Shown piece after piece: positions 1 to 64,000 of a stretch of DNA of 64,000 nt. Source of the stretch: an uncultured Candidatus Rokubacteria bacterium (lineage in GTDB: Bacteria; Methylomirabilota; Methylomirabilia; Rokubacteriales; DASRDR01); the NCBI GenBank assembly GCA_963805625.1, contig CAWDVE010000017.1, forward strand, positions 768,001-832,000. Reading direction: 5' to 3'. The stretch's first letter is position 1. The number at the start of each line of letters is the position of its first letter. The position numbers and the translations under genes are program-made. The notes under the pieces were generated by a model. It had not been told where the DNA came from, ran no database searches, and saw nothing but the letters and a program-made list of their open reading frames with translations.

Positions 1-434
1 AACCGGTTGATCGCGTCGGTGGCGAGGCCCATCGAGGCCGAAATGGTCTGCGATCCCGCGTACAGCCCGGCCGCGTACCCGAGGTCGTAGCCGGCTAGCT
101 TGGCGACCCCCACACCTGAAGCCAGGCACAGCACGCACACGACCACCGCGAAGAGCGCCTGCGGCAAGCCATCCTTGGCCACGCCGCGGACGAATTGCGG
201 CCCGACGCCGTAGCCGACCGCGAACAGGAACATCAGGAAGGCAAACGCTTTCAGGGGCTGGTTGATCGTGATCCCGAGCTGTCCGATCACGACGGCGGCC
301 AGCAGGGTCGCGGTGACCGACCCCAGCCCGAGGCCCTTGAAGGTGAACTTGCCGACGTAGTACCCGATCCCGAGCGAGAGGAAGATCGCGATCTCCGGGT
401 ACTGACGCAGCGTCGCGAATAACCAGTCGATCAT
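1..434 (-). CDS. Aspartate:alanine exchanger (AspT/YidE/YbjL) family antiporter, 5' part; runs off the window
   Basis: Not in the ORF track. Manual translation from ATG at 434 (GGAGG RBS upstream): [51 protein letters not shown]...[16 protein letters not shown]...[14 protein letters not shown], a typical AspT/YidE N-terminus. Confidence 0.85.
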
Positions 435-562
435 GTCGACCTCCGTTGGCGTGCTCCGGTTTGAGTCACGGGCTTTCTCGCGTGGGCTCCTCGATCGGCA
501 CCAGCGGGGGCACCAGGCTCACCAGCATGGACATCGAGCCTGACGGCCATGCACGCCGTCTC

Positions 563-3317
563 CTACTTGCCCTTGGCCCGATGCTTCACCAACGCATCGG
601 GCTTCAGGAGCTCGAGACCCTTCCCGGCGTTGTAACCGTGGATCTCCTTCACGTCGAGCTTCCGCATGAACGTGATGATCTCCTTCGTCACGACCTGGCC
701 CGGCACCATGATCGGAAAGCCGGGCGGGTACGGGATCACGAACTTCGCCGAGACCAGCTCGGGCCCCTTGGCCAGGCGCTCGTCGATCTCCTTGCTGTTG
801 AGCTTGACGTGCTCGATGTTGGTGGCATCGTACGCCATGTAGTAGGCCTCGCGCATGTGCCCCTCTTGCGTGCCGCTCTTCGGGTCGTCGCGGAAGGCGT
901 CGTGGAAGCGCTGGAAGTCGGGCAGGTCCGGCACGTCCTCGACCAGCGACTTCACCCGTGCCTTGAAGACCGCGCGCTCCTCCTCGCCCCCCTCGGCGAG
1001 CCGCTTCTCGATCCCCCGCGCCATGTCCGCCAGCGCCTTGATGAGGTGCGCCAGGTCGCTCCGCGTGTTGTTGATGTTGATCTGGACGAGCACGCTGTTC
1101 CGCGAGGTCTTGTTGATCTGGATGTCGTGCTCGCTGGCCAGCAGCGCCTTGAACTGACTGCCGTCGTAGCCCGCGGCGCCGCAGAGGAGCGTGATCCGGG
1201 TCGGGTCGAGGTAGAACTCGTCGTTGTCCAGTGCCCCCATCGTGTCGGTCATCGTCCAGCCCGGCGCGCCCCAGTCGGTGAAGCCCGACTTCCGGTACTC
1301 GGCGGGGATCATCTCGGCCGGCGTGGCGATGCGGAAGTACTTGGAGATGAGCGGGTGCGCGTTGACCTGCCGCCGGATCTCGAGCGCCAGCTGGATGGCC
1401 CGCCCGACCAGCTCGTAGCCCTCCAGCTCCATCTGCCGCCGCGCCACGTCGAGCGAGGCGATGATCTGGAGGTTGGGCGAGGTCGAGGTGTGGGTGAAGA
1501 ACGCCTCCTTGAAGGACGGCTCGACGGTGTGGAAATCCTGGTCCGCGACCACGATGATCGAGCCCTGACGGAGCGAGGACATCGACTTGTGGACCGAGTC
1601 GGTCTCGTAGACGCGGACGCGCACCTGGTCCGGGTCCGGGAGGAGCTCCATGTCGAGCAGCTTCGGGTCCTTCGGGTCCAGCTTGCCGGTGCTGGCCTTG
1701 AACGTCTCGTAGCGCTTCCGGTACGCGGGATCGCGCATCAGCTCGCGGATCGCCGCGGCCGCGCCCATCGCCGTGCGCCGCCGCAGGAACGGCGAGAAGC
1801 GCGCGAACCCGAACCACGCCTCGTCCCAGAGGAAGATGAGGTCCGGCTTGATGGCAAGACACTCCAGCATGGTGCGCTTCACGTTCGCGACGTGGCCGTC
1901 GAACGTGCAGTTCGTCAGGACCACCAGCTTCGCACGGTCGAGCTTGCCCTCGGCCTTCAGCTGGAGGAGCGCCTTCTTGATCGGCTTGATGGCGAGGCTC
2001 CCGTACATCGAGAACTGCGTCAGCGGGAAGGCGTCGATGTAGAGCGGCTGGGCGCCGGCCAGCACCAGCCCGTAGTGGTGCGACTTGTGGCAGTCGCGGT
2101 CGATCAGGACGATGTCGCCCGGCTTGAGGAGCGCCTGGTGGACGATCTTGTTGGACGTCGACGTGCCGTTCGTGACGAAGAAGCTGCGGTCGCCGCCGAG
2201 CGCGCGGGCCGCCTTGTCCTGCGCGACCTTGATGTTGCCGGTCGGCTCGAGGAGGCTGTCGAGGCCGCCGGTGGTCGCCGACGACTCGGCGAGGAACAGG
2301 TTGGCGCCGTAGAATTCGCCCATGTCGCGGATCCAGTTGGACTTGAAGATGGACTTGCCCGCGGGCCACCGGCAGCGCGTGGAAGGTGCCGATCGGCCGC
2401 TGGGCGTAACGCTTGAGGTTGTCGAAGTAGGGCGTCTCGTAGCGGTCCTTCACGCCGTCGAGGACCGCCAGGTGGATCTCCATCGGCTCCTCGACCCCGT
2501 AGAAGATCCGCCGGATCGGCGCCGCCTCGTCGGAGCCGGCCAGCCGGGCGACGTCACGGTCGGTCGTGAGGTAGACGTCGAGCTCCGGCCGCCACCGGCG
2601 CACCATCTGCGCCAGAAGGATCCCGAGATCGCCGCTCCGGGCCGTCTCGGCGACCTGCACCTGGCGGGTGAGTATCTCGCGCAGGACCGGCACCGTGTAC
2701 TGGGAGGGGTAGGCGAAGCCGTCGCTGATCACCACCGCCTGGAGGTTCGGGTTGAACACGACGGCGAGGACGGCGTCCTCGAAGCTGCCGACGACGACGG
2801 GCTCGTAGACGAACTCGTCCTCGGTCCGGCGCAGCCGCCGCAAGGTCTCGCGGATGCCCGGCCACATCGCCCGCTCCGCCGGGGAGACGAGCAGGATCTC
2901 GAAGTAGGGCCGCCGACTCTGGCCGCGTCCCACCGACGGCGGGAGGATGTCGGGCACACGCGCATCCCCCTCCTCGTCAGCCTTCCAGGGCTCCTGGTCG
3001 TCCCGGTAGCTGCTGGAGAGGAGCGCGCCGCTGATCCGCTGCACCAGGCGCGCGAAGCCGGTCCAGTCGCCAGTCTGCAAGCGCTCCTGGACCTGCGCCA
3101 TCAGACCAGGCCCGGGATAGCCACAGAGCGCCTCGAGCGGTGCGATCTCGGCCAGCAGCGCTTGCGGATCCATCCCGGGACCGCCCGCCGCCCGTGGACC
3201 GCTTGCCGCGAGGGCCTTGGCCACGCGATTCAGCGTGCGCCAGCGGTCGACCCGTGCCTCCGAGGCCGTGAAGAATTCGTTCAGGCCGAGGGTCCGATCA
3301 TTCGACGTCGTCGCCAT
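563..3317 (-). CDS. Orn/Lys/Arg decarboxylase (PLP, fold type I) with long N-terminal extension, interrupted by one +1 frameshift near 2358-2360
   Basis: The N-terminal frame reads to ...FHALPVARG. Removing one base of the CCC run at 2358-2360 continues as KSIFKSNWIRDMGEFYG into ORF 563-2323, which has FVTNGTSTSN, DRDCHKSHH, WDEAW, the PLP-lysine motif DSVHKS and C-terminal PYPPGFP. Confidence 0.88.
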
Positions 3318-3435
3318 CTGCCATTCCTCCTGGGTGCGTGCTAAGGGGGCCGGCGCGTGGCCTGCGGCCCTGTGCCCGCCCTGAGTCGTCCCGATGTGGC
3401 TCGTCCGTCCGAGATGCCGCGCTGGGCCGTCGCTC

Positions 3436-4806
3436 CTACAGCAGCGGAATCTCCCAGTTGATGATGAACCGGACCTGCCAGCCGAGCTGGTCGGCGTCTT
3501 GCCGATCGAGGATGACGCCGCGTAGCCGGAACCAGAGATTGCGCGTCGTGGGGAGGAAGAGGTACCCGCTGGGCGGCCGGTAGTCGATCGTGAGGTCGTA
3601 TTCGGTCTGGTCCGGCGCCGCCGCCCGCGTCTTCGGATCGATCGCGTCCCAGCCGTAGGCGATGTTGACGAACGCGGCGAGCCCCGGGGTGATCAGCTTC
3701 GAGAAGTCGTAGGCCGCGCCGACGAGCACGGCCTTCTCGTTGGCCCGGTCGAAGTCTTCCTGGATCAGCGAGAGGTAGCCCGGGAAGCTGCCCCACGGCG
3801 CCTGGATCGTGTTCCCGTCGCCGGTCACCGAGCCGCCGAGAGTGAGGGTCAGCTCGCGATAGGCGACGCCGGCCTTGGCGCTCACGTTGTAGGTGCTCCA
3901 ATCCTTGGCCGACGCGTTCGTGAGCAGCTGGTCGCCCACCGCCCGCTGATCGGTGAACTGGCCGCCGAAGATGAGCTTGAGGTCCTCCCGGAGGGGGTGC
4001 GTGTAGTCGGCCTGGAGGAAGACCGTGTTGAAGGTGTTGAACCCGTACTGCTCGCTGACGTCGAGCTTCAAGCCGGGGAGCGGCGCGAGCTTCACGCCGA
4101 CCATGGCGACGCCGTCCTCGCTGCCCGCCGCCCCCGCCTGCTCCGACATGAACAGGAACTCGTCGGAGTTCCGGGCCTTCATCTTCCAGAGGTACCCGGC
4201 GAGGTAGTCGACCGGCCCCAGCTTCCCGCCAAGGGTGAGGCCCTCGAAGGTGTTGGGCGTCATCCGGTTGTCCTCGCGGTTGACATAGCCCTGGGCGACT
4301 TCCTGCCGGTAGCCCTTGGCCATCGCATATTCCTTGTATCGCAGCGCGGCGAAGGCCTCGCCCAGGACCCCGTAGCCTTCCTGTCCCGTCTTCAGGAGCG
4401 TCGTGCCGTCCTTGTCTTCCGGCGCGTAGAGCGGCGCCGACCCGTAGACGGTGGCCCCGATCTGGAACGCGTCGAGGAGCCAGCCGGACCGGTAGCTGAA
4501 CCAGCCCCCGAAGGCCCAGGCCTCGTTCTCCGTGCCGTCCGGGTTCTCGCGGTTCATGTAGTAACTGCGGAGGTAGAGCGTGAAGTCCGTGTCACGCAGG
4601 AAGGCCGGGAGGTCCTTCATGTCCTCCTTGAGCGTGGGGAAGAGCCGTTCCACGGCCGGCGGCCGAGGCTGATCCTCGTCGGCCTCGGCCCGGGTTCCGA
4701 GCGAGCCGACCAGCCACGCCAGGAGCGCCACGCCCACGATCAGGACGCTCCGCGTCCAATGCCGCCGAAACCGGTTCCCGTTGCTCAGCGGTCTCGATCG
4801 TTTCAC
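3436..4806 (-). CDS. OprD-family outer membrane porin
   Basis: Signal-peptide-like N-terminus, alternating beta-strand pattern, motifs LRSYYMNR, DNRMTPNTFEG, DFDRANEKA, EYDLTIDY and C-terminal RFIINWEIPLL. Confidence 0.8.
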   Translation of the reverse strand: MKRSRPLSNGNRFRRHWTRSVLIVGVALLAWLVGSLGTRAEADEDQPRPPAVERLFPTLKEDMKDLPAFLRDTDFTLYLRSYYMNRENPDGTENEAWAFGGWFSYRSGWLLDAFQIGATVYGSAPLYAPEDKDGTTLLKTGQEGYGVLGEAFAALRYKEYAMAKGYRQEVAQGYVNREDNRMTPNTFEGLTLGGKLGPVDYLAGYLWKMKARNSDEFLFMSEQAGAAGSEDGVAMVGVKLAPLPGLKLDVSEQYGFNTFNTVFLQADYTHPLREDLKLIFGGQFTDQRAVGDQLLTNASAKDWSTYNVSAKAGVAYRELTLTLGGSVTGDGNTIQAPWGSFPGYLSLIQEDFDRANEKAVLVGAAYDFSKLITPGLAAFVNIAYGWDAIDPKTRAAAPDQTEYDLTIDYRPPSGYLFLPTTRNLWFRLRGVILDRQDADQLGWQVRFIINWEIPLL

Positions 4807-4847
4807 CCGTCAGCCCCCTTTTCGTCCTCAGGCATGCATGGAGCCGG

Positions 4848-4862
4848 GCAAGGCGCATGCCA
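4848..4862 (-). promoter_or_regulatory. Sigma-54 (-24/-12) promoter of the porin-decarboxylase-antiporter unit
   Basis: Minus strand TGGCATGCGCCTTGC matches TGGCA-N6-TTGC (GG-N10-GC), about 40 bp upstream of the porin start, with a sigma-54 activator gene divergent nearby. Confidence 0.75.
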
Positions 4863-4980
4863 GGAGAGAAGTTGCGCAGACTCGCGGAGTCACGATACTC
4901 GCCCGTTCGGCCCGTCGCGGAAGGCTGGGGCGCCGGCGCCCCAGCTGGACTCCACTTCCCGAGGAGCGGGGTAGCGGCCC

Positions 4981-5328
4981 TCATGACGGTTTCGCTCTGG
5001 GCCGTCGAGTTCGCTGCGACGGACTCGACGGCCGAACGCCCTGCTTTCCCGGTAGGGCGGTCACGCCCGATTCGCCCGGGGCTGGATCGAGCAGGAGCCT
5101 CATGTAGCGTGACGCCCCCAGGAGGTGGACGCCCTCGCCCGCCAGCCGGCGCAACTGCAACACGCCGGCATCGCTGGCGCTCGTCAGATCGGACAGATCC
5201 AGGACGAGGGGCCGCCCGGCCCCGCTGCAGGCCTCCCCCAGGATCACGACCGCGTCGTCGCCGAGGCGTCCCACGACCCCGATGGTCGTGATGTCAGGAG
5301 TCTCGGACACGATCAGACGAAATCCCAT
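4981..5328 (-). CDS. Small STAS-domain protein
   Basis: IGVVGRL...LVLDLSDLTSASDAGVLQLRRL...GVHLLGASRYMRLLL fits the STAS pattern. Confidence 0.65.
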   Translation of the reverse strand: MGFRLIVSETPDITTIGVVGRLGDDAVVILGEACSGAGRPLVLDLSDLTSASDAGVLQLRRLAGEGVHLLGASRYMRLLLDPAPGESGVTALPGKQGVRPSSPSQRTRRPRAKPS

Positions 5329-5580
5329 CCGGTCAGACCCCCTCCGGGCGAAGACATGCGTCGGCGAGACCCAAGCTCATGAGCCGCCGTGATGGGCTCC
5401 CAATCAACCCGAGGCAAGAAGCATTCCAGTGAAGGCCTCGTGTGGAAATGATCAATGGACCAATGCCATACTCGATAATTGCCAACCAGGTAGCGGCGGA
5501 ACGGCCACCGCGGGCGATGGCGGGCCGTCACATACGACGGGCCCTGGCACGAGGCGACGTGGATCACCAGGGAGAAGCAC

Positions 5581-7692
<2,112 letters not shown>

Positions 7693-7914
7693 GGCGCCGG
7701 GACGCGCTAGCGTCCACGGTGAGCCGGCACGACCCGCCCGATCGCGTGCCTTCGCTCGCGACGCCCCCCTGAGGTGAGGTGTCTCTTGTCCGGCCTCCGT
7801 ACCCCCCTATCCTCCCGAGGTGGTCACCTACGCTCTTCTCCGTGCTCGTGGGGGGGAGCCAGCGGAATCTACGCCGCCCTCCGGCGAGGCCGCCCGGAAA
7901 GCTACTGGGTCGGC

Positions 7915-8286
7915 GCGTTCCCATCGTGGGTGCGTCCGTGCCCAACTATTTCCTGGCTCTCATCCTGATGACGATTCTCGGCGGCGAGCTCCGCCCGGTG
8001 CCGATCGCCGCCTCTCCATCGACGTGCTGCTGGCGCCTGAGCGCGCCGCCCTGGCTGGGTCTCGAGAGCGCTCCGATCGACAGGATCCTGGACGAGGCCC
8101 GGGCCGAGCGTTGACCGACAAGCGGGACCAGCTCTACCGGCAGCTGTTCGACCTCATATCCCGGAGGCGACCTACATCTGCACGGTGCACGCCAACTACG
8201 TCTCGGGGTCGCGCGCGAACGTGCGGAACTGGGAGCAGCTCCCGGCCACCCTGGTCCGGTACGCCAACGTGTGGATCGAGCGCTAG
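7915..8286 (+). pseudogene. Remnants of a peptide/nickel ABC transporter (permease piece and solute-binding-protein C-terminus)
   Basis: IVGASVPNYFLALILMTILGGELR resembles a DppB/OppB helix. Broken frames RILDEARA / KRDQLYRQLFDLI / YICTVHANYVSGSRANVRNWEQLPATLVRYANVWIER* resemble a family-5 SBP end. Confidence 0.5.
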
Positions 8287-8287
8287 A

Positions 8288-8342
8288 TTTTGGACAAATT
8301 TGGGGGTTCCCTTGGGACTTCCGCGGCGCCGGGGGGCATGAT
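8288..8342 (+). promoter_or_regulatory. Conserved tandem-repeat promoter motif, copy 1
   Basis: TTTTGGACAAATTTGGGGGTTCCCTTGGGACTTCC followed by CATGAT at 8337; matches copies at 11492 and 13457. Confidence 0.65.
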
Positions 8343-8357
8343 GTCAACGGACGAAGC

Positions 8358-8609
8358 ATGGCGCACGACGCTGCTCATCAGGGGGCGGAGAGCCCCGACC
8401 CGGGCCGGGCCCACACCCAGTCGGCGCTCCCGTATGCGAAGGCGTTCGTCGTGCAGTTCAGTGCGGAGACCGACCCCCGACTCGGGAACACCACCGGGCG
8501 GGTCGAGCATCTTCAGACGGGGCGCCGTTCGCGCTTCGCGTCGGCCGACGAGCTGCTCGCGTGGATCACGGCGATGCTCGCCGCCGCGGATAGCCCCGAC
8601 GATGCCTGA
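8358..8609 (+). CDS. Small hypothetical protein (about 83 aa) convergent with the wHTH-AAA regulator
   Basis: ATG at 8358 just after motif copy 1; protein-like core LPYAKAFVVQFSAETD...GRVEHLQTGRRSRFASADELLAWITAML. Confidence 0.7.
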   Translation: MAHDAAHQGAESPDPGRAHTQSALPYAKAFVVQFSAETDPRLGNTTGRVEHLQTGRRSRFASADELLAWITAMLAAADSPDDA

Positions 8610-8620
8610 TGATGATCACG

Positions 8621-11467
8621 TCAGCGTGGCGGCTTGCGCGGCGCGGCGGCCCCGGCGGCCCGCCGGCTGGCGCGCCGCTCCAGCATGTGCGCCCCCTGGG
8701 CACGCGCCACCGCTCGAGCTCTCTCGAAGCACTCCTCCGATTCACGGATCTCGCGCGGCCGCGGACGCGTCTTGGAGCGGGCCCCTCGGAGGATCAACTC
8801 TCCTCTGAGCCGCCAGAGCTCGGCCTCGAAGAGGCGGGCGGCGGTGTCGCGACAGTGGGTCAATCCGGTGTCGGTGGCGGCCAGTCCCTCATCCACGCGG
8901 TCCAGCCGCAGACATGCCTCGGCGAGCAAAGAGAACCACAGCGAAGCGGCGAGGCTTATCTTGGCCCGCCGCAGCACGTCGAGGCCCTCGCGGATCTCCG
9001 CAAGGCCTCGCTCACCCTCGCCCTGCTCGACGAGTGCCCGGCCGCGACTGACGAGCGCGCTCCCGGACCAGAGCGGGAAGCCGTACTCGTCCGAGAGATC
9101 GGCCGCCCTGGTGGCCATTCTCGCAGCCTCCCCGCACTCGCCGTTGAGCACGTGTAGAAACGCGGCATACGCCGCGGCGTGGGCGACCGTGAAGGGGCGG
9201 CCGAGCCGCTCGGCCAGCACCATGGCCTCCCCTTGCACGACCCGCGCACGATCCGGTTCGGCGCGCACCCATCGGCGGAGGCTTTCGAAGGACCGCGCCG
9301 CCACGAGAGGATTGACCCCGTAGAGCCGATCCGCCTCGTCAGGACTCACCGACGACGATAGCGCCTTGGCCAGGAAGGGTTCCGCGACATCCAGGTCGCC
9401 GCCCCACAAGGCGACCCCCCCTCGGAGGAAGGAGGCCTCCACCACGGCGGACGGATTCAGCTGCTCTGAAAGCGGCGACAGTTCCTCGCCGACCCGTTCC
9501 GCCTCGCGCAAGTCACCGCCGTTGCTGTGCAGCAGGCAGAGAGCAGAGAGGACGTCGAAGAGCCCGGCAGGGTCCGCAAGCTGCTCGCAGAGGCGTCGCG
9601 CGCGTGTCAGGTTGTCGAGCAATCCCTCGGCCACGTACCCGGCGGTCTGGGTCAGCACGACGGTGTACAGCTGGCGCAGTCGCAGCTCGTCCCGGGCTCG
9701 GTCCGGCGTGTCCGGCAGCTCACCGAGAAGCCGGAGGGCCGGTTCCAGACACGCGGCGGTGTCGCGGTAGGCGAGCCGGCCGTACGCCCGCGTCGCGGCT
9801 TGCTCGAGGTAAGCGACGGCCCGGCGTCGATCGCGGCTGTGCTGGAAATGAATGGCCAGCTCGCCCGACACATCGGCGGTTCGGGCCGCGTACCCGGCCT
9901 CGATGCGTTCGCCGATCTGCTGGTGCAGGATGACCCGCCGGCTCGGCGAGAGGCGGGCGTAGAGCACGCGTTGATAAAGAGCGTGCCCGAAGGCGTAGCG
10001 GACCGCCAGAGTGCCGTCCGGCCACTCGACGCTCCGTCGGTGGTGAAGCCAGCGACGAGGGCGGCACAGCTCATCGCAGAGCGACTCGACCTCGTCCAGT
10101 GCGCGGCCGAGTCCCGCGGCCACCGCCGGCGCGTCGAACATCACCCCGCCGACACTCGCGACCTCGAGCACGTCTCGCTCGGCGCGCGACAGGAACCTGA
10201 GCTGCCCCTGGATGAGCTGCTGGATGTCCTCCGGTACCTCCTGCTCGATCGCCGCGCGGTCAACGGACAGCCGCCAGAGGCCCCCATTTTCGGCCAGCCA
10301 GCCGCGGTCCAGGAGATGCTCCACCAGCCTCACCATGAAGAGGGGATTCCCGTCCGTATGCGCGTGGACGACGGCGGCGACGTCGTCGTCTACCGTCGCG
10401 CCGCGGAAACGAGCCTGCAGGTATGCCGTCACGTGGCTCCGGCTCAGGTACTCGAGCGCGATTTCCCGGCACTGACGGTGCGTGCGCAGCGTCGCCACGA
10501 CCTGGGCGAACGGGTGGTCGAGCACCGTCGCCTCCGCCGGCCGATAGGTGCCCAGGAGCATGACTCGCGCCCGATCGGGCCGCTGCGCGAGCACCGATAC
10601 GAGATCCGCCGTGCCCTGGTCGCTCCAGTGCAGGTCCTCCAGGACCAGCACCAGCGGGCGATCGACGGAGACTGCCTCCACCAGGCTCGCGAACTCACGC
10701 AGCATGCGGTGGGGCGTCGTGTCCGTGTCCCCGCGCCCGGGCGGCCCCGCGTCGGTGGGCGAGTGAAGCGAGGGCATCCGCGCCAGCCAGCTCGGGGCGA
10801 CGGCGCGCAGCGTGGAGAGCAGCCGGTCGTGGGCCGGTCCATGGCTCAGTCGCTCCAGGGTCTCCAGGGCCGGCATGTAGGGCTCCCGCTCGCCGTGCTG
10901 CTCCACGCACTGGCCATAGCCGATCAGGACGCCGTCGGCCGACGCCCGCACCGCGTCCAGAAAGGTCTCGACGATCGAGGTCTTGCCGATGCCGGGCTCG
11001 CCCTGCATGAACACCACCTGGCGCTCGCCGGCGGACGCGGTCTGGAAGATGGCCCGGAGCGTCGCGAGCTCGGTTTCGCGGCCCACCAGGGTCGCGGGGG
11101 ATCTCGCTCCCGGGACGGGCTGGGGCACGACTGCCGACTCGAGTCCCCGCTCCCCGGCTGGGGTCCCGTGTATTCGGGCGATGAAGCGAACCCCCCGGCG
11201 GTGAACGGTCTCGATGACACGCGGGGCTCGCGGATCGTCCCCGAGAGCCCGCCGCAGCTCGCCGAGCGTCTGCGTGAGCGTGTCGTCCGACACCACGACG
11301 TCGCCCCAGACGGCCGCGTGCAGCTCTTCCTTCGTGACCAGCGCACCGGGCCGCTCGGCCAGATAGCGCAGCAGAGCCCAGGCCTTGGGTCGCAGTTCCA
11401 CCGGACGGTCGCCGTGCCATAGGCGTCCCGCACGCGGGTCCAACCGGTAGGGCGGGAACTCGATCAC
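8621..11467 (-). CDS. OmpR-type winged-helix + AAA ATPase (STAND-like) + TPR-like transcriptional regulator
   Basis: N-terminal FPPYRLD...LRPKAWALLRYL...LVTKEELHAAVW...IETVHRRGVRF, Walker A GEPGIGKT, Walker B LVLEDLHWSD, TDGNPLFM and a helical C-terminus with EAELWRLRGEL. Confidence 0.88.
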   Translation of the reverse strand: MIEFPPYRLDPRAGRLWHGDRPVELRPKAWALLRYLAERPGALVTKEELHAAVWGDVVVSDDTLTQTLGELRRALGDDPRAPRVIETVHRRGVRFIARIHGTPAGERGLESAVVPQPVPGARSPATLVGRETELATLRAIFQTASAGERQVVFMQGEPGIGKTSIVETFLDAVRASADGVLIGYGQCVEQHGEREPYMPALETLERLSHGPAHDRLLSTLRAVAPSWLARMPSLHSPTDAGPPGRGDTDTTPHRMLREFASLVEAVSVDRPLVLVLEDLHWSDQGTADLVSVLAQRPDRARVMLLGTYRPAEATVLDHPFAQVVATLRTHRQCREIALEYLSRSHVTAYLQARFRGATVDDDVAAVVHAHTDGNPLFMVRLVEHLLDRGWLAENGGLWRLSVDRAAIEQEVPEDIQQLIQGQLRFLSRAERDVLEVASVGGVMFDAPAVAAGLGRALDEVESLCDELCRPRRWLHHRRSVEWPDGTLAVRYAFGHALYQRVLYARLSPSRRVILHQQIGERIEAGYAARTADVSGELAIHFQHSRDRRRAVAYLEQAATRAYGRLAYRDTAACLEPALRLLGELPDTPDRARDELRLRQLYTVVLTQTAGYVAEGLLDNLTRARRLCEQLADPAGLFDVLSALCLLHSNGGDLREAERVGEELSPLSEQLNPSAVVEASFLRGGVALWGGDLDVAEPFLAKALSSSVSPDEADRLYGVNPLVAARSFESLRRWVRAEPDRARVVQGEAMVLAERLGRPFTVAHAAAYAAFLHVLNGECGEAARMATRAADLSDEYGFPLWSGSALVSRGRALVEQGEGERGLAEIREGLDVLRRAKISLAASLWFSLLAEACLRLDRVDEGLAATDTGLTHCRDTAARLFEAELWRLRGELILRGARSKTRPRPREIRESEECFERARAVARAQGAHMLERRASRRAAGAAAPRKPPR

Positions 11468-11491
11468 GGCGCTTGCCGGAGGGTCGAGCCG

Positions 11492-11612
11492 TTTTGGAGA
11501 AATTTGCGGATTCCCTCGGGACTTCCCGAGGGCGACCCCGTCATGATCGCCGCCGTGAAGAAAGGGCGCGAGGCCCGACCCAAGCTAGGTCGTAGAAGGG
11601 TCTTCCGCACGT
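11492..11612 (+). promoter_or_regulatory. Conserved tandem-repeat promoter motif, copy 2, plus about 70 bp of shared downstream sequence
   Basis: TTTTGGAGAAATTTGCGGATTCCCTCGGGACTTCC with CATGAT at 11542, 25 bp from the regulator start codon; downstream GAAGAAA..GGCGC.AGGC.CGACCCAAGC.AGG..G is shared with copy 3. Confidence 0.7.
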
Positions 11613-12002
11613 CTACGCACGCGGGCGGTGACGCCTGGCGTCTCCCAGAGAGAAACGCCGTCATTCCGCGAGGATACCACGTGCCAGACCTCCACCACGT
11701 ATGCTCTTTGCGCCGACGACGCCGCGGCCAAGGACCAATCGTGGCCGCCATAGGACCAACGTCCCATAGACGCCCGCGCGAAGTGATGATAGAGCTCTTA
11801 TCGTGACCTCAGACCAGTACAAACGTCATGCACTCGCTCATCGACGACTCCAAATGGCCCGTACCGGCGGTGCCGATGTGGTAGCTCGGGGGTGGGGCGA
11901 GGGCCGTCTTCTCCATTGAGGTGCCGCCGCTCCGGGATCGCCGTTCGCGCGTCCGATGGCGGAAGCAGGGTCTACACGCACGAACTGAGAGGAGAGAGAC
12001 GC

Positions 12003-12575
12003 ATGTTTAAGCGAAGGATCACTGCAAGCCTGTTGAGTGGTGTCGTGGCGGTTGGTCTGGTCCTGTCGGGTCAGGCCGCGGCGGCCTTCACGGCCCAGGA
12101 AGCGGCCAAGCTGGATGCCGAGGCGAAGGCCACGCTGGCGAAGTTCCAGGCAGACACTAAGGGTTCCGCGGAGGTGTTCGCCAACGCCAAGGGTGTCCTG
12201 GTGTGCCCGAAGATCACCAAGGGGGGCTTCATCATCGGCGTGGAGTCAGGCGACTGCGTGCTGAGCAAGGGTGCCCCAAAGCCGATCTACTACGGGACGT
12301 CCGCGCTCAAGGGGGGACTCCTCGTGGGCATCTCCTGGTACTCGATGATCCTGGTGCTGAACACGGACGCCGCGGTGGCCAAGTTCACCAGCGGCACGCG
12401 CGAATGGGAGATGGGCGTGGATGCGTCGGTGGCCGTGGCCACAGTGGGCGCTGGCGGCGCTCTCGATACGACCAATCTGAAGAAAGCCATCGTGTCCTTC
12501 ATCTTCGGCGAGAAGGGGTTAATGGGGGATGTGTCCTTCTCGGGCTCGCGATTCAAGAAGCTCGATGTCGAGTGA
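12003..12575 (+). CDS. Secreted YSC84/SYLF-like lipid-binding protein
   Basis: GGAG RBS, signal peptide, AKGVLVCPKITKGGFIIG...G, WEMGVDASVAVA, FIFGEKGLMGDVSFSGSRF. Confidence 0.75.
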   Translation: MFKRRITASLLSGVVAVGLVLSGQAAAAFTAQEAAKLDAEAKATLAKFQADTKGSAEVFANAKGVLVCPKITKGGFIIGVESGDCVLSKGAPKPIYYGTSALKGGLLVGISWYSMILVLNTDAAVAKFTSGTREWEMGVDASVAVATVGAGGALDTTNLKKAIVSFIFGEKGLMGDVSFSGSRFKKLDVE

Positions 12576-12689
12576 TATCCGAAGCAAGCCACCTCGGACC
12601 TTGCTAGGCTTGGTGCCTGGACAGGTGGCCCGTGAACCGACGCTGTCCGTGTACTCCACACTCCACAACCTGTAGAGGAGGACGCTGCG

Positions 12690-13100
12690 ATGCTTCGCTC
12701 TCTCGGTCCGGTGCTGGGACTGGTCGCCATGGTGATCTTTGTTTCAGGGACCTTCGCGGAGGCTGCAGACGTCAACGTCAAGCTGGGCCCCCTGAACAGC
12801 TCGGGTGAGTCGGGCACGGCGACCCTCTCGGACGTAACGGGAAACAAGACCAAGGTCGTGATTGCCGTGACCGGACAGCCCGCCAACGTCCCCCAGCCGG
12901 TGCACATTCACAAGGGGTCGTGCGCTCAGATGGATCCCGCGCCGGCGTACGGACTTACGACCCTGACTGACGGCAAGTCGGAGACAGTGATCGATCAGCC
13001 ACTCTCCACGCTGCAGAAGGAGCGGTTCGCCATCAACGGCCACAAGTCCGCTCAGGAAGCCAGCACGTACGTCTTCTGCGGCGACATCCCTGCCCAGTGA
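12690..13100 (+). CDS. Secreted hypothetical protein with HIH-x-G-x-C motif (Cu/Zn-SOD-like or CHRD-like fold possible)
   Basis: GAGGAGG RBS, signal peptide, NSSGESGTATL, QPVHIHKGSC, AINGHKS, VFCGDI. Confidence 0.65.
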   Translation: MLRSLGPVLGLVAMVIFVSGTFAEAADVNVKLGPLNSSGESGTATLSDVTGNKTKVVIAVTGQPANVPQPVHIHKGSCAQMDPAPAYGLTTLTDGKSETVIDQPLSTLQKERFAINGHKSAQEASTYVFCGDIPAQ

Positions 13101-13456
13101 GGCGAGAGCGTGCAGGCTGGCGACCGGGGGTGACGATCGGAGGGACGACGCTCCCACTGACCCCGCGGTGACGGCCCGCAAGCTCGCGTAGACGCACGGC
13201 CCGGGACGGCTCACGGACTCGCCCGACTCGCGGTAGAGCGGCGGTCACGAGCGTGGCCTCCCGGGCCGTCGACCTGTCTGGACTCGACCGCGCGGGCCCA
13301 GTGGGCGAGGCGACGAGGATGAGGATATCCTGGGCCTGTTGGCCCTGTACTTCGGCCGGTCTTCCGGGCCGAATCCGCAGACCTCCAGCTGACGGCCCGT
13401 AGAGGCGACGGTGCTCGACCGCCTTTTCGCCCGGGCCGAGCAAGGGAGGTGAGCTG

Positions 13457-13575
13457 TTTTGGAGAAGTTTCCGGATTCCCTCGGGACTTCCCAGTGCGGC
13501 CCGGTCATGATCCCGGCGGGGAAGAAATGGCGCCAGGCTCGACCCAAGCGAGGACGGCAGAAGGCTTCCGCACGC
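13457..13575 (+). promoter_or_regulatory. Conserved tandem-repeat promoter motif, copy 3
   Basis: TTTTGGAGAAGTTTCCGGATTCCCTCGGGACTTCC with CATGAT at 13506; about 120 bp alignable to copy 2. Confidence 0.7.
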
Positions 13576-13958
13576 GCGGGCGCTCCCTCAGGCCCCTGCC
13601 CAGCGGGAATCTCCCGGCGCCAGATCCCGATGTGTCGAAGGCTCCGCCCAACTACGCGCGCGTCATTGACGGAAAGCCAGTCTTCGAGACGGGGTCGATC
13701 ACGTGGGGTCCCAAGGTGATCGACCAGATTCTCAAAGCATATATGTAGGACCGGACTCCGAGACGGTGGTGAGAGGGTTGCCGGGCCGGCCTACAGTCGG
13801 CCCGCCCGGTGACCATCCCGGTCCACCCCACGCGGGGTGGTGGCGGGAAGACAAGTTGGCCACACGCGATCCCGACGCAGGGATGGCGGCGGCCCGTGGC
13901 GAACGGAGCGACGGGAGAGGCTGCATGTTGACCTCTGCCACATCATGGGAGGTGCCAC

Positions 13959-14432
13959 ATGACACTCATGGAAATGCTCGCGCCCACCGTGCAGCGCATC
14001 ACCACCGCCCTGCCGTCGCTCCTGATCGGGCTCGGCATCTTGGTGGCGGGGTATGTGATCGCCAAGATGGCGGCCGGGATTGTGAGTCGGGTCCTGAGCC
14101 GCACGCGGCTGGACACGCTGACGGCCGAGGGCATCGGCCTCACGAAGCCCGGCGGGCCGGACGCGGTGCGGGGGGTGGCGGCGCGGATCGCCTTCTGGCT
14201 CGTCATGCTCTTCGTGTGGATCGGCTTCTTCAATGAGGTAGGGCTCCCGCTGGTGGCCGAACCCCTGCGGGGGGTGGCGGACGCGATCGCCCGCGTCGCG
14301 CCCAGCGTGCTGCACGCCGGCTTGATTTTCGTGGCGGCCTGGATCCTCGAGTCTCGGGAGGCGGCCGGTCGCGCCGTCGCGCGGGCCCTCGGCGAGGGCG
14401 CGGGCTCGGGGTCGAGGCTGGGGAGCGCGTGA
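13959..14432 (+). pseudogene. Truncated CmpX/TM-helix mechanosensitive-channel-like membrane protein
   Basis: GGAGG RBS; LPSLLIGLGILVAGYVIAK...RTRLD...ARIAFWLVMLFVWIGFFNEVGL...PSVLHAGLIFVAAWIL, after which the pattern breaks off abruptly. Confidence 0.55.
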
Positions 14433-15706
14433 CCATGAACCCACTCGAGAGGCTGCCCGTGGCGGACAATCGCGGGACGATCCAACGGAATGGCGTCGTC
14501 TCAGGCGCGCTCGCGCCGAGAGGGGTCGCCGACCGGGCCGCGGCCGCCATCTCGTTCGCCGCGGCAACGCCTAAATCCTGTTGGCCGGAGGACCGGGTCA
14601 CCGCTCCTCACGCGGTGGGCGAGATCGTCGCGAGCACCCTCGCTCGCCGGGACGTCGAGCGCGCCCTCCGTTTGGCCTTGGAGGAAAACGGGCGTCTCCG
14701 CGAGCGCCTGGAAGCCGAAAACGTCTATCTCCACGCAGAGCTCGACGAGGCCCACGACATCCGTGAGATCGTCGGGCGGAGTCCAGCCCTCAGGGCGACT
14801 CTGGAGAAGGTCCGGCAGGTCGCCGACACGGACGCGCCCGTCTTCCTCCTCGGCGAGACCGGCACCGGCAAGGAACTGCTCGCCCGAGCGCTCCACGGGC
14901 ACGGTCCGCGGCGCGACCGGTCGTTCATCACGGTAAACTGCGCCGCCCTGCCCGCGGCGCTCATTGAAAGCGAGCTCTTCGGCTACGAGAAGGGCGCCTT
15001 CACCGGCGCGACGCAGGCCAAACCGGGACGTTTCGAGCTCGCCGACTCCGGGACACTTCTCCTCGACGAGATCGGCGACCTCGACCCCGCCCTTCAGGTA
15101 AAGCTCCTCCGCGCTCTCGAAGGTGGCGAGATCCAGCGGCTCGGCTCGACGGTGACGCGGAAGGTCGATGTCCGGATCATCGCGGCGACCAACCGTGACC
15201 TGCGCCGTGAAATACGGGAAGACCGGTTCCGCCCGGATCTCTACTACCGTCTGAGCGTGTTCCCGATCGAGGTGCCGCCTCTTCGGGAGCGCCGCGAGGA
15301 CATCCCCCTCCTCGTCTGGCATTTCATTCAATCGCGCCAGCGAGCGCTTGGCCGGACGATCACGAAGATTCCGAAGACCGCGATGGCGGCCCTCCTCGCC
15401 TACGACTGGCCCGGGAACGTCCGCGAGCTGCAGAACGTGGTCGAACGGGCCCTGATCCTTTCGCGCGGCTCGGTCCTCCGCGTCGACGAGGCGCTCGGAC
15501 CGGGGGCGACGTCCCCGGACGGAGCCGGCCGGCCCGCCCCCGGAGAGTCACTGCGGGACTTGGAGCGGGCCCACATCGCGCTGATTCTCGAGCGCTGTCG
15601 GTGGACGATCGAGGGTCGCGGACAGGCGGCCGAGCGCCTGGGGCTGAACCCGAGCACGCTGCGGAATCGCATGCGGAAGCTGGACATCAAGCGCCCCCCA
15701 GTCTAA
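14429..15706 (+). CDS. Second sigma-54 activator (AAA+ and HTH intact, GAF sensor missing); possible pseudogene
   Basis: Similarity to the first activator starts at VGEIVASTLARRD (about 14616); [24 protein letters not shown] and HTH are present. Confidence 0.75.
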   Translation: MTMNPLERLPVADNRGTIQRNGVVSGALAPRGVADRAAAAISFAAATPKSCWPEDRVTAPHAVGEIVASTLARRDVERALRLALEENGRLRERLEAENVYLHAELDEAHDIREIVGRSPALRATLEKVRQVADTDAPVFLLGETGTGKELLARALHGHGPRRDRSFITVNCAALPAALIESELFGYEKGAFTGATQAKPGRFELADSGTLLLDEIGDLDPALQVKLLRALEGGEIQRLGSTVTRKVDVRIIAATNRDLRREIREDRFRPDLYYRLSVFPIEVPPLRERREDIPLLVWHFIQSRQRALGRTITKIPKTAMAALLAYDWPGNVRELQNVVERALILSRGSVLRVDEALGPGATSPDGAGRPAPGESLRDLERAHIALILERCRWTIEGRGQAAERLGLNPSTLRNRMRKLDIKRPPV

Positions 15707-15829
15707 GAGCAGCTGGCGACCTTCGCCGACCCGATGTGCCGGCGCGCCGGCTAGCCGGCGCCGAGCCCCCTGCGCCGGCTTCGCAGCGCAACGAGCTGGC
15801 GTCCCTCTTGATCCTCAAGACGTGCTCTC

Positions 15830-18800
15830 ATGGGTCCCGGAGCATCGCTCACGGTGAATGAACCTCGCGGACCCCGGCGGCGCCCTTCGAGGCGTCGTCT
15901 CATCCGGTGGACTCTCGTCGGGCTCGCGGCACTCGTCCTGCTCCTCGGAGTGGGCGTCGCGACGGCGTGGATTCTCTTCCGGCTTCGCGGGCCCGAGCTG
16001 ATCCGCGCCGAGCTCGAGGGCGCGCTGGTCACGGCGCTCGGGCGCCCAGCCCGCGTCGACGCCGTGAGCTTCCGTCCCTGGCCGGTCGCCCTCCGAGTCT
16101 CCGGGGTCGCCGTCGCGAGTAGCGCCTCCTGGGAGCAGGGGACCCTCCTGAGACTCGACCACGGCGACGTCAGCGTCCGGATCGAGAGCCTCTGGCGTCG
16201 GCGGCTCGTGATCGGCGTGACCCTCACGGGGGTCGATGTGGCCGCCACCGCCGCGGGGGGCGGCGGACTGGCGATCCCGATCCTCCCCGACACCGTCGCC
16301 ATCGGCCCGGTGACGGTGCGGCTCGCCGTGGTGCAGATCCGGCAGGGCCATATCCTCTACCGGGATCCGGATGCGCCGTGGACGGTCGAGGTCAGTGGGC
16401 TCGACGCCGATGGGCGGCCGCAGCCGGACGCGCTGGCCCTTTCCGCGGCAGCCGAGAGCCTCCGCTTCGAGTCCCCCGCGGTGCGCGAGCGCGTCGAGCG
16501 GATCCGCGTCGAGGGCACGATCCGCGCGGGGGAGGTGACCGCCCGGAGCGTGCGGTTCCGGTGGGAGGGTCACGAGGCCGAGCTGTCCGGCCAGCTTCGA
16601 CCGGCCCCGGCGGGGCTCACGGTCGTCGGAACGGTTCGCGGGGAGGCCAGCCTGGTCCCGATCGCCAGCCACGCGGGGATGACTTGGCCGCTTATCGGCA
16701 TCGCCCGGTTCGACGCGACGCTCGAGGGACCGATCGCCGCCCCGCGGGTCGAAGGGCGCATCACCGTGCCCGAGCTCGTCGCGGGATCGTTTCGTGCGCG
16801 AGGCGTTCACCTCGAGGGAAGCTTCGGGGACGGGACGTTGCATCTTCGGGACATTCGCGGAGACCTTCCCGGCGGGCCCGTCCGGGGCGCCTTCACCCTG
16901 AGCCCCGGCGGGGGAGCCGGCACGCGACGGGCCCACCTGGCGCTGGACGGGCTCCGGCTCCCGGGGGTCCTCGCGTCCCTCGGCCCCGCGAACGTGCAGG
17001 CCGACGGCCGCCTCGAAGGGGGCGGGATCGAGCTCGGGCCGGTGACCGCGCGGTGGGCCGCTGCGCGGCTCGACGTCGGGGGCCGCGTGGAGCCGGGGGG
17101 CCGCCTGGGGCTCCGCGCGGACCTCGACGCCGACCTCGGACCGCTCGCGCGTGCCCTGGGCGCGACGGGCGTTGCGGGACCGGCGCGCGTGACCGCGGAG
17201 GCGGCGGGGACGTGGGATCGGCCGGTCGTCGCCGGGCAGGCCGACGTGGGCCCGCTCACCCTGACCACGCGGACGCTCGATCGCGCGGAGCTGCGCTACC
17301 GGCTGGCGAGCAGCGAAGGCTTCTCGCGGTGGACAGGGACGCTCGAGACGCCGCGCGTCGTCCTCCCCGGGGTGCCGATCGAGGGCCTCCGCGCGGCCGT
17401 CGTGCTCGACGCCGAGCGGGTCGAGGTCCAGCCCTTGACCGCCCGCGTGCGTGGCATCCCGCTGACGCTTCGAGGGACCTGGGACTGGGGGGGCGCCGGA
17501 CGGGCGGAGGGAGACCTCGGGCCGGTCGCGCTCGGCGGGTTGCCCGGACTTCCCGCCGGCGTCTCGCTAGAGGGGTCCGGTGAGGCGCGCTTCCGGGCCA
17601 GCACACAACGGGGGACGGCGTCCGCCACCGTGGCGCTCGGCCTCCGTGACGTCTGGCTCGGCGGCGTCCTCCTCGGGCCGGGCCGCCTGGACGTCGGTGT
17701 CACGGGCCGCGACCTGATGGCGGCGCTCGAGTTCCCCGCGATGAGGCTCTCGGCAACCGCCCAGGGGCGTCTCGAGGAAGGCCGGACCCTCACCGCGCGG
17801 GCCCGACTCGAGCGGGCCGACCTGGATCCTATCGTGGCCCAGGCGGCGCCCGCGGCACGCGGGCGAGTGCTCGGGAGCGTCTCGGCACGCGCGGAGGCCG
17901 AGGTTCCCCTCTGGCGGCCGGGAGAGATCCGGATGACGGCGTCGATCACCCCGGACGAGCTCGTTGTCGGGGGCGGACGCTGGACGACTCGCTCGCCGGC
18001 AGTCATCCGGTGGGACCGCGGGCGGCTCTCGCTGGATCAGTTCCGGGCGGAGGGCCCGCCGGGAACGATCACGGCGTCCGCCGTCATGGAAGCCGGCGGG
18101 AGCGACGCCCGCATCGCGCTGGGGCTGGAGCAGGCGCGACTGCCGCCACCGCTCGACCGGGTCCCCCCGGGCGACGTGCGGGGGGAGGCGCGGCTCACCA
18201 CGACCGGGCTGGAGGCCGTGTCAATCCGCGGCCGCTGGCCGGTGGGAACGCTGTCCCTGAACGGCCGCGGGCCGTTCGAAGGGCCGATCGCGCTCCGCAC
18301 TCGGCTCATGGCCGACGGGGCCGAGTTAGCGCGTGCCCTCGGCCAGGATCGCGTTGCCGGCCAGGTGATCGTCGCCGCCGACGTGAGCGGGTCGTGGCGG
18401 GAGCCTGTCGCCAGCGGGCGGCTCGAGGCGACCGCCCTCACGAGCGCGGAGGTCACGCTCACAGGGGTCACGGTCCCGTTCCGGCTCACGCCCTCCGCCA
18501 TCCGGATTGTCGACGCCAGCGCCGTCCTCGGGAAGGATCCACTCGCGCTCGAGGGCGAAGCGTCGTGGGCGACGGGAGGGTGGCGCGGACGGGGAACGCT
18601 GACGGCCCCGGTCCTGACGGTGGGAGGCTGGCCGATCGAGGCGCTCCACGCCGTCTTCCGGATGGACGCCGAGCGGATCGAGGCGACCGCCGTGTCCACC
18701 CGCGTTCGCGGCGTGGCCGTGCGGGGGACGGGGTCGTGGCAGTGGAGCGGAGGCGGTCGCCTGGAGACCCGGCTCGGACCGGTCGGGTTGGCGGAGCTCC

Positions 18801-20581
18801 AGGATGTCCCCCCGGTCCTCGGCCTGGCCGGCTCGGCGTCGGGGCGCCTCGAAGCCGTGTTCCGGACTCTCCAGGACGTCACCGCCTCGCTGGCGCTCCG
18901 GTTCGACGGGGTCCGCGCCGTGGGTGAGACGCTCGGAGCGGGGACGTTGGCAGCCGAGCTCCGCGGGCGCGCGGTCCACGCCGAGCTCGGCTTTCCCGAG
19001 CGTCGGCTCAGCGCGGCCGCCGAGGGACGTGCCGAGGCGGGCGCCACGATGAGGGTCCGCGCCGCGGTCGACGACCTGCCCCTCGGGGAGCTGGGGCGAC
19101 GGCTCGGCCTGGGGGAGCGAGTGACGGTCGACGGCTCGGTGTCGGCGCGGCTCCTGGCCGACGTCCCGCTGGACCGCCCGAGGGCGGGGCGAGGGACGCT
19201 CCGTCTCGACCCGCTCCGACTCGTGGTCGGGGGCGAGGCTCTCGCGAGCCGCGAGCCGATCGTCGCGAGCTTCGACGCGGGCGCGCTGCGTGTCGAGCGC
19301 CTGTTGCTCGAGGGGCGTGCGGGGACGATCACGGGACGCGGGGCGCTTCACGCGGGAGGCGCCCTCGATGCCGAGCTCCGGGGCCAGATCCCGCTGGGCG
19401 TGCTCGCGGCGCTCCGGCCCGAGGTGGAAGCGGCCAGCGGGATGCTGGACGCGAGCGTGACCGCGCGAGGCACGACCTCGGCGCCCGAGATCAGCGGCAC
19501 CGGAGCCCTCGACGGCGCGAGCGTCACGGTCCGCGGCTACGCGGAGCCCGTGCGCGAGATCCAGGCACGGCTCACCGCGTCCCCCGCCGGCCTCCGTCTG
19601 GTCGAGGCCCGGGGCGTCCTCGGTGGAGGGACTCTGACCGCGAGCGGCGAGGCGGCGCTGGTGGACGGGGGGCTCGGGGCCTATCGCGTGACTCTCAATG
19701 CTCGGCGTGTCGCCGCGACGCCGCTCGACGGCCTCTCGACCCTCTGGGACGGTGATTTGGAGCTGGCGGGCCGCGCCGCGCGCGCGCTGCTCCAAGGTGA
19801 GCTGCGCCTGGTCCGGGGGATCTACACGCGGGAGCTCGCCCCCGCCGCCGGCGGACCGCGCGGGTCGACGGCCGGGCCGCCGTCGGGAGGGGTCGCGCTC
19901 CCGTTGCGCATCACCGTCAAGCTCGACGACAACCTCGTGGTGCGAAACCGCACCGCCTCCCTGCGGATCGGCGGCACCCTCTCCGTCGAGGGCTCCACGG
20001 CGGCACCGGCCGTGCTCGGGGTGATCGAGACCCGGGAGGGCCGGGTGACGTTTCGGGATCGTCGCTTCACGATCCTCACGGCAACGGCCCGGTTCGTCGA
20101 TCCCCGGCGTGTTGACCCCTTCATCGATGCAGTCGCCACCGCGCGCATCCGCGAGTACGACGTGACCGCCCGGGTCAGCGGACGCACCGACGGGCTGGAC
20201 GTGCGCCTCTCTTCGACCCCTCCGCTCGCGCAGGAGGATCTCCTGGCCCTCGTCGCCTTCGGCGCCACGCGCGCCGAGCTCGAGCGGTCGCCCGCCGGCG
20301 TCCTTGCCGAAGAGGCGGCCCGGACCATCGCCCGCGACTTCCTGGGACTCGAAGGCCTGCCCGGACTGGGTGGCGGCGACGGCGACGAGCAGCGGCTCCA
20401 GGTGAGAACCCGGACGACGCCCGAGCGGACGAGCCCGGCCAGCGCCCCCGGGACGGATAACAGCGGACCGCAACGGGTTCGGGTGGAATACGAGCTCCTC
20501 GGCCCGCTGAGTCTGGTCGGCGAGCGAGGGACGAGCGGCGGCTACGCCGCCGGAGTGATCCTGCGGCTTCGATTCCGATGA
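15830..20581 (+). CDS. TamB/AsmA-family bridge-like protein with C-terminal DUF490-like region
   Basis: Single N-terminal TM helix, about 1550 aa of Gly-rich beta structure, C-terminal GRVTFRDRRF, DPFIDAVA, LSSTPPLAQEDLLALVAFG, RVEYEL...LRLRFR. Confidence 0.8.
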   Translation: MGPGASLTVNEPRGPRRRPSRRRLIRWTLVGLAALVLLLGVGVATAWILFRLRGPELIRAELEGALVTALGRPARVDAVSFRPWPVALRVSGVAVASSASWEQGTLLRLDHGDVSVRIESLWRRRLVIGVTLTGVDVAATAAGGGGLAIPILPDTVAIGPVTVRLAVVQIRQGHILYRDPDAPWTVEVSGLDADGRPQPDALALSAAAESLRFESPAVRERVERIRVEGTIRAGEVTARSVRFRWEGHEAELSGQLRPAPAGLTVVGTVRGEASLVPIASHAGMTWPLIGIARFDATLEGPIAAPRVEGRITVPELVAGSFRARGVHLEGSFGDGTLHLRDIRGDLPGGPVRGAFTLSPGGGAGTRRAHLALDGLRLPGVLASLGPANVQADGRLEGGGIELGPVTARWAAARLDVGGRVEPGGRLGLRADLDADLGPLARALGATGVAGPARVTAEAAGTWDRPVVAGQADVGPLTLTTRTLDRAELRYRLASSEGFSRWTGTLETPRVVLPGVPIEGLRAAVVLDAERVEVQPLTARVRGIPLTLRGTWDWGGAGRAEGDLGPVALGGLPGLPAGVSLEGSGEARFRASTQRGTASATVALGLRDVWLGGVLLGPGRLDVGVTGRDLMAALEFPAMRLSATAQGRLEEGRTLTARARLERADLDPIVAQAAPAARGRVLGSVSARAEAEVPLWRPGEIRMTASITPDELVVGGGRWTTRSPAVIRWDRGRLSLDQFRAEGPPGTITASAVMEAGGSDARIALGLEQARLPPPLDRVPPGDVRGEARLTTTGLEAVSIRGRWPVGTLSLNGRGPFEGPIALRTRLMADGAELARALGQDRVAGQVIVAADVSGSWREPVASGRLEATALTSAEVTLTGVTVPFRLTPSAIRIVDASAVLGKDPLALEGEASWATGGWRGRGTLTAPVLTVGGWPIEALHAVFRMDAERIEATAVSTRVRGVAVRGTGSWQWSGGGRLETRLGPVGLAELQDVPPVLGLAGSASGRLEAVFRTLQDVTASLALRFDGVRAVGETLGAGTLAAELRGRAVHAELGFPERRLSAAAEGRAEAGATMRVRAAVDDLPLGELGRRLGLGERVTVDGSVSARLLADVPLDRPRAGRGTLRLDPLRLVVGGEALASREPIVASFDAGALRVERLLLEGRAGTITGRGALHAGGALDAELRGQIPLGVLAALRPEVEAASGMLDASVTARGTTSAPEISGTGALDGASVTVRGYAEPVREIQARLTASPAGLRLVEARGVLGGGTLTASGEAALVDGGLGAYRVTLNARRVAATPLDGLSTLWDGDLELAGRAARALLQGELRLVRGIYTRELAPAAGGPRGSTAGPPSGGVALPLRITVKLDDNLVVRNRTASLRIGGTLSVEGSTAAPAVLGVIETREGRVTFRDRRFTILTATARFVDPRRVDPFIDAVATARIREYDVTARVSGRTDGLDVRLSSTPPLAQEDLLALVAFGATRAELERSPAGVLAEEAARTIARDFLGLEGLPGLGGGDGDEQRLQVRTRTTPERTSPASAPGTDNSGPQRVRVEYELLGPLSLVGERGTSGGYAAGVILRLRFR

Positions 20582-23343
20582 GGGCGCGCGGAGGTGCGAC
20601 CGTCGCCCTCGCGGCGACGCTCTGGCTGGCGGCCACGGCCGCACCGGTTGCTGCCCGGGCTCAGGACGCTGCGCGCGCGGTCGTCACAGCGGTCGACCTC
20701 ATCACTGCCGCTGGAGTCCCCGAGTCGCTGGTCCGGATCGCGATCGGCGAGATGGTCGGCCGCCCGCGCTCGCGGGAGGCCGTGCGAGAGAGCCTCGAGC
20801 GCCTGTGGGCGCTCGGGCTCTTCGCGGACATCCTCGTCGAGGAGATCGATGCCCCCGAGGGCCTCCGCCTGCGCTACCGCCTGACGCCGCGGCCCCTCGT
20901 GCGCCGGATCGCCTGGCAGGGCGACACGGGGCTCGACCTGGGCCAGCTCGTCGCGGCAGCATCCCTGGCGCTCGGCGAGGAGGCGTCTCCGGCACGGCTC
21001 GCGCGCGCCCATGAGGACCTCCTCGCGCTCTACCGTCGCGAGGGCTACCTCGACGCTCAGGTCGAGGTCGAGACCGTGCCCGTCCGCGGAGAGACGGGGC
21101 AGGACGTCACCGTCGTCCTTTCCGCCGGGCTACCGGTCCAGCTCGAGCAGGTCCGTTTCGAAGGGTCGCTCGGGCTGCCCGAGAAGACGGTGACCGAGGC
21201 GCTCGGCCTTCGCCCCGGCGACCGATACCGGGAGGCGGCGGTGCGCGAACGGGTGCGCGCGCTCGAGGAGCGGCTGCGGCGCGAGGGATTCTTCGAGGCT
21301 CGCGTCACGGCCCGCCCGCCCAGCCGGGTCGCCGGCAGGCCGCGGGTCGATCTGACCATCGACGTCGCTGCGGGCCGGCGATACGCGGTGACCTTCGCCG
21401 GAGGGCGCGCCCTGGCGGAGTCGGTGCTCCGGGACCGCCTGACCTTCCTCGACACCGACATGGTGGACGAGTTCGAGGTCGAGGCCAGCGCGCGGCAGCT
21501 CGAGGCCCTCTACCGTGAGCGGGGATACGCCTTCGCTCGCGTCACGGGCACCCTCGACGGCGCCGTCGACCCCCCGGCCATCGGCTTCGTGGTGACCGAG
21601 GGGCCGGAGGTGCGCATCGCGTCGGTGACGTTCGTCGGCAACGTCGCCCTCACGGCCGAGCAGTTGCAACCGGCAACCGCGACGCGCCCCTCGGGCGTCC
21701 TGGAGAAGGGACTGTTCCGCCAGGACGTCCTCGACCGGGACGTGGCGTCGCTCCAGGCCTTCGCCCGGGCCCAGGGGTTCGCCGACGCGGCCGTCGGCCC
21801 CGCCGAGGTCCGGTTCGAGGACGACCGGACACGCGCGCACATCGTGATCCCGGTTGCGGAGGGCCCCCGGGTGAGAGTCGCGCATGTCGACGTGGAAGGG
21901 CAGACTCTCTTCTCGGCCGCGGAGCTCCTCGCCGCGATTCCGATCGGGCCGGGGGATCCATGGAATCCCGCCCGGATCGAGGAGGGGCGGCGCGGGATCG
22001 AGCGGCTCTACGCCCGCCGGGGACATCACGGCGCGACGGCAGACGCCGACGTCACTCGCCGCGACCGCGAGGTCTCGGTGGTCTATCGCATTGCCGAAGG
22101 CCCCCAGACGCGAATCGCGCGGATCCTCCTGCGCGGGCTCGCGGTGACGAAGGAGGGAACGGTGCGCCGACAGCTCGGGTTCGAGCCCGGGGACGTCTTC
22201 GACCCGGAGCGGCTTGCCGCGGCCCGGCGACGCCTCGAACGCCCGCCGGCGTTCGCGACGGTCGACGTGGGCCCGCCGCGCCCTTCGCCCGCGCCGTTCG
22301 CCGATGTCGAGGTCCTTCTCGCCGAGCAGAAGCCCTGGCGGTTCGAGCTGGGCGTCGGCTACGACACCGCGGTTGGCCTCAATGGGTATCTCGAGCTGTC
22401 GCACGACAACCTCTTCGGGACCGCCCGGAGCGCCGGCATCCGCATCACAGAGGCCATCGGCGGCGAGGCGATCCAGCGCCTCGACCACGTCGACCTCATC
22501 TACCGAGAGCCCTGGATTCCCGGGACACCCTGGCAGGGTCAGATGCAGCTCTATGCCGAGCTCAGCGAGAACCTGGGCTATGACCTCCAGCGCGTCGGGC
22601 TCGTGGCCTGGATCGGCGACGACCTCCTGAATCCGCGCGGGACGCAGATCTTTCGATCCCAGCTCCGCTACCGCTTGGAGGGGGCGCAAGTCTCCAACGT
22701 GAGCCCGGATCTCCAGGCTCAGGGTATCGAGCCCAGTACCGATCGGATCGGGAGCCTGACGCCGGTTGTCGTGTGGGACTTCCGCGACGACCGCTTCAAC
22801 CCCCGCCGGGGCAGTTTCCACCAGCTGTCCCTGGAAACGGCGCTCCTCGCCCTCGGCGGGAACGTCGAGTTCACGAAGGCGGAGCTCTCGACGAGCTGGT
22901 TCTTCTCGTGGCTTCCGCCCACCGTGTTCGCGATCTCGGGACGGCTGGGGCTGGCCACCCCGTTCGGAGGGACACAGAGCCTGCCGATCCAGGACCGTTT
23001 CTTCACGGGCGGCAGCACGAGCGTACGCGGGTTTCCCGAGAACCAGTTGGGCCCGCGGGATGCGGCCGGGAACCCGCTCGGCGGAGAGGCGCTGGCGGTC
23101 CTGAGCCTGGAGTGGCGCTTTCCGCTCTGGCGCTGGCTCGGTGGAGCGGTGTTCGTCGATGCCGGCACGGTGACCCCGGAAGTCGGCGACCTGAGCTTCT
23201 CGGCATTCAAGTCGGGGGCCGGGGCGGGTCTGCGCGTCGCGACGCCGGTCGGGCCCATCCGGTTCGACGCGGCCTACGCGCTCCAGCCCATCCAGGGCGA
23301 GGATCGCCTCCAGCTCTATCTCACGGTGGGGTTCCCCTTCTGA
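20578..23343 (+). CDS. Omp85 (BamA/TamA) family protein with multiple POTRA domains
   Basis: Overlaps the upstream stop (ATGA); repeated LYRREGY / LYRERGYAFARV POTRA motifs; barrel motifs DRFFTGGSTSVRGF, TPVGPIRFDAAY and terminal F. Confidence 0.88.
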   Translation: MRARGGATVALAATLWLAATAAPVAARAQDAARAVVTAVDLITAAGVPESLVRIAIGEMVGRPRSREAVRESLERLWALGLFADILVEEIDAPEGLRLRYRLTPRPLVRRIAWQGDTGLDLGQLVAAASLALGEEASPARLARAHEDLLALYRREGYLDAQVEVETVPVRGETGQDVTVVLSAGLPVQLEQVRFEGSLGLPEKTVTEALGLRPGDRYREAAVRERVRALEERLRREGFFEARVTARPPSRVAGRPRVDLTIDVAAGRRYAVTFAGGRALAESVLRDRLTFLDTDMVDEFEVEASARQLEALYRERGYAFARVTGTLDGAVDPPAIGFVVTEGPEVRIASVTFVGNVALTAEQLQPATATRPSGVLEKGLFRQDVLDRDVASLQAFARAQGFADAAVGPAEVRFEDDRTRAHIVIPVAEGPRVRVAHVDVEGQTLFSAAELLAAIPIGPGDPWNPARIEEGRRGIERLYARRGHHGATADADVTRRDREVSVVYRIAEGPQTRIARILLRGLAVTKEGTVRRQLGFEPGDVFDPERLAAARRRLERPPAFATVDVGPPRPSPAPFADVEVLLAEQKPWRFELGVGYDTAVGLNGYLELSHDNLFGTARSAGIRITEAIGGEAIQRLDHVDLIYREPWIPGTPWQGQMQLYAELSENLGYDLQRVGLVAWIGDDLLNPRGTQIFRSQLRYRLEGAQVSNVSPDLQAQGIEPSTDRIGSLTPVVVWDFRDDRFNPRRGSFHQLSLETALLALGGNVEFTKAELSTSWFFSWLPPTVFAISGRLGLATPFGGTQSLPIQDRFFTGGSTSVRGFPENQLGPRDAAGNPLGGEALAVLSLEWRFPLWRWLGGAVFVDAGTVTPEVGDLSFSAFKSGAGAGLRVATPVGPIRFDAAYALQPIQGEDRLQLYLTVGFPF

Positions 23344-23344
23344 T

Positions 23345-24082
23345 ATGGCGACGGCGGATGGCTGCGGCGAACAGGTCCCCGCGACTCCTACGGGGGGCGC
23401 CAAGCGGACTCCGGAGGCTTCGCCGAAGCTCGTGAGAGCGGCGCTGCGCCTCCTCGCCGTCTTCGGCACGCTCGGTGTCGCCCTGATGAGCCACGCCGAC
23501 GTCCGCTTCTTGGATGAGGCCGTGGCCGAGATCGACGGCGCCCTCGTGGCGGCGAGCGACGTCGCGATCGCGCGGGCGCTCGGGCTCTTCGAGCTCCATC
23601 CGGCGCCGCGCGCCCTCGAGGCGACGGATGTCGAGCGCTACGTGGATGGACGGCTTCTCGTCCGGGAGGCGACGCGGCTCGGCCTCGAGACGACGGCCGA
23701 CGAGCGGACCCAGGCGTGGGCGGCCGCCGCCGACCGGGCGGGTGGCCAGGCTCTCCTCGAGGGGTGGCTCCGGCTGGCCGACGTCGATCCCGCCTGGGCG
23801 CGGCGGCTGGTCGATGAGGATCTCATGAGACGTCGCTTCGTCGAGCTCCGCTTCCGCGACCTCGCCTTCGTCTCCGAGGCCGAGGTGACGGCGGCGATGG
23901 GGCCGGGCGCGCACGGCGAGGCGGCGCGAGAGGCGGTCCGCGCGCGGCTCGAGGGCGACGCCGCCCGCCGGCGACTCGGCGAATGGCTCGTCGAGACGAG
24001 GGCACGCAGCGTCATCCGGCGCTTCGTCGACGAGGGCGCGCGAGTGCCGGACCCCCTGGCCGGGGCCGGGGAGCACCGGTGA
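23345..24082 (+). CDS. SurA N-terminal-domain-like periplasmic chaperone without a PPIase domain
   Basis: LDEAVAEIDGALVAASDV...VDGRLLVREATRLG...VSEAEV...WLVETRARSVIR mirrors the SurA core; directly follows the Omp85 gene. Confidence 0.55.
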   Translation: MATADGCGEQVPATPTGGAKRTPEASPKLVRAALRLLAVFGTLGVALMSHADVRFLDEAVAEIDGALVAASDVAIARALGLFELHPAPRALEATDVERYVDGRLLVREATRLGLETTADERTQAWAAAADRAGGQALLEGWLRLADVDPAWARRLVDEDLMRRRFVELRFRDLAFVSEAEVTAAMGPGAHGEAAREAVRARLEGDAARRRLGEWLVETRARSVIRRFVDEGARVPDPLAGAGEHR

Positions 24083-24215
24083 CCCGACGCCTCGAAGCCG
24101 CCACGACGTCGAGCCGCCACGCGTCCGACCCGCGCGACCCGTGGGCGAGCTGATGATCGGCACAAATCAACGCGCCTCCTGAAGCACTCTCGATTACAGT
24201 GACCCCGGAGGCCCC

Positions 24216-25427
24216 ATGGCATCGCCCACGTCCCCGTTCGACGAAGCGCGGCGCTCGGGTCCGCCAGACTTCTCGCTGGTCCTGGGCGGCCCTCTCTACC
24301 AGCTTCTGCGTCGGGCGCACATGACCGGCGATGCGCTGGAGCTGATGCGCCGGCGTGTGGTCGTCATCTCACTGTTCGCCTGGGTGCCCCTGCTGGTGCT
24401 CTCGGCTCTCGATGGGCGGGCGTGGGGCGGGGGCGTGGCCGTGCCCTTCCTGCGGGACTGGGACACGCACGCGCGCTTTCTGGTGGCGCTGCCGCTGCTC
24501 GTCGTGGCGGAGCTGGTGGTTCACCAGCGGATGCGCCTCGTGGTGAAGCAATTTCTGGAGCGCAACTTGATTCCCCCGAGCGCCTTGGGCCGGTTCGAGG
24601 GCGCCATCGCCTCGGCGTTTCGCCTGCGCAACTCGGTGCTGGCCGAAGTGCTGCTGATCGCCTTCGTGTGCCTCGTCGGTGTCTCGGTCTTCTGGCGCCA
24701 GTACGTCGTGCTCACCACGGCCACGTGGTATGCGACCCCGACGGCCGCCGGCATGACGCTCTCGCGCACCGGGGTGTGGTATGCGTACGTGAGTCTGGCG
24801 CTCTTTCAGTTCCTGCTCATGCGCTGGTACTTCCGGATCCTCATCTGGGCGCGCTTTCTCTGGCACGTGTCACGCATCGAGCTGAGCCTGATTCCCACGC
24901 ATCCGGACCGCGTGGGCGGTCTGGGATTCCTTGCCAACACCGTCTACGCCTTCGTCCCGCTGGCGTTGGCCCACGGCGCGTTGCTGGCTGGGCTGATTGC
25001 CAACCGCATCTTCTACCTCGGCGCTCGACTGCTGGACTTCAAGATCGAAGTGGCGGTCGTCCTGGCGTTCATGCTGTGCCTGGTATTCGGCCCACTCGTG
25101 GTGTTCGCGATGCAGCTCGCTCAGGCGAAGCGAACGGGAAGCCGCGAGTATGGCACGCTCGCGGAGCGGTATGTCCGCGAGTTCGATGCCAAGTGGCTGC
25201 GCGGCGGAGCCCCCGCCGACGAGCGCCTGGTGGGGAGCGGCGACATCCAGTCCCTCGCCGATCTGGGGAACAGCGTCGAGGTCGTGCGGACGATGCGCGT
25301 GGTGCCGGTGACGAAGGAGGCGGTCCTCTATCTCGCCGCCGCGACGCTCGCGCCGGTCGTGCCGCTCGCGCTCACGATGATGTCGCTGGAAGACTTGGTG
25401 AAGACGCTGCTTGGTACGCTGTTCTAG
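24216..25427 (+). CDS. Multi-pass membrane hypothetical protein
   Basis: GGAGG RBS, several hydrophobic helices, FSLVLGGPLYQL, PTHPDRVGGLGFL, DIQSLADLGNS. Confidence 0.75.
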   Translation: MASPTSPFDEARRSGPPDFSLVLGGPLYQLLRRAHMTGDALELMRRRVVVISLFAWVPLLVLSALDGRAWGGGVAVPFLRDWDTHARFLVALPLLVVAELVVHQRMRLVVKQFLERNLIPPSALGRFEGAIASAFRLRNSVLAEVLLIAFVCLVGVSVFWRQYVVLTTATWYATPTAAGMTLSRTGVWYAYVSLALFQFLLMRWYFRILIWARFLWHVSRIELSLIPTHPDRVGGLGFLANTVYAFVPLALAHGALLAGLIANRIFYLGARLLDFKIEVAVVLAFMLCLVFGPLVVFAMQLAQAKRTGSREYGTLAERYVREFDAKWLRGGAPADERLVGSGDIQSLADLGNSVEVVRTMRVVPVTKEAVLYLAAATLAPVVPLALTMMSLEDLVKTLLGTLF

Positions 25428-25808
25428 TCGTACCCCACTCACGACTCGTGGCCGTGGTTGGATGGGCTCTGGCGTCGGAGAGCACGTCCGGATCGCGTCG
25501 CGTGGCGGGCACTTACACGACGTCCCCGTCGTCTAGACCAGCGGGGTGTACCAGGCCCGCCGCGCCGGCGGCCTGAAAGCGTCGCTTGAGCCGCTGTACC
25601 TCGCGAATGCCCGGAACAACCCCGACCGCACCGTCATTCTCATGCGGCGACGGCACTACTGTAGCGCCCTTGACAGGCGGAAGCTGTTTCTTTATGGTCT
25701 TTCTCGCTCGCGCGGCGAACGACCAAATTCCACCGGTGAGCGACGCCGGTCGCGATTCCCTCTGGTGGCACTGACTTCGGCACCAGGAGAATCAGGGGAA
25801 GGGAGACC

Positions 25809-26783
25809 ATGATGGCCGAGGAGCGCAAGCCCATCGCCGAGACGGTGACCCGGGAGATCGTCGGGGGTATAAGGGGGGTCGGAGACATCGCGAACGCGGT
25901 CGTCGACACCGTGAGCGGGAGCCTCGTCAGGCTGATCAAGGGGACGGGGGCGGTCGGCACGACGCTGACGTCGACCCTCGCGGACGTGGTGCGCGGCGCG
26001 ATTCAGGGGACCTCGCAGGTCGGTGGCGACGTCGGCACGGCGGCCAAGGGCGCCGCCGTGGGCGTCTTGCGGGGCACGAAGGAGGTCGGGGTCCAGACGC
26101 TGGACACGGTGAGCACGACCGCCCGCGAGGTGGTCAAGAGCGTATCGGCCGTGGGCGGCGATGTCGGCGTGGCCATCCGGGGGGCGGTGGACGGTATCAT
26201 CGAGAGCACCGCGCAGACGGGAGGCGACGTGGGCGCGGTGGCCAAGGCGACGGTCGTCGGTGTGCTACGCGGAACCAGGGAGGTCGGAGGTGAAACGATT
26301 TCCGCGGTCAGCTCCACCGCCAGTCAGATCGTGAAGAGCGTCGCGGCCGTGGGCGGCGATGTCGGCGTGGCCGTCCGGGGGGCGGTGGACGGTATCATCG
26401 AGACCACCGCGCAGACGGGAGGCGACGTGGGCGCGGTGGCCAAGGGGACAATCGTCGGTGTGCTGCGCGGAACCAAGGAGGTCGGAGGTGAAACGGTTGC
26501 CGCAGCCAGCTCCACCGCCAGTCAGATCGTGAAGAGCGTCGCGGCCGTGGGGGGGGACGTTGGCAGCGCGGCCAAAAACGCGGTCGAGGGTGCCATCCAG
26601 GGGGCCAAGGAGGTCGGGGTGAGCACTGAGGAAGCGGCGTCCGCGGCGGCCACGGGGGCCCTCAAGGCGGCTGGCGAGATCAGCCATGCCGCGGTCGACC
26701 AGGTCACTCGGGCGGCGACCGGGGTCATCTCCGGGGTCAAGGTCGTCGTGAAGGAGCCCTTCCAGAAGGGCGGGAGGTCGTAG
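25809..26783 (+). CDS. 22-aa tandem-repeat amphipathic-helix protein
   Basis: GGGAG RBS; ten consecutive 22-aa units beginning GGDVG, GGET or GV. Confidence 0.8.
   Translation: MMAEERKPIAETVTREIVGGIRGVGDIANAVVDTVSGSLVRLIKGTGAVGTTLTSTLADVVRGAIQGTSQVGGDVGTAAKGAAVGVLRGTKEVGVQTLDTVSTTAREVVKSVSAVGGDVGVAIRGAVDGIIESTAQTGGDVGAVAKATVVGVLRGTREVGGETISAVSSTASQIVKSVAAVGGDVGVAVRGAVDGIIETTAQTGGDVGAVAKGTIVGVLRGTKEVGGETVAAASSTASQIVKSVAAVGGDVGSAAKNAVEGAIQGAKEVGVSTEEAASAAATGALKAAGEISHAAVDQVTRAATGVISGVKVVVKEPFQKGGRS
26137..26552 (+). repeat. 198-bp intragenic tandem duplication (3 x 22 codons)
   Basis: GTGGGCGGCGATGTCGGCGTGGCC occurs at 26151 and 26349, and the sequence after each copy is nearly identical. Confidence 0.85.
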
Positions 26784-27392
26784 CCCTCCCCGCGAAACAT
26801 CCCGGCAGAGCATCCGGGCCGCTCGCGCGATCGGGAGACGTGGGCGGCCCGGATCTTTTCGCGGCGCCGGGATGCCCTCAGGCTGGGACACGTCTCGGGC
26901 CGGCGTCGTCCTGCTGGCGGTTACGCGAATCCAGGCGTGGGCCGGGCTCACCCCGATGAACCGTTGGGACGAGCCGTCCCGGGGGCGCCTCGCTCATGGA
27001 CTCGGGCTTCCGGCCGCTGGTGGCAAGCACCGTCATCCTCGCGCACGCCACTCGCACGGTCGCCGAGTTCCGGCGGCGCTTCTGGGTTTCATTGGGTCGG
27101 TGCCGGTCAAGTGATTCGGGCCGTGGCTCCTGAGGGGAGCCACAGCCGCTTCAGGCGCGCGCGATGGTGAACCTCCGACTGGGATCTAGCTGGTGGACGT
27201 GCGGATCAAGCGCCTCAACTACGTGGAGAGCGTCCGGGAGAAGGTCTACGCCCGGATTTCGCTGGGAGTGACACGATTCGTCGGCGCCCGTGGCCCGGCG
27301 GCGGAGCTCTTCCGCGCCCACAGCGGGACTGAGCTCGAGGGTCCCCATCCCTTCGGCGGCGTTGCCAGTGATGCACCGAGCCGCGCGGGCGA

Positions 27393-27791
27393 TCAGCGCG
27401 CCGTCGTCGCCGATCTTTCGCGTTCGCGGCGCGCATAGTAGCGATACGCTCCCACGACAAAAGAGTTCGTCACTACGGCAATCGCATTCCAGACGACCAC
27501 GGGTCTCGACACGATGAGCAGGCCGTACCAGATCCACAGAATCTGGAAGGCGCCCATGATCGCGGCCATCTTCGGGTTCATGCCCGCGCTCGACCGCCGC
27601 CTCAGCATCGAGATCAGGTCCGGCAGTGCGGCAAAGGTCGTTCCAAATCCCGCGATCAAGCCGAGGATCTCTGACCGCGTGAACGTGGGGGCGAGCAGGC
27701 TCTGCGTGTCGGTGACCAGCAGTCCTTCGCAGCCAGACAGCATGATCGTGCACACGAGAGGAAGCAGTACTCGCCGGGTGGAGCTGATCAT
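27393..27791 (-). CDS. SemiSWEET/PQ-loop family transporter with lipoprotein-like N-terminal extension
   Basis: AGGAGG RBS; MISSTRRVLLPLVCTIMLSGC, then ILGLIAGFGTTFAALPDL...RSSAGMN...LWIWYGLLIVSRPVVVWN. Confidence 0.7.
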   Translation of the reverse strand: MISSTRRVLLPLVCTIMLSGCEGLLVTDTQSLLAPTFTRSEILGLIAGFGTTFAALPDLISMLRRRSSAGMNPKMAAIMGAFQILWIWYGLLIVSRPVVVWNAIAVVTNSFVVGAYRYYARRERERSATTAR

Positions 27792-27994
27792 GGTGACCTC
27801 CTGCTTGAGGAACAATCTGGGATGTCGTCTTGCGCGGGCGGATGGGCGAGCCGGGCGGTGCCACGGTCGCCGTCCTGCGGTGTCCGGCGCTCTGCCATTG
27901 GTGATGGCGGCTGGGTCTCCCGCGCGACTGGTTGCGGGGACCTGCAACAGCATGGTAAGGGCAGCATGGTAGTTGTGGTGGCCCAGGAGCACAA

Positions 27995-28016
27995 GCCGGA
28001 CCGGAACCGGTCCGGC
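27995..28016. terminator. Perfect 10-bp hairpin just downstream of the TRIC gene
   Basis: GCCGGACCGG-AA-CCGGTCCGGC, 10 bp past the stop codon; only a weak U-tract. Confidence 0.35.
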
Positions 28017-28025
28017 ACCGGTTGT

Positions 28026-28688
28026 CTACGAATGATGCGTATCCACCCCCACGGGCCTTACCGCCCGGGTCCGAAAATCGTAGCGGTACGCGATAAGTCT
28101 CGCGGTGAAGGCAACGAGAACGACGAGGGTCCCGGCGACGGCAGGGGGCACGCGCAAGAGACGGCTCAGGAGACAGAAGAGCACACTGCCCCCGAACGCA
28201 ATCCCCGCGTACCACTGCCCCGGCTTCAGCAGGCTCGCCTCCTCCCGGGTGAGAATATCGCGGATTAGCCCGCCGCCGATCGCGTTGAGCGTGCCGATGA
28301 GGATAGCGGCGGAGATCCCCAGCCCGTCATTCATTGATGTCTGCGTGCCGATCACCGAATACATCGCAAGTCCGAGCGCATCGGCCACGACAAAAATCCA
28401 ACGCATTCGCGAAACGAGCGGGAAAAGGTAGATGCTCAGGAGCACGGCGGCGAGAACCGCCCAGAGGTATGTCCCCTGCTCGAGGAAGACGGGGCGAACG
28501 TTCAAGAGGATATCGCGTATGAGCCCGCCGCCGCATCCGGTGACGAGAGCGATCGACATGGCGCCGATCCAATCGTAGCCGCGCCTCGCGGCGCTCAGCG
28601 CACCCGTAATGGCAAAAAGGACGATGGCGATGAACTCAAGGATCGGCGGTATGTGAAATTCAGCGGCGTATCTGAAGGCGGGATCCAT
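28026..28688 (-). CDS. Trimeric intracellular cation channel (TRIC / UPF0126, YadS-like) protein
   Basis: FAITGALSA, twin GGGLIRDIL motifs, ADALGLAMY. Confidence 0.85.
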   Translation of the reverse strand: MDPAFRYAAEFHIPPILEFIAIVLFAITGALSAARRGYDWIGAMSIALVTGCGGGLIRDILLNVRPVFLEQGTYLWAVLAAVLLSIYLFPLVSRMRWIFVVADALGLAMYSVIGTQTSMNDGLGISAAILIGTLNAIGGGLIRDILTREEASLLKPGQWYAGIAFGGSVLFCLLSRLLRVPPAVAGTLVVLVAFTARLIAYRYDFRTRAVRPVGVDTHHS

Positions 28689-28859
28689 GCTCCTATCCTA
28701 CCCGAGGCGTCGTCCGTTGCTACAGGAGCGCTCCCATAAGGATCTCGATTACCTTCGTGCGCCGGCCCTAGTACGAGCTAAGCTCCCCGCATGCGAGGGC
28801 ACCTGCGGCCGCACTGTTTCTCTTGATCGTCTCGCAAGCGCCATGGCGCTCGCGGAGAG

Positions 28860-28980
28860 CCCTGCTTCGGGAGAGGAAACTGAGGGAGGCCCGGGTCAGG
28901 GTCGAGTTCCACCGCTTCGCGGCGAACCACGCCTTCGCGAACGAGACGCGGGTCGGCGGGAACGTCCTGCCGTTCGGGGA
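28860..28980 (+). pseudogene. C-terminal remnant of a dienelactone-hydrolase-like gene
   Basis: KLREARVRVEFHRFAANHAFANET resembles the HAF catalytic-His segment; no upstream domain is present. Confidence 0.4.
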
Positions 28981-29375
28981 GTGCAGTGCCACCGCGGTGG
29001 AGACCCGCGTGGCGGCGCACGTCGCGCCAGCGCGTCACACGGCGTGATGGCCGCGAAGGAGAGCACCGCGGTTCAAACAACGTTCAGGGGAACAAGATGC
29101 CCGAGCTGGGCCCGTTCGGGGCCTCCTGCCGCAGACCCAACGAGGTTGTCCATGTCACCACGTGGACCTGGTCAGCTACTCACCGCGCTCCGCTATCCGG
29201 GCGGTTCGGCCGTTCCGGCCCGGGCTCGTCGCCCCGCCCAGTGGGCTGGGGCCCCTGGCTAAACACTCGCCCTCCGGCGTCGTCCGCGCTATCTTCAGGC
29301 CGCGGGGGGACACGAAGCGGTGCCGAACGAGCCTACGCGGCATAACGTCGGGACGGACGTCCGAAAGGAAAACGC

Positions 29376-30389
29376 ATGAAGCCTCAGCCGACCGCACGCG
29401 AGCGGCTGCGCTATTCGCCGAGAGTTCCGAGTGTGGGTGGCGCAATCCTGGCGCTCATGCTGAGCACGGGCCAAGCGTGGGCCCAGACGCTGCCCCCGGG
29501 CGCCCTCGAGCAGCTCGACCACCTGGTCGGGAGCCGGGTCGAGACCTTCGCGGTGCTCGACACGCAAAGCGGGGCCAGCGGCGGCACGTACGCGTCCAAG
29601 GTCAACGACACCAACCTCTCGATCACGCGGGTCACGGGACGCGGGGACGTGGCCGCCAAGCGGCCGCTCGGGAACACCGGAATCCTGTGGAGTCCCCTCC
29701 TGGAAGGAGGCATCGGATACGGGACGTTCGAGAACCACTTCGACGGCGGCGCGCTGGACGGGAACCAGAGCACCGTCACCAGCCTCTCCGCGTTTCTCGG
29801 TGGCGGCGTCCGCTTCACGGTCTGGGAGGATTGGAGCCTGACGCCGACCTTCGGCGTCATCTACGCACACACGGAGAATGACTTCGAGGCCCGCAACGAG
29901 GTCGGGCAGGCGGTGCTGCGACGCGCCGGGAGCCAGGCCAACGACCTGATCAACTGGAGCGCCGACACGTTCACCCTCGTGCCGGGGATCGAGGGGCGCT
30001 ATCGCCACCTGTTCGGCCCGGTGCAGCTGACGGTGACGTCGCGGTTCAAGTACTTCCACACGCAGCCGATCGAGCGATCCACGACGGCGCTGAGCTTCGA
30101 GAGCACCTCCGAGTGGTGGCTGAACGAGGTGGACCTGGAGTGGCGGATGCCGCTCTACCTGTGGGGTCGGCAGCTCCGGACGGGCGCGTACGTCAGCCGC
30201 TCCGAGCTCTTCGGGGGGGTCGAGGAGACACTCAAGACCAACTACCTGTACCAGGCCGGGGGCCGCTTCGTGATGGACATCCAGGGACTCCTGTGGCACG
30301 TGGAGTACGTGGGCGTGGGGGCCGGGTACTTCTGGTCGGACAAGTTCTCGGGCTGGTCGGTCGGGGTCGAGATCAGCTTCGCGTTCTGA
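29376..30389 (+). CDS. Solitary autotransporter-like outer membrane beta-barrel
   Basis: Signal peptide (AWA-Q), amphipathic beta strands, terminal GWSVGVEISFAF, no passenger domain. Confidence 0.65.
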   Translation: MKPQPTARERLRYSPRVPSVGGAILALMLSTGQAWAQTLPPGALEQLDHLVGSRVETFAVLDTQSGASGGTYASKVNDTNLSITRVTGRGDVAAKRPLGNTGILWSPLLEGGIGYGTFENHFDGGALDGNQSTVTSLSAFLGGGVRFTVWEDWSLTPTFGVIYAHTENDFEARNEVGQAVLRRAGSQANDLINWSADTFTLVPGIEGRYRHLFGPVQLTVTSRFKYFHTQPIERSTTALSFESTSEWWLNEVDLEWRMPLYLWGRQLRTGAYVSRSELFGGVEETLKTNYLYQAGGRFVMDIQGLLWHVEYVGVGAGYFWSDKFSGWSVGVEISFAF

Positions 30390-30617
30390 AGGCGGCGACG
30401 CCCGCCGATTCGTTCATGGCCGGCCATTTCGGGCCCCGGCGGCGGATTCGGCAGCTCGGCGTGGTGCGGACTGCACCCGGACTGAACGGAGGCAAGCGTG
30501 GCCAAGGTGTCTAGGCAGAGCGGAACTGCATGCGCTGTTCCGTAACAGCCATGGGCGGCCGAGAGGCACCGGGCGCGCTCGACGTTCACGCCGAGCCATG
30601 CACTCAGTCGTAGTGGC

Positions 30618-31766
30618 GTGGCTGTGACGAAGCGTCCGCAACGTGGCTGGCAACTGGTGGTCGAGTGCCCTGTCCCCGACCTCGTGCGGGTGCGTCTATC
30701 CGGGACATGGCGCCTCGAGGATCATCTGCCCGACGTCGCCGAGGTCCAGGGGGCACTTGCCGGCAACCCCTCCGTCAGGCGACTGACGCTCGAGGCGACC
30801 CAGGTGACGGCATGGGACACGGGCCTGGTCGCTTTCGTGCTCAAGACGATGCGGCTTTGCGAGAGCAAGGCGATTGCTTTGGATCGACAGGCTCTGCCGG
30901 CGGGCGTCGATCGCCTCATCGGTCTCGCCACGGCCGTGCCCGAGAAGAAGATGGAGCCGCCGCCGGCAGCCGGTTCGTGGCTGGCCCGTATCGGCCTCGC
31001 CAGCATCGCCGTCTGGGACTCGGTCCGAGGCTTCACGAGATTCGTGGGCGAAGCGACCCTGGCCGGGGGGCGGCTCCTGCGCGGCAGAGCGAACTTTCGT
31101 TGGGCGGACCTGTCCGAGGTGACCGAGGCCTGCGGCCCCCGGGCGCTGCCCATCGTGACGCTGATCAGCTTCCTGGTCGGCCTCATCCTCGCGTTCATGG
31201 GTGCCGTCCAGCTTCACAGCTTCGGAGCTTCGGTGTACGTGGCCGATCTCGTCGCGATCGCGGCCACCCGCGAGATGGGCTGCCTCATGACCGGCATCAT
31301 CATGGCCGGCCGTACGGGAGCCGCCTTTGCGGCCCAGCTCGGCACCATGCGCGTCAACGACGAAATCGACGCGCTCGCGACCATGGGGATCTCGCCCATG
31401 GAGTTCCTCGTGCTCCCACGCATGTTGGCGCTGGTTCTCATGATGCCGCTGCTCACCGTGTACTCGGATCTCCTCGCCATTCTCGGCGGCGCGTTCGTCG
31501 GCGTGAGCATGCTGGGGCTCGGCATCGTCGAATACTTCGACCGAACCGCGCAGGCTCTGACCCTGACCAACTTCTTCATCGGCGTCTTCAAGGGATCGGT
31601 CTTCGGGATCCTTGTGGCGCTCTCTGGCTGTCTACGGGGTATGCAGAGCGGGCGCAGCGCGGCGGCTGTCGGACTGGCCGCCACGTCGGCGGTCGTGACC
31701 GCCATCGTCCTGATCGTGGTGGCCGAGGGAATCTTCGCAGTGGTGCTGAATGCCCTCAAGCTCTGA
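30618..31766 (+). CDS. mlaE: MlaE-family ABC permease with N-terminal STAS-like domain
   Basis: GPRALPIVTLISFLVGLIL, REMGCLMTGIIMAGRTGAAFAAQLGTMRVNDEIDAL, VGLAATSAVV. Confidence 0.9.
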   Translation: MAVTKRPQRGWQLVVECPVPDLVRVRLSGTWRLEDHLPDVAEVQGALAGNPSVRRLTLEATQVTAWDTGLVAFVLKTMRLCESKAIALDRQALPAGVDRLIGLATAVPEKKMEPPPAAGSWLARIGLASIAVWDSVRGFTRFVGEATLAGGRLLRGRANFRWADLSEVTEACGPRALPIVTLISFLVGLILAFMGAVQLHSFGASVYVADLVAIAATREMGCLMTGIIMAGRTGAAFAAQLGTMRVNDEIDALATMGISPMEFLVLPRMLALVLMMPLLTVYSDLLAILGGAFVGVSMLGLGIVEYFDRTAQALTLTNFFIGVFKGSVFGILVALSGCLRGMQSGRSAAAVGLAATSAVVTAIVLIVVAEGIFAVVLNALKL

Positions 31767-32532
31767 GTCGCAGCCCGTGGCGCCGGCCGTCGTCGTCACG
31801 GATCTCGACGTCGGCTACGGTAGCTTCGTCGTCCAGAAGAACCTGGGCTTCGAGGTGGGGCGCGGGAAGATCTTCGTCATCATGGGCGGCAGCGGCTGCG
31901 GGAAGAGCACGGTACTGCGGGTCATGATCGGTCTCCTGCCACCCCTGCGCGGCGACGTGGTCTTCGGGGGGCGGAATCTGTGGAGGTCGGACGATGACGA
32001 CCGGGTGCGGGTCACCCGGCGCTTTGGCGTCGTCTACCAGGGCGGCGCGCTCTGGAGCTCCATGACTCTCGCCCAGAACGTGGGCCTGCCACTGGGCGAG
32101 TTCACTGATCTGACGGCGGCCCAGATCCGAGAGGTCGCCTCCCTCAAGCTGGCCCTGGTCGGTCTGGCCGGTTTCGAGGACTTCTATCCCTCGCAGATCA
32201 GCGGCGGCATGCAGAAGCGCGCGGGCCTGGCGCGGGCCATGGCCCTCGACCCTGACATCCTGTTTCTGGACGAGCCGTCCGCCGGACTCGATCCCATGAG
32301 CGCCCGACGGCTCGACGATCTGATTCTGGAGCTCCGCGACAGCCTCGGCTCCACGGTGGTGGTGGTGACCCACGAGCTGGCCAGCATCTTTGCGATCGGC
32401 GACGATTCCGTGTTCCTCGATCCGGAGACGCGGACCATGATCGCCCGTGGCAACCCAAAGACTTTACTGGCCGAGTCGACCATTCCCAAGGTGCAGGCCT
32501 TTCTCACGCGCGGACAGGCTCCGGCGCGGTGA
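31750..32532 (+). CDS. mlaF: MlaF-family ABC ATPase
   Basis: GGSGCGKST, ISGGMQKRAGLARAMALDP, LFLDEPSAGLDP, VTHEL. Confidence 0.9.
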   Translation: MPSSSESQPVAPAVVVTDLDVGYGSFVVQKNLGFEVGRGKIFVIMGGSGCGKSTVLRVMIGLLPPLRGDVVFGGRNLWRSDDDDRVRVTRRFGVVYQGGALWSSMTLAQNVGLPLGEFTDLTAAQIREVASLKLALVGLAGFEDFYPSQISGGMQKRAGLARAMALDPDILFLDEPSAGLDPMSARRLDDLILELRDSLGSTVVVVTHELASIFAIGDDSVFLDPETRTMIARGNPKTLLAESTIPKVQAFLTRGQAPAR

Positions 32533-32554
32533 AGGGGGAAAGACGACATTCGCG

Positions 32555-33676
32555 ATGGCCAAACGTGCAAACCCAACCCTGATTGGCGCTTTCGTGCTGG
32601 GGGGCCTCACGCTCGTCGTGGCCACGGTCCTGCTCCTCGGGGGACGGGAGTGGTTCAAGCGTCCCTTGATCTGCCTCATGGCTTTCGACGGCAACGTGAC
32701 GGGACTCGCGGTCGGATCGCCGGTGAGCATCCGCGGGGTCCAGGTGGGCACTGTGTCGAGCATCCAGGTTCGGGCAGGGACGCCGTTCGTGGTCGTCACG
32801 ACCGAGTTCGACCCCGTGCGCGTCAGCGGCTTGCCAGGAGTGATCGCGCAGAAGGGCTTGGCGCGGACTCTCCAGGACGCCGTGGAAAGAGGCATGAGGG
32901 CCCGGCTCGAGACGTTGAGCCTCCTCACCGGGCAACTCTACATCGGGCTCGAGGAACATCCCGAGACACCCGCTCGGATGACGGGCATCGACAAGGCGCA
33001 TTGCGAGATCCCCACCATTCCCTCCGCGCTGGCGCAGTTCCAGGATCAGGCGAAGAAGATCCTGACGATGGTGGAACAGTTGCCCCTCAAGGAGCTCGTG
33101 GAATCGGCCACGCGGACAATCGAGGGCGTCGACCAGGTGGTGCGCGCGCCAGAGCTGAGGCGCGCCGTCGAGTCGCTCGACGGCACGCTGCGCGAGGCCC
33201 GGACGGTCCTGCGCAACATCGACACCCGCATTGACGCCAGCGCCGCGGCGCTAGAGACCACGCTCGGGCAGGCGCAACGCACCATCGATGAGGTGGGCCG
33301 CGACGTGAGCAGGCTGGTCCGAAGCGTGGACAACCAGGTGCAGCCCCTGGCGGCGAGCCTGGCGACGACGTCCGACTCGGCCCGGGAGCTCCTGCGGGAC
33401 GTTCAGCGGAGTCTGCGCAACGTCGACGAGCAGCTCGGCCCGGCGCTGGCCTCGCTCCGAGCCGCCAGCGACTCTGCCCGTGATGCACTGCGGAAAGCGG
33501 AGAGATCTCTCGATCAGGTGGATGGTGTGCTCGATGGACGTTCGCCGCTCGGCTATCAGCTGGTGGATGTGCTGGACGAACTGACCCGCGCCGTTCGCAT
33601 CTTGCGGACGCTGGGAGAGGAGATTGACCGGCAGCCAAACGTGCTCCTCTTCGGTCGGGGAGCACCAAAGGAATGA
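32555..33676 (+). CDS. mlaD: MlaD/MCE protein with long helical extension
   Basis: ANPTLIGAFVLG, GLAVGSPVSIRGVQVGTV, SLLTGQLYI, long heptad-rich helices, QPNVLLFGR. Confidence 0.88.
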   Translation: MAKRANPTLIGAFVLGGLTLVVATVLLLGGREWFKRPLICLMAFDGNVTGLAVGSPVSIRGVQVGTVSSIQVRAGTPFVVVTTEFDPVRVSGLPGVIAQKGLARTLQDAVERGMRARLETLSLLTGQLYIGLEEHPETPARMTGIDKAHCEIPTIPSALAQFQDQAKKILTMVEQLPLKELVESATRTIEGVDQVVRAPELRRAVESLDGTLREARTVLRNIDTRIDASAAALETTLGQAQRTIDEVGRDVSRLVRSVDNQVQPLAASLATTSDSARELLRDVQRSLRNVDEQLGPALASLRAASDSARDALRKAERSLDQVDGVLDGRSPLGYQLVDVLDELTRAVRILRTLGEEIDRQPNVLLFGRGAPKE

Positions 33677-34269
33677 GGAACCGTCTTGCCGCCCCATTCG
33701 TCGTCGTGCTCCTCGCTACCCTGGGGGCGGGCTGCTCGCTGCGCGATGCGCCGCCAAGGACCTACATTCTGTCGGCGGCGGGCGTGCCGGCGACGACGGG
33801 CGCTCATGAGGGCCCAGTGGTGGGCGTAGGCCCGGTGGCGCTTCCCGCGTACCTCGATCGACGCTCCATCGTGATGCACGAGGCAGACGGCGAGATCCGA
33901 CATTCCACGAGCCATCACTGGGCCGAGCCGCTCAAGGACGGCGTGACGCGCGTGGTCGCCGAGAACCTCGCGGTCATGATCCCCACCGACGCGGCACTCG
34001 TGTACCCGTGGCGCTCTCCCAGGGTCTTGACATACCGCGTCACACTGGAGATCTTCCGCTTTGACGGCACTCTCGGAGGTCCCGTCGTGCTGAATGGGCG
34101 CTGGCGGCTGCTCGACAAGGACGGCAACGAGCTGGCCCTTCGAACGGTGACGCTCGACGAGCGGCCCGTCGATTCGACATATGCGGCCCTCGTGGCCTCG
34201 CACAGTCGTCTGCTCGCCGCGGTGAGCCGAGACATCGCGACCGCGATCCGTACACGCGATGCCGGATAG
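33673..34269 (+). CDS. PqiC-family ABC auxiliary lipoprotein
   Basis: Lipobox GAGC, VGPVALPAYLDR, HWAEPL. Confidence 0.85.
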   Translation: MRNRLAAPFVVVLLATLGAGCSLRDAPPRTYILSAAGVPATTGAHEGPVVGVGPVALPAYLDRRSIVMHEADGEIRHSTSHHWAEPLKDGVTRVVAENLAVMIPTDAALVYPWRSPRVLTYRVTLEIFRFDGTLGGPVVLNGRWRLLDKDGNELALRTVTLDERPVDSTYAALVASHSRLLAAVSRDIATAIRTRDAG

Positions 34270-34674
34270 ATCCCGCGAGCGCCGCGCTGGTGGTCGGAAT
34301 GCAGCGCGCGCGGGCGGGACCGGCAAGGCGGGTGCGGCGGACAATGTTGCGAGTTAGTGTCGCTGGGCCGGCGTTACTCTGGATTCCAGGGCCGCCGACC
34401 CGGCGCGGCAATCGCCGGATATTCCTGGCCGCGCGCCGCATGGGCCTTCTCGACCCGGCGAGCGCACAAGTCCCGGGCGGCCGGCCCCGGCGGGGAGCGG
34501 GGAAGCTCAGAGAGCGTGCCGTGGGACGCCCAGGATTCTCAGCGACGCGTGGGGCCATCGGCGGAAGGCAGAGGTGGATGGCCGCACGCTCGGGGTTGGG
34601 GGCCGTCCCGGCGGTGCGGAACTACGCGGGCTGGCGGAGGGAGCGGTGGGTAGGCCGTCGGCCTGGTTGCGGAC

Positions 34675-36236
34675 TTAAGGAGCCCCTTTGCCCTGTTCCT
34701 TCTTGATTTTCTCGAGGGTTTCCTCTCTCGCTGCCCTCGATTCCAGGATCAGGCGGTAGGCGATGTAGTACTTGTAGATGTTGGCGACGTAGGTCACCGT
34801 CTCCGGACCAATCTTGTCGGCGGCGACATACTCCACGTTGTGGAACCAGACGTTCGGATCCAGCCCGCGCTTGGCGGCGTCCCTGCGGAGCTGAGAAATG
34901 CGGCCCGCACCAGCATTGTAGGAAGCGAACGCGAACAGGGCCTTGTCCAGTCTGGTCATGGGCTCATTACCGTAGTACTGGTCGATCATCCAGCGCATGT
35001 ACTTGATGCCGGCGTGGATGTTTGGCTCGACCTGGGTGATGTCGCCCACGCCGAGATCCTTCCCGGTGGCCGGCATGACCTGCATCACGCCGATGGCGCC
35101 CACCCGACTGCGGGCGGCCTGATCGAGCTGGGATTCCTGGTATCCCTGGGCCGCCATCAGCAACCAGTCCACATCGTACTTGTCCGCCGTACTTCTGGAA
35201 GTACTGGATCAGATCGAGGAATTTCTTGCGTTCGGATTCGGAGGCAGCGTTCTTCACATACTTCGCGCTCTTCAAGTAACGCGCCAGGATCATGTTTCCC
35301 GCCGTGGTCCCTTTGCCGTGGCGCGCGATGAAGTCGTCGACAGCGGCCTTGAGCTGCGGGCTGCCCTTGCGCATCGCCCAGGCAATGTCGCCGCCGGTGC
35401 GCACCGCGACCCCGTCGTGCACCGTGATCTTGGGGAAGACCTGCTTCCAGAAGTCGGCCTTGTGCTTGTCGACGACGATGAGCGGAATCAGGCCGGCGTT
35501 CACCATCTCGATCAGATCCTCGTCCTCCAGCGTCTCCGGCGCCTCCTTGATGATCACCGCAGGCTTCTTCTCTGTCGGCGAACCGCTGGTTGAGGGCGAT
35601 CAGGCTCTCGTAATAGCTGGAGGAGGTGCGAACGAAGACCTCCTTGCCCGCGAGGTCGTCCACGCTGGACACCGCTGGTGAGGCGGGACCCGATACCACC
35701 ACCTCGCTGACGTTGGGATACACCGGCGAAGAAAAGTCGACCAGTTGTCTGTCGCTCGTCGGTAATGGTGAGGTTGGCCGCCGCGATATCGCCCTTGCCG
35801 GCCGCCAGCGCCTGCAGAATCTCGCCGCGGCCGACCGGAATGAACACCACTCGCACCTTGAGATGCCTGTTGCTTCAGCTTCCGCGCCTTGGCCAGCTTC
35901 TTGTTCAGATCCTCCTCGAACAGGCGAGCAAAGTCGTAAGTTCGCGCCGCGCTGGACACCCTTATCCACGAAATAGAAGGTCTTGCTGTAGACCGTCAGC
36001 ACTCGAATGACCCGCCGCTCGATCATGCCGTCGAGATCACCGGTCCACGGCTGAATCGCGTCTTCGGGGTGTATGGTGAGCCGCTCACGCTGCGGCGTCT
36101 GGGGGGCCGGCTGTGCGACGGCTGCAGCATGGAACGGGCCGGCGAGAGGGGTGCACGCGAGGACCGCAGCGGCGCCGATGGCCAGCCGAAGGCGGCTTGG
36201 CGGGCGGTGTGCTGGCAGGTGGCGATTCCTCAACAT
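34675..36236 (-). pseudogene. MltF-like lytic transglycosylase (SBP_bac_3 + SLT) split by about five +1 frameshifts; pseudogene or assembly error
   Basis: Consecutive pieces in different frames: WTGDLDGMIERRVIRVL / YDFARLFEE / GDIAAANLTIT / LVDFSSP...SSSYYESL / EDLIEMVNAG...IAWAMRK / DWLLMAAQGYQES...GAIGVMQV...SYNAG...ETVTYV. Confidence 0.8.
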
Positions 36237-36679
36237 ACTCAGCGCCCCATGAGTTGGTCTGGTGTGACCGCTTACGACTGCCCCCGTCCTTTTCGGCCGA
36301 ATTCCCCGCCCCCTGGGGACATGTTGGTGTTCTACGACATGAGGCGGACCCCGTGCAAGCGGGCATTGGCGATGGCGGCGCCGACGGCGAGGGCCTGAGC
36401 GCCTCTAGGAGCGCGTTGGACGAGGCGACCCACCCAGGTGGGAATCGGCCGTCGCGAGGCCGAGGCCGCGCTCGCGATCTTCGGCCGGCTCGACGACGAG
36501 GCGGGCCAGGCCCGCGCTCTCGACGTGCTGAGGCGGTGACGGCGTTCGAGGAAGCGGAACGCAAGGATTATGGGGAGCCAACGCGCTGCGGGATGCAGTA
36601 GCCGCCGCGCGCTTCGTGGACTTCCTCTTTGGCCGCTATAAGGGCACGCAGTCCGGCTGACGAGGGGTTGTCGGTGATG

Positions 36680-36825
36680 CTCGTAAGTGGGAAACTGAGC
36701 GACACTCCTGCGAGACCGATGCCGACGTTCGGGAAGGCTGCCGCCCGCACTGCGGTGCCACAGGCGCCAAACAGGAGCCGGAATGTAGCGATCAATTCAG
36801 TCGCCGACGTCCTCGAGATCGACAT
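36680..36825 (-). pseudogene. aqpZ: Degraded N-terminal remnant of aquaporin Z
   Basis: [48 protein letters not shown] aligns by eye with the AqpZ start (AE..[32 protein letters not shown]) and ends before the first NPA motif. Confidence 0.65.
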
Positions 36826-36992
36826 CACCGGTACCCTCGTGTGAGCAATGGCGAACGCCCGCCGCACGACCCGGTGACGGCAGAGCACCGGGGGGCTCAG
36901 TTCGGAGCGTTGCGGTGCCGAGGCGCCGAGCAAGACCACGGATTCCCCCGCAATGAACACACGGCGCGCGGGGACGCGCAAGGAGAAGGACG

Positions 36993-38105
36993 ATGAACGC
37001 GCCCTTGAAGCCAGACCCAGGCCTCGAAGGACAGCGGACAACGCCGCTGCTCGACGTGCTGATCCGCGCCGGTCTCATCTTCGCACTGGCGACGCTCTGT
37101 TACCGGATCTTCTCGCCATTCCTGACCCTGACGGTCTGGGCGGTGATCCTCGCCGTCACGATGTACCCGCTCCACCAGCGGCTCGCGTACCGGCTGGGCG
37201 GGAGGCAGGGATGGGCGTCCACGCTGATCGTTCTGGTTGGTGTGGCGCTCTTCGTGGTGCCGACGGGCCTGCTGGTGGGTTCGCTGGGCGACGCGGCGCA
37301 GGGATTCGTGCGAGGCGTCCAGGCCAACACCGTGCAGATTCCGGCTCCGCGCCCGGGTGTGGAAGGATGGCCGATCGTCGGCAAGGAGATCCATGCGTTC
37401 TGGTCGAAGGCACACTCCGACCTTCCGGCACTCGTGCAGAGCATGCAGCCGAAGATCGGTGAGCTCGCGATTTGGGTGCTGGGCGCGGTGGCCGGGATTG
37501 GCGGCGGCATGCTCCAGTTCCTGGCGGCGTTCGTGATTGCCGGCGTCATCATGGCATTTGGCGAGGCTGGCGCACGCAGCAGCGAGGCGATCTTCGCGCG
37601 GATCATCAGCCCGGAGCGCGCTCCCAGTTTCGTTGCGCTGTCCACGGCGACCATTCGTGCGGTCGCACAGGGTGTCATCGGCGTGGCCCTGATCCAGGCC
37701 CTCGCGGTCGGCGTGATACTGCTCGTGGCCGGAATCCCGCTGGCGGGCCTGCTCGCGATCATCGTCCTGGTGCTGGGCATTGCACAGCTGCCCGCCGTGC
37801 TCGTCCTCTTGCCGGTGATTCTCTACATCTGGACGAGCGGCGATTACGGCACTGGGTCGGCGATCGTCTATTCGGCGTTGCTGCTCGCCGCAGGCCTGTT
37901 GGACAACGTCCTGAAGCCGCTGATGCTGGGCCGTGGCGTCGATGCGCCGATGCCGGTCATCCTGCTCGGCGCATTGGGCGGCATGGCGGCCAGGGGCATG
38001 GTCGGACTGTTCTTGGGCGCCGTCCTGCTGGCGCTGGGCTACCAGATCTTCATGGGCTGGGTATACGCGGGCCAGGCAGAGTCTGATTCGCAGCCGGCCG
38101 GTTGA
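36993..38105 (+). CDS. AI-2E family transporter
   Basis: AGGA RBS; [37 protein letters not shown]...[11 protein letters not shown]. Confidence 0.88.
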
Positions 38106-38281
38106 ACCATGTTTGGCCTGTCGGGACATCCCAGAGCGTCCGGTGCCACCGCCAGGCTCTTGACAGGGCGCGCGACAGCCCCGCACCCTCTTGGGCGAAG
38201 AGGTGTCGTCTGTCGGCCCCCTGCGGGAATGCGGAGGACAGCTTTTTTGTCGACTCCCCCCTCTAACCGAGGCTGGCGGGG

Positions 38282-38902
38282 ATGAGCGCAGGCAGCAGAG
38301 CCGCACGCACCTATACGGCAGAGGAAGCGCTTGCCCGCCTCGTCGCAGGCAACCAGCGCTTCGTTCGCGGGCAGGCGCGATTCCCGACCGTGCAGAAGGA
38401 GATCCTCGCCGACCTCGCGAAGGGTCAACGCCCCTACGCGACGATCATCGGCTGCAGCGACTCGCGCGTGCCGCCCGAGCTGGTCTTCGACGCAGGGTTT
38501 GGGGAGCTGTTCATCGTGCGCATCGCGGGCAACGTGATTTCACCCGAGGTCATGGGTACGCTGCAGTACGCCGCTCTGCACTTGCACACACCGCTGTTCG
38601 TCGTGCTGGGCCACGAGGGTTGCGGTGCGGTGCAGGCTGCACTCGGGGTGAAGCGGCAGGGCGCGCGGGAGCGCGCCCGCATCGCGCTGCTCCTGGAAGA
38701 GATTCTGCCTGGATTGCGGGATATCAATGCGGAACTGACGCCGCAGGACCAGCTCGGGGCCGCGGTAGAGGCCAATGTGCGCTGGTCGATGCATCAGCTG
38801 CTGGACACGCCCGAAGGTCAAGCCCGGATGGCGGAAGGGGTCCTGAAGCTCGTGGGGGCGATCTACGAACTGAAGACTGGCCGCGTGCGGTTCTTGCACT
38901 GA
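38282..38902 (+). CDS. Beta-class carbonic anhydrase
   Basis: GNQRF, GCSDSRVPPELVFD, RIAGN, GHEGCGAV zinc ligands. Confidence 0.92.
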   Translation: MSAGSRAARTYTAEEALARLVAGNQRFVRGQARFPTVQKEILADLAKGQRPYATIIGCSDSRVPPELVFDAGFGELFIVRIAGNVISPEVMGTLQYAALHLHTPLFVVLGHEGCGAVQAALGVKRQGARERARIALLLEEILPGLRDINAELTPQDQLGAAVEANVRWSMHQLLDTPEGQARMAEGVLKLVGAIYELKTGRVRFLH

Positions 38903-38941
38903 AACGTCGCCGGCCCGTCGTGCCGGGCCTGGACGCGCGAC

Positions 38942-39030
38942 GGTGCTTACGCATTCTTTCGCCTCATCGAGACCGCGCTCGGCATCGGCGTGGCCTGGGC
39001 GATCGGTCTCGTGCCGCGACTCGTTCGGGT
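38942..39030 (+). pseudogene. Possible FUSC-family C-terminal remnant
   Basis: Isolated GAYAFFRLIETALGIGVAWAIGLVPR helix with no start codon or upstream domain. Confidence 0.3.
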
Positions 39031-39120
39031 CGACGAGGACGGGGCTCCATCAAGAGATCCGTGAGTGAAGTCGGGGCGGCGCGGCGACCTGGTGGGTCAC
39101 TCGCGCCCTCCGGTCAGCAC

Positions 39121-39564
39121 TCATGCCGGGGTCTTCAGGGATGGGAAGAGCCGCCCGTAGATCACCCCGATCACGGTCACGAGGATGCCGGTGGACCATC
39201 CCAGCATCAGCACTCCCACCGCCGCCTCGATCGGGCCGAGGAGGCGCCATGGCTCGGGCAACACCACGTCGCCATAGCCGACGGTGGTGTAGCTCGTGAG
39301 CGAGAAGTAGACTGCCGATTCGAGGTCGGGCAGCCCGCCGACCAGGACGAAGAAGAGCGCCCACACGATCGCCTCGGTGAGATGCAGCAGCAGCAGGGCG
39401 CCCACGAGCTGCGTCATGAAGAGCTCCGCGACGAGTCGGCCTGGACGGTCCTTGCGCCCGCTCCAGTGCCTGGTCACGCGTCCGACCGACGTGACGGTGC
39501 CGACACCATGAATGATCACCGTGATCGCCGTGAGGCCGAGCGCGGACAGGATCAGTCTGATCAT
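39121..39564 (-). CDS. Small potassium-channel-family protein (Ion_trans_2)
   Basis: YFSLTSYTTVGYGD selectivity filter between TM helices; ATG at 39564 after GGAG. Confidence 0.88.
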   Translation of the reverse strand: MIRLILSALGLTAITVIIHGVGTVTSVGRVTRHWSGRKDRPGRLVAELFMTQLVGALLLLHLTEAIVWALFFVLVGGLPDLESAVYFSLTSYTTVGYGDVVLPEPWRLLGPIEAAVGVLMLGWSTGILVTVIGVIYGRLFPSLKTPA

Positions 39565-39658
39565 CGACGTCTCTCCGAGCCCGCGGCGTCGCGAGTGCAC
39601 GAGACCGCGCCTCGTGCGCTGCGCGTGAGTGCCTGTCGCTGTTGAACCATCGACAAGC

Positions 39659-40732
39659 TCACCCTGCCGTCGGGATGAAATAGAACATGAGGGCGATGAT
39701 GAGATACACGGCGATGAGCTGGACCCCCTTGTACCAGTTCGAGCGCCCGTCCCCGGCCACCAGCGCTCCGATCAGGACGGCCATGAAGAGCGACCCGATC
39801 TCCGGACGGCTGAAGGAGAGCTCGAGCGGCGACGGCGCCACGAAGTAGCTCGCGAGCACCAGCACCGGCGCGACGAAGAGGGCGATCTGGATGCAGCTGC
39901 CGAGCGCGATGCCCACCGTGAGGTCCATCCTGTTCTTGCGCGCCATCGCGATCGCGGAGCCGCTCTCAGCGGCGCCGCCGACGATCGCCAGGAGGACGAT
40001 CCCGATGAAGACCTGCGACATTCCGAGTGCCGTCCCGGTGCCCTCCGCCGCGCCGACGAGGATCTCGCTCATCCACGCCGCGAGGAGCGACGCGGCGAGG
40101 AGGCTCCCGATCGCGCGCGCCCGGCTCCAGTGCGGACCGTCGTGGGCCTCGTGGCCGCCTGCATCTCCCGTGAACTCGTCGGGGTGGGTCTTGAGCATGA
40201 AGACGAGGTACAGACCGTAGGCCGCGAGCAGCACGACGGCGAGGCCGACGTTGAGGAGCGCTTCCTCCCGCACGGTCTCCGTGGGCGCGAAGAGGCGGCT
40301 GAACGCGCTCGGCACGGTCAGGCTGATCGCCGCCAAGAGCATCATGGAGCTGTAGACCCGCGCGGCTGGCGCCTGGTAGCTCTGGTTGTGGAAGCGCAAC
40401 CCGCCGACCAGGAACGCGATGCCGAGCGCCAGCAGCAGGTTCGCGAGGATCGCGCCGACGATGGAGGCGCGCACCATGTCGAGAAGCCCCGCCCTCAGCG
40501 CCACCAGGGCGATGATCAGCTCGGGAGCGTTGCCGAAGGTCGCGTTGAGGAGCCCGCCGACCGCGTCGCCCGTGTAGGTCGAGAGCTGCTCGGTCGACCG
40601 AACGATGAGGCTCGCCACCGGCACGATCGCGGCTGCCGCGGCAAAGAACACCCAGGGCTCCGGCGCGCCGGCATGCTCGAGCGCGAGCGTGACCGGAATG
40701 AGGGCCAGCAGCCAGTTCACCGAGGGCTTCAC
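39659..40732 (-). CDS. Ca2+/H+ exchanger (CAX/ChaA family)
   Basis: GGLLNATFGNAPELII, ANLLL, GSCIQIALFVAP, DGRSNWYKGVQL. Confidence 0.9.
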   Translation of the reverse strand: MKPSVNWLLALIPVTLALEHAGAPEPWVFFAAAAAIVPVASLIVRSTEQLSTYTGDAVGGLLNATFGNAPELIIALVALRAGLLDMVRASIVGAILANLLLALGIAFLVGGLRFHNQSYQAPAARVYSSMMLLAAISLTVPSAFSRLFAPTETVREEALLNVGLAVVLLAAYGLYLVFMLKTHPDEFTGDAGGHEAHDGPHWSRARAIGSLLAASLLAAWMSEILVGAAEGTGTALGMSQVFIGIVLLAIVGGAAESGSAIAMARKNRMDLTVGIALGSCIQIALFVAPVLVLASYFVAPSPLELSFSRPEIGSLFMAVLIGALVAGDGRSNWYKGVQLIAVYLIIALMFYFIPTAG

Positions 40733-40963
40733 GTTCTGGCCTCCCTTCGGACGTGGTGCTCATCGACGCGATGCGGGCACGGCTCTGCAGAGGAGCCACG
40801 CGCCGCGCCCGCCCAGGTGCAGATGCGGGCGTGGAGAATGGGCGGAGCGCGCCGGATCTGGAGAGAAACGCACGCCGTCCACGAGGCGAGTCCGATCGCC
40901 GGCCACGCCAGCGAGTCGGCGAGCGCTCAGTGACCTCCCGGACCGCCGCGCGGGACGCCGGGC

Positions 40964-43258
40964 TCAGCGCCGGCGGCCGCCTCCGCCGCCCCCGCGACCG
41001 CCGCCCCCGCCCCCCGCCCGCGCCCCGCCGCTGGATGATCGCGCGCCGCCGGCCTGGCTGATCCCGCCGCTGCCGCCGCTGCGCTGATAGGAGGCCTCGC
41101 GAGCCGCTCCTGCGCTCCTGGCCTGCTGCTGGCGATTCAGGTCGGCCGCCGTCTCCTTCCCTTGGCCGAAATCGGCCCGGTTCCAGCCCTGTCCGGTGTT
41201 CTGCTCCCAGCCGTCGGCGCCGCGCCGGTAGGTGTTCCCGTCGCGCCCCGCGTAGACGTCATTGGAGCGCGGCGCGGCGCTGCGCTGCTGGGCGGTCTGC
41301 TGGGCCCGTTGCTGGGCCTGCTGGCGCTGCTGCGGCGTCAGCGACTGCGCCCGGCTCTCGAGGTTGGACCGCACCTGGTTCTGGTTCCAGCGGTTGTAGG
41401 CGTCGCTCCGGTTGATGTTGACGGTCCGGTCGATGTCCACGTCGCCGTACCCGCAGCAGCCCCAGGCCCCACCCCAGGCGGCCGCCGTCATCGCCCCGAA
41501 GGCGAAGCCCGTCACGGCGCCCCACCCGAACCCGGCGCCGTACCCGTAGGTCGGGGGAGGCGGATACCAGTACGCGCCGACGTAGACCGGGGGGTAGACG
41601 TAGCCGGTCCCGTAGACGACGACGCTGGACGGGGCGACCACGGTCCCGTAGTAGCCGGGCGTGTAGCCGACGTACACCGTCTGGGGGGTGCTGCTGTACA
41701 CGTGGACGTACGTCACGTAGTGCAAGGGGGAGCCGGGCGGGATCGTATAGATCACCGCCGGCACCGTCGTGGCCACGGTCCACGGCGCCATGGGCGCATT
41801 CGCCACGAACCACACCCCATCCTTGAGCGAGTAGTAGGTCTTCGCGTCGACCTGGATCACCGGGATGGGAGAGTTCACCGCGTGGTGGAGCGGCGTGCCC
41901 TCGATCGGCTCGAACTTCGGGGCCCCGTCGTACGTCGCCTTGTAGGTCGTCGCCGTCCGGCTCACCTCGGCGGTCTGGGGGATGCTGTTATCGATGAGGG
42001 CTTCCTTGGCCTGGGGCGTGCCCGGCACCGAAGCCAGAACGGCGCCCCGGGGGTGACTCTCCGGGATCTTGGCGAAGGCGGCGGGAAGCTTGTCGTGCGC
42101 GACGTACTCCCAGGGGCCCTCGGCCAGGGACGGGCTGCGGAACCACCGTCCCGACAGGAGCACGTAGTGGCGCTGATCCGCCGGGTCGAGCACGATGTTC
42201 GCGGACGAGTTCCGGACGTGGAGGAGGTCGCTTCCTTCGATGGGCTCGTAGTCGGGGCGGCCCTCGGTCTGGATCAGCTCGGCCGGCACCGTGCTGACGT
42301 GGACGGTCGGGAGCACGCCCCGCGCCGCGGCATCCTTCACTCCGGGGCCAGGATCGTCGAGGAGGTTCACTCGCTGGCTCTTGGCCACGGTCTGCATGGC
42401 GGCATCGAGCCCGGCGGGCGGCCGACCCGCCACGCTCCAGGGGCCGTCGAGGGTGTTGGCCTCGAACCACCGTCCGAGCGCCCGCAGGTAGTGCTTGCCG
42501 CTCTTCTGGTCCACGAGGATCAGCGCCCACGAGTTGACGACCCGCTGAAGGCTGGAGCCGTCGGCCTGGCGGAGGACGGGCTTGCCGTCCACGAGGACGA
42601 GGAGAGCTGGCGTCATGCTGAAGATGACGCGCGGCGGGTCGTTCTTGACCGCCTGAGGGGTGCCGGCGCTTCGCTGGGCCTCGGTGATGGCGAGCGCGGC
42701 CTGGACCCGGTCGAGCGAGATCCGCGACACCTCCCGAGGCAGACGCCGCTCGAGCACCTTCTGGTACTCGGCAGCCTGGTCGGGCTCCGACGGGAACACG
42801 ACCTTGTCGACCCGGAAGTCGGCGAGCGCGACCAGCCGGTTGACCTTGTCCACCTCGGCGCGCGCGGAGAACCACACGACGCCGAAGTGCTGGAGCGGCG
42901 ACGCCGTGCTCTCCACCGAGACGGCCGCGCGCGCGTGGAGGCGCGTGCCGTCCCACTTCTCGATCTGCGGCTGGTAGACGGTGAATGTCCGGCCTCCCTC
43001 CGTGGCTTCACGGGGCCAGGGGGCGTTCCCGGTCCCCTCCCGGGAGGCTGCCGGTCCGGCCGCAGTGGTCGGAGTGGCGGGCCGAGCCGCCGGGGAGGCG
43101 GGAGCGCTCGGAGGGGTGGCGGCTTTCGATGCCGGGGCGCCGGATGCCGGCATGGACGGCGCCTGTGCCCAGGCCGCGGGGACTGTCAGCTGACCCCCGA
43201 GGAAAAGGAGTGTCGCGACTGCCGTCCACCGCGTCGTCCACGTGATCATGAGTGTCAT
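40964..43258 (-). CDS. Large secreted hypothetical protein with aromatic-rich repeats and Q/R/G-rich tail
   Basis: Signal peptide, WPRE..TVYQPQIEKW, repeated Y...G.WF...L.GPW units, VYVGYTPGYYG, NDVYAGRDGNTYRR, low-complexity C-terminus. Confidence 0.75.
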   Translation of the reverse strand: MTLMITWTTRWTAVATLLFLGGQLTVPAAWAQAPSMPASGAPASKAATPPSAPASPAARPATPTTAAGPAASREGTGNAPWPREATEGGRTFTVYQPQIEKWDGTRLHARAAVSVESTASPLQHFGVVWFSARAEVDKVNRLVALADFRVDKVVFPSEPDQAAEYQKVLERRLPREVSRISLDRVQAALAITEAQRSAGTPQAVKNDPPRVIFSMTPALLVLVDGKPVLRQADGSSLQRVVNSWALILVDQKSGKHYLRALGRWFEANTLDGPWSVAGRPPAGLDAAMQTVAKSQRVNLLDDPGPGVKDAAARGVLPTVHVSTVPAELIQTEGRPDYEPIEGSDLLHVRNSSANIVLDPADQRHYVLLSGRWFRSPSLAEGPWEYVAHDKLPAAFAKIPESHPRGAVLASVPGTPQAKEALIDNSIPQTAEVSRTATTYKATYDGAPKFEPIEGTPLHHAVNSPIPVIQVDAKTYYSLKDGVWFVANAPMAPWTVATTVPAVIYTIPPGSPLHYVTYVHVYSSTPQTVYVGYTPGYYGTVVAPSSVVVYGTGYVYPPVYVGAYWYPPPPTYGYGAGFGWGAVTGFAFGAMTAAAWGGAWGCCGYGDVDIDRTVNINRSDAYNRWNQNQVRSNLESRAQSLTPQQRQQAQQRAQQTAQQRSAAPRSNDVYAGRDGNTYRRGADGWEQNTGQGWNRADFGQGKETAADLNRQQQARSAGAAREASYQRSGGSGGISQAGGARSSSGGARAGGGGGGRGGGGGGRRR

Positions 43259-43294
43259 CGGTCCCTCCACCCACCAGTCGCTACAAGGGCACAA

Positions 43295-44326
43295 CTATCT
43301 TGGCGTGAGGCTCTTGCTGAGCCAATCCAGGTAAATCTGCACGTACGCGTGCGATTCCTCCTCGATCCGCTTCCGAAGCAGTCGCGCCGTGAAGCCCTCC
43401 AGCAGGCTCGAGCGTCCGCGCATGCCCGCCAGCAGGTAGTATCCCTGGCCGTCGGGCGGCGTTCCCAGCCACAGCACGAGCAGCGAGGCGTCCACGTACC
43501 GGCTGGCGTAGAGCTGCTTGTTGGCGATGTAGATGTTCCCGCCCGGCTCCCGCTGGATCACGAGATGGTGCAGCGTGATCGACGGCTCGGATCCAATCCC
43601 CCCCTTGGCCCAGTAGAGAAACTGCTCGACGGGAAGGCCCGGAGCCTGCGGGAAGCGCTCGAGATACGTGGCCAGGGGATTGGCCAGCGCGTACAGGTTC
43701 GTGGCGCCTCGGATCAGCGTCCGGAACTCTTCGGCGACCGCGCGAGGCTGCCGCTCGTTGTGCGCGGCACCCAGCCCACCGTCCCCATTCCGCAAGTATG
43801 CCTCAGCGTAGCCCAGCATGAGCTGTCGGGTCAGCAGATTCGCCCGTCGTCCCGCGTCGGCCGCGGCCCAGTCCACATCGGCCCGAAACCGGGCGATGGC
43901 CCGGTCACCCAAGCGGAGGGCGCAGTCACCCGGTTGGCACCGTTGCAGGGCCGCGAGCTCTCCCGCGTCGAGGACAAGGTCTCCGAAGTCGTTGATCGTC
44001 GGGGATGCGCTCAGCTTGCGTGACACGCCCAGGTCGGCCGCCTTGCGGAACCCCTCCACGTCCCGGATCCAGCCGACGAGCCGTTCCTTGTCGTCGGGAA
44101 TCCGGACCGCGCCGGCGACGGCGATCTCCCGCCCTTGGGCCGGTATGGTCTTGACCACGGTCTGGCCGGCGCGCAGCTGACCGATCTCGGCCGCCGAGAA
44201 TCCGAGCCGCTCCATCAGCGCCCGCTCCATGTCGACCGGCTGAGACTGAGCGATCCGGGGACTCGACACGAAGACGGCACTTCCACACATGAGGATGAGG
44301 AGGACGATCCAGCGCGTACGGATCAC
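43295..44326 (-). CDS. Secreted hypothetical protein
   Basis: GGAGG RBS, signal peptide, C-x4-C, FLYWAK, KQLYASRYVDASL. Confidence 0.7.
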   Translation of the reverse strand: MIRTRWIVLLILMCGSAVFVSSPRIAQSQPVDMERALMERLGFSAAEIGQLRAGQTVVKTIPAQGREIAVAGAVRIPDDKERLVGWIRDVEGFRKAADLGVSRKLSASPTINDFGDLVLDAGELAALQRCQPGDCALRLGDRAIARFRADVDWAAADAGRRANLLTRQLMLGYAEAYLRNGDGGLGAAHNERQPRAVAEEFRTLIRGATNLYALANPLATYLERFPQAPGLPVEQFLYWAKGGIGSEPSITLHHLVIQREPGGNIYIANKQLYASRYVDASLLVLWLGTPPDGQGYYLLAGMRGRSSLLEGFTARLLRKRIEEESHAYVQIYLDWLSKSLTPR

Positions 44327-44457
44327 GACCTCCCGGTAGCCCCGAGGTTGCCCTGACTCAGGCCACTCGGTCGCTCGGATGGTCGAGGTACCTGTCCGAG
44401 GACCGTGAGCGACGAGGGCCTCCGGGACCGTCTCTCAACCCTGGAGGGAGCCCGAGC

Positions 44458-45102
44458 CTACCAACGGATCGTGAATCCACCCGCCACGTGGACCGTCTCG
44501 ATGTCGAACTCCGTGGTCCTTCCGCCGGGATTCGTGCTGAACACCGTGTAGCGGCCCTCGACGAACGTTCCGAAGGCCGGGGTGATCATGAACGTGATGC
44601 CTGCGCGCGCGTCGACGCCGACCTCGAACTGCCAATCCGAGCTCTGCTCGCCGAGCCCCGGAACGTCCACCTTCACGCTCGTGAGGAAGAACCCCGGCCC
44701 CACGCCGAGATAGGGCTGGAGTCGGCCCTTCGGGAACTCGGGGCTCTCGAAGAGGGGCAGGCGAAACATCACGAGCGGCGACAAGGGGACGACCTCCAAG
44801 CGCGTTTCGGCCGTCGTTCCTTGCCCAGCCGGCGCGAAGTAGGACACATCCGCGGCCACGCCCAGCCAGCGGAGGCCCTCGAGCCAGTAGCCGAGGCGCG
44901 CCCCGCCCATGCCTTCCGTATCGAACTTGACCTTGTCGTCAAAGGTCGTGCCGTTGCGGACGGTCACATCGGCGTCGGCAGTCATCGAGGCGCCGCCGTA
45001 GACATCCACGAACCACTCCGCGGACGCCGGACGGACCGCGATGACGCTGGAACCGAGGCCGATCATCATGACTGCCAGGCGCCAGAGCTGGACTCTTCGC
45101 AT
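44458..45102 (-). CDS. Small outer membrane beta-barrel protein (OmpA/OmpW-like)
   Basis: GGAGGAG RBS, signal peptide ASA-EW, QPYLGVGPG, FVEGRY, terminal W. Confidence 0.8.
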   Translation of the reverse strand: MRRVQLWRLAVMMIGLGSSVIAVRPASAEWFVDVYGGASMTADADVTVRNGTTFDDKVKFDTEGMGGARLGYWLEGLRWLGVAADVSYFAPAGQGTTAETRLEVVPLSPLVMFRLPLFESPEFPKGRLQPYLGVGPGFFLTSVKVDVPGLGEQSSDWQFEVGVDARAGITFMITPAFGTFVEGRYTVFSTNPGGRTTEFDIETVHVAGGFTIRW

Positions 45103-45158
45103 GTGCACATGCTCCTCCACGGCATCGAGGATGGTAATTGCCCAATGTCCAACTGAGT

Positions 45159-45173
45159 GCAACACGCGTGCCC
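45159..45173 (-). promoter_or_regulatory. Candidate sigma-54 promoter
   Basis: Minus strand GGGCACGCGTGTTGC (GG-N10-GC with TTGC), about 57 bp upstream of the beta-barrel start. Confidence 0.55.
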
Positions 45174-45291
45174 TCTGCTCCATGTCGGAAACTGCCCGTG
45201 CCATCAGCATTGCAGGGGCGTCCGCGACCGGGCTCGCCACCATCGGGAACGGCGCCCGCCGTATTCGACGGCACACGGAAAGCTCACCCCC

Positions 45292-46542
45292 TCAGACCTC
45301 CGGCGCCCGGGGGACGGCGTCCGCCTCTCTCGTGAGTGCGAGCCCGACGAGGACGTAGCCGGCCACCGCCGCGACGAGCGACGCCGCCAGAATGCCGACG
45401 ACCGCCTTCACCGCCAGCTCGGGCGCGTCCTCGGCGAACGCCAGGTTCGCGATGAACAGGCTCATCGTGAACCCGATCCCGCACAGGACCGAGACGCCGA
45501 AGAGCGAGCCCCAGCTCGCCCCTTCCGGCATGCGGGCGATCCGAAGGCCGATCGCCGCGCCGCTCAGCAGGAACACGCCGACCGTCTTGCCGACGAGGAG
45601 CCCCGCGGCGATTCCGAGCGACACTGGGTCGAGGAGCGAGCCGAGCGACAGGCCTCGGATCGACACGCCCGCATTCGCGAAGGCGAAGACGGGCAGGATC
45701 CCGAACGCCACCACGGGATGGAGATCGTGCTCGAGCTGGCGGAGGGGCGACGTTCCCTCCGCCTCGCCGGTCCGCATCGGGATGAACAGGGCGAGCGCCG
45801 CGCCCGCGAGCGTGGCGTGGATCCCGGACTTCAGCACCGCCACCCACAGCACGAGGCCGATGAAGAAGTACGCGGGAATCGCTCGGACACGGGTCGCATT
45901 GAGCACCGCCAGCAACAGGATCGCCGCCGCGGCGACACCGAGCGATAGCCAGGACAGGCGCTCGGTGTAGAAGAGCGCGATGATCACGATCGTCCCCAGG
46001 TCGTCCAGGATCGCCAGGGTCAGGACGAACACCTTGAGGCCCCGGGGCACCCGCGGGCCGAGCAGCGAGAGAACGCCGAGCGCGAACGCGATGTCGGTCG
46101 CCGCCGGGATCGCCCAGCCGTTGACACCCACGGGATCGCCCCGATTGAGCCACCAGTAGATCGCCGACGGCGCAGCCATGCCGCCCGCGGCCGCGAACGC
46201 GGGAAGGGCGAGCTGGGCCGGATTCGCGAGATCGCCTTCCATCACCTCTCGCTTGATCTCGAGCCCGACCAGGAAGAAGAAGACCGCCATCAATCCGTCG
46301 TTGATCCACACGACCAGGGGCTTCGCGATCCTGAGCGCGCCGATCCGGACCTCGACCGGCGTCTCCAGGAACGCCTGGTAGAGGCCCTCGGCGCGGGTGT
46401 TGGCGAGGACCAGCGCGACGACTGTCGCGAGCATCAGGATGATGCCGCCCGCCGCCTGAAGTCGCAGGAATTCGCGGATGGCGCCGGCGGTCAGATCGCT
46501 AGCCTCGCTGATGTAGTCGGCCGGCGTCCGCAGCTTTCTCAC
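45292..46542 (-). CDS. nhaA: Na+/H+ antiporter NhaA
   Basis: WINDGLMAVFFFLVGLEIKRE, GWAIPAATDIAFALG, LAILDDLG, SGIHATLAG, CGIGFTMSLFI. Confidence 0.95.
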   Translation of the reverse strand: MRKLRTPADYISEASDLTAGAIREFLRLQAAGGIILMLATVVALVLANTRAEGLYQAFLETPVEVRIGALRIAKPLVVWINDGLMAVFFFLVGLEIKREVMEGDLANPAQLALPAFAAAGGMAAPSAIYWWLNRGDPVGVNGWAIPAATDIAFALGVLSLLGPRVPRGLKVFVLTLAILDDLGTIVIIALFYTERLSWLSLGVAAAAILLLAVLNATRVRAIPAYFFIGLVLWVAVLKSGIHATLAGAALALFIPMRTGEAEGTSPLRQLEHDLHPVVAFGILPVFAFANAGVSIRGLSLGSLLDPVSLGIAAGLLVGKTVGVFLLSGAAIGLRIARMPEGASWGSLFGVSVLCGIGFTMSLFIANLAFAEDAPELAVKAVVGILAASLVAAVAGYVLVGLALTREADAVPRAPEV

Positions 46543-46672
46543 GATTGGCCCCGTCCGGCATGATGCCCCTTGGGCATGGTCACGGCCGGGGGACGGCGAC
46601 CGGAGGGCCCACGAAGCCGCACTGACGTTCGCGCTGGGCCGCTCTTCAGGCTGGCGGGACGGTTCACGCTTC

Positions 46673-48067
46673 CTATTGCGCCCAGCCGCCTCCGAGGGCC
46701 CGGTAGAGCCCGACCAGCGTCAGGAGCTCGTCCCGCTGGACCAGCGCCAGGTCCAGCTCCGCGGAGAAGAGCTGGCGCTCGTTGTCCAGGACCTCGAGAT
46801 AATTGGTCACGCCCCCGTCGTAGCGGAGGTTCGAGAGCTGCGTGGCGTTCCGCAGCACCTGGACGAGGGTCTCCTGCTCCCGTCGGGCCTCCTGCCGCTT
46901 GCGATGACCGACCAGGGAATCGGACACCTCGCGGAGAGCCTGCTGGACGGTCTGCTGATAGCGGGCGACGGCCTCCTGGACGCGGGCCTCCGCGGAGTCG
47001 ACCCCGGCCTGGACGCGGCCCATGTTGAAGATCGGCACCGAGAGCGTGGGGCCGATCCCGAAGAAGCCCATGGGGCCGAAGGACACGCTGTTCTGGACGC
47101 CTCCCGCCACGCCGATCGAGCCGAGGAGGAAGATACGCGGGAAGAAGTCGGACTTGGCCACGCCGATCCGCGCGTTGGCCGCGACCAGTTGCTGCTCGGC
47201 GAGGCGGATGTCGGGCCGCCGCTCGAGCAGGGCGGCCGGCAGGCCGGCAGGAACGGAGGGCCGGCTGATCTGCCCTTCCAGCGCCCGGCCGCGCGAGATC
47301 GGTCCGGGGTTTCGGCCGATGAGCACGCTGATGAGATTCTCCGTCTGCTCGATCTGCCGTTCGAAGTCCGGGATCTCCCGCAAGGCCCCCGAGAGCAGCG
47401 TCTCGGCCTGGTACACGTCCATCATCGACACCACGCCGCCTTCCTCGCGGAGCTGGACGAGCCGCAGGGAGTCCTGGCGGAGCCCGACGGTCCGGCGGGC
47501 GATTTCCAGGCTGAGGTCCAGGGTCCGCAGCTGGAAGTACGCGATGGCCACGCTGGAGACGAGGTTGCTCAGGACCACGTGGCGGCCTTCCTCGGTTGCG
47601 AGCAGCTCGGCGCGGGCTGCCTCGGTGGCCCGACGCCACCGGCCCCAGAAATCGAGCTCGAAGGAGAGGTTGACGCTGCCCTGCGGGAGGAACGAGTTCT
47701 CGAGGGTGAAGAGCGGCGGCCGATCGCCCTCGGTGGCCTGGAAGGGTGCCTGGGCCGACCCGTCGATCGTGGGGAACTGGAACGAGCGGGTGGCGACCAC
47801 CTGGGCCTGGGCGTCCAGGATGCGCGCCGCGGCGAGCCGGAGGTCGTAGTTCTCGGCCAGCGCGGTCCGGATCAGCGTCTGGAGGGCCTCGTCCTCGAAG
47901 AGCGTCCACCAGGCGACGTCGGCGAGCGACCCCGGCTCGCCGGGCGCCGCGGGATCGAGCCCGCGGTAGAAGGACGGCAGCGACACCTCCGGCCGGCGAT
48001 AGTCGGGCCCGACCGTGCACGCGACGAGGACGATCGGGATCAGCGCCAGCAGGAGACCGCGTCTCAC
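46673..48067 (-). CDS. RND outer membrane factor lipoprotein (NodT/OprM-like)
   Basis: GTG at 48067 overlaps the permease stop; LVACTVGPDY lipobox, LLERRPDIRLAE, LYRALGGGW. Confidence 0.9.
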   Translation of the reverse strand: MRRGLLLALIPIVLVACTVGPDYRRPEVSLPSFYRGLDPAAPGEPGSLADVAWWTLFEDEALQTLIRTALAENYDLRLAAARILDAQAQVVATRSFQFPTIDGSAQAPFQATEGDRPPLFTLENSFLPQGSVNLSFELDFWGRWRRATEAARAELLATEEGRHVVLSNLVSSVAIAYFQLRTLDLSLEIARRTVGLRQDSLRLVQLREEGGVVSMMDVYQAETLLSGALREIPDFERQIEQTENLISVLIGRNPGPISRGRALEGQISRPSVPAGLPAALLERRPDIRLAEQQLVAANARIGVAKSDFFPRIFLLGSIGVAGGVQNSVSFGPMGFFGIGPTLSVPIFNMGRVQAGVDSAEARVQEAVARYQQTVQQALREVSDSLVGHRKRQEARREQETLVQVLRNATQLSNLRYDGGVTNYLEVLDNERQLFSAELDLALVQRDELLTLVGLYRALGGGWAQ

Positions 48068-51000
48068 GGGTGCTCCCCCCGGAACGCCGCCTCTGCTGGC
48101 TCGGGCACGGGACCCTTGGCGGGGCCCTTCGCCCGCTTGTGGCGCCGCCCCAGCTGCTCCACGAAGGCGAAGTTGCCCGGAATGATGAACACGCCGAGGA
48201 ACGTGGCGACCAGCATGCCCCAGAAGACCGCCGTGCCCATGACGTTCTGCGCCCCGGCCCCGGCCCCGCTGGCGAGGATGAGCGGGACCACGCCCAGGAT
48301 GAAGGCGAAGGCCGTCATCAGGATGGGCCGGAAGCGGAGCCGGGCGGCCTCCAGCGCGGCCTCCTGCGGCGGCTTGCCCTCCTCGTGCCTCACCTTCGCC
48401 ACCTCGACGATGAGGATCGCGTTCTTGGCCGCGAGGCCGATGAGCATGATCAGTCCGACCTGGACGTACACGTTGTTGTCGTAGCCCGCGAGCCAGACGC
48501 CGAAGAAGGCGCCGAGCGCGACCAGTGGCGAGCCGAGGAGCACGGCCCACGGCAGGCGCCAGCTCTCGTACATCGCGGCCAGCAGGAGGAACACGAAGAC
48601 GATGGCCATGACGAACGTCGGGCCCGCGGGCGGCGCGACCTTCTCCTGGTAGGAGAGCTTCGAGTAGGCGAAGCCCATCTCCTTCGGCATCGTCTTCGAG
48701 AAGACGTCCTCGAGGACCGCCAGGGCCTGACCGGAGGTGTAGCCGCGTCCGGGGACTCCGCTGATCTCCACCGAGCGGAACAGGTTGAAGCGGGTGGTGA
48801 TCTCCGTGCTCGGCACTTCCCGGATCGTCACGAGGGTCGAGAGCGGGATCATGGTGTTCGTGGTGTTGCTGCGCACGTAGATCTGCCCGATGTCGTCGGG
48901 CTTGCGGCGATAGTCGGCGTCCGCCTGGACGTAGACCCGGAACAGCCGCCCGAAGCGGTTGAAGTCGTTCACGTAGGCGCCGCCCAGCACGGCGGACATG
49001 GCCTGGAACACGTCGTTGATGGGGATCCCGAGGGTGCGCGCCTTCTCCCGGTCGAGCTCCACCTTCACCTGGGGGTAGTTCGGATCGAACGACGTGAAGA
49101 GGTTCGCGAGCTCGGGTCGCTGGCGCGCCTCGGCCAGGAAATTGCGTGTCTGGGCGCCGAGATCTTCCACCGTGAGCGTACCGCTGCGATCCTGGAGCAG
49201 GAAGTTGAAGCCGGCCGAAGCGCCGAAGCCTGCGATCGTGGGGATGTTGAAGGGGAAGATGACCGCCTCCGGGATCGCCGCGAACTGCGGGACGAGGTGT
49301 CCGATGATCCCCTTCACGTGCAAGGCCTCGCCGTGGCGCTCCTCCCAGTCCTTCAGCCGGATCAGGATGGTCCCGAAGTTCGGCTGGTAGGTATTCGTCA
49401 CGAGCCCGAATCCGCCGATCGTCGTATAAGCGTCGACGCCCTCCGTCTTCGCCACGATCTGCTCCACCCGGGTCAGGATGGCGCCCGTCCGCTCGAGGGA
49501 CGCGCCGGGCGGGAGCTGCACATTGACGCCCAAGAGACCCTGATCCTCATCGGGGATGAATCCCGCCGGCAGCGCGCGCCCGAAGAGTCCGGCGCCGACG
49601 GCCACGATGAGGACGATCAGGATCGTCAGCACCGCACGCCGGACCAGAAGCCGGGCCACGCCGATGTAACCGTTGGTCACCCGGTCGAACACCCAGTTGA
49701 AGCCCCGGAAGAACCAGCCGAGCGGCCCGCGCCCGGGTCCGTGCCCGGGCTTGAGGAGCAAGACGGAGAGGGCGGGCGAGAGCGAGAGCGCGCTGAATGC
49801 CGAGAGCAGCACCGAGATGGCGATCGTCAGCGCGAACTGCTGGTACATCCGGCCGGTGAGGCCGCCCAGGAAGGCGACGGGCACGAACACGGCCGAGAGG
49901 ATGAGGGCGATCCCGACGACCGGGCCGGACACTTCCTTCATGGCCTGGATCGTCGCCGCCCGCGGGTCGAGCCCGTGTTCCATGTGATGGATCACGGCCT
50001 CCACCACGACGATGGCGTCGTCGACCACGATGCCGATCGCAAGCACGAGGCCGAACATCGAGAGCGTGTTGACCGAGAAGCCCAGCATCGGGAAGAAAAT
50101 GAAGGTACCGATGATCGACACGGGCACCGTCAGGAGCGGGATGATCGTCGCCCGGACGTTCTGGAGGAAGATGAACACCACCAGCGTGACGAGGATGAGC
50201 GCCTCGACGAAGGTGTGGACGATCGACTCGATCGAGGCCTCGACGGCCGGCGTCGTGTCGTAGACGATCTTGTAGTCCATGTCGGGCGGGAAGAGCGTCT
50301 TGGCCCGCACCATGGTTTCGTAGATCTGCTTCGACGCCTCGAGCTGATTCGCCCCCGGGAGGAGGTAGACGGCCATCGACCCGGCCGGCTTGCCGTCCAG
50401 CCGGCCGAACGAGTTGTAGTCCTGGGAGCCGAGCTCCGCCCGGCCCACGTCCTTGATTCGGACCTGGGCGGCGGTCGCGGTGCCCCGGATGATGATGTTC
50501 TCGAACTCCTCCGTGGTGATCAGGCGGCCCGGCGCGGCCACGGTGTAGGTGAACTGCTGGTCCTTGGGGGAGGGCGCTCCGCCGACCCGCCCGGCTGGCG
50601 CCTGGAGGTTCTGCTCCTTGATCGCCGAGATCACGTCGGCCGGCGTCAGCCCGAGCTTGGCCAGCTTGTTGGGCTCGAGCCAGACGCGCATGCCGTAGTC
50701 GGTGCCGCCGAAGAGATCGACCTGGGCGATCCCGGGGATGCGGAGGATCTGGTCCCGCAGGTTGATGCCGCAGTAGTTGATGAGGAAGTTCGCGTCGTAG
50801 CTCCCCCTGGGCGAGTTGACCGAGATGACCATCAAGATGCTGGGGCTCTGCTTCTTGACGGTGACCCCCTGCTGGATCACCTCCTGGGGGAGCCGGGCCT
50901 GGGCCACCGTGACCCGGTTCTGCGTGAGGACGTTGGCGGTGTCCTGGTCGACGCCGACCTCGAAGCTGACGTCGAGGAGCATGCGGCCGTCGCTCGTGTT

Positions 51001-51243
51001 CGACGACTGCATGTAGATCATCTTGTCGACGCCGTTGACTTCTTGCTCGATCGGGGTCGCGACCGACTGCTCCACCGCGACCGCCGAGGCGCCCGGGTAG
51101 GTCGCCGTGACCCGGATCGACGGAGGGGCGAGGAAGGGATATTGCTCGAAGGCGAGCTTGAGGAGCGAGGCGGTCCCGAGCAGGACCGTGAGGATCGCGA
51201 TGACGATCGCGACGATCGGGCGGCGGATGAAGAACTGCGCCAT
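48064..51243 (-). CDS. RND efflux permease (HAE1, AcrB/MexF-like)
   Basis: FFIRRPIVA, LAIGIVVDDAIVVVE, GLAAKNAILIVE, RFRPILMT. Confidence 0.95.
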   Translation of the reverse strand: MAQFFIRRPIVAIVIAILTVLLGTASLLKLAFEQYPFLAPPSIRVTATYPGASAVAVEQSVATPIEQEVNGVDKMIYMQSSNTSDGRMLLDVSFEVGVDQDTANVLTQNRVTVAQARLPQEVIQQGVTVKKQSPSILMVISVNSPRGSYDANFLINYCGINLRDQILRIPGIAQVDLFGGTDYGMRVWLEPNKLAKLGLTPADVISAIKEQNLQAPAGRVGGAPSPKDQQFTYTVAAPGRLITTEEFENIIIRGTATAAQVRIKDVGRAELGSQDYNSFGRLDGKPAGSMAVYLLPGANQLEASKQIYETMVRAKTLFPPDMDYKIVYDTTPAVEASIESIVHTFVEALILVTLVVFIFLQNVRATIIPLLTVPVSIIGTFIFFPMLGFSVNTLSMFGLVLAIGIVVDDAIVVVEAVIHHMEHGLDPRAATIQAMKEVSGPVVGIALILSAVFVPVAFLGGLTGRMYQQFALTIAISVLLSAFSALSLSPALSVLLLKPGHGPGRGPLGWFFRGFNWVFDRVTNGYIGVARLLVRRAVLTILIVLIVAVGAGLFGRALPAGFIPDEDQGLLGVNVQLPPGASLERTGAILTRVEQIVAKTEGVDAYTTIGGFGLVTNTYQPNFGTILIRLKDWEERHGEALHVKGIIGHLVPQFAAIPEAVIFPFNIPTIAGFGASAGFNFLLQDRSGTLTVEDLGAQTRNFLAEARQRPELANLFTSFDPNYPQVKVELDREKARTLGIPINDVFQAMSAVLGGAYVNDFNRFGRLFRVYVQADADYRRKPDDIGQIYVRSNTTNTMIPLSTLVTIREVPSTEITTRFNLFRSVEISGVPGRGYTSGQALAVLEDVFSKTMPKEMGFAYSKLSYQEKVAPPAGPTFVMAIVFVFLLLAAMYESWRLPWAVLLGSPLVALGAFFGVWLAGYDNNVYVQVGLIMLIGLAAKNAILIVEVAKVRHEEGKPPQEAALEAARLRFRPILMTAFAFILGVVPLILASGAGAGAQNVMGTAVFWGMLVATFLGVFIIPGNFAFVEQLGRRHKRAKGPAKGPVPEPAEAAFRGEHP

Positions 51244-51248
51244 CGGGC

Positions 51249-52730
51249 CTAGCCGCCGCCTTGCGGCTTGGCCGTGGGCGCTTTCGGCGGCGTGGTCGGC
51301 GGCGCGCCGGCGCCCGCGGCCGGCGCTGGCGGCGGAGCCGACCCCGGCGTCGCCGCGCCCGCGGCGGGCGGCGTCCCGGCCGGCGAGGCCGCCTCGGGCT
51401 TCACCTGCATGTCCGGCCGCACCTTCTGGAGGCCCTCCACGATCACGCGCTCCCCGCCCTCCAGCCCGCGTGTCACGATGATGAGGTCTCCGATGCGCTC
51501 GTTCAAGGTCACGGTCCGGAGGGCGACCTTGTCTTTCTGGTCCACCACCAGAACGGTCTTCTGCCCCTGGGTCTCCTGGATGGCGCGCTGCGGGACGAGG
51601 ATGGCGTTCTGACGCTCCTCGACCACGGCGCGCACTCGCCCGAACTGCCCCGGCCGCAGTAGCTTTTCCGGATTGGGGAACAGCGCCTCGAAGACGATCG
51701 TGCCCGTCTTGGGGTCGACGGTCCGGTCGAGCGTGGTCACCCGACCCTTGTGAGGGTGGACCGTGCCGTCGGCCAGGATGAGCTCGAGCGCCAGTGACGG
51801 GTCAGTGGACGCCCGCCCGGCCGCCCGCCGGGCGAACCGGAGGTAGTCCACCTCGCTCACGGTCGTGGAAACCTTGATCGGATCAACGGTGGACATCGTG
51901 GCGAGCAACGTCGGCTCACCCCGGCCGACGAGGTTGCCCTCGTCCACGTCGAGCCGCCCGATGATCCCGCTCACCGGGGCGCGGATGGTCGTGTAGGCGA
52001 GATCCAGCTGGGCCTGGGTCACGGCGGCACGGCCCGCCTCGACGGCGGCCTGGGCCTGCTGGATGCCGATCCGCTGGTTCAGCTCGGTGTCCTTGAGGGC
52101 GGCCTGTGCCGCGGCGACCCCGGCGACGGCCACCTGCTCCGCCGCGAGGGCGTTGTCCAGGTCCACCTGCGGCACCGCCTTGGCCTGGGCGAGTGGCTTG
52201 AGCCGTGCGACGTCGAGCTTGGCCTTCGCGAGCGCGGCCTGGCGCTGCTCGAGCTCCGCCTGCGAGCGGAGGACCTCGACCTGCTCCTGGGCCCTGGCCA
52301 GCTCGGCCTGCGCCTTGGCGAGCTGCGCGCGGGCGCTCTGAAGGGCCGCCTCGTACTGGGTCCGCTCGATCTCGAACAGGACTTGCCCTTCCTTGACGTC
52401 CGCGCCCTCCTTGAACCGGACGTGCTCGAGGACCCCCTGGATGCGCGCCCGCAGCTCCACGGTCTGGACCGCGTCGGTCTGCGCCACGAACTCCGCGACG
52501 ATCGGAACAGTCTTCTTGACGACCTCCGCCACGACGACGGCCGGAGGCGGCGGGGCGGGAGCGGCCTCCTTGGCCTTGGTCCGGTCGCAGGTGGTCAGGG
52601 CCGGGAACAGCGCGACGAGCGCCAGCAGGCCGAGCGCGCGACGGGATGATCGGGGTGGCTTGCGACGAATCCGACGGGTCCAGCGAGGCTTGGCGCTCGG
52701 CCTCAGGCGGCGTTCCGTCATCAATGACAT
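51249..52730 (-). CDS. RND periplasmic adaptor (MFP) with long alpha-hairpin
   Basis: VELRARIQG, YTTIRAPVSGIIG, LRPGQFGRV, GERVIVEGLQKV, Pro/Ala-rich tail. Confidence 0.92.
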   Translation of the reverse strand: MSLMTERRLRPSAKPRWTRRIRRKPPRSSRRALGLLALVALFPALTTCDRTKAKEAAPAPPPPAVVVAEVVKKTVPIVAEFVAQTDAVQTVELRARIQGVLEHVRFKEGADVKEGQVLFEIERTQYEAALQSARAQLAKAQAELARAQEQVEVLRSQAELEQRQAALAKAKLDVARLKPLAQAKAVPQVDLDNALAAEQVAVAGVAAAQAALKDTELNQRIGIQQAQAAVEAGRAAVTQAQLDLAYTTIRAPVSGIIGRLDVDEGNLVGRGEPTLLATMSTVDPIKVSTTVSEVDYLRFARRAAGRASTDPSLALELILADGTVHPHKGRVTTLDRTVDPKTGTIVFEALFPNPEKLLRPGQFGRVRAVVEERQNAILVPQRAIQETQGQKTVLVVDQKDKVALRTVTLNERIGDLIIVTRGLEGGERVIVEGLQKVRPDMQVKPEAASPAGTPPAAGAATPGSAPPPAPAAGAGAPPTTPPKAPTAKPQGGG

Positions 52731-52801
52731 CTGTGACCTCGCGATTGCGGTGAGTTGGTCATCGGATACCGACGTCGCGCTCTAAGAAGCGTTAGGGCAA
52801 G

Positions 52802-52816
52802 GCATATCGCGTGCCA
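52802..52816 (-). promoter_or_regulatory. Sigma-54 (-24/-12) promoter of the RND operon
   Basis: Minus strand TGGCACGCGATATGC (TGGCACG-N4-ATGC), about 70 bp upstream of the MFP start. Confidence 0.7.
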
Positions 52817-53392
52817 GCGACACGCGCTCAATCTCCCGCGGGCTTAGCCGGCGTGAGGGGGCAGCTCCCGCTTCTCATCAGTGGGGGCGCTTCCTCCGCA
52901 GACCGTGGTCTTCCATCCCGCATGGCCGTGCCGATCGACCCATGATGGAGCATTCCACGACAAGGGCGGGAAAGCCATCCCCCAGGAACGCCGGCGTCGC
53001 GCCAGGTTCCGCGTCGCCGGGCTCAAGCGCCCTCCACGCTCCCCACACGTGACCGGCCCGGCGGGCTTCGAAGGTCGGCGAGCGTCTGCCGGACCCCGGG
53101 ACCCTCAAGAGCGCTGCGAGCTCCCCGGACCAGGAGGTTTCGCTTCAGAGGGGCCTATTGGCACCAACTCGGGTCGTCAGCCGGCTAGGCAGTCACCACG
53201 GGCGACGGCGCGCCGCCATATCCGACGGCGATTGAGACGGAACACTGGACGAAGGCCGCCCGGCCCCCGGACGGCTATGATGACAGGGCCCTGGCCTGTC
53301 GCGGACGGCCTGGAGCGGCAAGGGCCTCGGTGAGCATCGACGATTGGCCAGCCGGGCCAGCAAGACTCGGATGCGAGGGAGGGGACGCTTCG

Positions 53393-53833
53393 ATGATGGA
53401 CGGTCATCCGGAAGACGGCTGGCGCCGCGCGGTCGAGCGGCTCGAGGCCGCGATGAACACGCTCATGTCGGGCGACGCGAGCGCGATCAAGGCGCTCTAC
53501 TCGCACCGGGACGACGTCACCGCCTTCTTCGGCTGGGGCGGTTACGAGAAGGGCTGGGCCGAGGTGAGCCGGCGATGGGACTGGGCGGCCGCGCAGTTCC
53601 AGGGCGGCGGGCCGGTCCGCTACGAGCACCTCACGGCGGTGACCGCCCCGGGCCTGGCGGTCACGACCCACGTCGAGAGCACTCAGGTCCGGCTCGCCGG
53701 CACCGACCGGCCGACCGAATGGTCGAACCGCGTCACGCACGTGTTCCGCCTCGAGGACGGGGAGTGGCGGCTGGTCCACCGCCATGCGAACCGTCTCGAG
53801 GCGCGCTACGAGCCCGGCACCCGGCTCCGCTGA
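53393..53833 (+). CDS. NTF2/SnoaL-like protein
   Basis: LYSHRDDVT..GWGG...GWAEV, RVTHVFRLEDGEWRLVHRHA. Confidence 0.8.
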   Translation: MMDGHPEDGWRRAVERLEAAMNTLMSGDASAIKALYSHRDDVTAFFGWGGYEKGWAEVSRRWDWAAAQFQGGGPVRYEHLTAVTAPGLAVTTHVESTQVRLAGTDRPTEWSNRVTHVFRLEDGEWRLVHRHANRLEARYEPGTRLR

Positions 53834-53909
53834 CGACGTACGACGAGGATCCCCTGTCCCCGTGCGGGGATCTCTGCCGGGACCTGGTGAGCTTCGCCCG
53901 GGACTTCGG

Positions 53910-54725
53910 CTAGCCTCGCTCGGCGACGACCAGGCGGTAGCCGAGGTCGAGGCTCTCGCGCTCCCGCAAGGCGGCGTGGCGTGCCGCCCAGCGCCCCGAC
54001 CTGCGGTCCTCGGTCAGGCGCGCCACGCCGCGCCGGACGTGCTCGGGATCGAGCAGCGTGAACCCGGAGATGGCGCCGCGGACGGCGGGGTCGAGGTAGC
54101 CCTCCGGCCGGCGCCAGAAGGCGCCGAGGAATCCGTCCTCGCAGTCGTGGGGAATCGGCACCGGAATCGCGCGGAGCGCTCCCAGGCTCCGTTCGAGCGC
54201 GGCCATCGACGGGAATCGCGGGCGATCGAGATCTAGGATCCCGGGAAAGTACTCCGAGGTGAGCCAGAACTCGCCGAGGGAGCCCGGGTCCCACGTGACG
54301 ATGACGACGCGCCGGCACGCGACCCGGCGGAGCTGCGCCAGGCTCGCTGACTGATCCGTCCAGTGGTGGATGGTGAGGACGGCGAGGCTGGCGTCGGCGG
54401 CCCTGTCGCGGAAGGGCAGATGCTCGGCGACCCCCCGGATGCATGGGGCGGCGCCCGAGGGGCGCTGCCCGATCATCGCCTGTGACGGCTCCACGGCGAC
54501 GACGCGACGGTCGCGCGGCTCGTAGGAGCCGGTCCCTGCGCCGACGTTGATGACCGTCCGGGCATCGCCGAGCGCCGAGCCGATGGCGGCGGCGATCCGG
54601 GGGTCGGGCCGGCGGGCTCCAGCATAGCCGCTGCCGATGCGATCGTAGACGGGCGATGCGCCGGTCAGAGGGCGCCCGTCACGACGGGACTCGTCGTCGG
54701 CGATCGCGTTTCCCTCGGGTTCCAT
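53910..54725 (-). CDS. Class I SAM-dependent methyltransferase
   Basis: YDRIGSGY...RRPDPRI, VINVGAGTGSY, AEHLPF, LTIHHW. Confidence 0.88.
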   Translation of the reverse strand: MEPEGNAIADDESRRDGRPLTGASPVYDRIGSGYAGARRPDPRIAAAIGSALGDARTVINVGAGTGSYEPRDRRVVAVEPSQAMIGQRPSGAAPCIRGVAEHLPFRDRAADASLAVLTIHHWTDQSASLAQLRRVACRRVVIVTWDPGSLGEFWLTSEYFPGILDLDRPRFPSMAALERSLGALRAIPVPIPHDCEDGFLGAFWRRPEGYLDPAVRGAISGFTLLDPEHVRRGVARLTEDRRSGRWAARHAALRERESLDLGYRLVVAERG

Positions 54726-54809
54726 CGCGGCCCATCGTGCCCCATCGTGCCATGGGTCGGCCCGTCAGTGGGCGCGGGGCCCGCTCGCCTGTGGCAGAGT
54801 GCAGGCGAC

Positions 54810-55325
54810 ATGGCGAGGGTGCTCCCCGTGGTCGTTCTCCCCTGGCTGTTCTGGGGCTTCGCCGCCCCGGAATCTCTTGCGGCCGGGAGGGCGGGTCCGA
54901 CCGACATCGTCCGCGTCGACGACTACATCGGCGCGCCGCGCGTCCTCTTCGGACGGACCGGCGCCGAGGTGGAGCGCGCCCTCGGCCCGCCGCTCCAGAG
55001 GGAGGCGGGCGCGGTGTCAACGTACCGGGATCCGGCCGTCTTCCGCCCCACGCAGCGGCTGTCCTACCCGGGGCTCGTGATCGATGTGCTGGACAGCGGA
55101 CGCATCCGGCGCGTCCGGATCGGGGCGCCGGGCCAGGGCTTTCCCTTCGGGCTCGACGTCGGGAGCCTGCGCGAGGAAGTGGAGCGCGTCCTTGGCGAGC
55201 CGCAGGAGGCCGCGGACGGCCACCTCATGTACCTCTACTCCGACGGCTACCCGGACACGGTGCACTTCCACCTGCGGGACGGCCGCGTCCGCGGGATCGA
55301 GTGGAACTTCGGCTCCGCCGAGTGA
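54810..55325 (+). CDS. Exported hypothetical protein
   Basis: Signal-like N-terminus and two EVERxLGxP repeats; codon pattern like neighbouring genes. Confidence 0.6.
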   Translation: MARVLPVVVLPWLFWGFAAPESLAAGRAGPTDIVRVDDYIGAPRVLFGRTGAEVERALGPPLQREAGAVSTYRDPAVFRPTQRLSYPGLVIDVLDSGRIRRVRIGAPGQGFPFGLDVGSLREEVERVLGEPQEAADGHLMYLYSDGYPDTVHFHLRDGRVRGIEWNFGSAE

Positions 55326-55331
55326 GGCACC

Positions 55332-55451
55332 GGGGTCAGACTTTGACTTCTTAACAATTCGTCGGGCACCGGCGGTCGGCGCCCCCGCGACCGACCGACC
55401 GTCAGTTCGTCGATGCCGGGGCAGTTGTTTAGAAGTCAAAGTCTGGACCCC
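55332..55451. repeat. 120-bp element bounded by about 26-bp inverted repeats (REPIN- or MITE-like)
   Basis: Left GGGGTCAGACTTTGACTTCTTAACAA (55332-55357); right TTGTTTAGAAGTCAAAGTCTGGACCCC (55425-55451), whose reverse complement is GGGGTCCAGACTTTGACTTCTAAACAA. Confidence 0.8.
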
Positions 55452-55465
55452 AGGAGGAGGGTGCG

Positions 55466-56653
55466 ATGGCAGGAGAGCGGCCGCGGGTGCGCGTGGGCTT
55501 GGCGGGGGCGGGATTCGTGGCCCGGATCCACGCCGAGGCCTACCGGCACGTCCGGGGGATCGACGTCGAGCTCCGCTGGGTGACGGCCCGCCGGCCGGAG
55601 CGGGCGCGGGCCTTCGCCGAGGAGTTCGGCGTGCGGCGTGTGGCCGACGACGTCCGGCGAATCCTCGACGATCCGGAGGTGGACCTCCTGGACCTCTGCG
55701 TGCCCAACGCCGTTCACGCCTCCATCGGCCTCGAGGCCGCGCGGGCGGGGAAGCACGTCATCGTCGAGAAGCCCCTCACGGGGTTCTTCGGCGATCCGGC
55801 GACACCCCGCCCCGAGATGCTCCGCGCGGCCCTCGCCTCGGCCGACGCGCTGATCGATGCCTGCCGCATGGCGGGCGTGCGCCTCTGCTACGCCGAGAAC
55901 TGGGTCTACGCGCCGCCGATCCAGAAGGCGCGCCGGCTCCTCGCGGCGGCGGGCGGGCCGATTCTTCGGCTCGTGGGCGAGGAGAGCCACTCGGGAACCC
56001 ACGCGCCCGCGAACAAGCGGTGGGTGACGGCCGGCGGCGGCTCGCTTCTCGGCAAGGGCTGCCATCCGCTCGGCGGCATCCTCTATCTCAAGGCGGACGA
56101 GGGCCTGCGGCTCCGCGGCCGTCCGGTCCGGCCCGTCTCGGTCCTGGCCGAGGTCGCCCAGCTCACCGACATCGAGGCGTTCCGCGGCGCCGCGCCCCGC
56201 TACCTCAACACCGTCGAGGGCGCGGACGTCGAGGACTGGGGCGGCATGCTCGTCCGCTTCGACGACGGCACGGTCGCCCAGGTCTCCGCCGCCGACGTCG
56301 TGCTCGGCGGGATTCGGAACCAGCTCCAGGTCTACGCCGCGAAGGCCGTGATCTTCTGCAACATGAACCCCAACGACGCCGTCCAGGCCTACGCACCCGA
56401 CCCGGCCGTCTTCGGCGCCGAGTACATCACCGAGAAGATCGAGACCAAGGCGGGGTGGACGTTCCCTCAGCCGGACGAGGACTGGATGACCGGGTACCCC
56501 GGGGAGCTCCAGGACTTCGTCGAGAGCGTGGCGCTCGGCCGCGAGCCGCTGTCCGGCGGTCCCCTCGCGCGGGACGTCCTCGCCGTCATCTACGGTGCCT
56601 ACTTGTCAGCCGCGGAGGGCCGGCGGGTCGAGCTCGGCGCCTATCTCCGCTGA
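55466..56653 (+). CDS. Gfo/Idh/MocA family oxidoreductase
   Basis: AGGAGG RBS, VGLAGAGFVARIH, AGKHVIVEKP, GGGSL..GCHP. Confidence 0.9.
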   Translation: MAGERPRVRVGLAGAGFVARIHAEAYRHVRGIDVELRWVTARRPERARAFAEEFGVRRVADDVRRILDDPEVDLLDLCVPNAVHASIGLEAARAGKHVIVEKPLTGFFGDPATPRPEMLRAALASADALIDACRMAGVRLCYAENWVYAPPIQKARRLLAAAGGPILRLVGEESHSGTHAPANKRWVTAGGGSLLGKGCHPLGGILYLKADEGLRLRGRPVRPVSVLAEVAQLTDIEAFRGAAPRYLNTVEGADVEDWGGMLVRFDDGTVAQVSAADVVLGGIRNQLQVYAAKAVIFCNMNPNDAVQAYAPDPAVFGAEYITEKIETKAGWTFPQPDEDWMTGYPGELQDFVESVALGREPLSGGPLARDVLAVIYGAYLSAAEGRRVELGAYLR

Positions 56654-56854
56654 GCAGGGGCCTCCCTGGGAGCTGGGGCTCCGCGACGGACGAGTCGAGG
56701 CCCGGCGGTGAGGCGGACCCGGCACCGGTCGTGACCAGCGGTCTCGCCGGCCCCGCCCCGCCGCCGTCGCCGGGACCGGTTGACCCGGAGCGGGTGGACC
56801 GGATAGGGTCAATTGGATAAGCGACCCACCCCGCATGCGAAGGAGACGGCGAGC

Positions 56855-58735
56855 ATGGCTGCTGTGACGGCGAAGATCCTGCACGTGGACCTCAGCACCC
56901 GGACGACACGCGTCGAGGAGATTCCCGAGCCGGTCCTGCGACGGCACCTCGGCGGCGGAGGCCTGGCCGCCTATCTTCTGCTCCGCGACATGCCGCCGGG
57001 CGTCGATCCGCTCGGGCCCGACAACGTGCTGGTCTTCACGACCAGCATCATCAACGGGCTGTCGCTCTCGGGCACGAATCGCTACACGGCGGCGGCGAAG
57101 TCACCGCTGACCGGCGGGTACGGGGAGTCGGAGGCCGGCGGATGGTGGGCGCCGGAGCTCCGTGCGGCCGGCTACGACGGGATCACCGTGCGAGGACGCG
57201 CCGACTCCCCGGTCTACCTCTGGATCAAGGACGGCCAGGTCGAGTTCCGTGACGCCCGGCCGTACTGGGGGAAGCTCTCCGGCGAGGTGCAGGAAGGGAT
57301 CGAGCAAGAGCTCGGCGACAAGCGCATCCGCGTCCTCCAGACCGGCATCTCCGGCGAGCGCGGCGTCCGCTTCGCGGCAATCGTCAACCAGCTGAAACAC
57401 TTCCACGGCCGGTGCGGGCTCGGCGCCGTCATGGGCGCGAAGAACCTGAAGGCCATCGCGGTCCGGGGCTCGAAGGTCAACGCGCCGGTCGACAAGGTCG
57501 GGGCCAAGTCCACGCTCACCTTCTTCAAGGAGCACTACGACCGCGCCCGTGACCGCTTCCACCAGACGGGAACGGCGGGCGGCCTCCTGAACCTCGAGGC
57601 GAGCGGGATCCTGCCGACCCGGAATTTCCGCGACGGCTCCTTCGAGCACGCCAAGGCGATCAGCGGCCAGAAGATGGCGGAGACCATCCTCGTCAACCGC
57701 GGGACCTGCTACGCCTGCATGGTGGCGTGCAAGCGGGAGGTCGAGGTGAAGGAGCTCGGGGTGTCGCCGCGGTTCGGCGGGCCCGAGTACGAGTCGCTCG
57801 CGGCCACCGGATCGCTCTGCGGGGTCGGCGACCTCAACGCGCTCGCCAAGATCAACCAGCTCCTGGCGCAGTACGTGCTCGACTCGATCTCGACCGGGGT
57901 CGCCATCGCCTTCGCGATGGAGTGCTACGAGCACGGCATCATCACCAAGGCCGACACGGGCGGGGTCGAGCTCGTCTGGGGCAGCGCCGAGGCGGTGGAG
58001 CAGATGGTTCACCTGATCGGCCGCCGGGAAGGGATCGGCGAGCTCCTGGGCGAAGGCGTCAAGCGGGCCGCGGAGCGGCTCGGCCGCGGCAGCGAGCGGT
58101 TCGCGATGCACGTCAAGGGGCAGGAGCTCCCGATGCACGACCCGCGCGGCAAGAAGAGCCTGGCGCTCGCGTACGCCCTCTCGCCCACCGGGGCGGATCA
58201 CATGGAGGCGCCTCACGACCCGCTCTACGAGGGGTTCCATCCCGATGGCCATCCCCTCGGAGGGCTCGGCCTCATCGAGCCGGTGAAGATGCTGGACTTC
58301 GGGCCGCGCAAGGTGCGGGCGTACTACTACACGCAGCAGGTCTGGAGCTTCTACAACTCGGTCGGCATGTGCGACTTCGTGGGAACGCCGCTCAACGCGC
58401 TGGGGCTCGAGCAGTTCATCGGCTACGTGAACAGCGTCACCGGCTGGAACATGAGCCTCTACGAGCTGATGAAGGTGGGCGAGCGGTCGAACACGCTGGC
58501 GCGCCTCTTCAACTGCCGCGAGGGCTTCACGCCCGCCGACGACGTGCTGCCCGCGCGCATGCACGAGGGGATCGGCAACGGGGCGCTCAAGGGCGAGCGG
58601 GTCGATCCCGACCAGTTCCTGGCCGCCCGTCGCCTCTACTACGAGATGGCGGGGTGGGACGGGGAGACCGGCCAGCCGACGGCGGCGCGGCTGGCCGAGC
58701 TCGAGGTGGACACGTCGGTCTTCCAGACCGCCTGA
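56855..58735 (+). CDS. Aldehyde:ferredoxin oxidoreductase family (tungsten/molybdenum AOR)
   Basis: KILHVDLS, AKSPLTG, GRCGLGAVMGAKNLKAI, CYACMVAC, GPEYE, DSISTG, HVKGQELPMHDPR. Confidence 0.92.
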   Translation: MAAVTAKILHVDLSTRTTRVEEIPEPVLRRHLGGGGLAAYLLLRDMPPGVDPLGPDNVLVFTTSIINGLSLSGTNRYTAAAKSPLTGGYGESEAGGWWAPELRAAGYDGITVRGRADSPVYLWIKDGQVEFRDARPYWGKLSGEVQEGIEQELGDKRIRVLQTGISGERGVRFAAIVNQLKHFHGRCGLGAVMGAKNLKAIAVRGSKVNAPVDKVGAKSTLTFFKEHYDRARDRFHQTGTAGGLLNLEASGILPTRNFRDGSFEHAKAISGQKMAETILVNRGTCYACMVACKREVEVKELGVSPRFGGPEYESLAATGSLCGVGDLNALAKINQLLAQYVLDSISTGVAIAFAMECYEHGIITKADTGGVELVWGSAEAVEQMVHLIGRREGIGELLGEGVKRAAERLGRGSERFAMHVKGQELPMHDPRGKKSLALAYALSPTGADHMEAPHDPLYEGFHPDGHPLGGLGLIEPVKMLDFGPRKVRAYYYTQQVWSFYNSVGMCDFVGTPLNALGLEQFIGYVNSVTGWNMSLYELMKVGERSNTLARLFNCREGFTPADDVLPARMHEGIGNGALKGERVDPDQFLAARRLYYEMAGWDGETGQPTAARLAELEVDTSVFQTA

Positions 58736-58817
58736 GTCCGGCCCGGGCCGTGACGCGAGGGGTCGCGGCGCACGCCGCGGCCCCTTCGTCATCTCCGGCC
58801 ACGAGGGGGCCCGAGTA

Positions 58818-61511
58818 GTGCCCGGGTCGCGATCGGGTCCGGCGCTCCTCGGGCTCGCGGTGCTGGCGACGGTGGGCATCCTGATCCGCGCCGGCGCGGC
58901 CTCCACGACCCTCATCTGGTTTGACGAGGCCACGATGGGCCTCATGGGCCGGGACGTCCTTTACGGCCAGTTCCCGTTCTTCTTCTACGGGCAGCCCTTC
59001 ATGGGGGCGGTCGACGGCTATGTCCACGCCGTCTCGTTCGCCGTCCTCGGGGAGTCGGTGGCGACACTCCGCGTCTCCGCGGTGCTCGTGACGCTGGGGC
59101 ACGTCCTGGTGGTGGCGCTCCTGGCGCACCGCGTCTTCCGCGCCGGCTGGTGGGCTGTGACACTGGCTCTCATACCCACGCCGTATCTGCTCAAGTGGGC
59201 CGACGACGCCCGGCTCGTGTACAGCCTCCTCCTCGTCCTCACGCCGCTCTGCATGGTCCTCGCACTCGGTGTGGCGCAGGAGCGCCGGTCGCCGGCCAGC
59301 CGGACGCGGGCGCTGCTCATCCTGGCGTTCGTCGCAGGCCTGTGCTGGTGGATCAATCTTCTCTTCGCCCCCGTGCTCGCGGCGTGTGCGCTGGCTCTGG
59401 GGATTCGACGGCCACGGGTTGGCCGGGAGGCTCTCCTGGCCCCGGTCGCGTTCCTCCTCGGTAGCGCACCAGTCTGGCTGTTTGCCGCAATCTATGCACG
59501 CTTACCCATCGTGTCGGTGCCGCTCGCCGCACCGAGGCAGATCGCGTATCACGTGCGCGACCTGCTGGCGAACGCGCTCCCGCTCGTGGCGGGGGTGCCC
59601 GACGCCCTGCTGGCCGCGCGGCCTGTCGGGATCGCGGCCGTGGTGATCGTGGGGCTCGGCTTGGTCCTGGCACTCGGTGATCCTCGCGGCGATCGTATCG
59701 GCCGGCTGCTGCTCGGGCTGGCGACCGCCATCTCCCTGGCCACGGTCCTCATCACGGAGCGGGGTCAGGCCCTAGCTACCGAGGACCCGCGCTACCTCCT
59801 GCCGATCCTGGCGATCCTGCCGGTGCTCCTGGGAGGTGCGCTGGCCCGGGTGGCTCGCGCCTCCCCGGCGTGGGCCGGCGCCGCGGCCGTGGGGCTGATC
59901 GTCGCCCACGCCGCGGGCGTCGCGACGACGTATCCGGCGCTCCGGTCGGCCGGCGCCTGGCGAGCGTCGCGCGCCGCGCTGGCTCGCCGCGACGCCGTCG
60001 CCGATATGCTGGCCGCGCGTGGCCTCGCGGCCGTCTACACGCACGACCCGGACGTGATCAGCTTCATGAGCGGCGGGCGGGTGACGGTCTCCCACTTCTA
60101 CCTGGCCGACGACCCGATCCGGGCCGCACGGGTCGATGCGGCGTCACGCGTGGCGTACCTGGCGCCCGAGCGCATCCCGACAGGCTTCGTGGAGAGCCTG
60201 GCCGCGGCAGGGATCCGCTTCGAGCGGGAGGCCACGCCCCTCGGGCCGCTCTTCACGGGGTTCCGGCTCGAGCCCACAGCGTTCCGCGAGATTCCGCCGG
60301 CTGGATGGACTGCCACCGCGTCGCTCCGGCCCGAGTTAGCGGGTCACGCGATCGACCGGGACGCCGGGACGCGATGGCGGACCACGGGGCGGCCGGCTGA
60401 CGCCTGGCTCCAGGTCGACCTCGGACGCGTCCATCCAGTTGCCATGGTGGCGTGGCTGCCGGGCAGCTATCAGGAGGTGCCTCTCGGGTTTCGGCTCGAC
60501 ACCTCCACCGACGGCGCCCGGTGGACCGTCGCCCGGGAGGTGCCGGCCTACTACGGGCCGCTCTACTGGGCGGCCGGGCATCCGATGGGACGCGTGCGCT
60601 GGGGACGGGTGGAGGCGCGCTTCCCGGTCAGGCCCGCGCGCTACGTGCGGCTGACGCATCTCGGCCGCGACGAGCGCTTCCCGTGGACGGTCCGCGAGCT
60701 GTTCGTCTACGAGGCCGGCGATCCGACGGGCGCGCTCGCGGCCGACGCGCGCGCGGCGGCCGGAGCGCTCCTCGCGATGGGCGCCCGGCGCGTCTACGCG
60801 GACCACGGGGACGGGCCGCACCTCGTCGAGGCGGCTGGCGAGGAGCTCCTCGCGCTGCCGGACAACGTCCGGGTGGACCGCTATGGCCTGGTGCCGCCGC
60901 TGGAGCGCCTTCCGTTCCTCGTCCCGGCGCCAGGCGCGGCGATCGCGTACCCGGCGGGGACGCCGTCGGGGCCATCGATCGAGGCCGCGCTCCGGGCCGC
61001 CGGCGTCGGCTTCGCTGCCGCCGACGTGGGCGGCTACCGGCTCCTCGGCCGGCTCGAGCCGCCGGCCCTGCCGGGTCGCATCGCGCGCGCCGCGCCCGCC
61101 AGGGTGACGGCGGAGCCCGCCGCGGGCGATCCGCGCGCCGCCACGGACGGGCGCGTGGAGACGCGCTGGTCGACCCGAGCGCCGCAGGCCCCCGGTCAGT
61201 GGCTCCAGGTCGAGCTCGACGCTCCGACCGAACTGTGCGGGCTCGAGCTGGACCTCGGGGGCGCCGCGTTCGAGTACCCCCGCGGCCTCGCGGTTCGGGT
61301 GGCGCGCGACGCGGACTGGGAGGACATCGGAGTGACCATCCGCTTGGTGGGCCCGCTCGTGTGGACGGGCACGCACGTCCTGCGGGCAGGGGTCGAGCGC
61401 GTGGTCGCGAGCTTTCCCCCGACCCGGGTGCGCGCGCTGCGGGTCGTCCAGACGGGACAGGACACGTTCTACCCGTGGTCGGTCGCGGAGCTGCGGCTGC
61501 TCGCGCCCTGA
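58818..61511 (+). CDS. GT-C (PMT/ArnT-like) membrane glycosyltransferase with two discoidin (F5/8 type C) domains
   Basis: FDEATMGLM...FFYGQPFMG, many TM helices, PRYLLP, then AIDRDAGTRW...WLQVDLG and ATDGRVETRW...WLQVELD. Confidence 0.72.
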   Translation: MPGSRSGPALLGLAVLATVGILIRAGAASTTLIWFDEATMGLMGRDVLYGQFPFFFYGQPFMGAVDGYVHAVSFAVLGESVATLRVSAVLVTLGHVLVVALLAHRVFRAGWWAVTLALIPTPYLLKWADDARLVYSLLLVLTPLCMVLALGVAQERRSPASRTRALLILAFVAGLCWWINLLFAPVLAACALALGIRRPRVGREALLAPVAFLLGSAPVWLFAAIYARLPIVSVPLAAPRQIAYHVRDLLANALPLVAGVPDALLAARPVGIAAVVIVGLGLVLALGDPRGDRIGRLLLGLATAISLATVLITERGQALATEDPRYLLPILAILPVLLGGALARVARASPAWAGAAAVGLIVAHAAGVATTYPALRSAGAWRASRAALARRDAVADMLAARGLAAVYTHDPDVISFMSGGRVTVSHFYLADDPIRAARVDAASRVAYLAPERIPTGFVESLAAAGIRFEREATPLGPLFTGFRLEPTAFREIPPAGWTATASLRPELAGHAIDRDAGTRWRTTGRPADAWLQVDLGRVHPVAMVAWLPGSYQEVPLGFRLDTSTDGARWTVAREVPAYYGPLYWAAGHPMGRVRWGRVEARFPVRPARYVRLTHLGRDERFPWTVRELFVYEAGDPTGALAADARAAAGALLAMGARRVYADHGDGPHLVEAAGEELLALPDNVRVDRYGLVPPLERLPFLVPAPGAAIAYPAGTPSGPSIEAALRAAGVGFAAADVGGYRLLGRLEPPALPGRIARAAPARVTAEPAAGDPRAATDGRVETRWSTRAPQAPGQWLQVELDAPTELCGLELDLGGAAFEYPRGLAVRVARDADWEDIGVTIRLVGPLVWTGTHVLRAGVERVVASFPPTRVRALRVVQTGQDTFYPWSVAELRLLAP

Positions 61512-61610
61512 CGACGTGGGACAATGGCGCGCGCGGGCCGAGCCTCACGCCCGGCATCGGTCGTGCGCCGGGCGAATGGGCTCGCGTGCTCGTGGAAGGA
61601 GGGCGTTGCC

Positions 61611-62915
61611 GTGGGTGACCTGACGACGCCGGTCGAGACGCTGCCGCGCGCCGACCTCGAGCGGCTTCAGCTCGAGCGTCTCCGCGCTCTGGTGGCGCGC
61701 GCTGCGCGGGTGCCGCTCCATCGGGACCGGCTCGCCGCTGCCGGGATGGGGCCGGACGGGATTCGCGCGCTCGACGACCTCCGGCGGCTGCCCTTCACGA
61801 CGAAGGCCGACTTCCGCGACACGTACCCGTTCGGTCTCCTCGCCGTGCCGATGGACGAGGTCGTGCGCATCCACGCCTCCTCCGGGACCACGGGGAAGCC
61901 AACCGTGGTCTTCTATACGCGTGGGGATCTGGACGTCTGGACCGAGGTGATGGGCCGGACGCTCCGGGCGGGCGGCGTTCGTCGGGGCGACGTCGTGCAG
62001 AACGCCTACGGGTACGGCCTGTTCACGGGCGGCCTCGGCTTCCACTACGGCGCGGAATCTCTGGGCGCCGCGGTCATTCCGGTGTCCGGCGGCTTCACGG
62101 AGCGCCAGCTGCTCGCCTTCCAGGATCTCGGGACCACGGTGCTCTGCTGCACGCCCTCCTATGCGCTCCACCTGGCCGAGGCGATCGAGGAGGCCGGCCT
62201 GTCCGTGGAGACCCTGCGCCTCCGCGTGGGCTTCTTCGGCGCGGAGCCGTGGACCGAGGCCATGCGGACCGCCATCGAGCAGCGGCTCCGCCTGATGGCG
62301 CTCAACATCTACGGGCTGTCGGAGGTCACGGGCCCCGGGGTCGCCGTCGAGTGCCCCGAGCGCCGGGGCATGCACGTGGCGGAGGACCACTTCTTGCCCG
62401 AGGTGGTCGACCCCAAGACTCTCGAGCCGTTGCCTCCCGGCACGACGGGCGAGCTCGTGCTCACGACGCTCAGCAAGCAGGGGATGCCGCTCCTCCGGTA
62501 CCGCACGCGCGACCTCACGTCCCTCGATCCCGCCCCGTGCCGCTGCGGGCGAACACTGGTCCGGCTCGAGCGCATCATGGCGCGGTCCGACGACATGCTG
62601 ATCATCCGCGGCGTCAACGTGTATCCCTCGCAGGTGGAGCACGCCCTGCTCCAGGCGCCGGAGCTCGCTCCGCACTATCTCCTGGTGGTGCGGCGCGAGC
62701 ACGCTCTCGACACCCTCGAGGTGCAGGTGGAAGGCCAGCCGGGAGCGGTGCCGCCCGGGGAGGGCGCGGTCGGGGCGCTCACCGCGCGCGTCCGTCGCCG
62801 GCTCCTCGAGTCCCTCGGGGTGTCGGTCGAGGTCAGCATCGTGGCGCCGAAGACGATCGAGCGGAGCGCCGGGAAGGCCAAGCGCGTCCTCGACCTCCGG
62901 GGGCAGGGAGGCTGA
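61611..62915 (+). CDS. paaK: Phenylacetate-CoA ligase
   Basis: AGGAGG RBS, RIHASSGTTGKP, YGYGLFTGGLGFHYG, GAEPW, YGLSE, RYRTRD, DDMLIIRGVNVYPSQ, GKAKRV. Confidence 0.9.
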   Translation: MGDLTTPVETLPRADLERLQLERLRALVARAARVPLHRDRLAAAGMGPDGIRALDDLRRLPFTTKADFRDTYPFGLLAVPMDEVVRIHASSGTTGKPTVVFYTRGDLDVWTEVMGRTLRAGGVRRGDVVQNAYGYGLFTGGLGFHYGAESLGAAVIPVSGGFTERQLLAFQDLGTTVLCCTPSYALHLAEAIEEAGLSVETLRLRVGFFGAEPWTEAMRTAIEQRLRLMALNIYGLSEVTGPGVAVECPERRGMHVAEDHFLPEVVDPKTLEPLPPGTTGELVLTTLSKQGMPLLRYRTRDLTSLDPAPCRCGRTLVRLERIMARSDDMLIIRGVNVYPSQVEHALLQAPELAPHYLLVVRREHALDTLEVQVEGQPGAVPPGEGAVGALTARVRRRLLESLGVSVEVSIVAPKTIERSAGKAKRVLDLRGQGG

Positions 62916-62924
62916 TCCGGGCGA

Positions 62925-64000
62925 TTAGCCGGCCGGGGTCGAGGTGTCGCGGAGCAGCCGGTGGAGCTCCTCGGGGGCGACGGCCCCCCCGGCGGCCATG
63001 GGCCCGCCGGGGGGCGTCCGGAGGAGGTAGAAGCCCTCGAAGGCGTGCTGTCCCGTGAACTTCTGACCGATGGCCGGGGCCGCCACGCGCGGCTCGGCGA
63101 GACGGAGGGGCGAGTCGAAGGTCGCGTCCTCCCAGTAGACGACCAGGTCCGGCAAGGGCGACGTCGCTGCCGCCGCGGCGTCGGGAGCCGTGCGGAACAC
63201 GGCGCGGACGATCGGCCGGCCGTCGACGTGGCGCGCTCCCCGCAGCGTTCGCTCGAGCCGCGCGCAGAGCTCGTCGTAGCCGCCGGGTTCGACGATGCCC
63301 TGCGCCTCGCGCCCCCGGAGATTGACCCGGACCCATCCGTTCTGATCGGTTGGCAGCGAGAAGGCGGTCGTGCGCGACCAGTCGTACGCGGGCACCCACA
63401 TCGCCGGCTGGGAGAGGCGGACGGTGAGCGCTCGCGGCACCCGGCGGTGGTAGAGGCGCTTGACGGCGCCGGGCAGGCTGCCCTTGACGATGGCCGCGGC
63501 CCGCCGGGCCGCCTCCGATCGCGAGTGGCGCCACCAGGGCCGCTCGACGGCGAAGCCGCTGGCCTTCAGGAGCGGTTCCAGAATCGTCGGGATGCCTTGC
63601 GCCGCGCGCATCCCGTGGAGGGAGAAGACCAGCACCGTCGCCCGAGGACCCGCCACGTCGCGGAGACGGCCGATCTCCCGATCGACGGCCTGCAGGAGCT
63701 CCAGCAGGCCCTGGCCGTGCCGCTCGTCCGGCGTGGCCAGGCCGTGATCCGGGTGCGTGGGGTCGATGGTGTGCCACACGAGATGCGCCGCGTGGTGCAC
63801 CTCCGGGAACACCAGGACGAAGAGATCGGGCGTGGTCCCAACGAGCAGCCGCTCCGCCAGCCGCCCGCGCTGCTCCACGCCCTGTAGGCAGCTCGCGACG
63901 GCGCGCTCGAGTCCTGCATGATCGCGGGGCCCCGCGGCGTCGACGGCCCCGGCGGCAAAAGGATGCGTTCCGCCGGCGCTGCGGACGAGTGTCTCGAGGG
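62925..64000 (-). CDS. Alkaline-phosphatase-superfamily phosphodiesterase, 3' part; starts beyond the window
   Basis: Frame open to the window edge; FPEVHHAAHLVW, VFSLHGM, DWSRTTAF, RVNLRGREAQGIV, PDLVV, TGQHAFEG. Confidence 0.75.
   Translation of the reverse strand, partial: LETLVRSAGGTHPFAAGAVDAAGPRDHAGLERAVASCLQGVEQRGRLAERLLVGTTPDLFVLVFPEVHHAAHLVWHTIDPTHPDHGLATPDERHGQGLLELLQAVDREIGRLRDVAGPRATVLVFSLHGMRAAQGIPTILEPLLKASGFAVERPWWRHSRSEAARRAAAIVKGSLPGAVKRLYHRRVPRALTVRLSQPAMWVPAYDWSRTTAFSLPTDQNGWVRVNLRGREAQGIVEPGGYDELCARLERTLRGARHVDGRPIVRAVFRTAPDAAAAATSPLPDLVVYWEDATFDSPLRLAEPRVAAPAIGQKFTGQHAFEGFYLLRTPPGGPMAAGGAVAPEELHRLLRDTSTPAG

Follow-up and report, generated by a model that had tools for sequence, protein, structure and literature searches.

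We analysed a 64,000-nucleotide stretch of DNA from an uncultured Candidatus Rokubacteria bacterium (the window), in which a regulator gene on the minus strand lies between copies of a 35-base motif. The features around it are listed below in window coordinates.

8288..8342, plus strand: putative operator-promoter copy 1, facing the small 83-aa gene
8358..8609, plus strand: small gene, 83 aa, from a large family without a Pfam match
8621..11467, minus strand: regulator, 948 aa, with a winged helix, a STAND-type ATPase and predicted TPR-like helical repeats
11492..11547, plus strand: putative operator-promoter copy 2, placed back-to-back with the start of the regulator
11548..11700, plus strand: leader behind copy 2, conserved within the genus
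11905..11943, plus strand: short relic similar to the sigma-54 activator genes that begin at 5980 and 14429
12003..12575, plus strand: Ysc84/SYLF-domain protein, N-terminus signal-like; variable cargo, at a distance of about 455 bp from copy 2
12690..13100, plus strand: 136-aa protein with a signal-like N-terminus and no Pfam or NCBIfam match, variable cargo
13457..13575, plus strand: putative operator-promoter copy 3 and the start of its leader, a local duplicate of the copy-2 region
13527..14432, plus strand: broken genes behind copy 3, a 73-aa ORF and a 157-aa MscS-type fragment

The motif starts at 8288, 11492 and 13457, as the sequence-only reading had placed it, and CATGAT follows at offsets of 49, 50 and 49 bp, within the 49-50 bp given there. 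Also borne out were the position of copy 1 before the 83-aa ORF, which converges on the regulator stop at 8621, and that of copy 2, which begins 25 bp from the GTG start of the regulator (11467, minus strand). The core spacing, first read as 11-12 bp, could be refined to a repeat unit of 11 bp with GG cores at offsets 4, 14/16 and 26. In copy 1, two 11-bp units are followed by a third containing a -35-like GGGACT (8314), a 17-bp spacer and a -10-like CATGAT (8337); copy 2 has GGGACT at 11518, an 18-bp spacer and CATGAT at 11542, and CATGAT of copy 3 lies at 13506. The repeats had been expected just upstream of the -10 box, a layout that does not hold here, as the last repeat falls at the -35 and leaves 17-18 bp to the -10-like box. 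A sigma-70 consensus scan of 8100-14000 found no promoters, which leaves comparison as the basis of the -35 and -10 calls; the -35-like box is far from consensus, and the spacer length and the -10-like box are conserved. Among 7 RNA runs, represented by assembled contigs of distant relatives, the 4 that were compared showed neither transcription starts nor strand. When a matrix built from the three copies was run over both strands of the whole 7.27-Mb genome, it found 3 motifs, all at this locus, and no genome-wide scatter; the copies themselves scored 58.6-61.8, which is high by construction, and the next site 18.3. Copies 2 and 3 remain similar for about 80 bases past the motif and are therefore not independent, so that copy 3, previously counted as a site of its own, is a local duplicate facing broken genes.

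The motif pattern was found in 9 of 41 related genomes, with 23 sites against 1 control site. Ten genomes have a small-gene match, and these 9 are among them; the motif always accompanies this small-gene lineage; the tenth genome (G008) has only a paralogous type with a different repeat. At 10 of 12 related-genome loci the motif is retained before the small gene, several times with unrelated DNA upstream, and the copy-2 motif occupies the same position in all 6 close loci (L013-L018). In 35 extracted sites, 4 of which are false by eye, the units carried 1.42 bits of information, compared with 0.16 in the upstream sequence and 0.22 for the spacer. In two genomes (G019 and G166) the motif is still present at small genes 8-39 kb from the regulator. 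A strict signature precedes only 13 of 29 regulators, where 0.24 would be expected by shuffling.

The DNA behind the copies is less constant. Directly behind copy 2, a Ysc84-type gene occurs only here and in one of the 6 close loci; in the remaining 5 a whole sigma-54 activator gene stands where the window has the relic, and two more distant genomes carry an amino-acid decarboxylase gene behind the copy-2 position. The secreted proteins at 12003-13100, once proposed as possible targets, are thus variable cargo. Behind copy 3, the 73-aa ORF ends in a stretch matching part of a protein that has 144 aa in relatives, and the MscS-type protein of 157 aa here has 512 aa in G019. No reading frame in the copy-2 leader is preserved across all copies and the leader has no Rfam match; neither has any part of 7700-14000. 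A conserved leader peptide was considered and rejected, as neither this locus nor L015 retains its start codon.

The regulator had been described as a wHTH-AAA-TPR protein, and its first two parts were recognised: an N-terminal OmpR-type winged helix at residues 21-95 (Trans_reg_C, E 3e-17, Pfam) and a STAND-type ATPase at 127-304 (AAA_16, E 5e-26, Pfam). The third part is seen as TPR-like helical repeats at about 496-934 of the predicted structure (pLDDT mostly >90) and as Pfam TPR hits in some homologues, the regulator itself having no Pfam TPR match. The Walker A motif (156-163), Walker B (Asp278) and GxP motif that define STAND proteins are all present; Gly159, Gly161, Asp278 and Gly373 are invariant in 83 sequences, and Lys162 and Pro375 are at least 90% conserved. 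The predicted helical repeats supply the C-terminal repeat sensor of STAND NTPases. Pfam searches found no BTAD domain at E 0.01, the ATPase already starting at 127, while the L094 protein used as a control scored BTAD at E 5e-25. The best Foldseek match of the regulator model was PDB 6mfv (E 1e-11), a STAND protein with a TPR sensor that shares the architecture but is not a close relative (13% identity, TM-score 0.28 over the whole chain).

The same layout recurs in distant metagenome loci, where it separates small genes from divergent wHTH-STAND regulators. Across 45 such loci, de-duplicated, 5-mers recurred 377 times at lag 11 (shuffled 10.6) and 172 times at lag 22 (9.9), and a GACT-type box lay 17-19 bp before a -10-like box in 30 of the 45 (4 spurious by eye). 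Within the phylum, 9 de-duplicated loci of this class gave a weak signal at lag 11 (z 1.5) and z 6.0 at lag 22. SARP/BTAD-type neighbours carry a different array of TGACG/TAACG (43 loci; 45 against 7.8 at lag 11), and a motif search on their intergenic DNA gave a log-likelihood of 309 versus 98-106 for shuffled sequence.

The repeat sequence varies with both regulator class and the residues of the recognition helix. Lys goes with an ACC core in 8 of 8 loci versus 1 of 34, and Asp with a GG core in 7 of 11 versus 1 of 31, the exceptions to the GG rule being three Asp-type proteobacterial loci; these helix and DNA traits were picked by eye, with 8 of 67 loci dropped and 11 re-phased by hand. The regulator of the window follows the rule, having Asp62/Thr65 and repeats with GG cores, and a paralogous pair on contig C10 joins the Lys form to an ACC-type array. 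Shared history of linked genes can by itself yield such covariation, and after correction for phylogeny 1-2 independent pairs remained on supported branches, for which a sign test of low power was not significant.

The arrangement of the block and its conservation are established, as are its confinement to genomes with this small-gene lineage and its reappearance next to related regulators. The 35-bp block is probably both operator and promoter for the winged-helix STAND regulator next to it, which would activate the small gene and cargo. The original proposal that the motif is an operator controlling the small ORF is thus well supported by comparison, and its promoter layout, copy 3 and cargo have been revised. 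Judged from position alone, the regulator would also control itself. In the mechanism that we propose, the TPR-like sensor would bind a ligand and the ATPase would then oligomerise, allowing several winged helices to line up head-to-tail on the 11-bp repeats, spaced by one helical turn and reaching as far as the poor -35 box. The bound regulators would recruit RNA polymerase to CATGAT and turn on the small gene together with any cargo genes behind other copies. In this lineage the small gene would have been relocated to the far side of the regulator, retaining its own operator.

The small gene would be an accessory target of the regulator. It usually lies back-to-back with the regulator, first in a variable operon that often encodes secreted proteins. 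Its protein has a core of 59 aa for which three strands and a single helix (beta3-alpha) are predicted, and belongs to a family of 2,684 clusters. Searches of its alignment against Pfam and PDB sequences gave nothing below E 0.1, Foldseek gave no match at E 0.001, which does not prove a new fold, and atlas searches with two homologues returned only unnamed clusters or nothing. The three strands and helix resemble HicB N-terminal and dsRBD-like folds (2yzt, 1wv8, 6g1n), the closest being 2yzt (Z 5.3, in the range of common arrangements; rmsd 3.2, 50 aligned), but no sequence match to them appeared in Pfam or PDB and no toxin-like partner was seen. One weak match in viral contigs was judged spurious, and P0086, a candidate member, proved to be a eukaryote-like repeat artefact.

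The most likely role of this gene is that of an in-trans feedback modulator of the regulator circuit, which is the weakest step of our reading. There is a somewhat less than even chance that the operator is correctly identified and the small gene, as a mere leader cistron or independent cargo, does not act on the regulator. Downstream ORFs overlap the small-gene stop by 4 bases in 14 of 113 cases, and the N-terminus is signal-like in 49 of the 113 (711 of 6,540 in the genome control, by a rough heuristic). Moreover, 26 longer proteins containing the domain came to light when the best 7,994 candidates were scored; in these it is fused to cargo-like parts and in no case to an annotated STAND domain. 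The small gene lies within 40 kb of only 15 of 44 related regulators, and is thus not required for the design. Against this, the lineage of the window has no gene behind the small gene, yet the operator is kept and dN/dS is below 1 (0.19-0.63, 8 of 8 pairs). In addition, the fold is predicted confidently, residues are conserved across distant members, and the family accompanies OmpR/SARP-type regulators of three architectures while the cargo changes.

The regulator might instead be mainly a repressor, binding the repeats over the -35 box and its own start and keeping both directions off until a signal arrives, as the coincidence of the last unit with the -35-like box and the start of the array about 25 bp from the regulator's start codon would allow. 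We consider this improbable, because a non-consensus -35 with a conserved spacer and -10-like box is the activator-dependent pattern described at afsS (PMC10936776), and the STAND transcription factors MalT and AfsR are characterised as activators (PMC10427625; PMC10936776). It is very unlikely that the copies have no link to this regulator, having arisen passively through local duplication or serving some other factor (e.g. an alternative sigma factor): copy 3 is a duplicate, the region has many broken genes and shared history could alone give the covariation, but copies 1 and 2 have the units and CATGAT in common and little else, the motif is not genome-wide, it stands before unrelated genes on separate contigs in G030 and G127, and its sequence shifts with regulator class.

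With activation as the preferred reading, the locus is a variation on the AfsR/afsS design with a candidate partner gene. The target gene of AfsR, afsS, is small and adjacent. AfsR, a large SARP of Streptomyces coelicolor, is described as uniting an OmpR-type winged helix, a NOD/STAND ATPase and TPR in one protein that acts on 11-bp direct repeats (SARP criterion: 11 or 22 bp) at a promoter with a poor -35 (PMC10936776). Tandem head-to-tail binding near the -35 is reported for both AfsR and GlnR (PMC10936776, PMC10235972), the latter an OmpR/PhoB-family protein with a Trans_reg_C winged helix. Unlike AfsR, the regulator here has no BTAD after the winged helix, and the 3′ repeat of a SARP is given as 8 bp from the -10 element (PMC10936776), compared with 17-18 bp here; the SARP/BTAD-type neighbours of the same small-gene family do share the close-to--10 layout. 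The small gene, predicted to encode a folded beta3-alpha protein, is likened to afsS by context. CadC is a regulator facing an amino-acid decarboxylase gene, as do some members here; in contrast to CadC and the OmpR/PhoB family, the regulator has no receiver domain (Pfam scan) or membrane domain, and input would come through the STAND ATPase and TPR-like sensor. In MalT of Escherichia coli the DNA-binding domain is of the LuxR type and lies at the C-terminus, and the proteins that inhibit MalT are enzymes of the pathway or parts of transporters, whereas here the winged helix is N-terminal, Pfam finds no C-terminal LuxR-type helix-turn-helix, and the candidate partner is a 59-residue domain. 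As a STAND activator switched by oligomerisation and blocked by separate proteins such as the inhibitor MalY, MalT is described in terms that offer a model for a partner protein (PMC10427625).

We found no study of this regulator architecture or small gene in the open-access literature. More tentatively, the beta3-alpha protein may be a widespread but so far undescribed STAND-factor partner under the regulator's operator that binds regulators of the Trans_reg_C, SARP and C-terminal-BTAD types and, as a dedicated feedback subunit, damps or tunes them, and the helix-repeat correspondence may be a readable code predicting regulons in uncultured bacteria, a combined view that we hold possible rather than probable. 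Should the small protein prove to bind the regulator, bacterial NLR-like switches would have a small modulator dedicated to them. The locus supplies a concrete candidate operator and promoter layout, together with predictions that pair residues with bases, and places 2,684 unannotated small-protein clusters in one regulatory context. STAND regulators with a winged helix are abundant, accounting at E 1e-30 for 4,140 of the 7,995 candidates scored, and the small gene family occurs beside such regulators in many soil bacteria.

We found all three copies of the 35-bp block of repeats, a putative operator-promoter, that had been proposed from the sequence alone, with CATGAT 49-50 bases further in each. 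A matrix built from the three copies (scores 58.6-61.8) gave no fourth site in the 7.27-Mb genome, the next-best site scoring 18.3. Weak matrix matches lie in AT-rich DNA at about 25000-122000 of contig C10 of this genome (69% GC), a stretch that is possibly an island or contamination (contamination 6.26%). The features of the locus are as follows.

8288: motif copy 1
8358..8609 (+): small gene, 83 aa
8621..11467 (-): regulator gene, 948 aa, lying between copy 1 and copy 2; domains Trans_reg_C and AAA_16
11492: motif copy 2
13457: motif copy 3

Read in phase, the motif comprises two 11-bp units, a third unit with GGGACT, 17-18 variable bases and CATGAT. Among 35 extracted sites, four of them judged false by eye, the information per base was 1.42 bits in the units, 0.22 in the spacer and 0.16 in the upstream flank. 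Because the spacer length is fixed, the sequence points to GGGACT as a poor -35 box and CATGAT as its -10 partner; a sigma-70 consensus scan of the copy region found no promoter, and this reading is therefore comparative.

A degenerate motif pattern gave 23 matching sites, against one control site, spread over nine of the 41 related genomes. These nine were among the ten genomes with a small-gene match, and the tenth carries only a paralogous small-gene type. In all six close loci, the regulator start and one copy are back-to-back, and another copy stands ahead of the small gene. Genomes G030 and G127 have additional copies on other contigs, in G030 before polyphosphate kinase 2, a class I aldolase and a 450-aa protein, so the motif can, by its distribution, mark a dispersed regulon. 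The G030 copy adjoining the regulator is followed by an Orn/Lys/Arg decarboxylase-like gene. In G127, two operator-promoters stand back-to-back (L318/L321, C633:136-239), each with CATGAT, and no regulator was seen between them.

The Walker A, Walker B and GxP residues of the regulator are kept across 83 sequences. Its C-terminus is predicted to form long helical repeats (mean pLDDT 88.8), and the best structural match of the model was a STAND-TPR structure. No BTAD domain was found in the regulator, and a SARP identity was rejected for this reason. By analogy, the regulator is quite probably a signal-gated activator working through the motif: sensor binding would cause the ATPase to oligomerise, and the winged helices would occupy the repeats head-to-tail as far as the poor -35 box, recruiting polymerase. 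We infer all these steps from AfsR, GlnR and MalT, as described in PMC10936776, PMC10235972 and PMC10427625. AfsR already provides a precedent for a STAND activator acting on 11-bp repeats (PMC10936776), and our search of the open-access literature retrieved no paper that covers either the BTAD-less architecture or the small-gene family.

Across 45 de-duplicated metagenome loci of the small gene, 5-mers recurred at lag 11 377 times, against 10.6 in shuffled sequence, and a GACT-type box followed by 17-19 bases and a -10-like box was present in 30, four of them spurious; lag 11 alone was weak in nine in-phylum loci of the window regulator's class. Where the neighbour is of the SARP class (43 loci), the array consists of TGACG/TAACG units at lag 11-12 and ends, by eye, 8-10 bases ahead of a -10-like box, sharing the array-close-to--10 layout that PMC10936776 describes for SARPs. 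We then compared recognition helices with repeat cores in 42 distinct combinations drawn from 59 of 67 loci, with traits chosen by eye and 11 loci re-phased by hand. Lys at the Thr65 position paired with an ACC core (8/8 vs 1/34), Asp at the Asp62 position with GG (7/11 vs 1/31) and Trp at that position with AAG (4/4 vs 0/38). The window regulator has Asp62, Thr65 and GG cores, and its C10 paralogue has Lys and an ACC array ahead of its own small gene. The repeats appear to follow the regulator; a tree-based test of this covariation was not significant, with only 1-2 supported independent pairs. At the paralogous locus (L151, C10:1760500-1770900), the regulator, small gene and a secreted-protein gene are flanked by two copies, by eye at about 1761918 and 1767873, of a repeat of about 170 bases with a tRNA-like part, which suggests an integrated cassette.

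The small gene is a real gene, given a dN/dS of 0.19-0.63 in 8/8 pairs and 2,684 clusters at 50% identity in a profile search (E 0.001). Pfam and PDB sequence searches gave no match. The predicted structure of a 59-aa core has three strands and one helix (pLDDT 91.8); fold searches gave no clear match, the best having Z 5.3 and rmsd 3.2 over 50 aligned residues. The gene was found in 47/200 genomes of the phylum and in 10/61 and 8/61 genomes around two proteobacterial centres, some of these matches being weak; look-alike clusters in the Atlas include Chloroflexota.

For 66 of the 79 small-gene hits (73 loci, each about 9 kb long), a winged-helix gene lay within the locus, against about 0.5% of random 9-kb stretches of the window genome; for 47 it was divergent and <700 bases away. 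In metagenomes (best 80 of 582), it was divergent in 41 of the 56 loci with sufficient upstream DNA. Three neighbour architectures occur: Trans_reg_C-AAA, SARP/BTAD-AAA-TPR and C-terminal BTAD. The converse link is looser, with a small gene within 5 kb of 13/44 related regulators and within 40 kb of 15/44; many of these regulators seem to control a secreted-protein gene directly, through a promoter of this type, and the strict promoter signature precedes 13/29 regulators. Genes downstream of the small gene are mutually unrelated; of 113 counted (the other 67 of the 180 hits lacked an ORF or sufficient DNA), 49 look exported by a rough heuristic, against 711/6,540 genome-wide, and 14 have a 4-base overlap with its stop. 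We favour a role of the small protein in trans on the regulator circuit, because the small gene of this lineage has no gene behind it, yet keeps its operator, and because small genes 8-39 kb from the regulator also retain theirs. That it is instead a leader or cargo gene is about as likely as this trans role.

Copies 2 and 3 have about 80 further bases in common, and the duplicated copy in two relatives retains a relic of the regulator start. Downstream of copy 3 are a chimeric 73-aa ORF and a truncated MscS-type gene. The cargo after copy 2 varies: it is a Ysc84/SYLF gene here and in 1/6 close loci, and a sigma-54 activator in the other 5, of which a relic persists here at 11905. Control of the secreted proteins at 12003-13100, put forward tentatively in the sequence-only reading, is possible, if weakly supported, with a start about 455 bases behind the box. 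Two sigma-54 activator paralogues (5980-7692 and 14429-15706; 81% alike over 300 bases) flank the locus, the second lacking a GAF domain. A leader of about 150 bases behind copy 2 (11548-11700) is kept across the genus, with no preserved reading frame and no Rfam match; a short TACCACG-containing block is repeated in some copies.

The regulator sits in an island with decarboxylases, aspartate-alanine antiporters, NhaA and a calcium/proton exchanger, a gene content that hints at acid or pH stress as its possible signal and is reminiscent of CadC; the island looks enriched in pH-homeostasis genes. A frameshift near 2300 interrupts the Orn/Lys/Arg decarboxylase-like gene at 519-3317 (-), which is followed by two aspartate-alanine antiporters and an aspartate 4-decarboxylase, about 6 kb upstream of the window (L324:5811-12435). 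A homologue of this decarboxylase lies directly behind the regulator operator in G019 and G030. A carbonic anhydrase-like gene, the calcium/proton exchanger and the NhaA antiporter occupy 38282-46542. Elsewhere, a 198-bp tandem repeat occurs three times within a 324-aa ORF (25975-26568), and an intergenic inverted repeat of 43 bp (55332-55450; 77% complementary, 33 bases apart) lies in AT-richer DNA.
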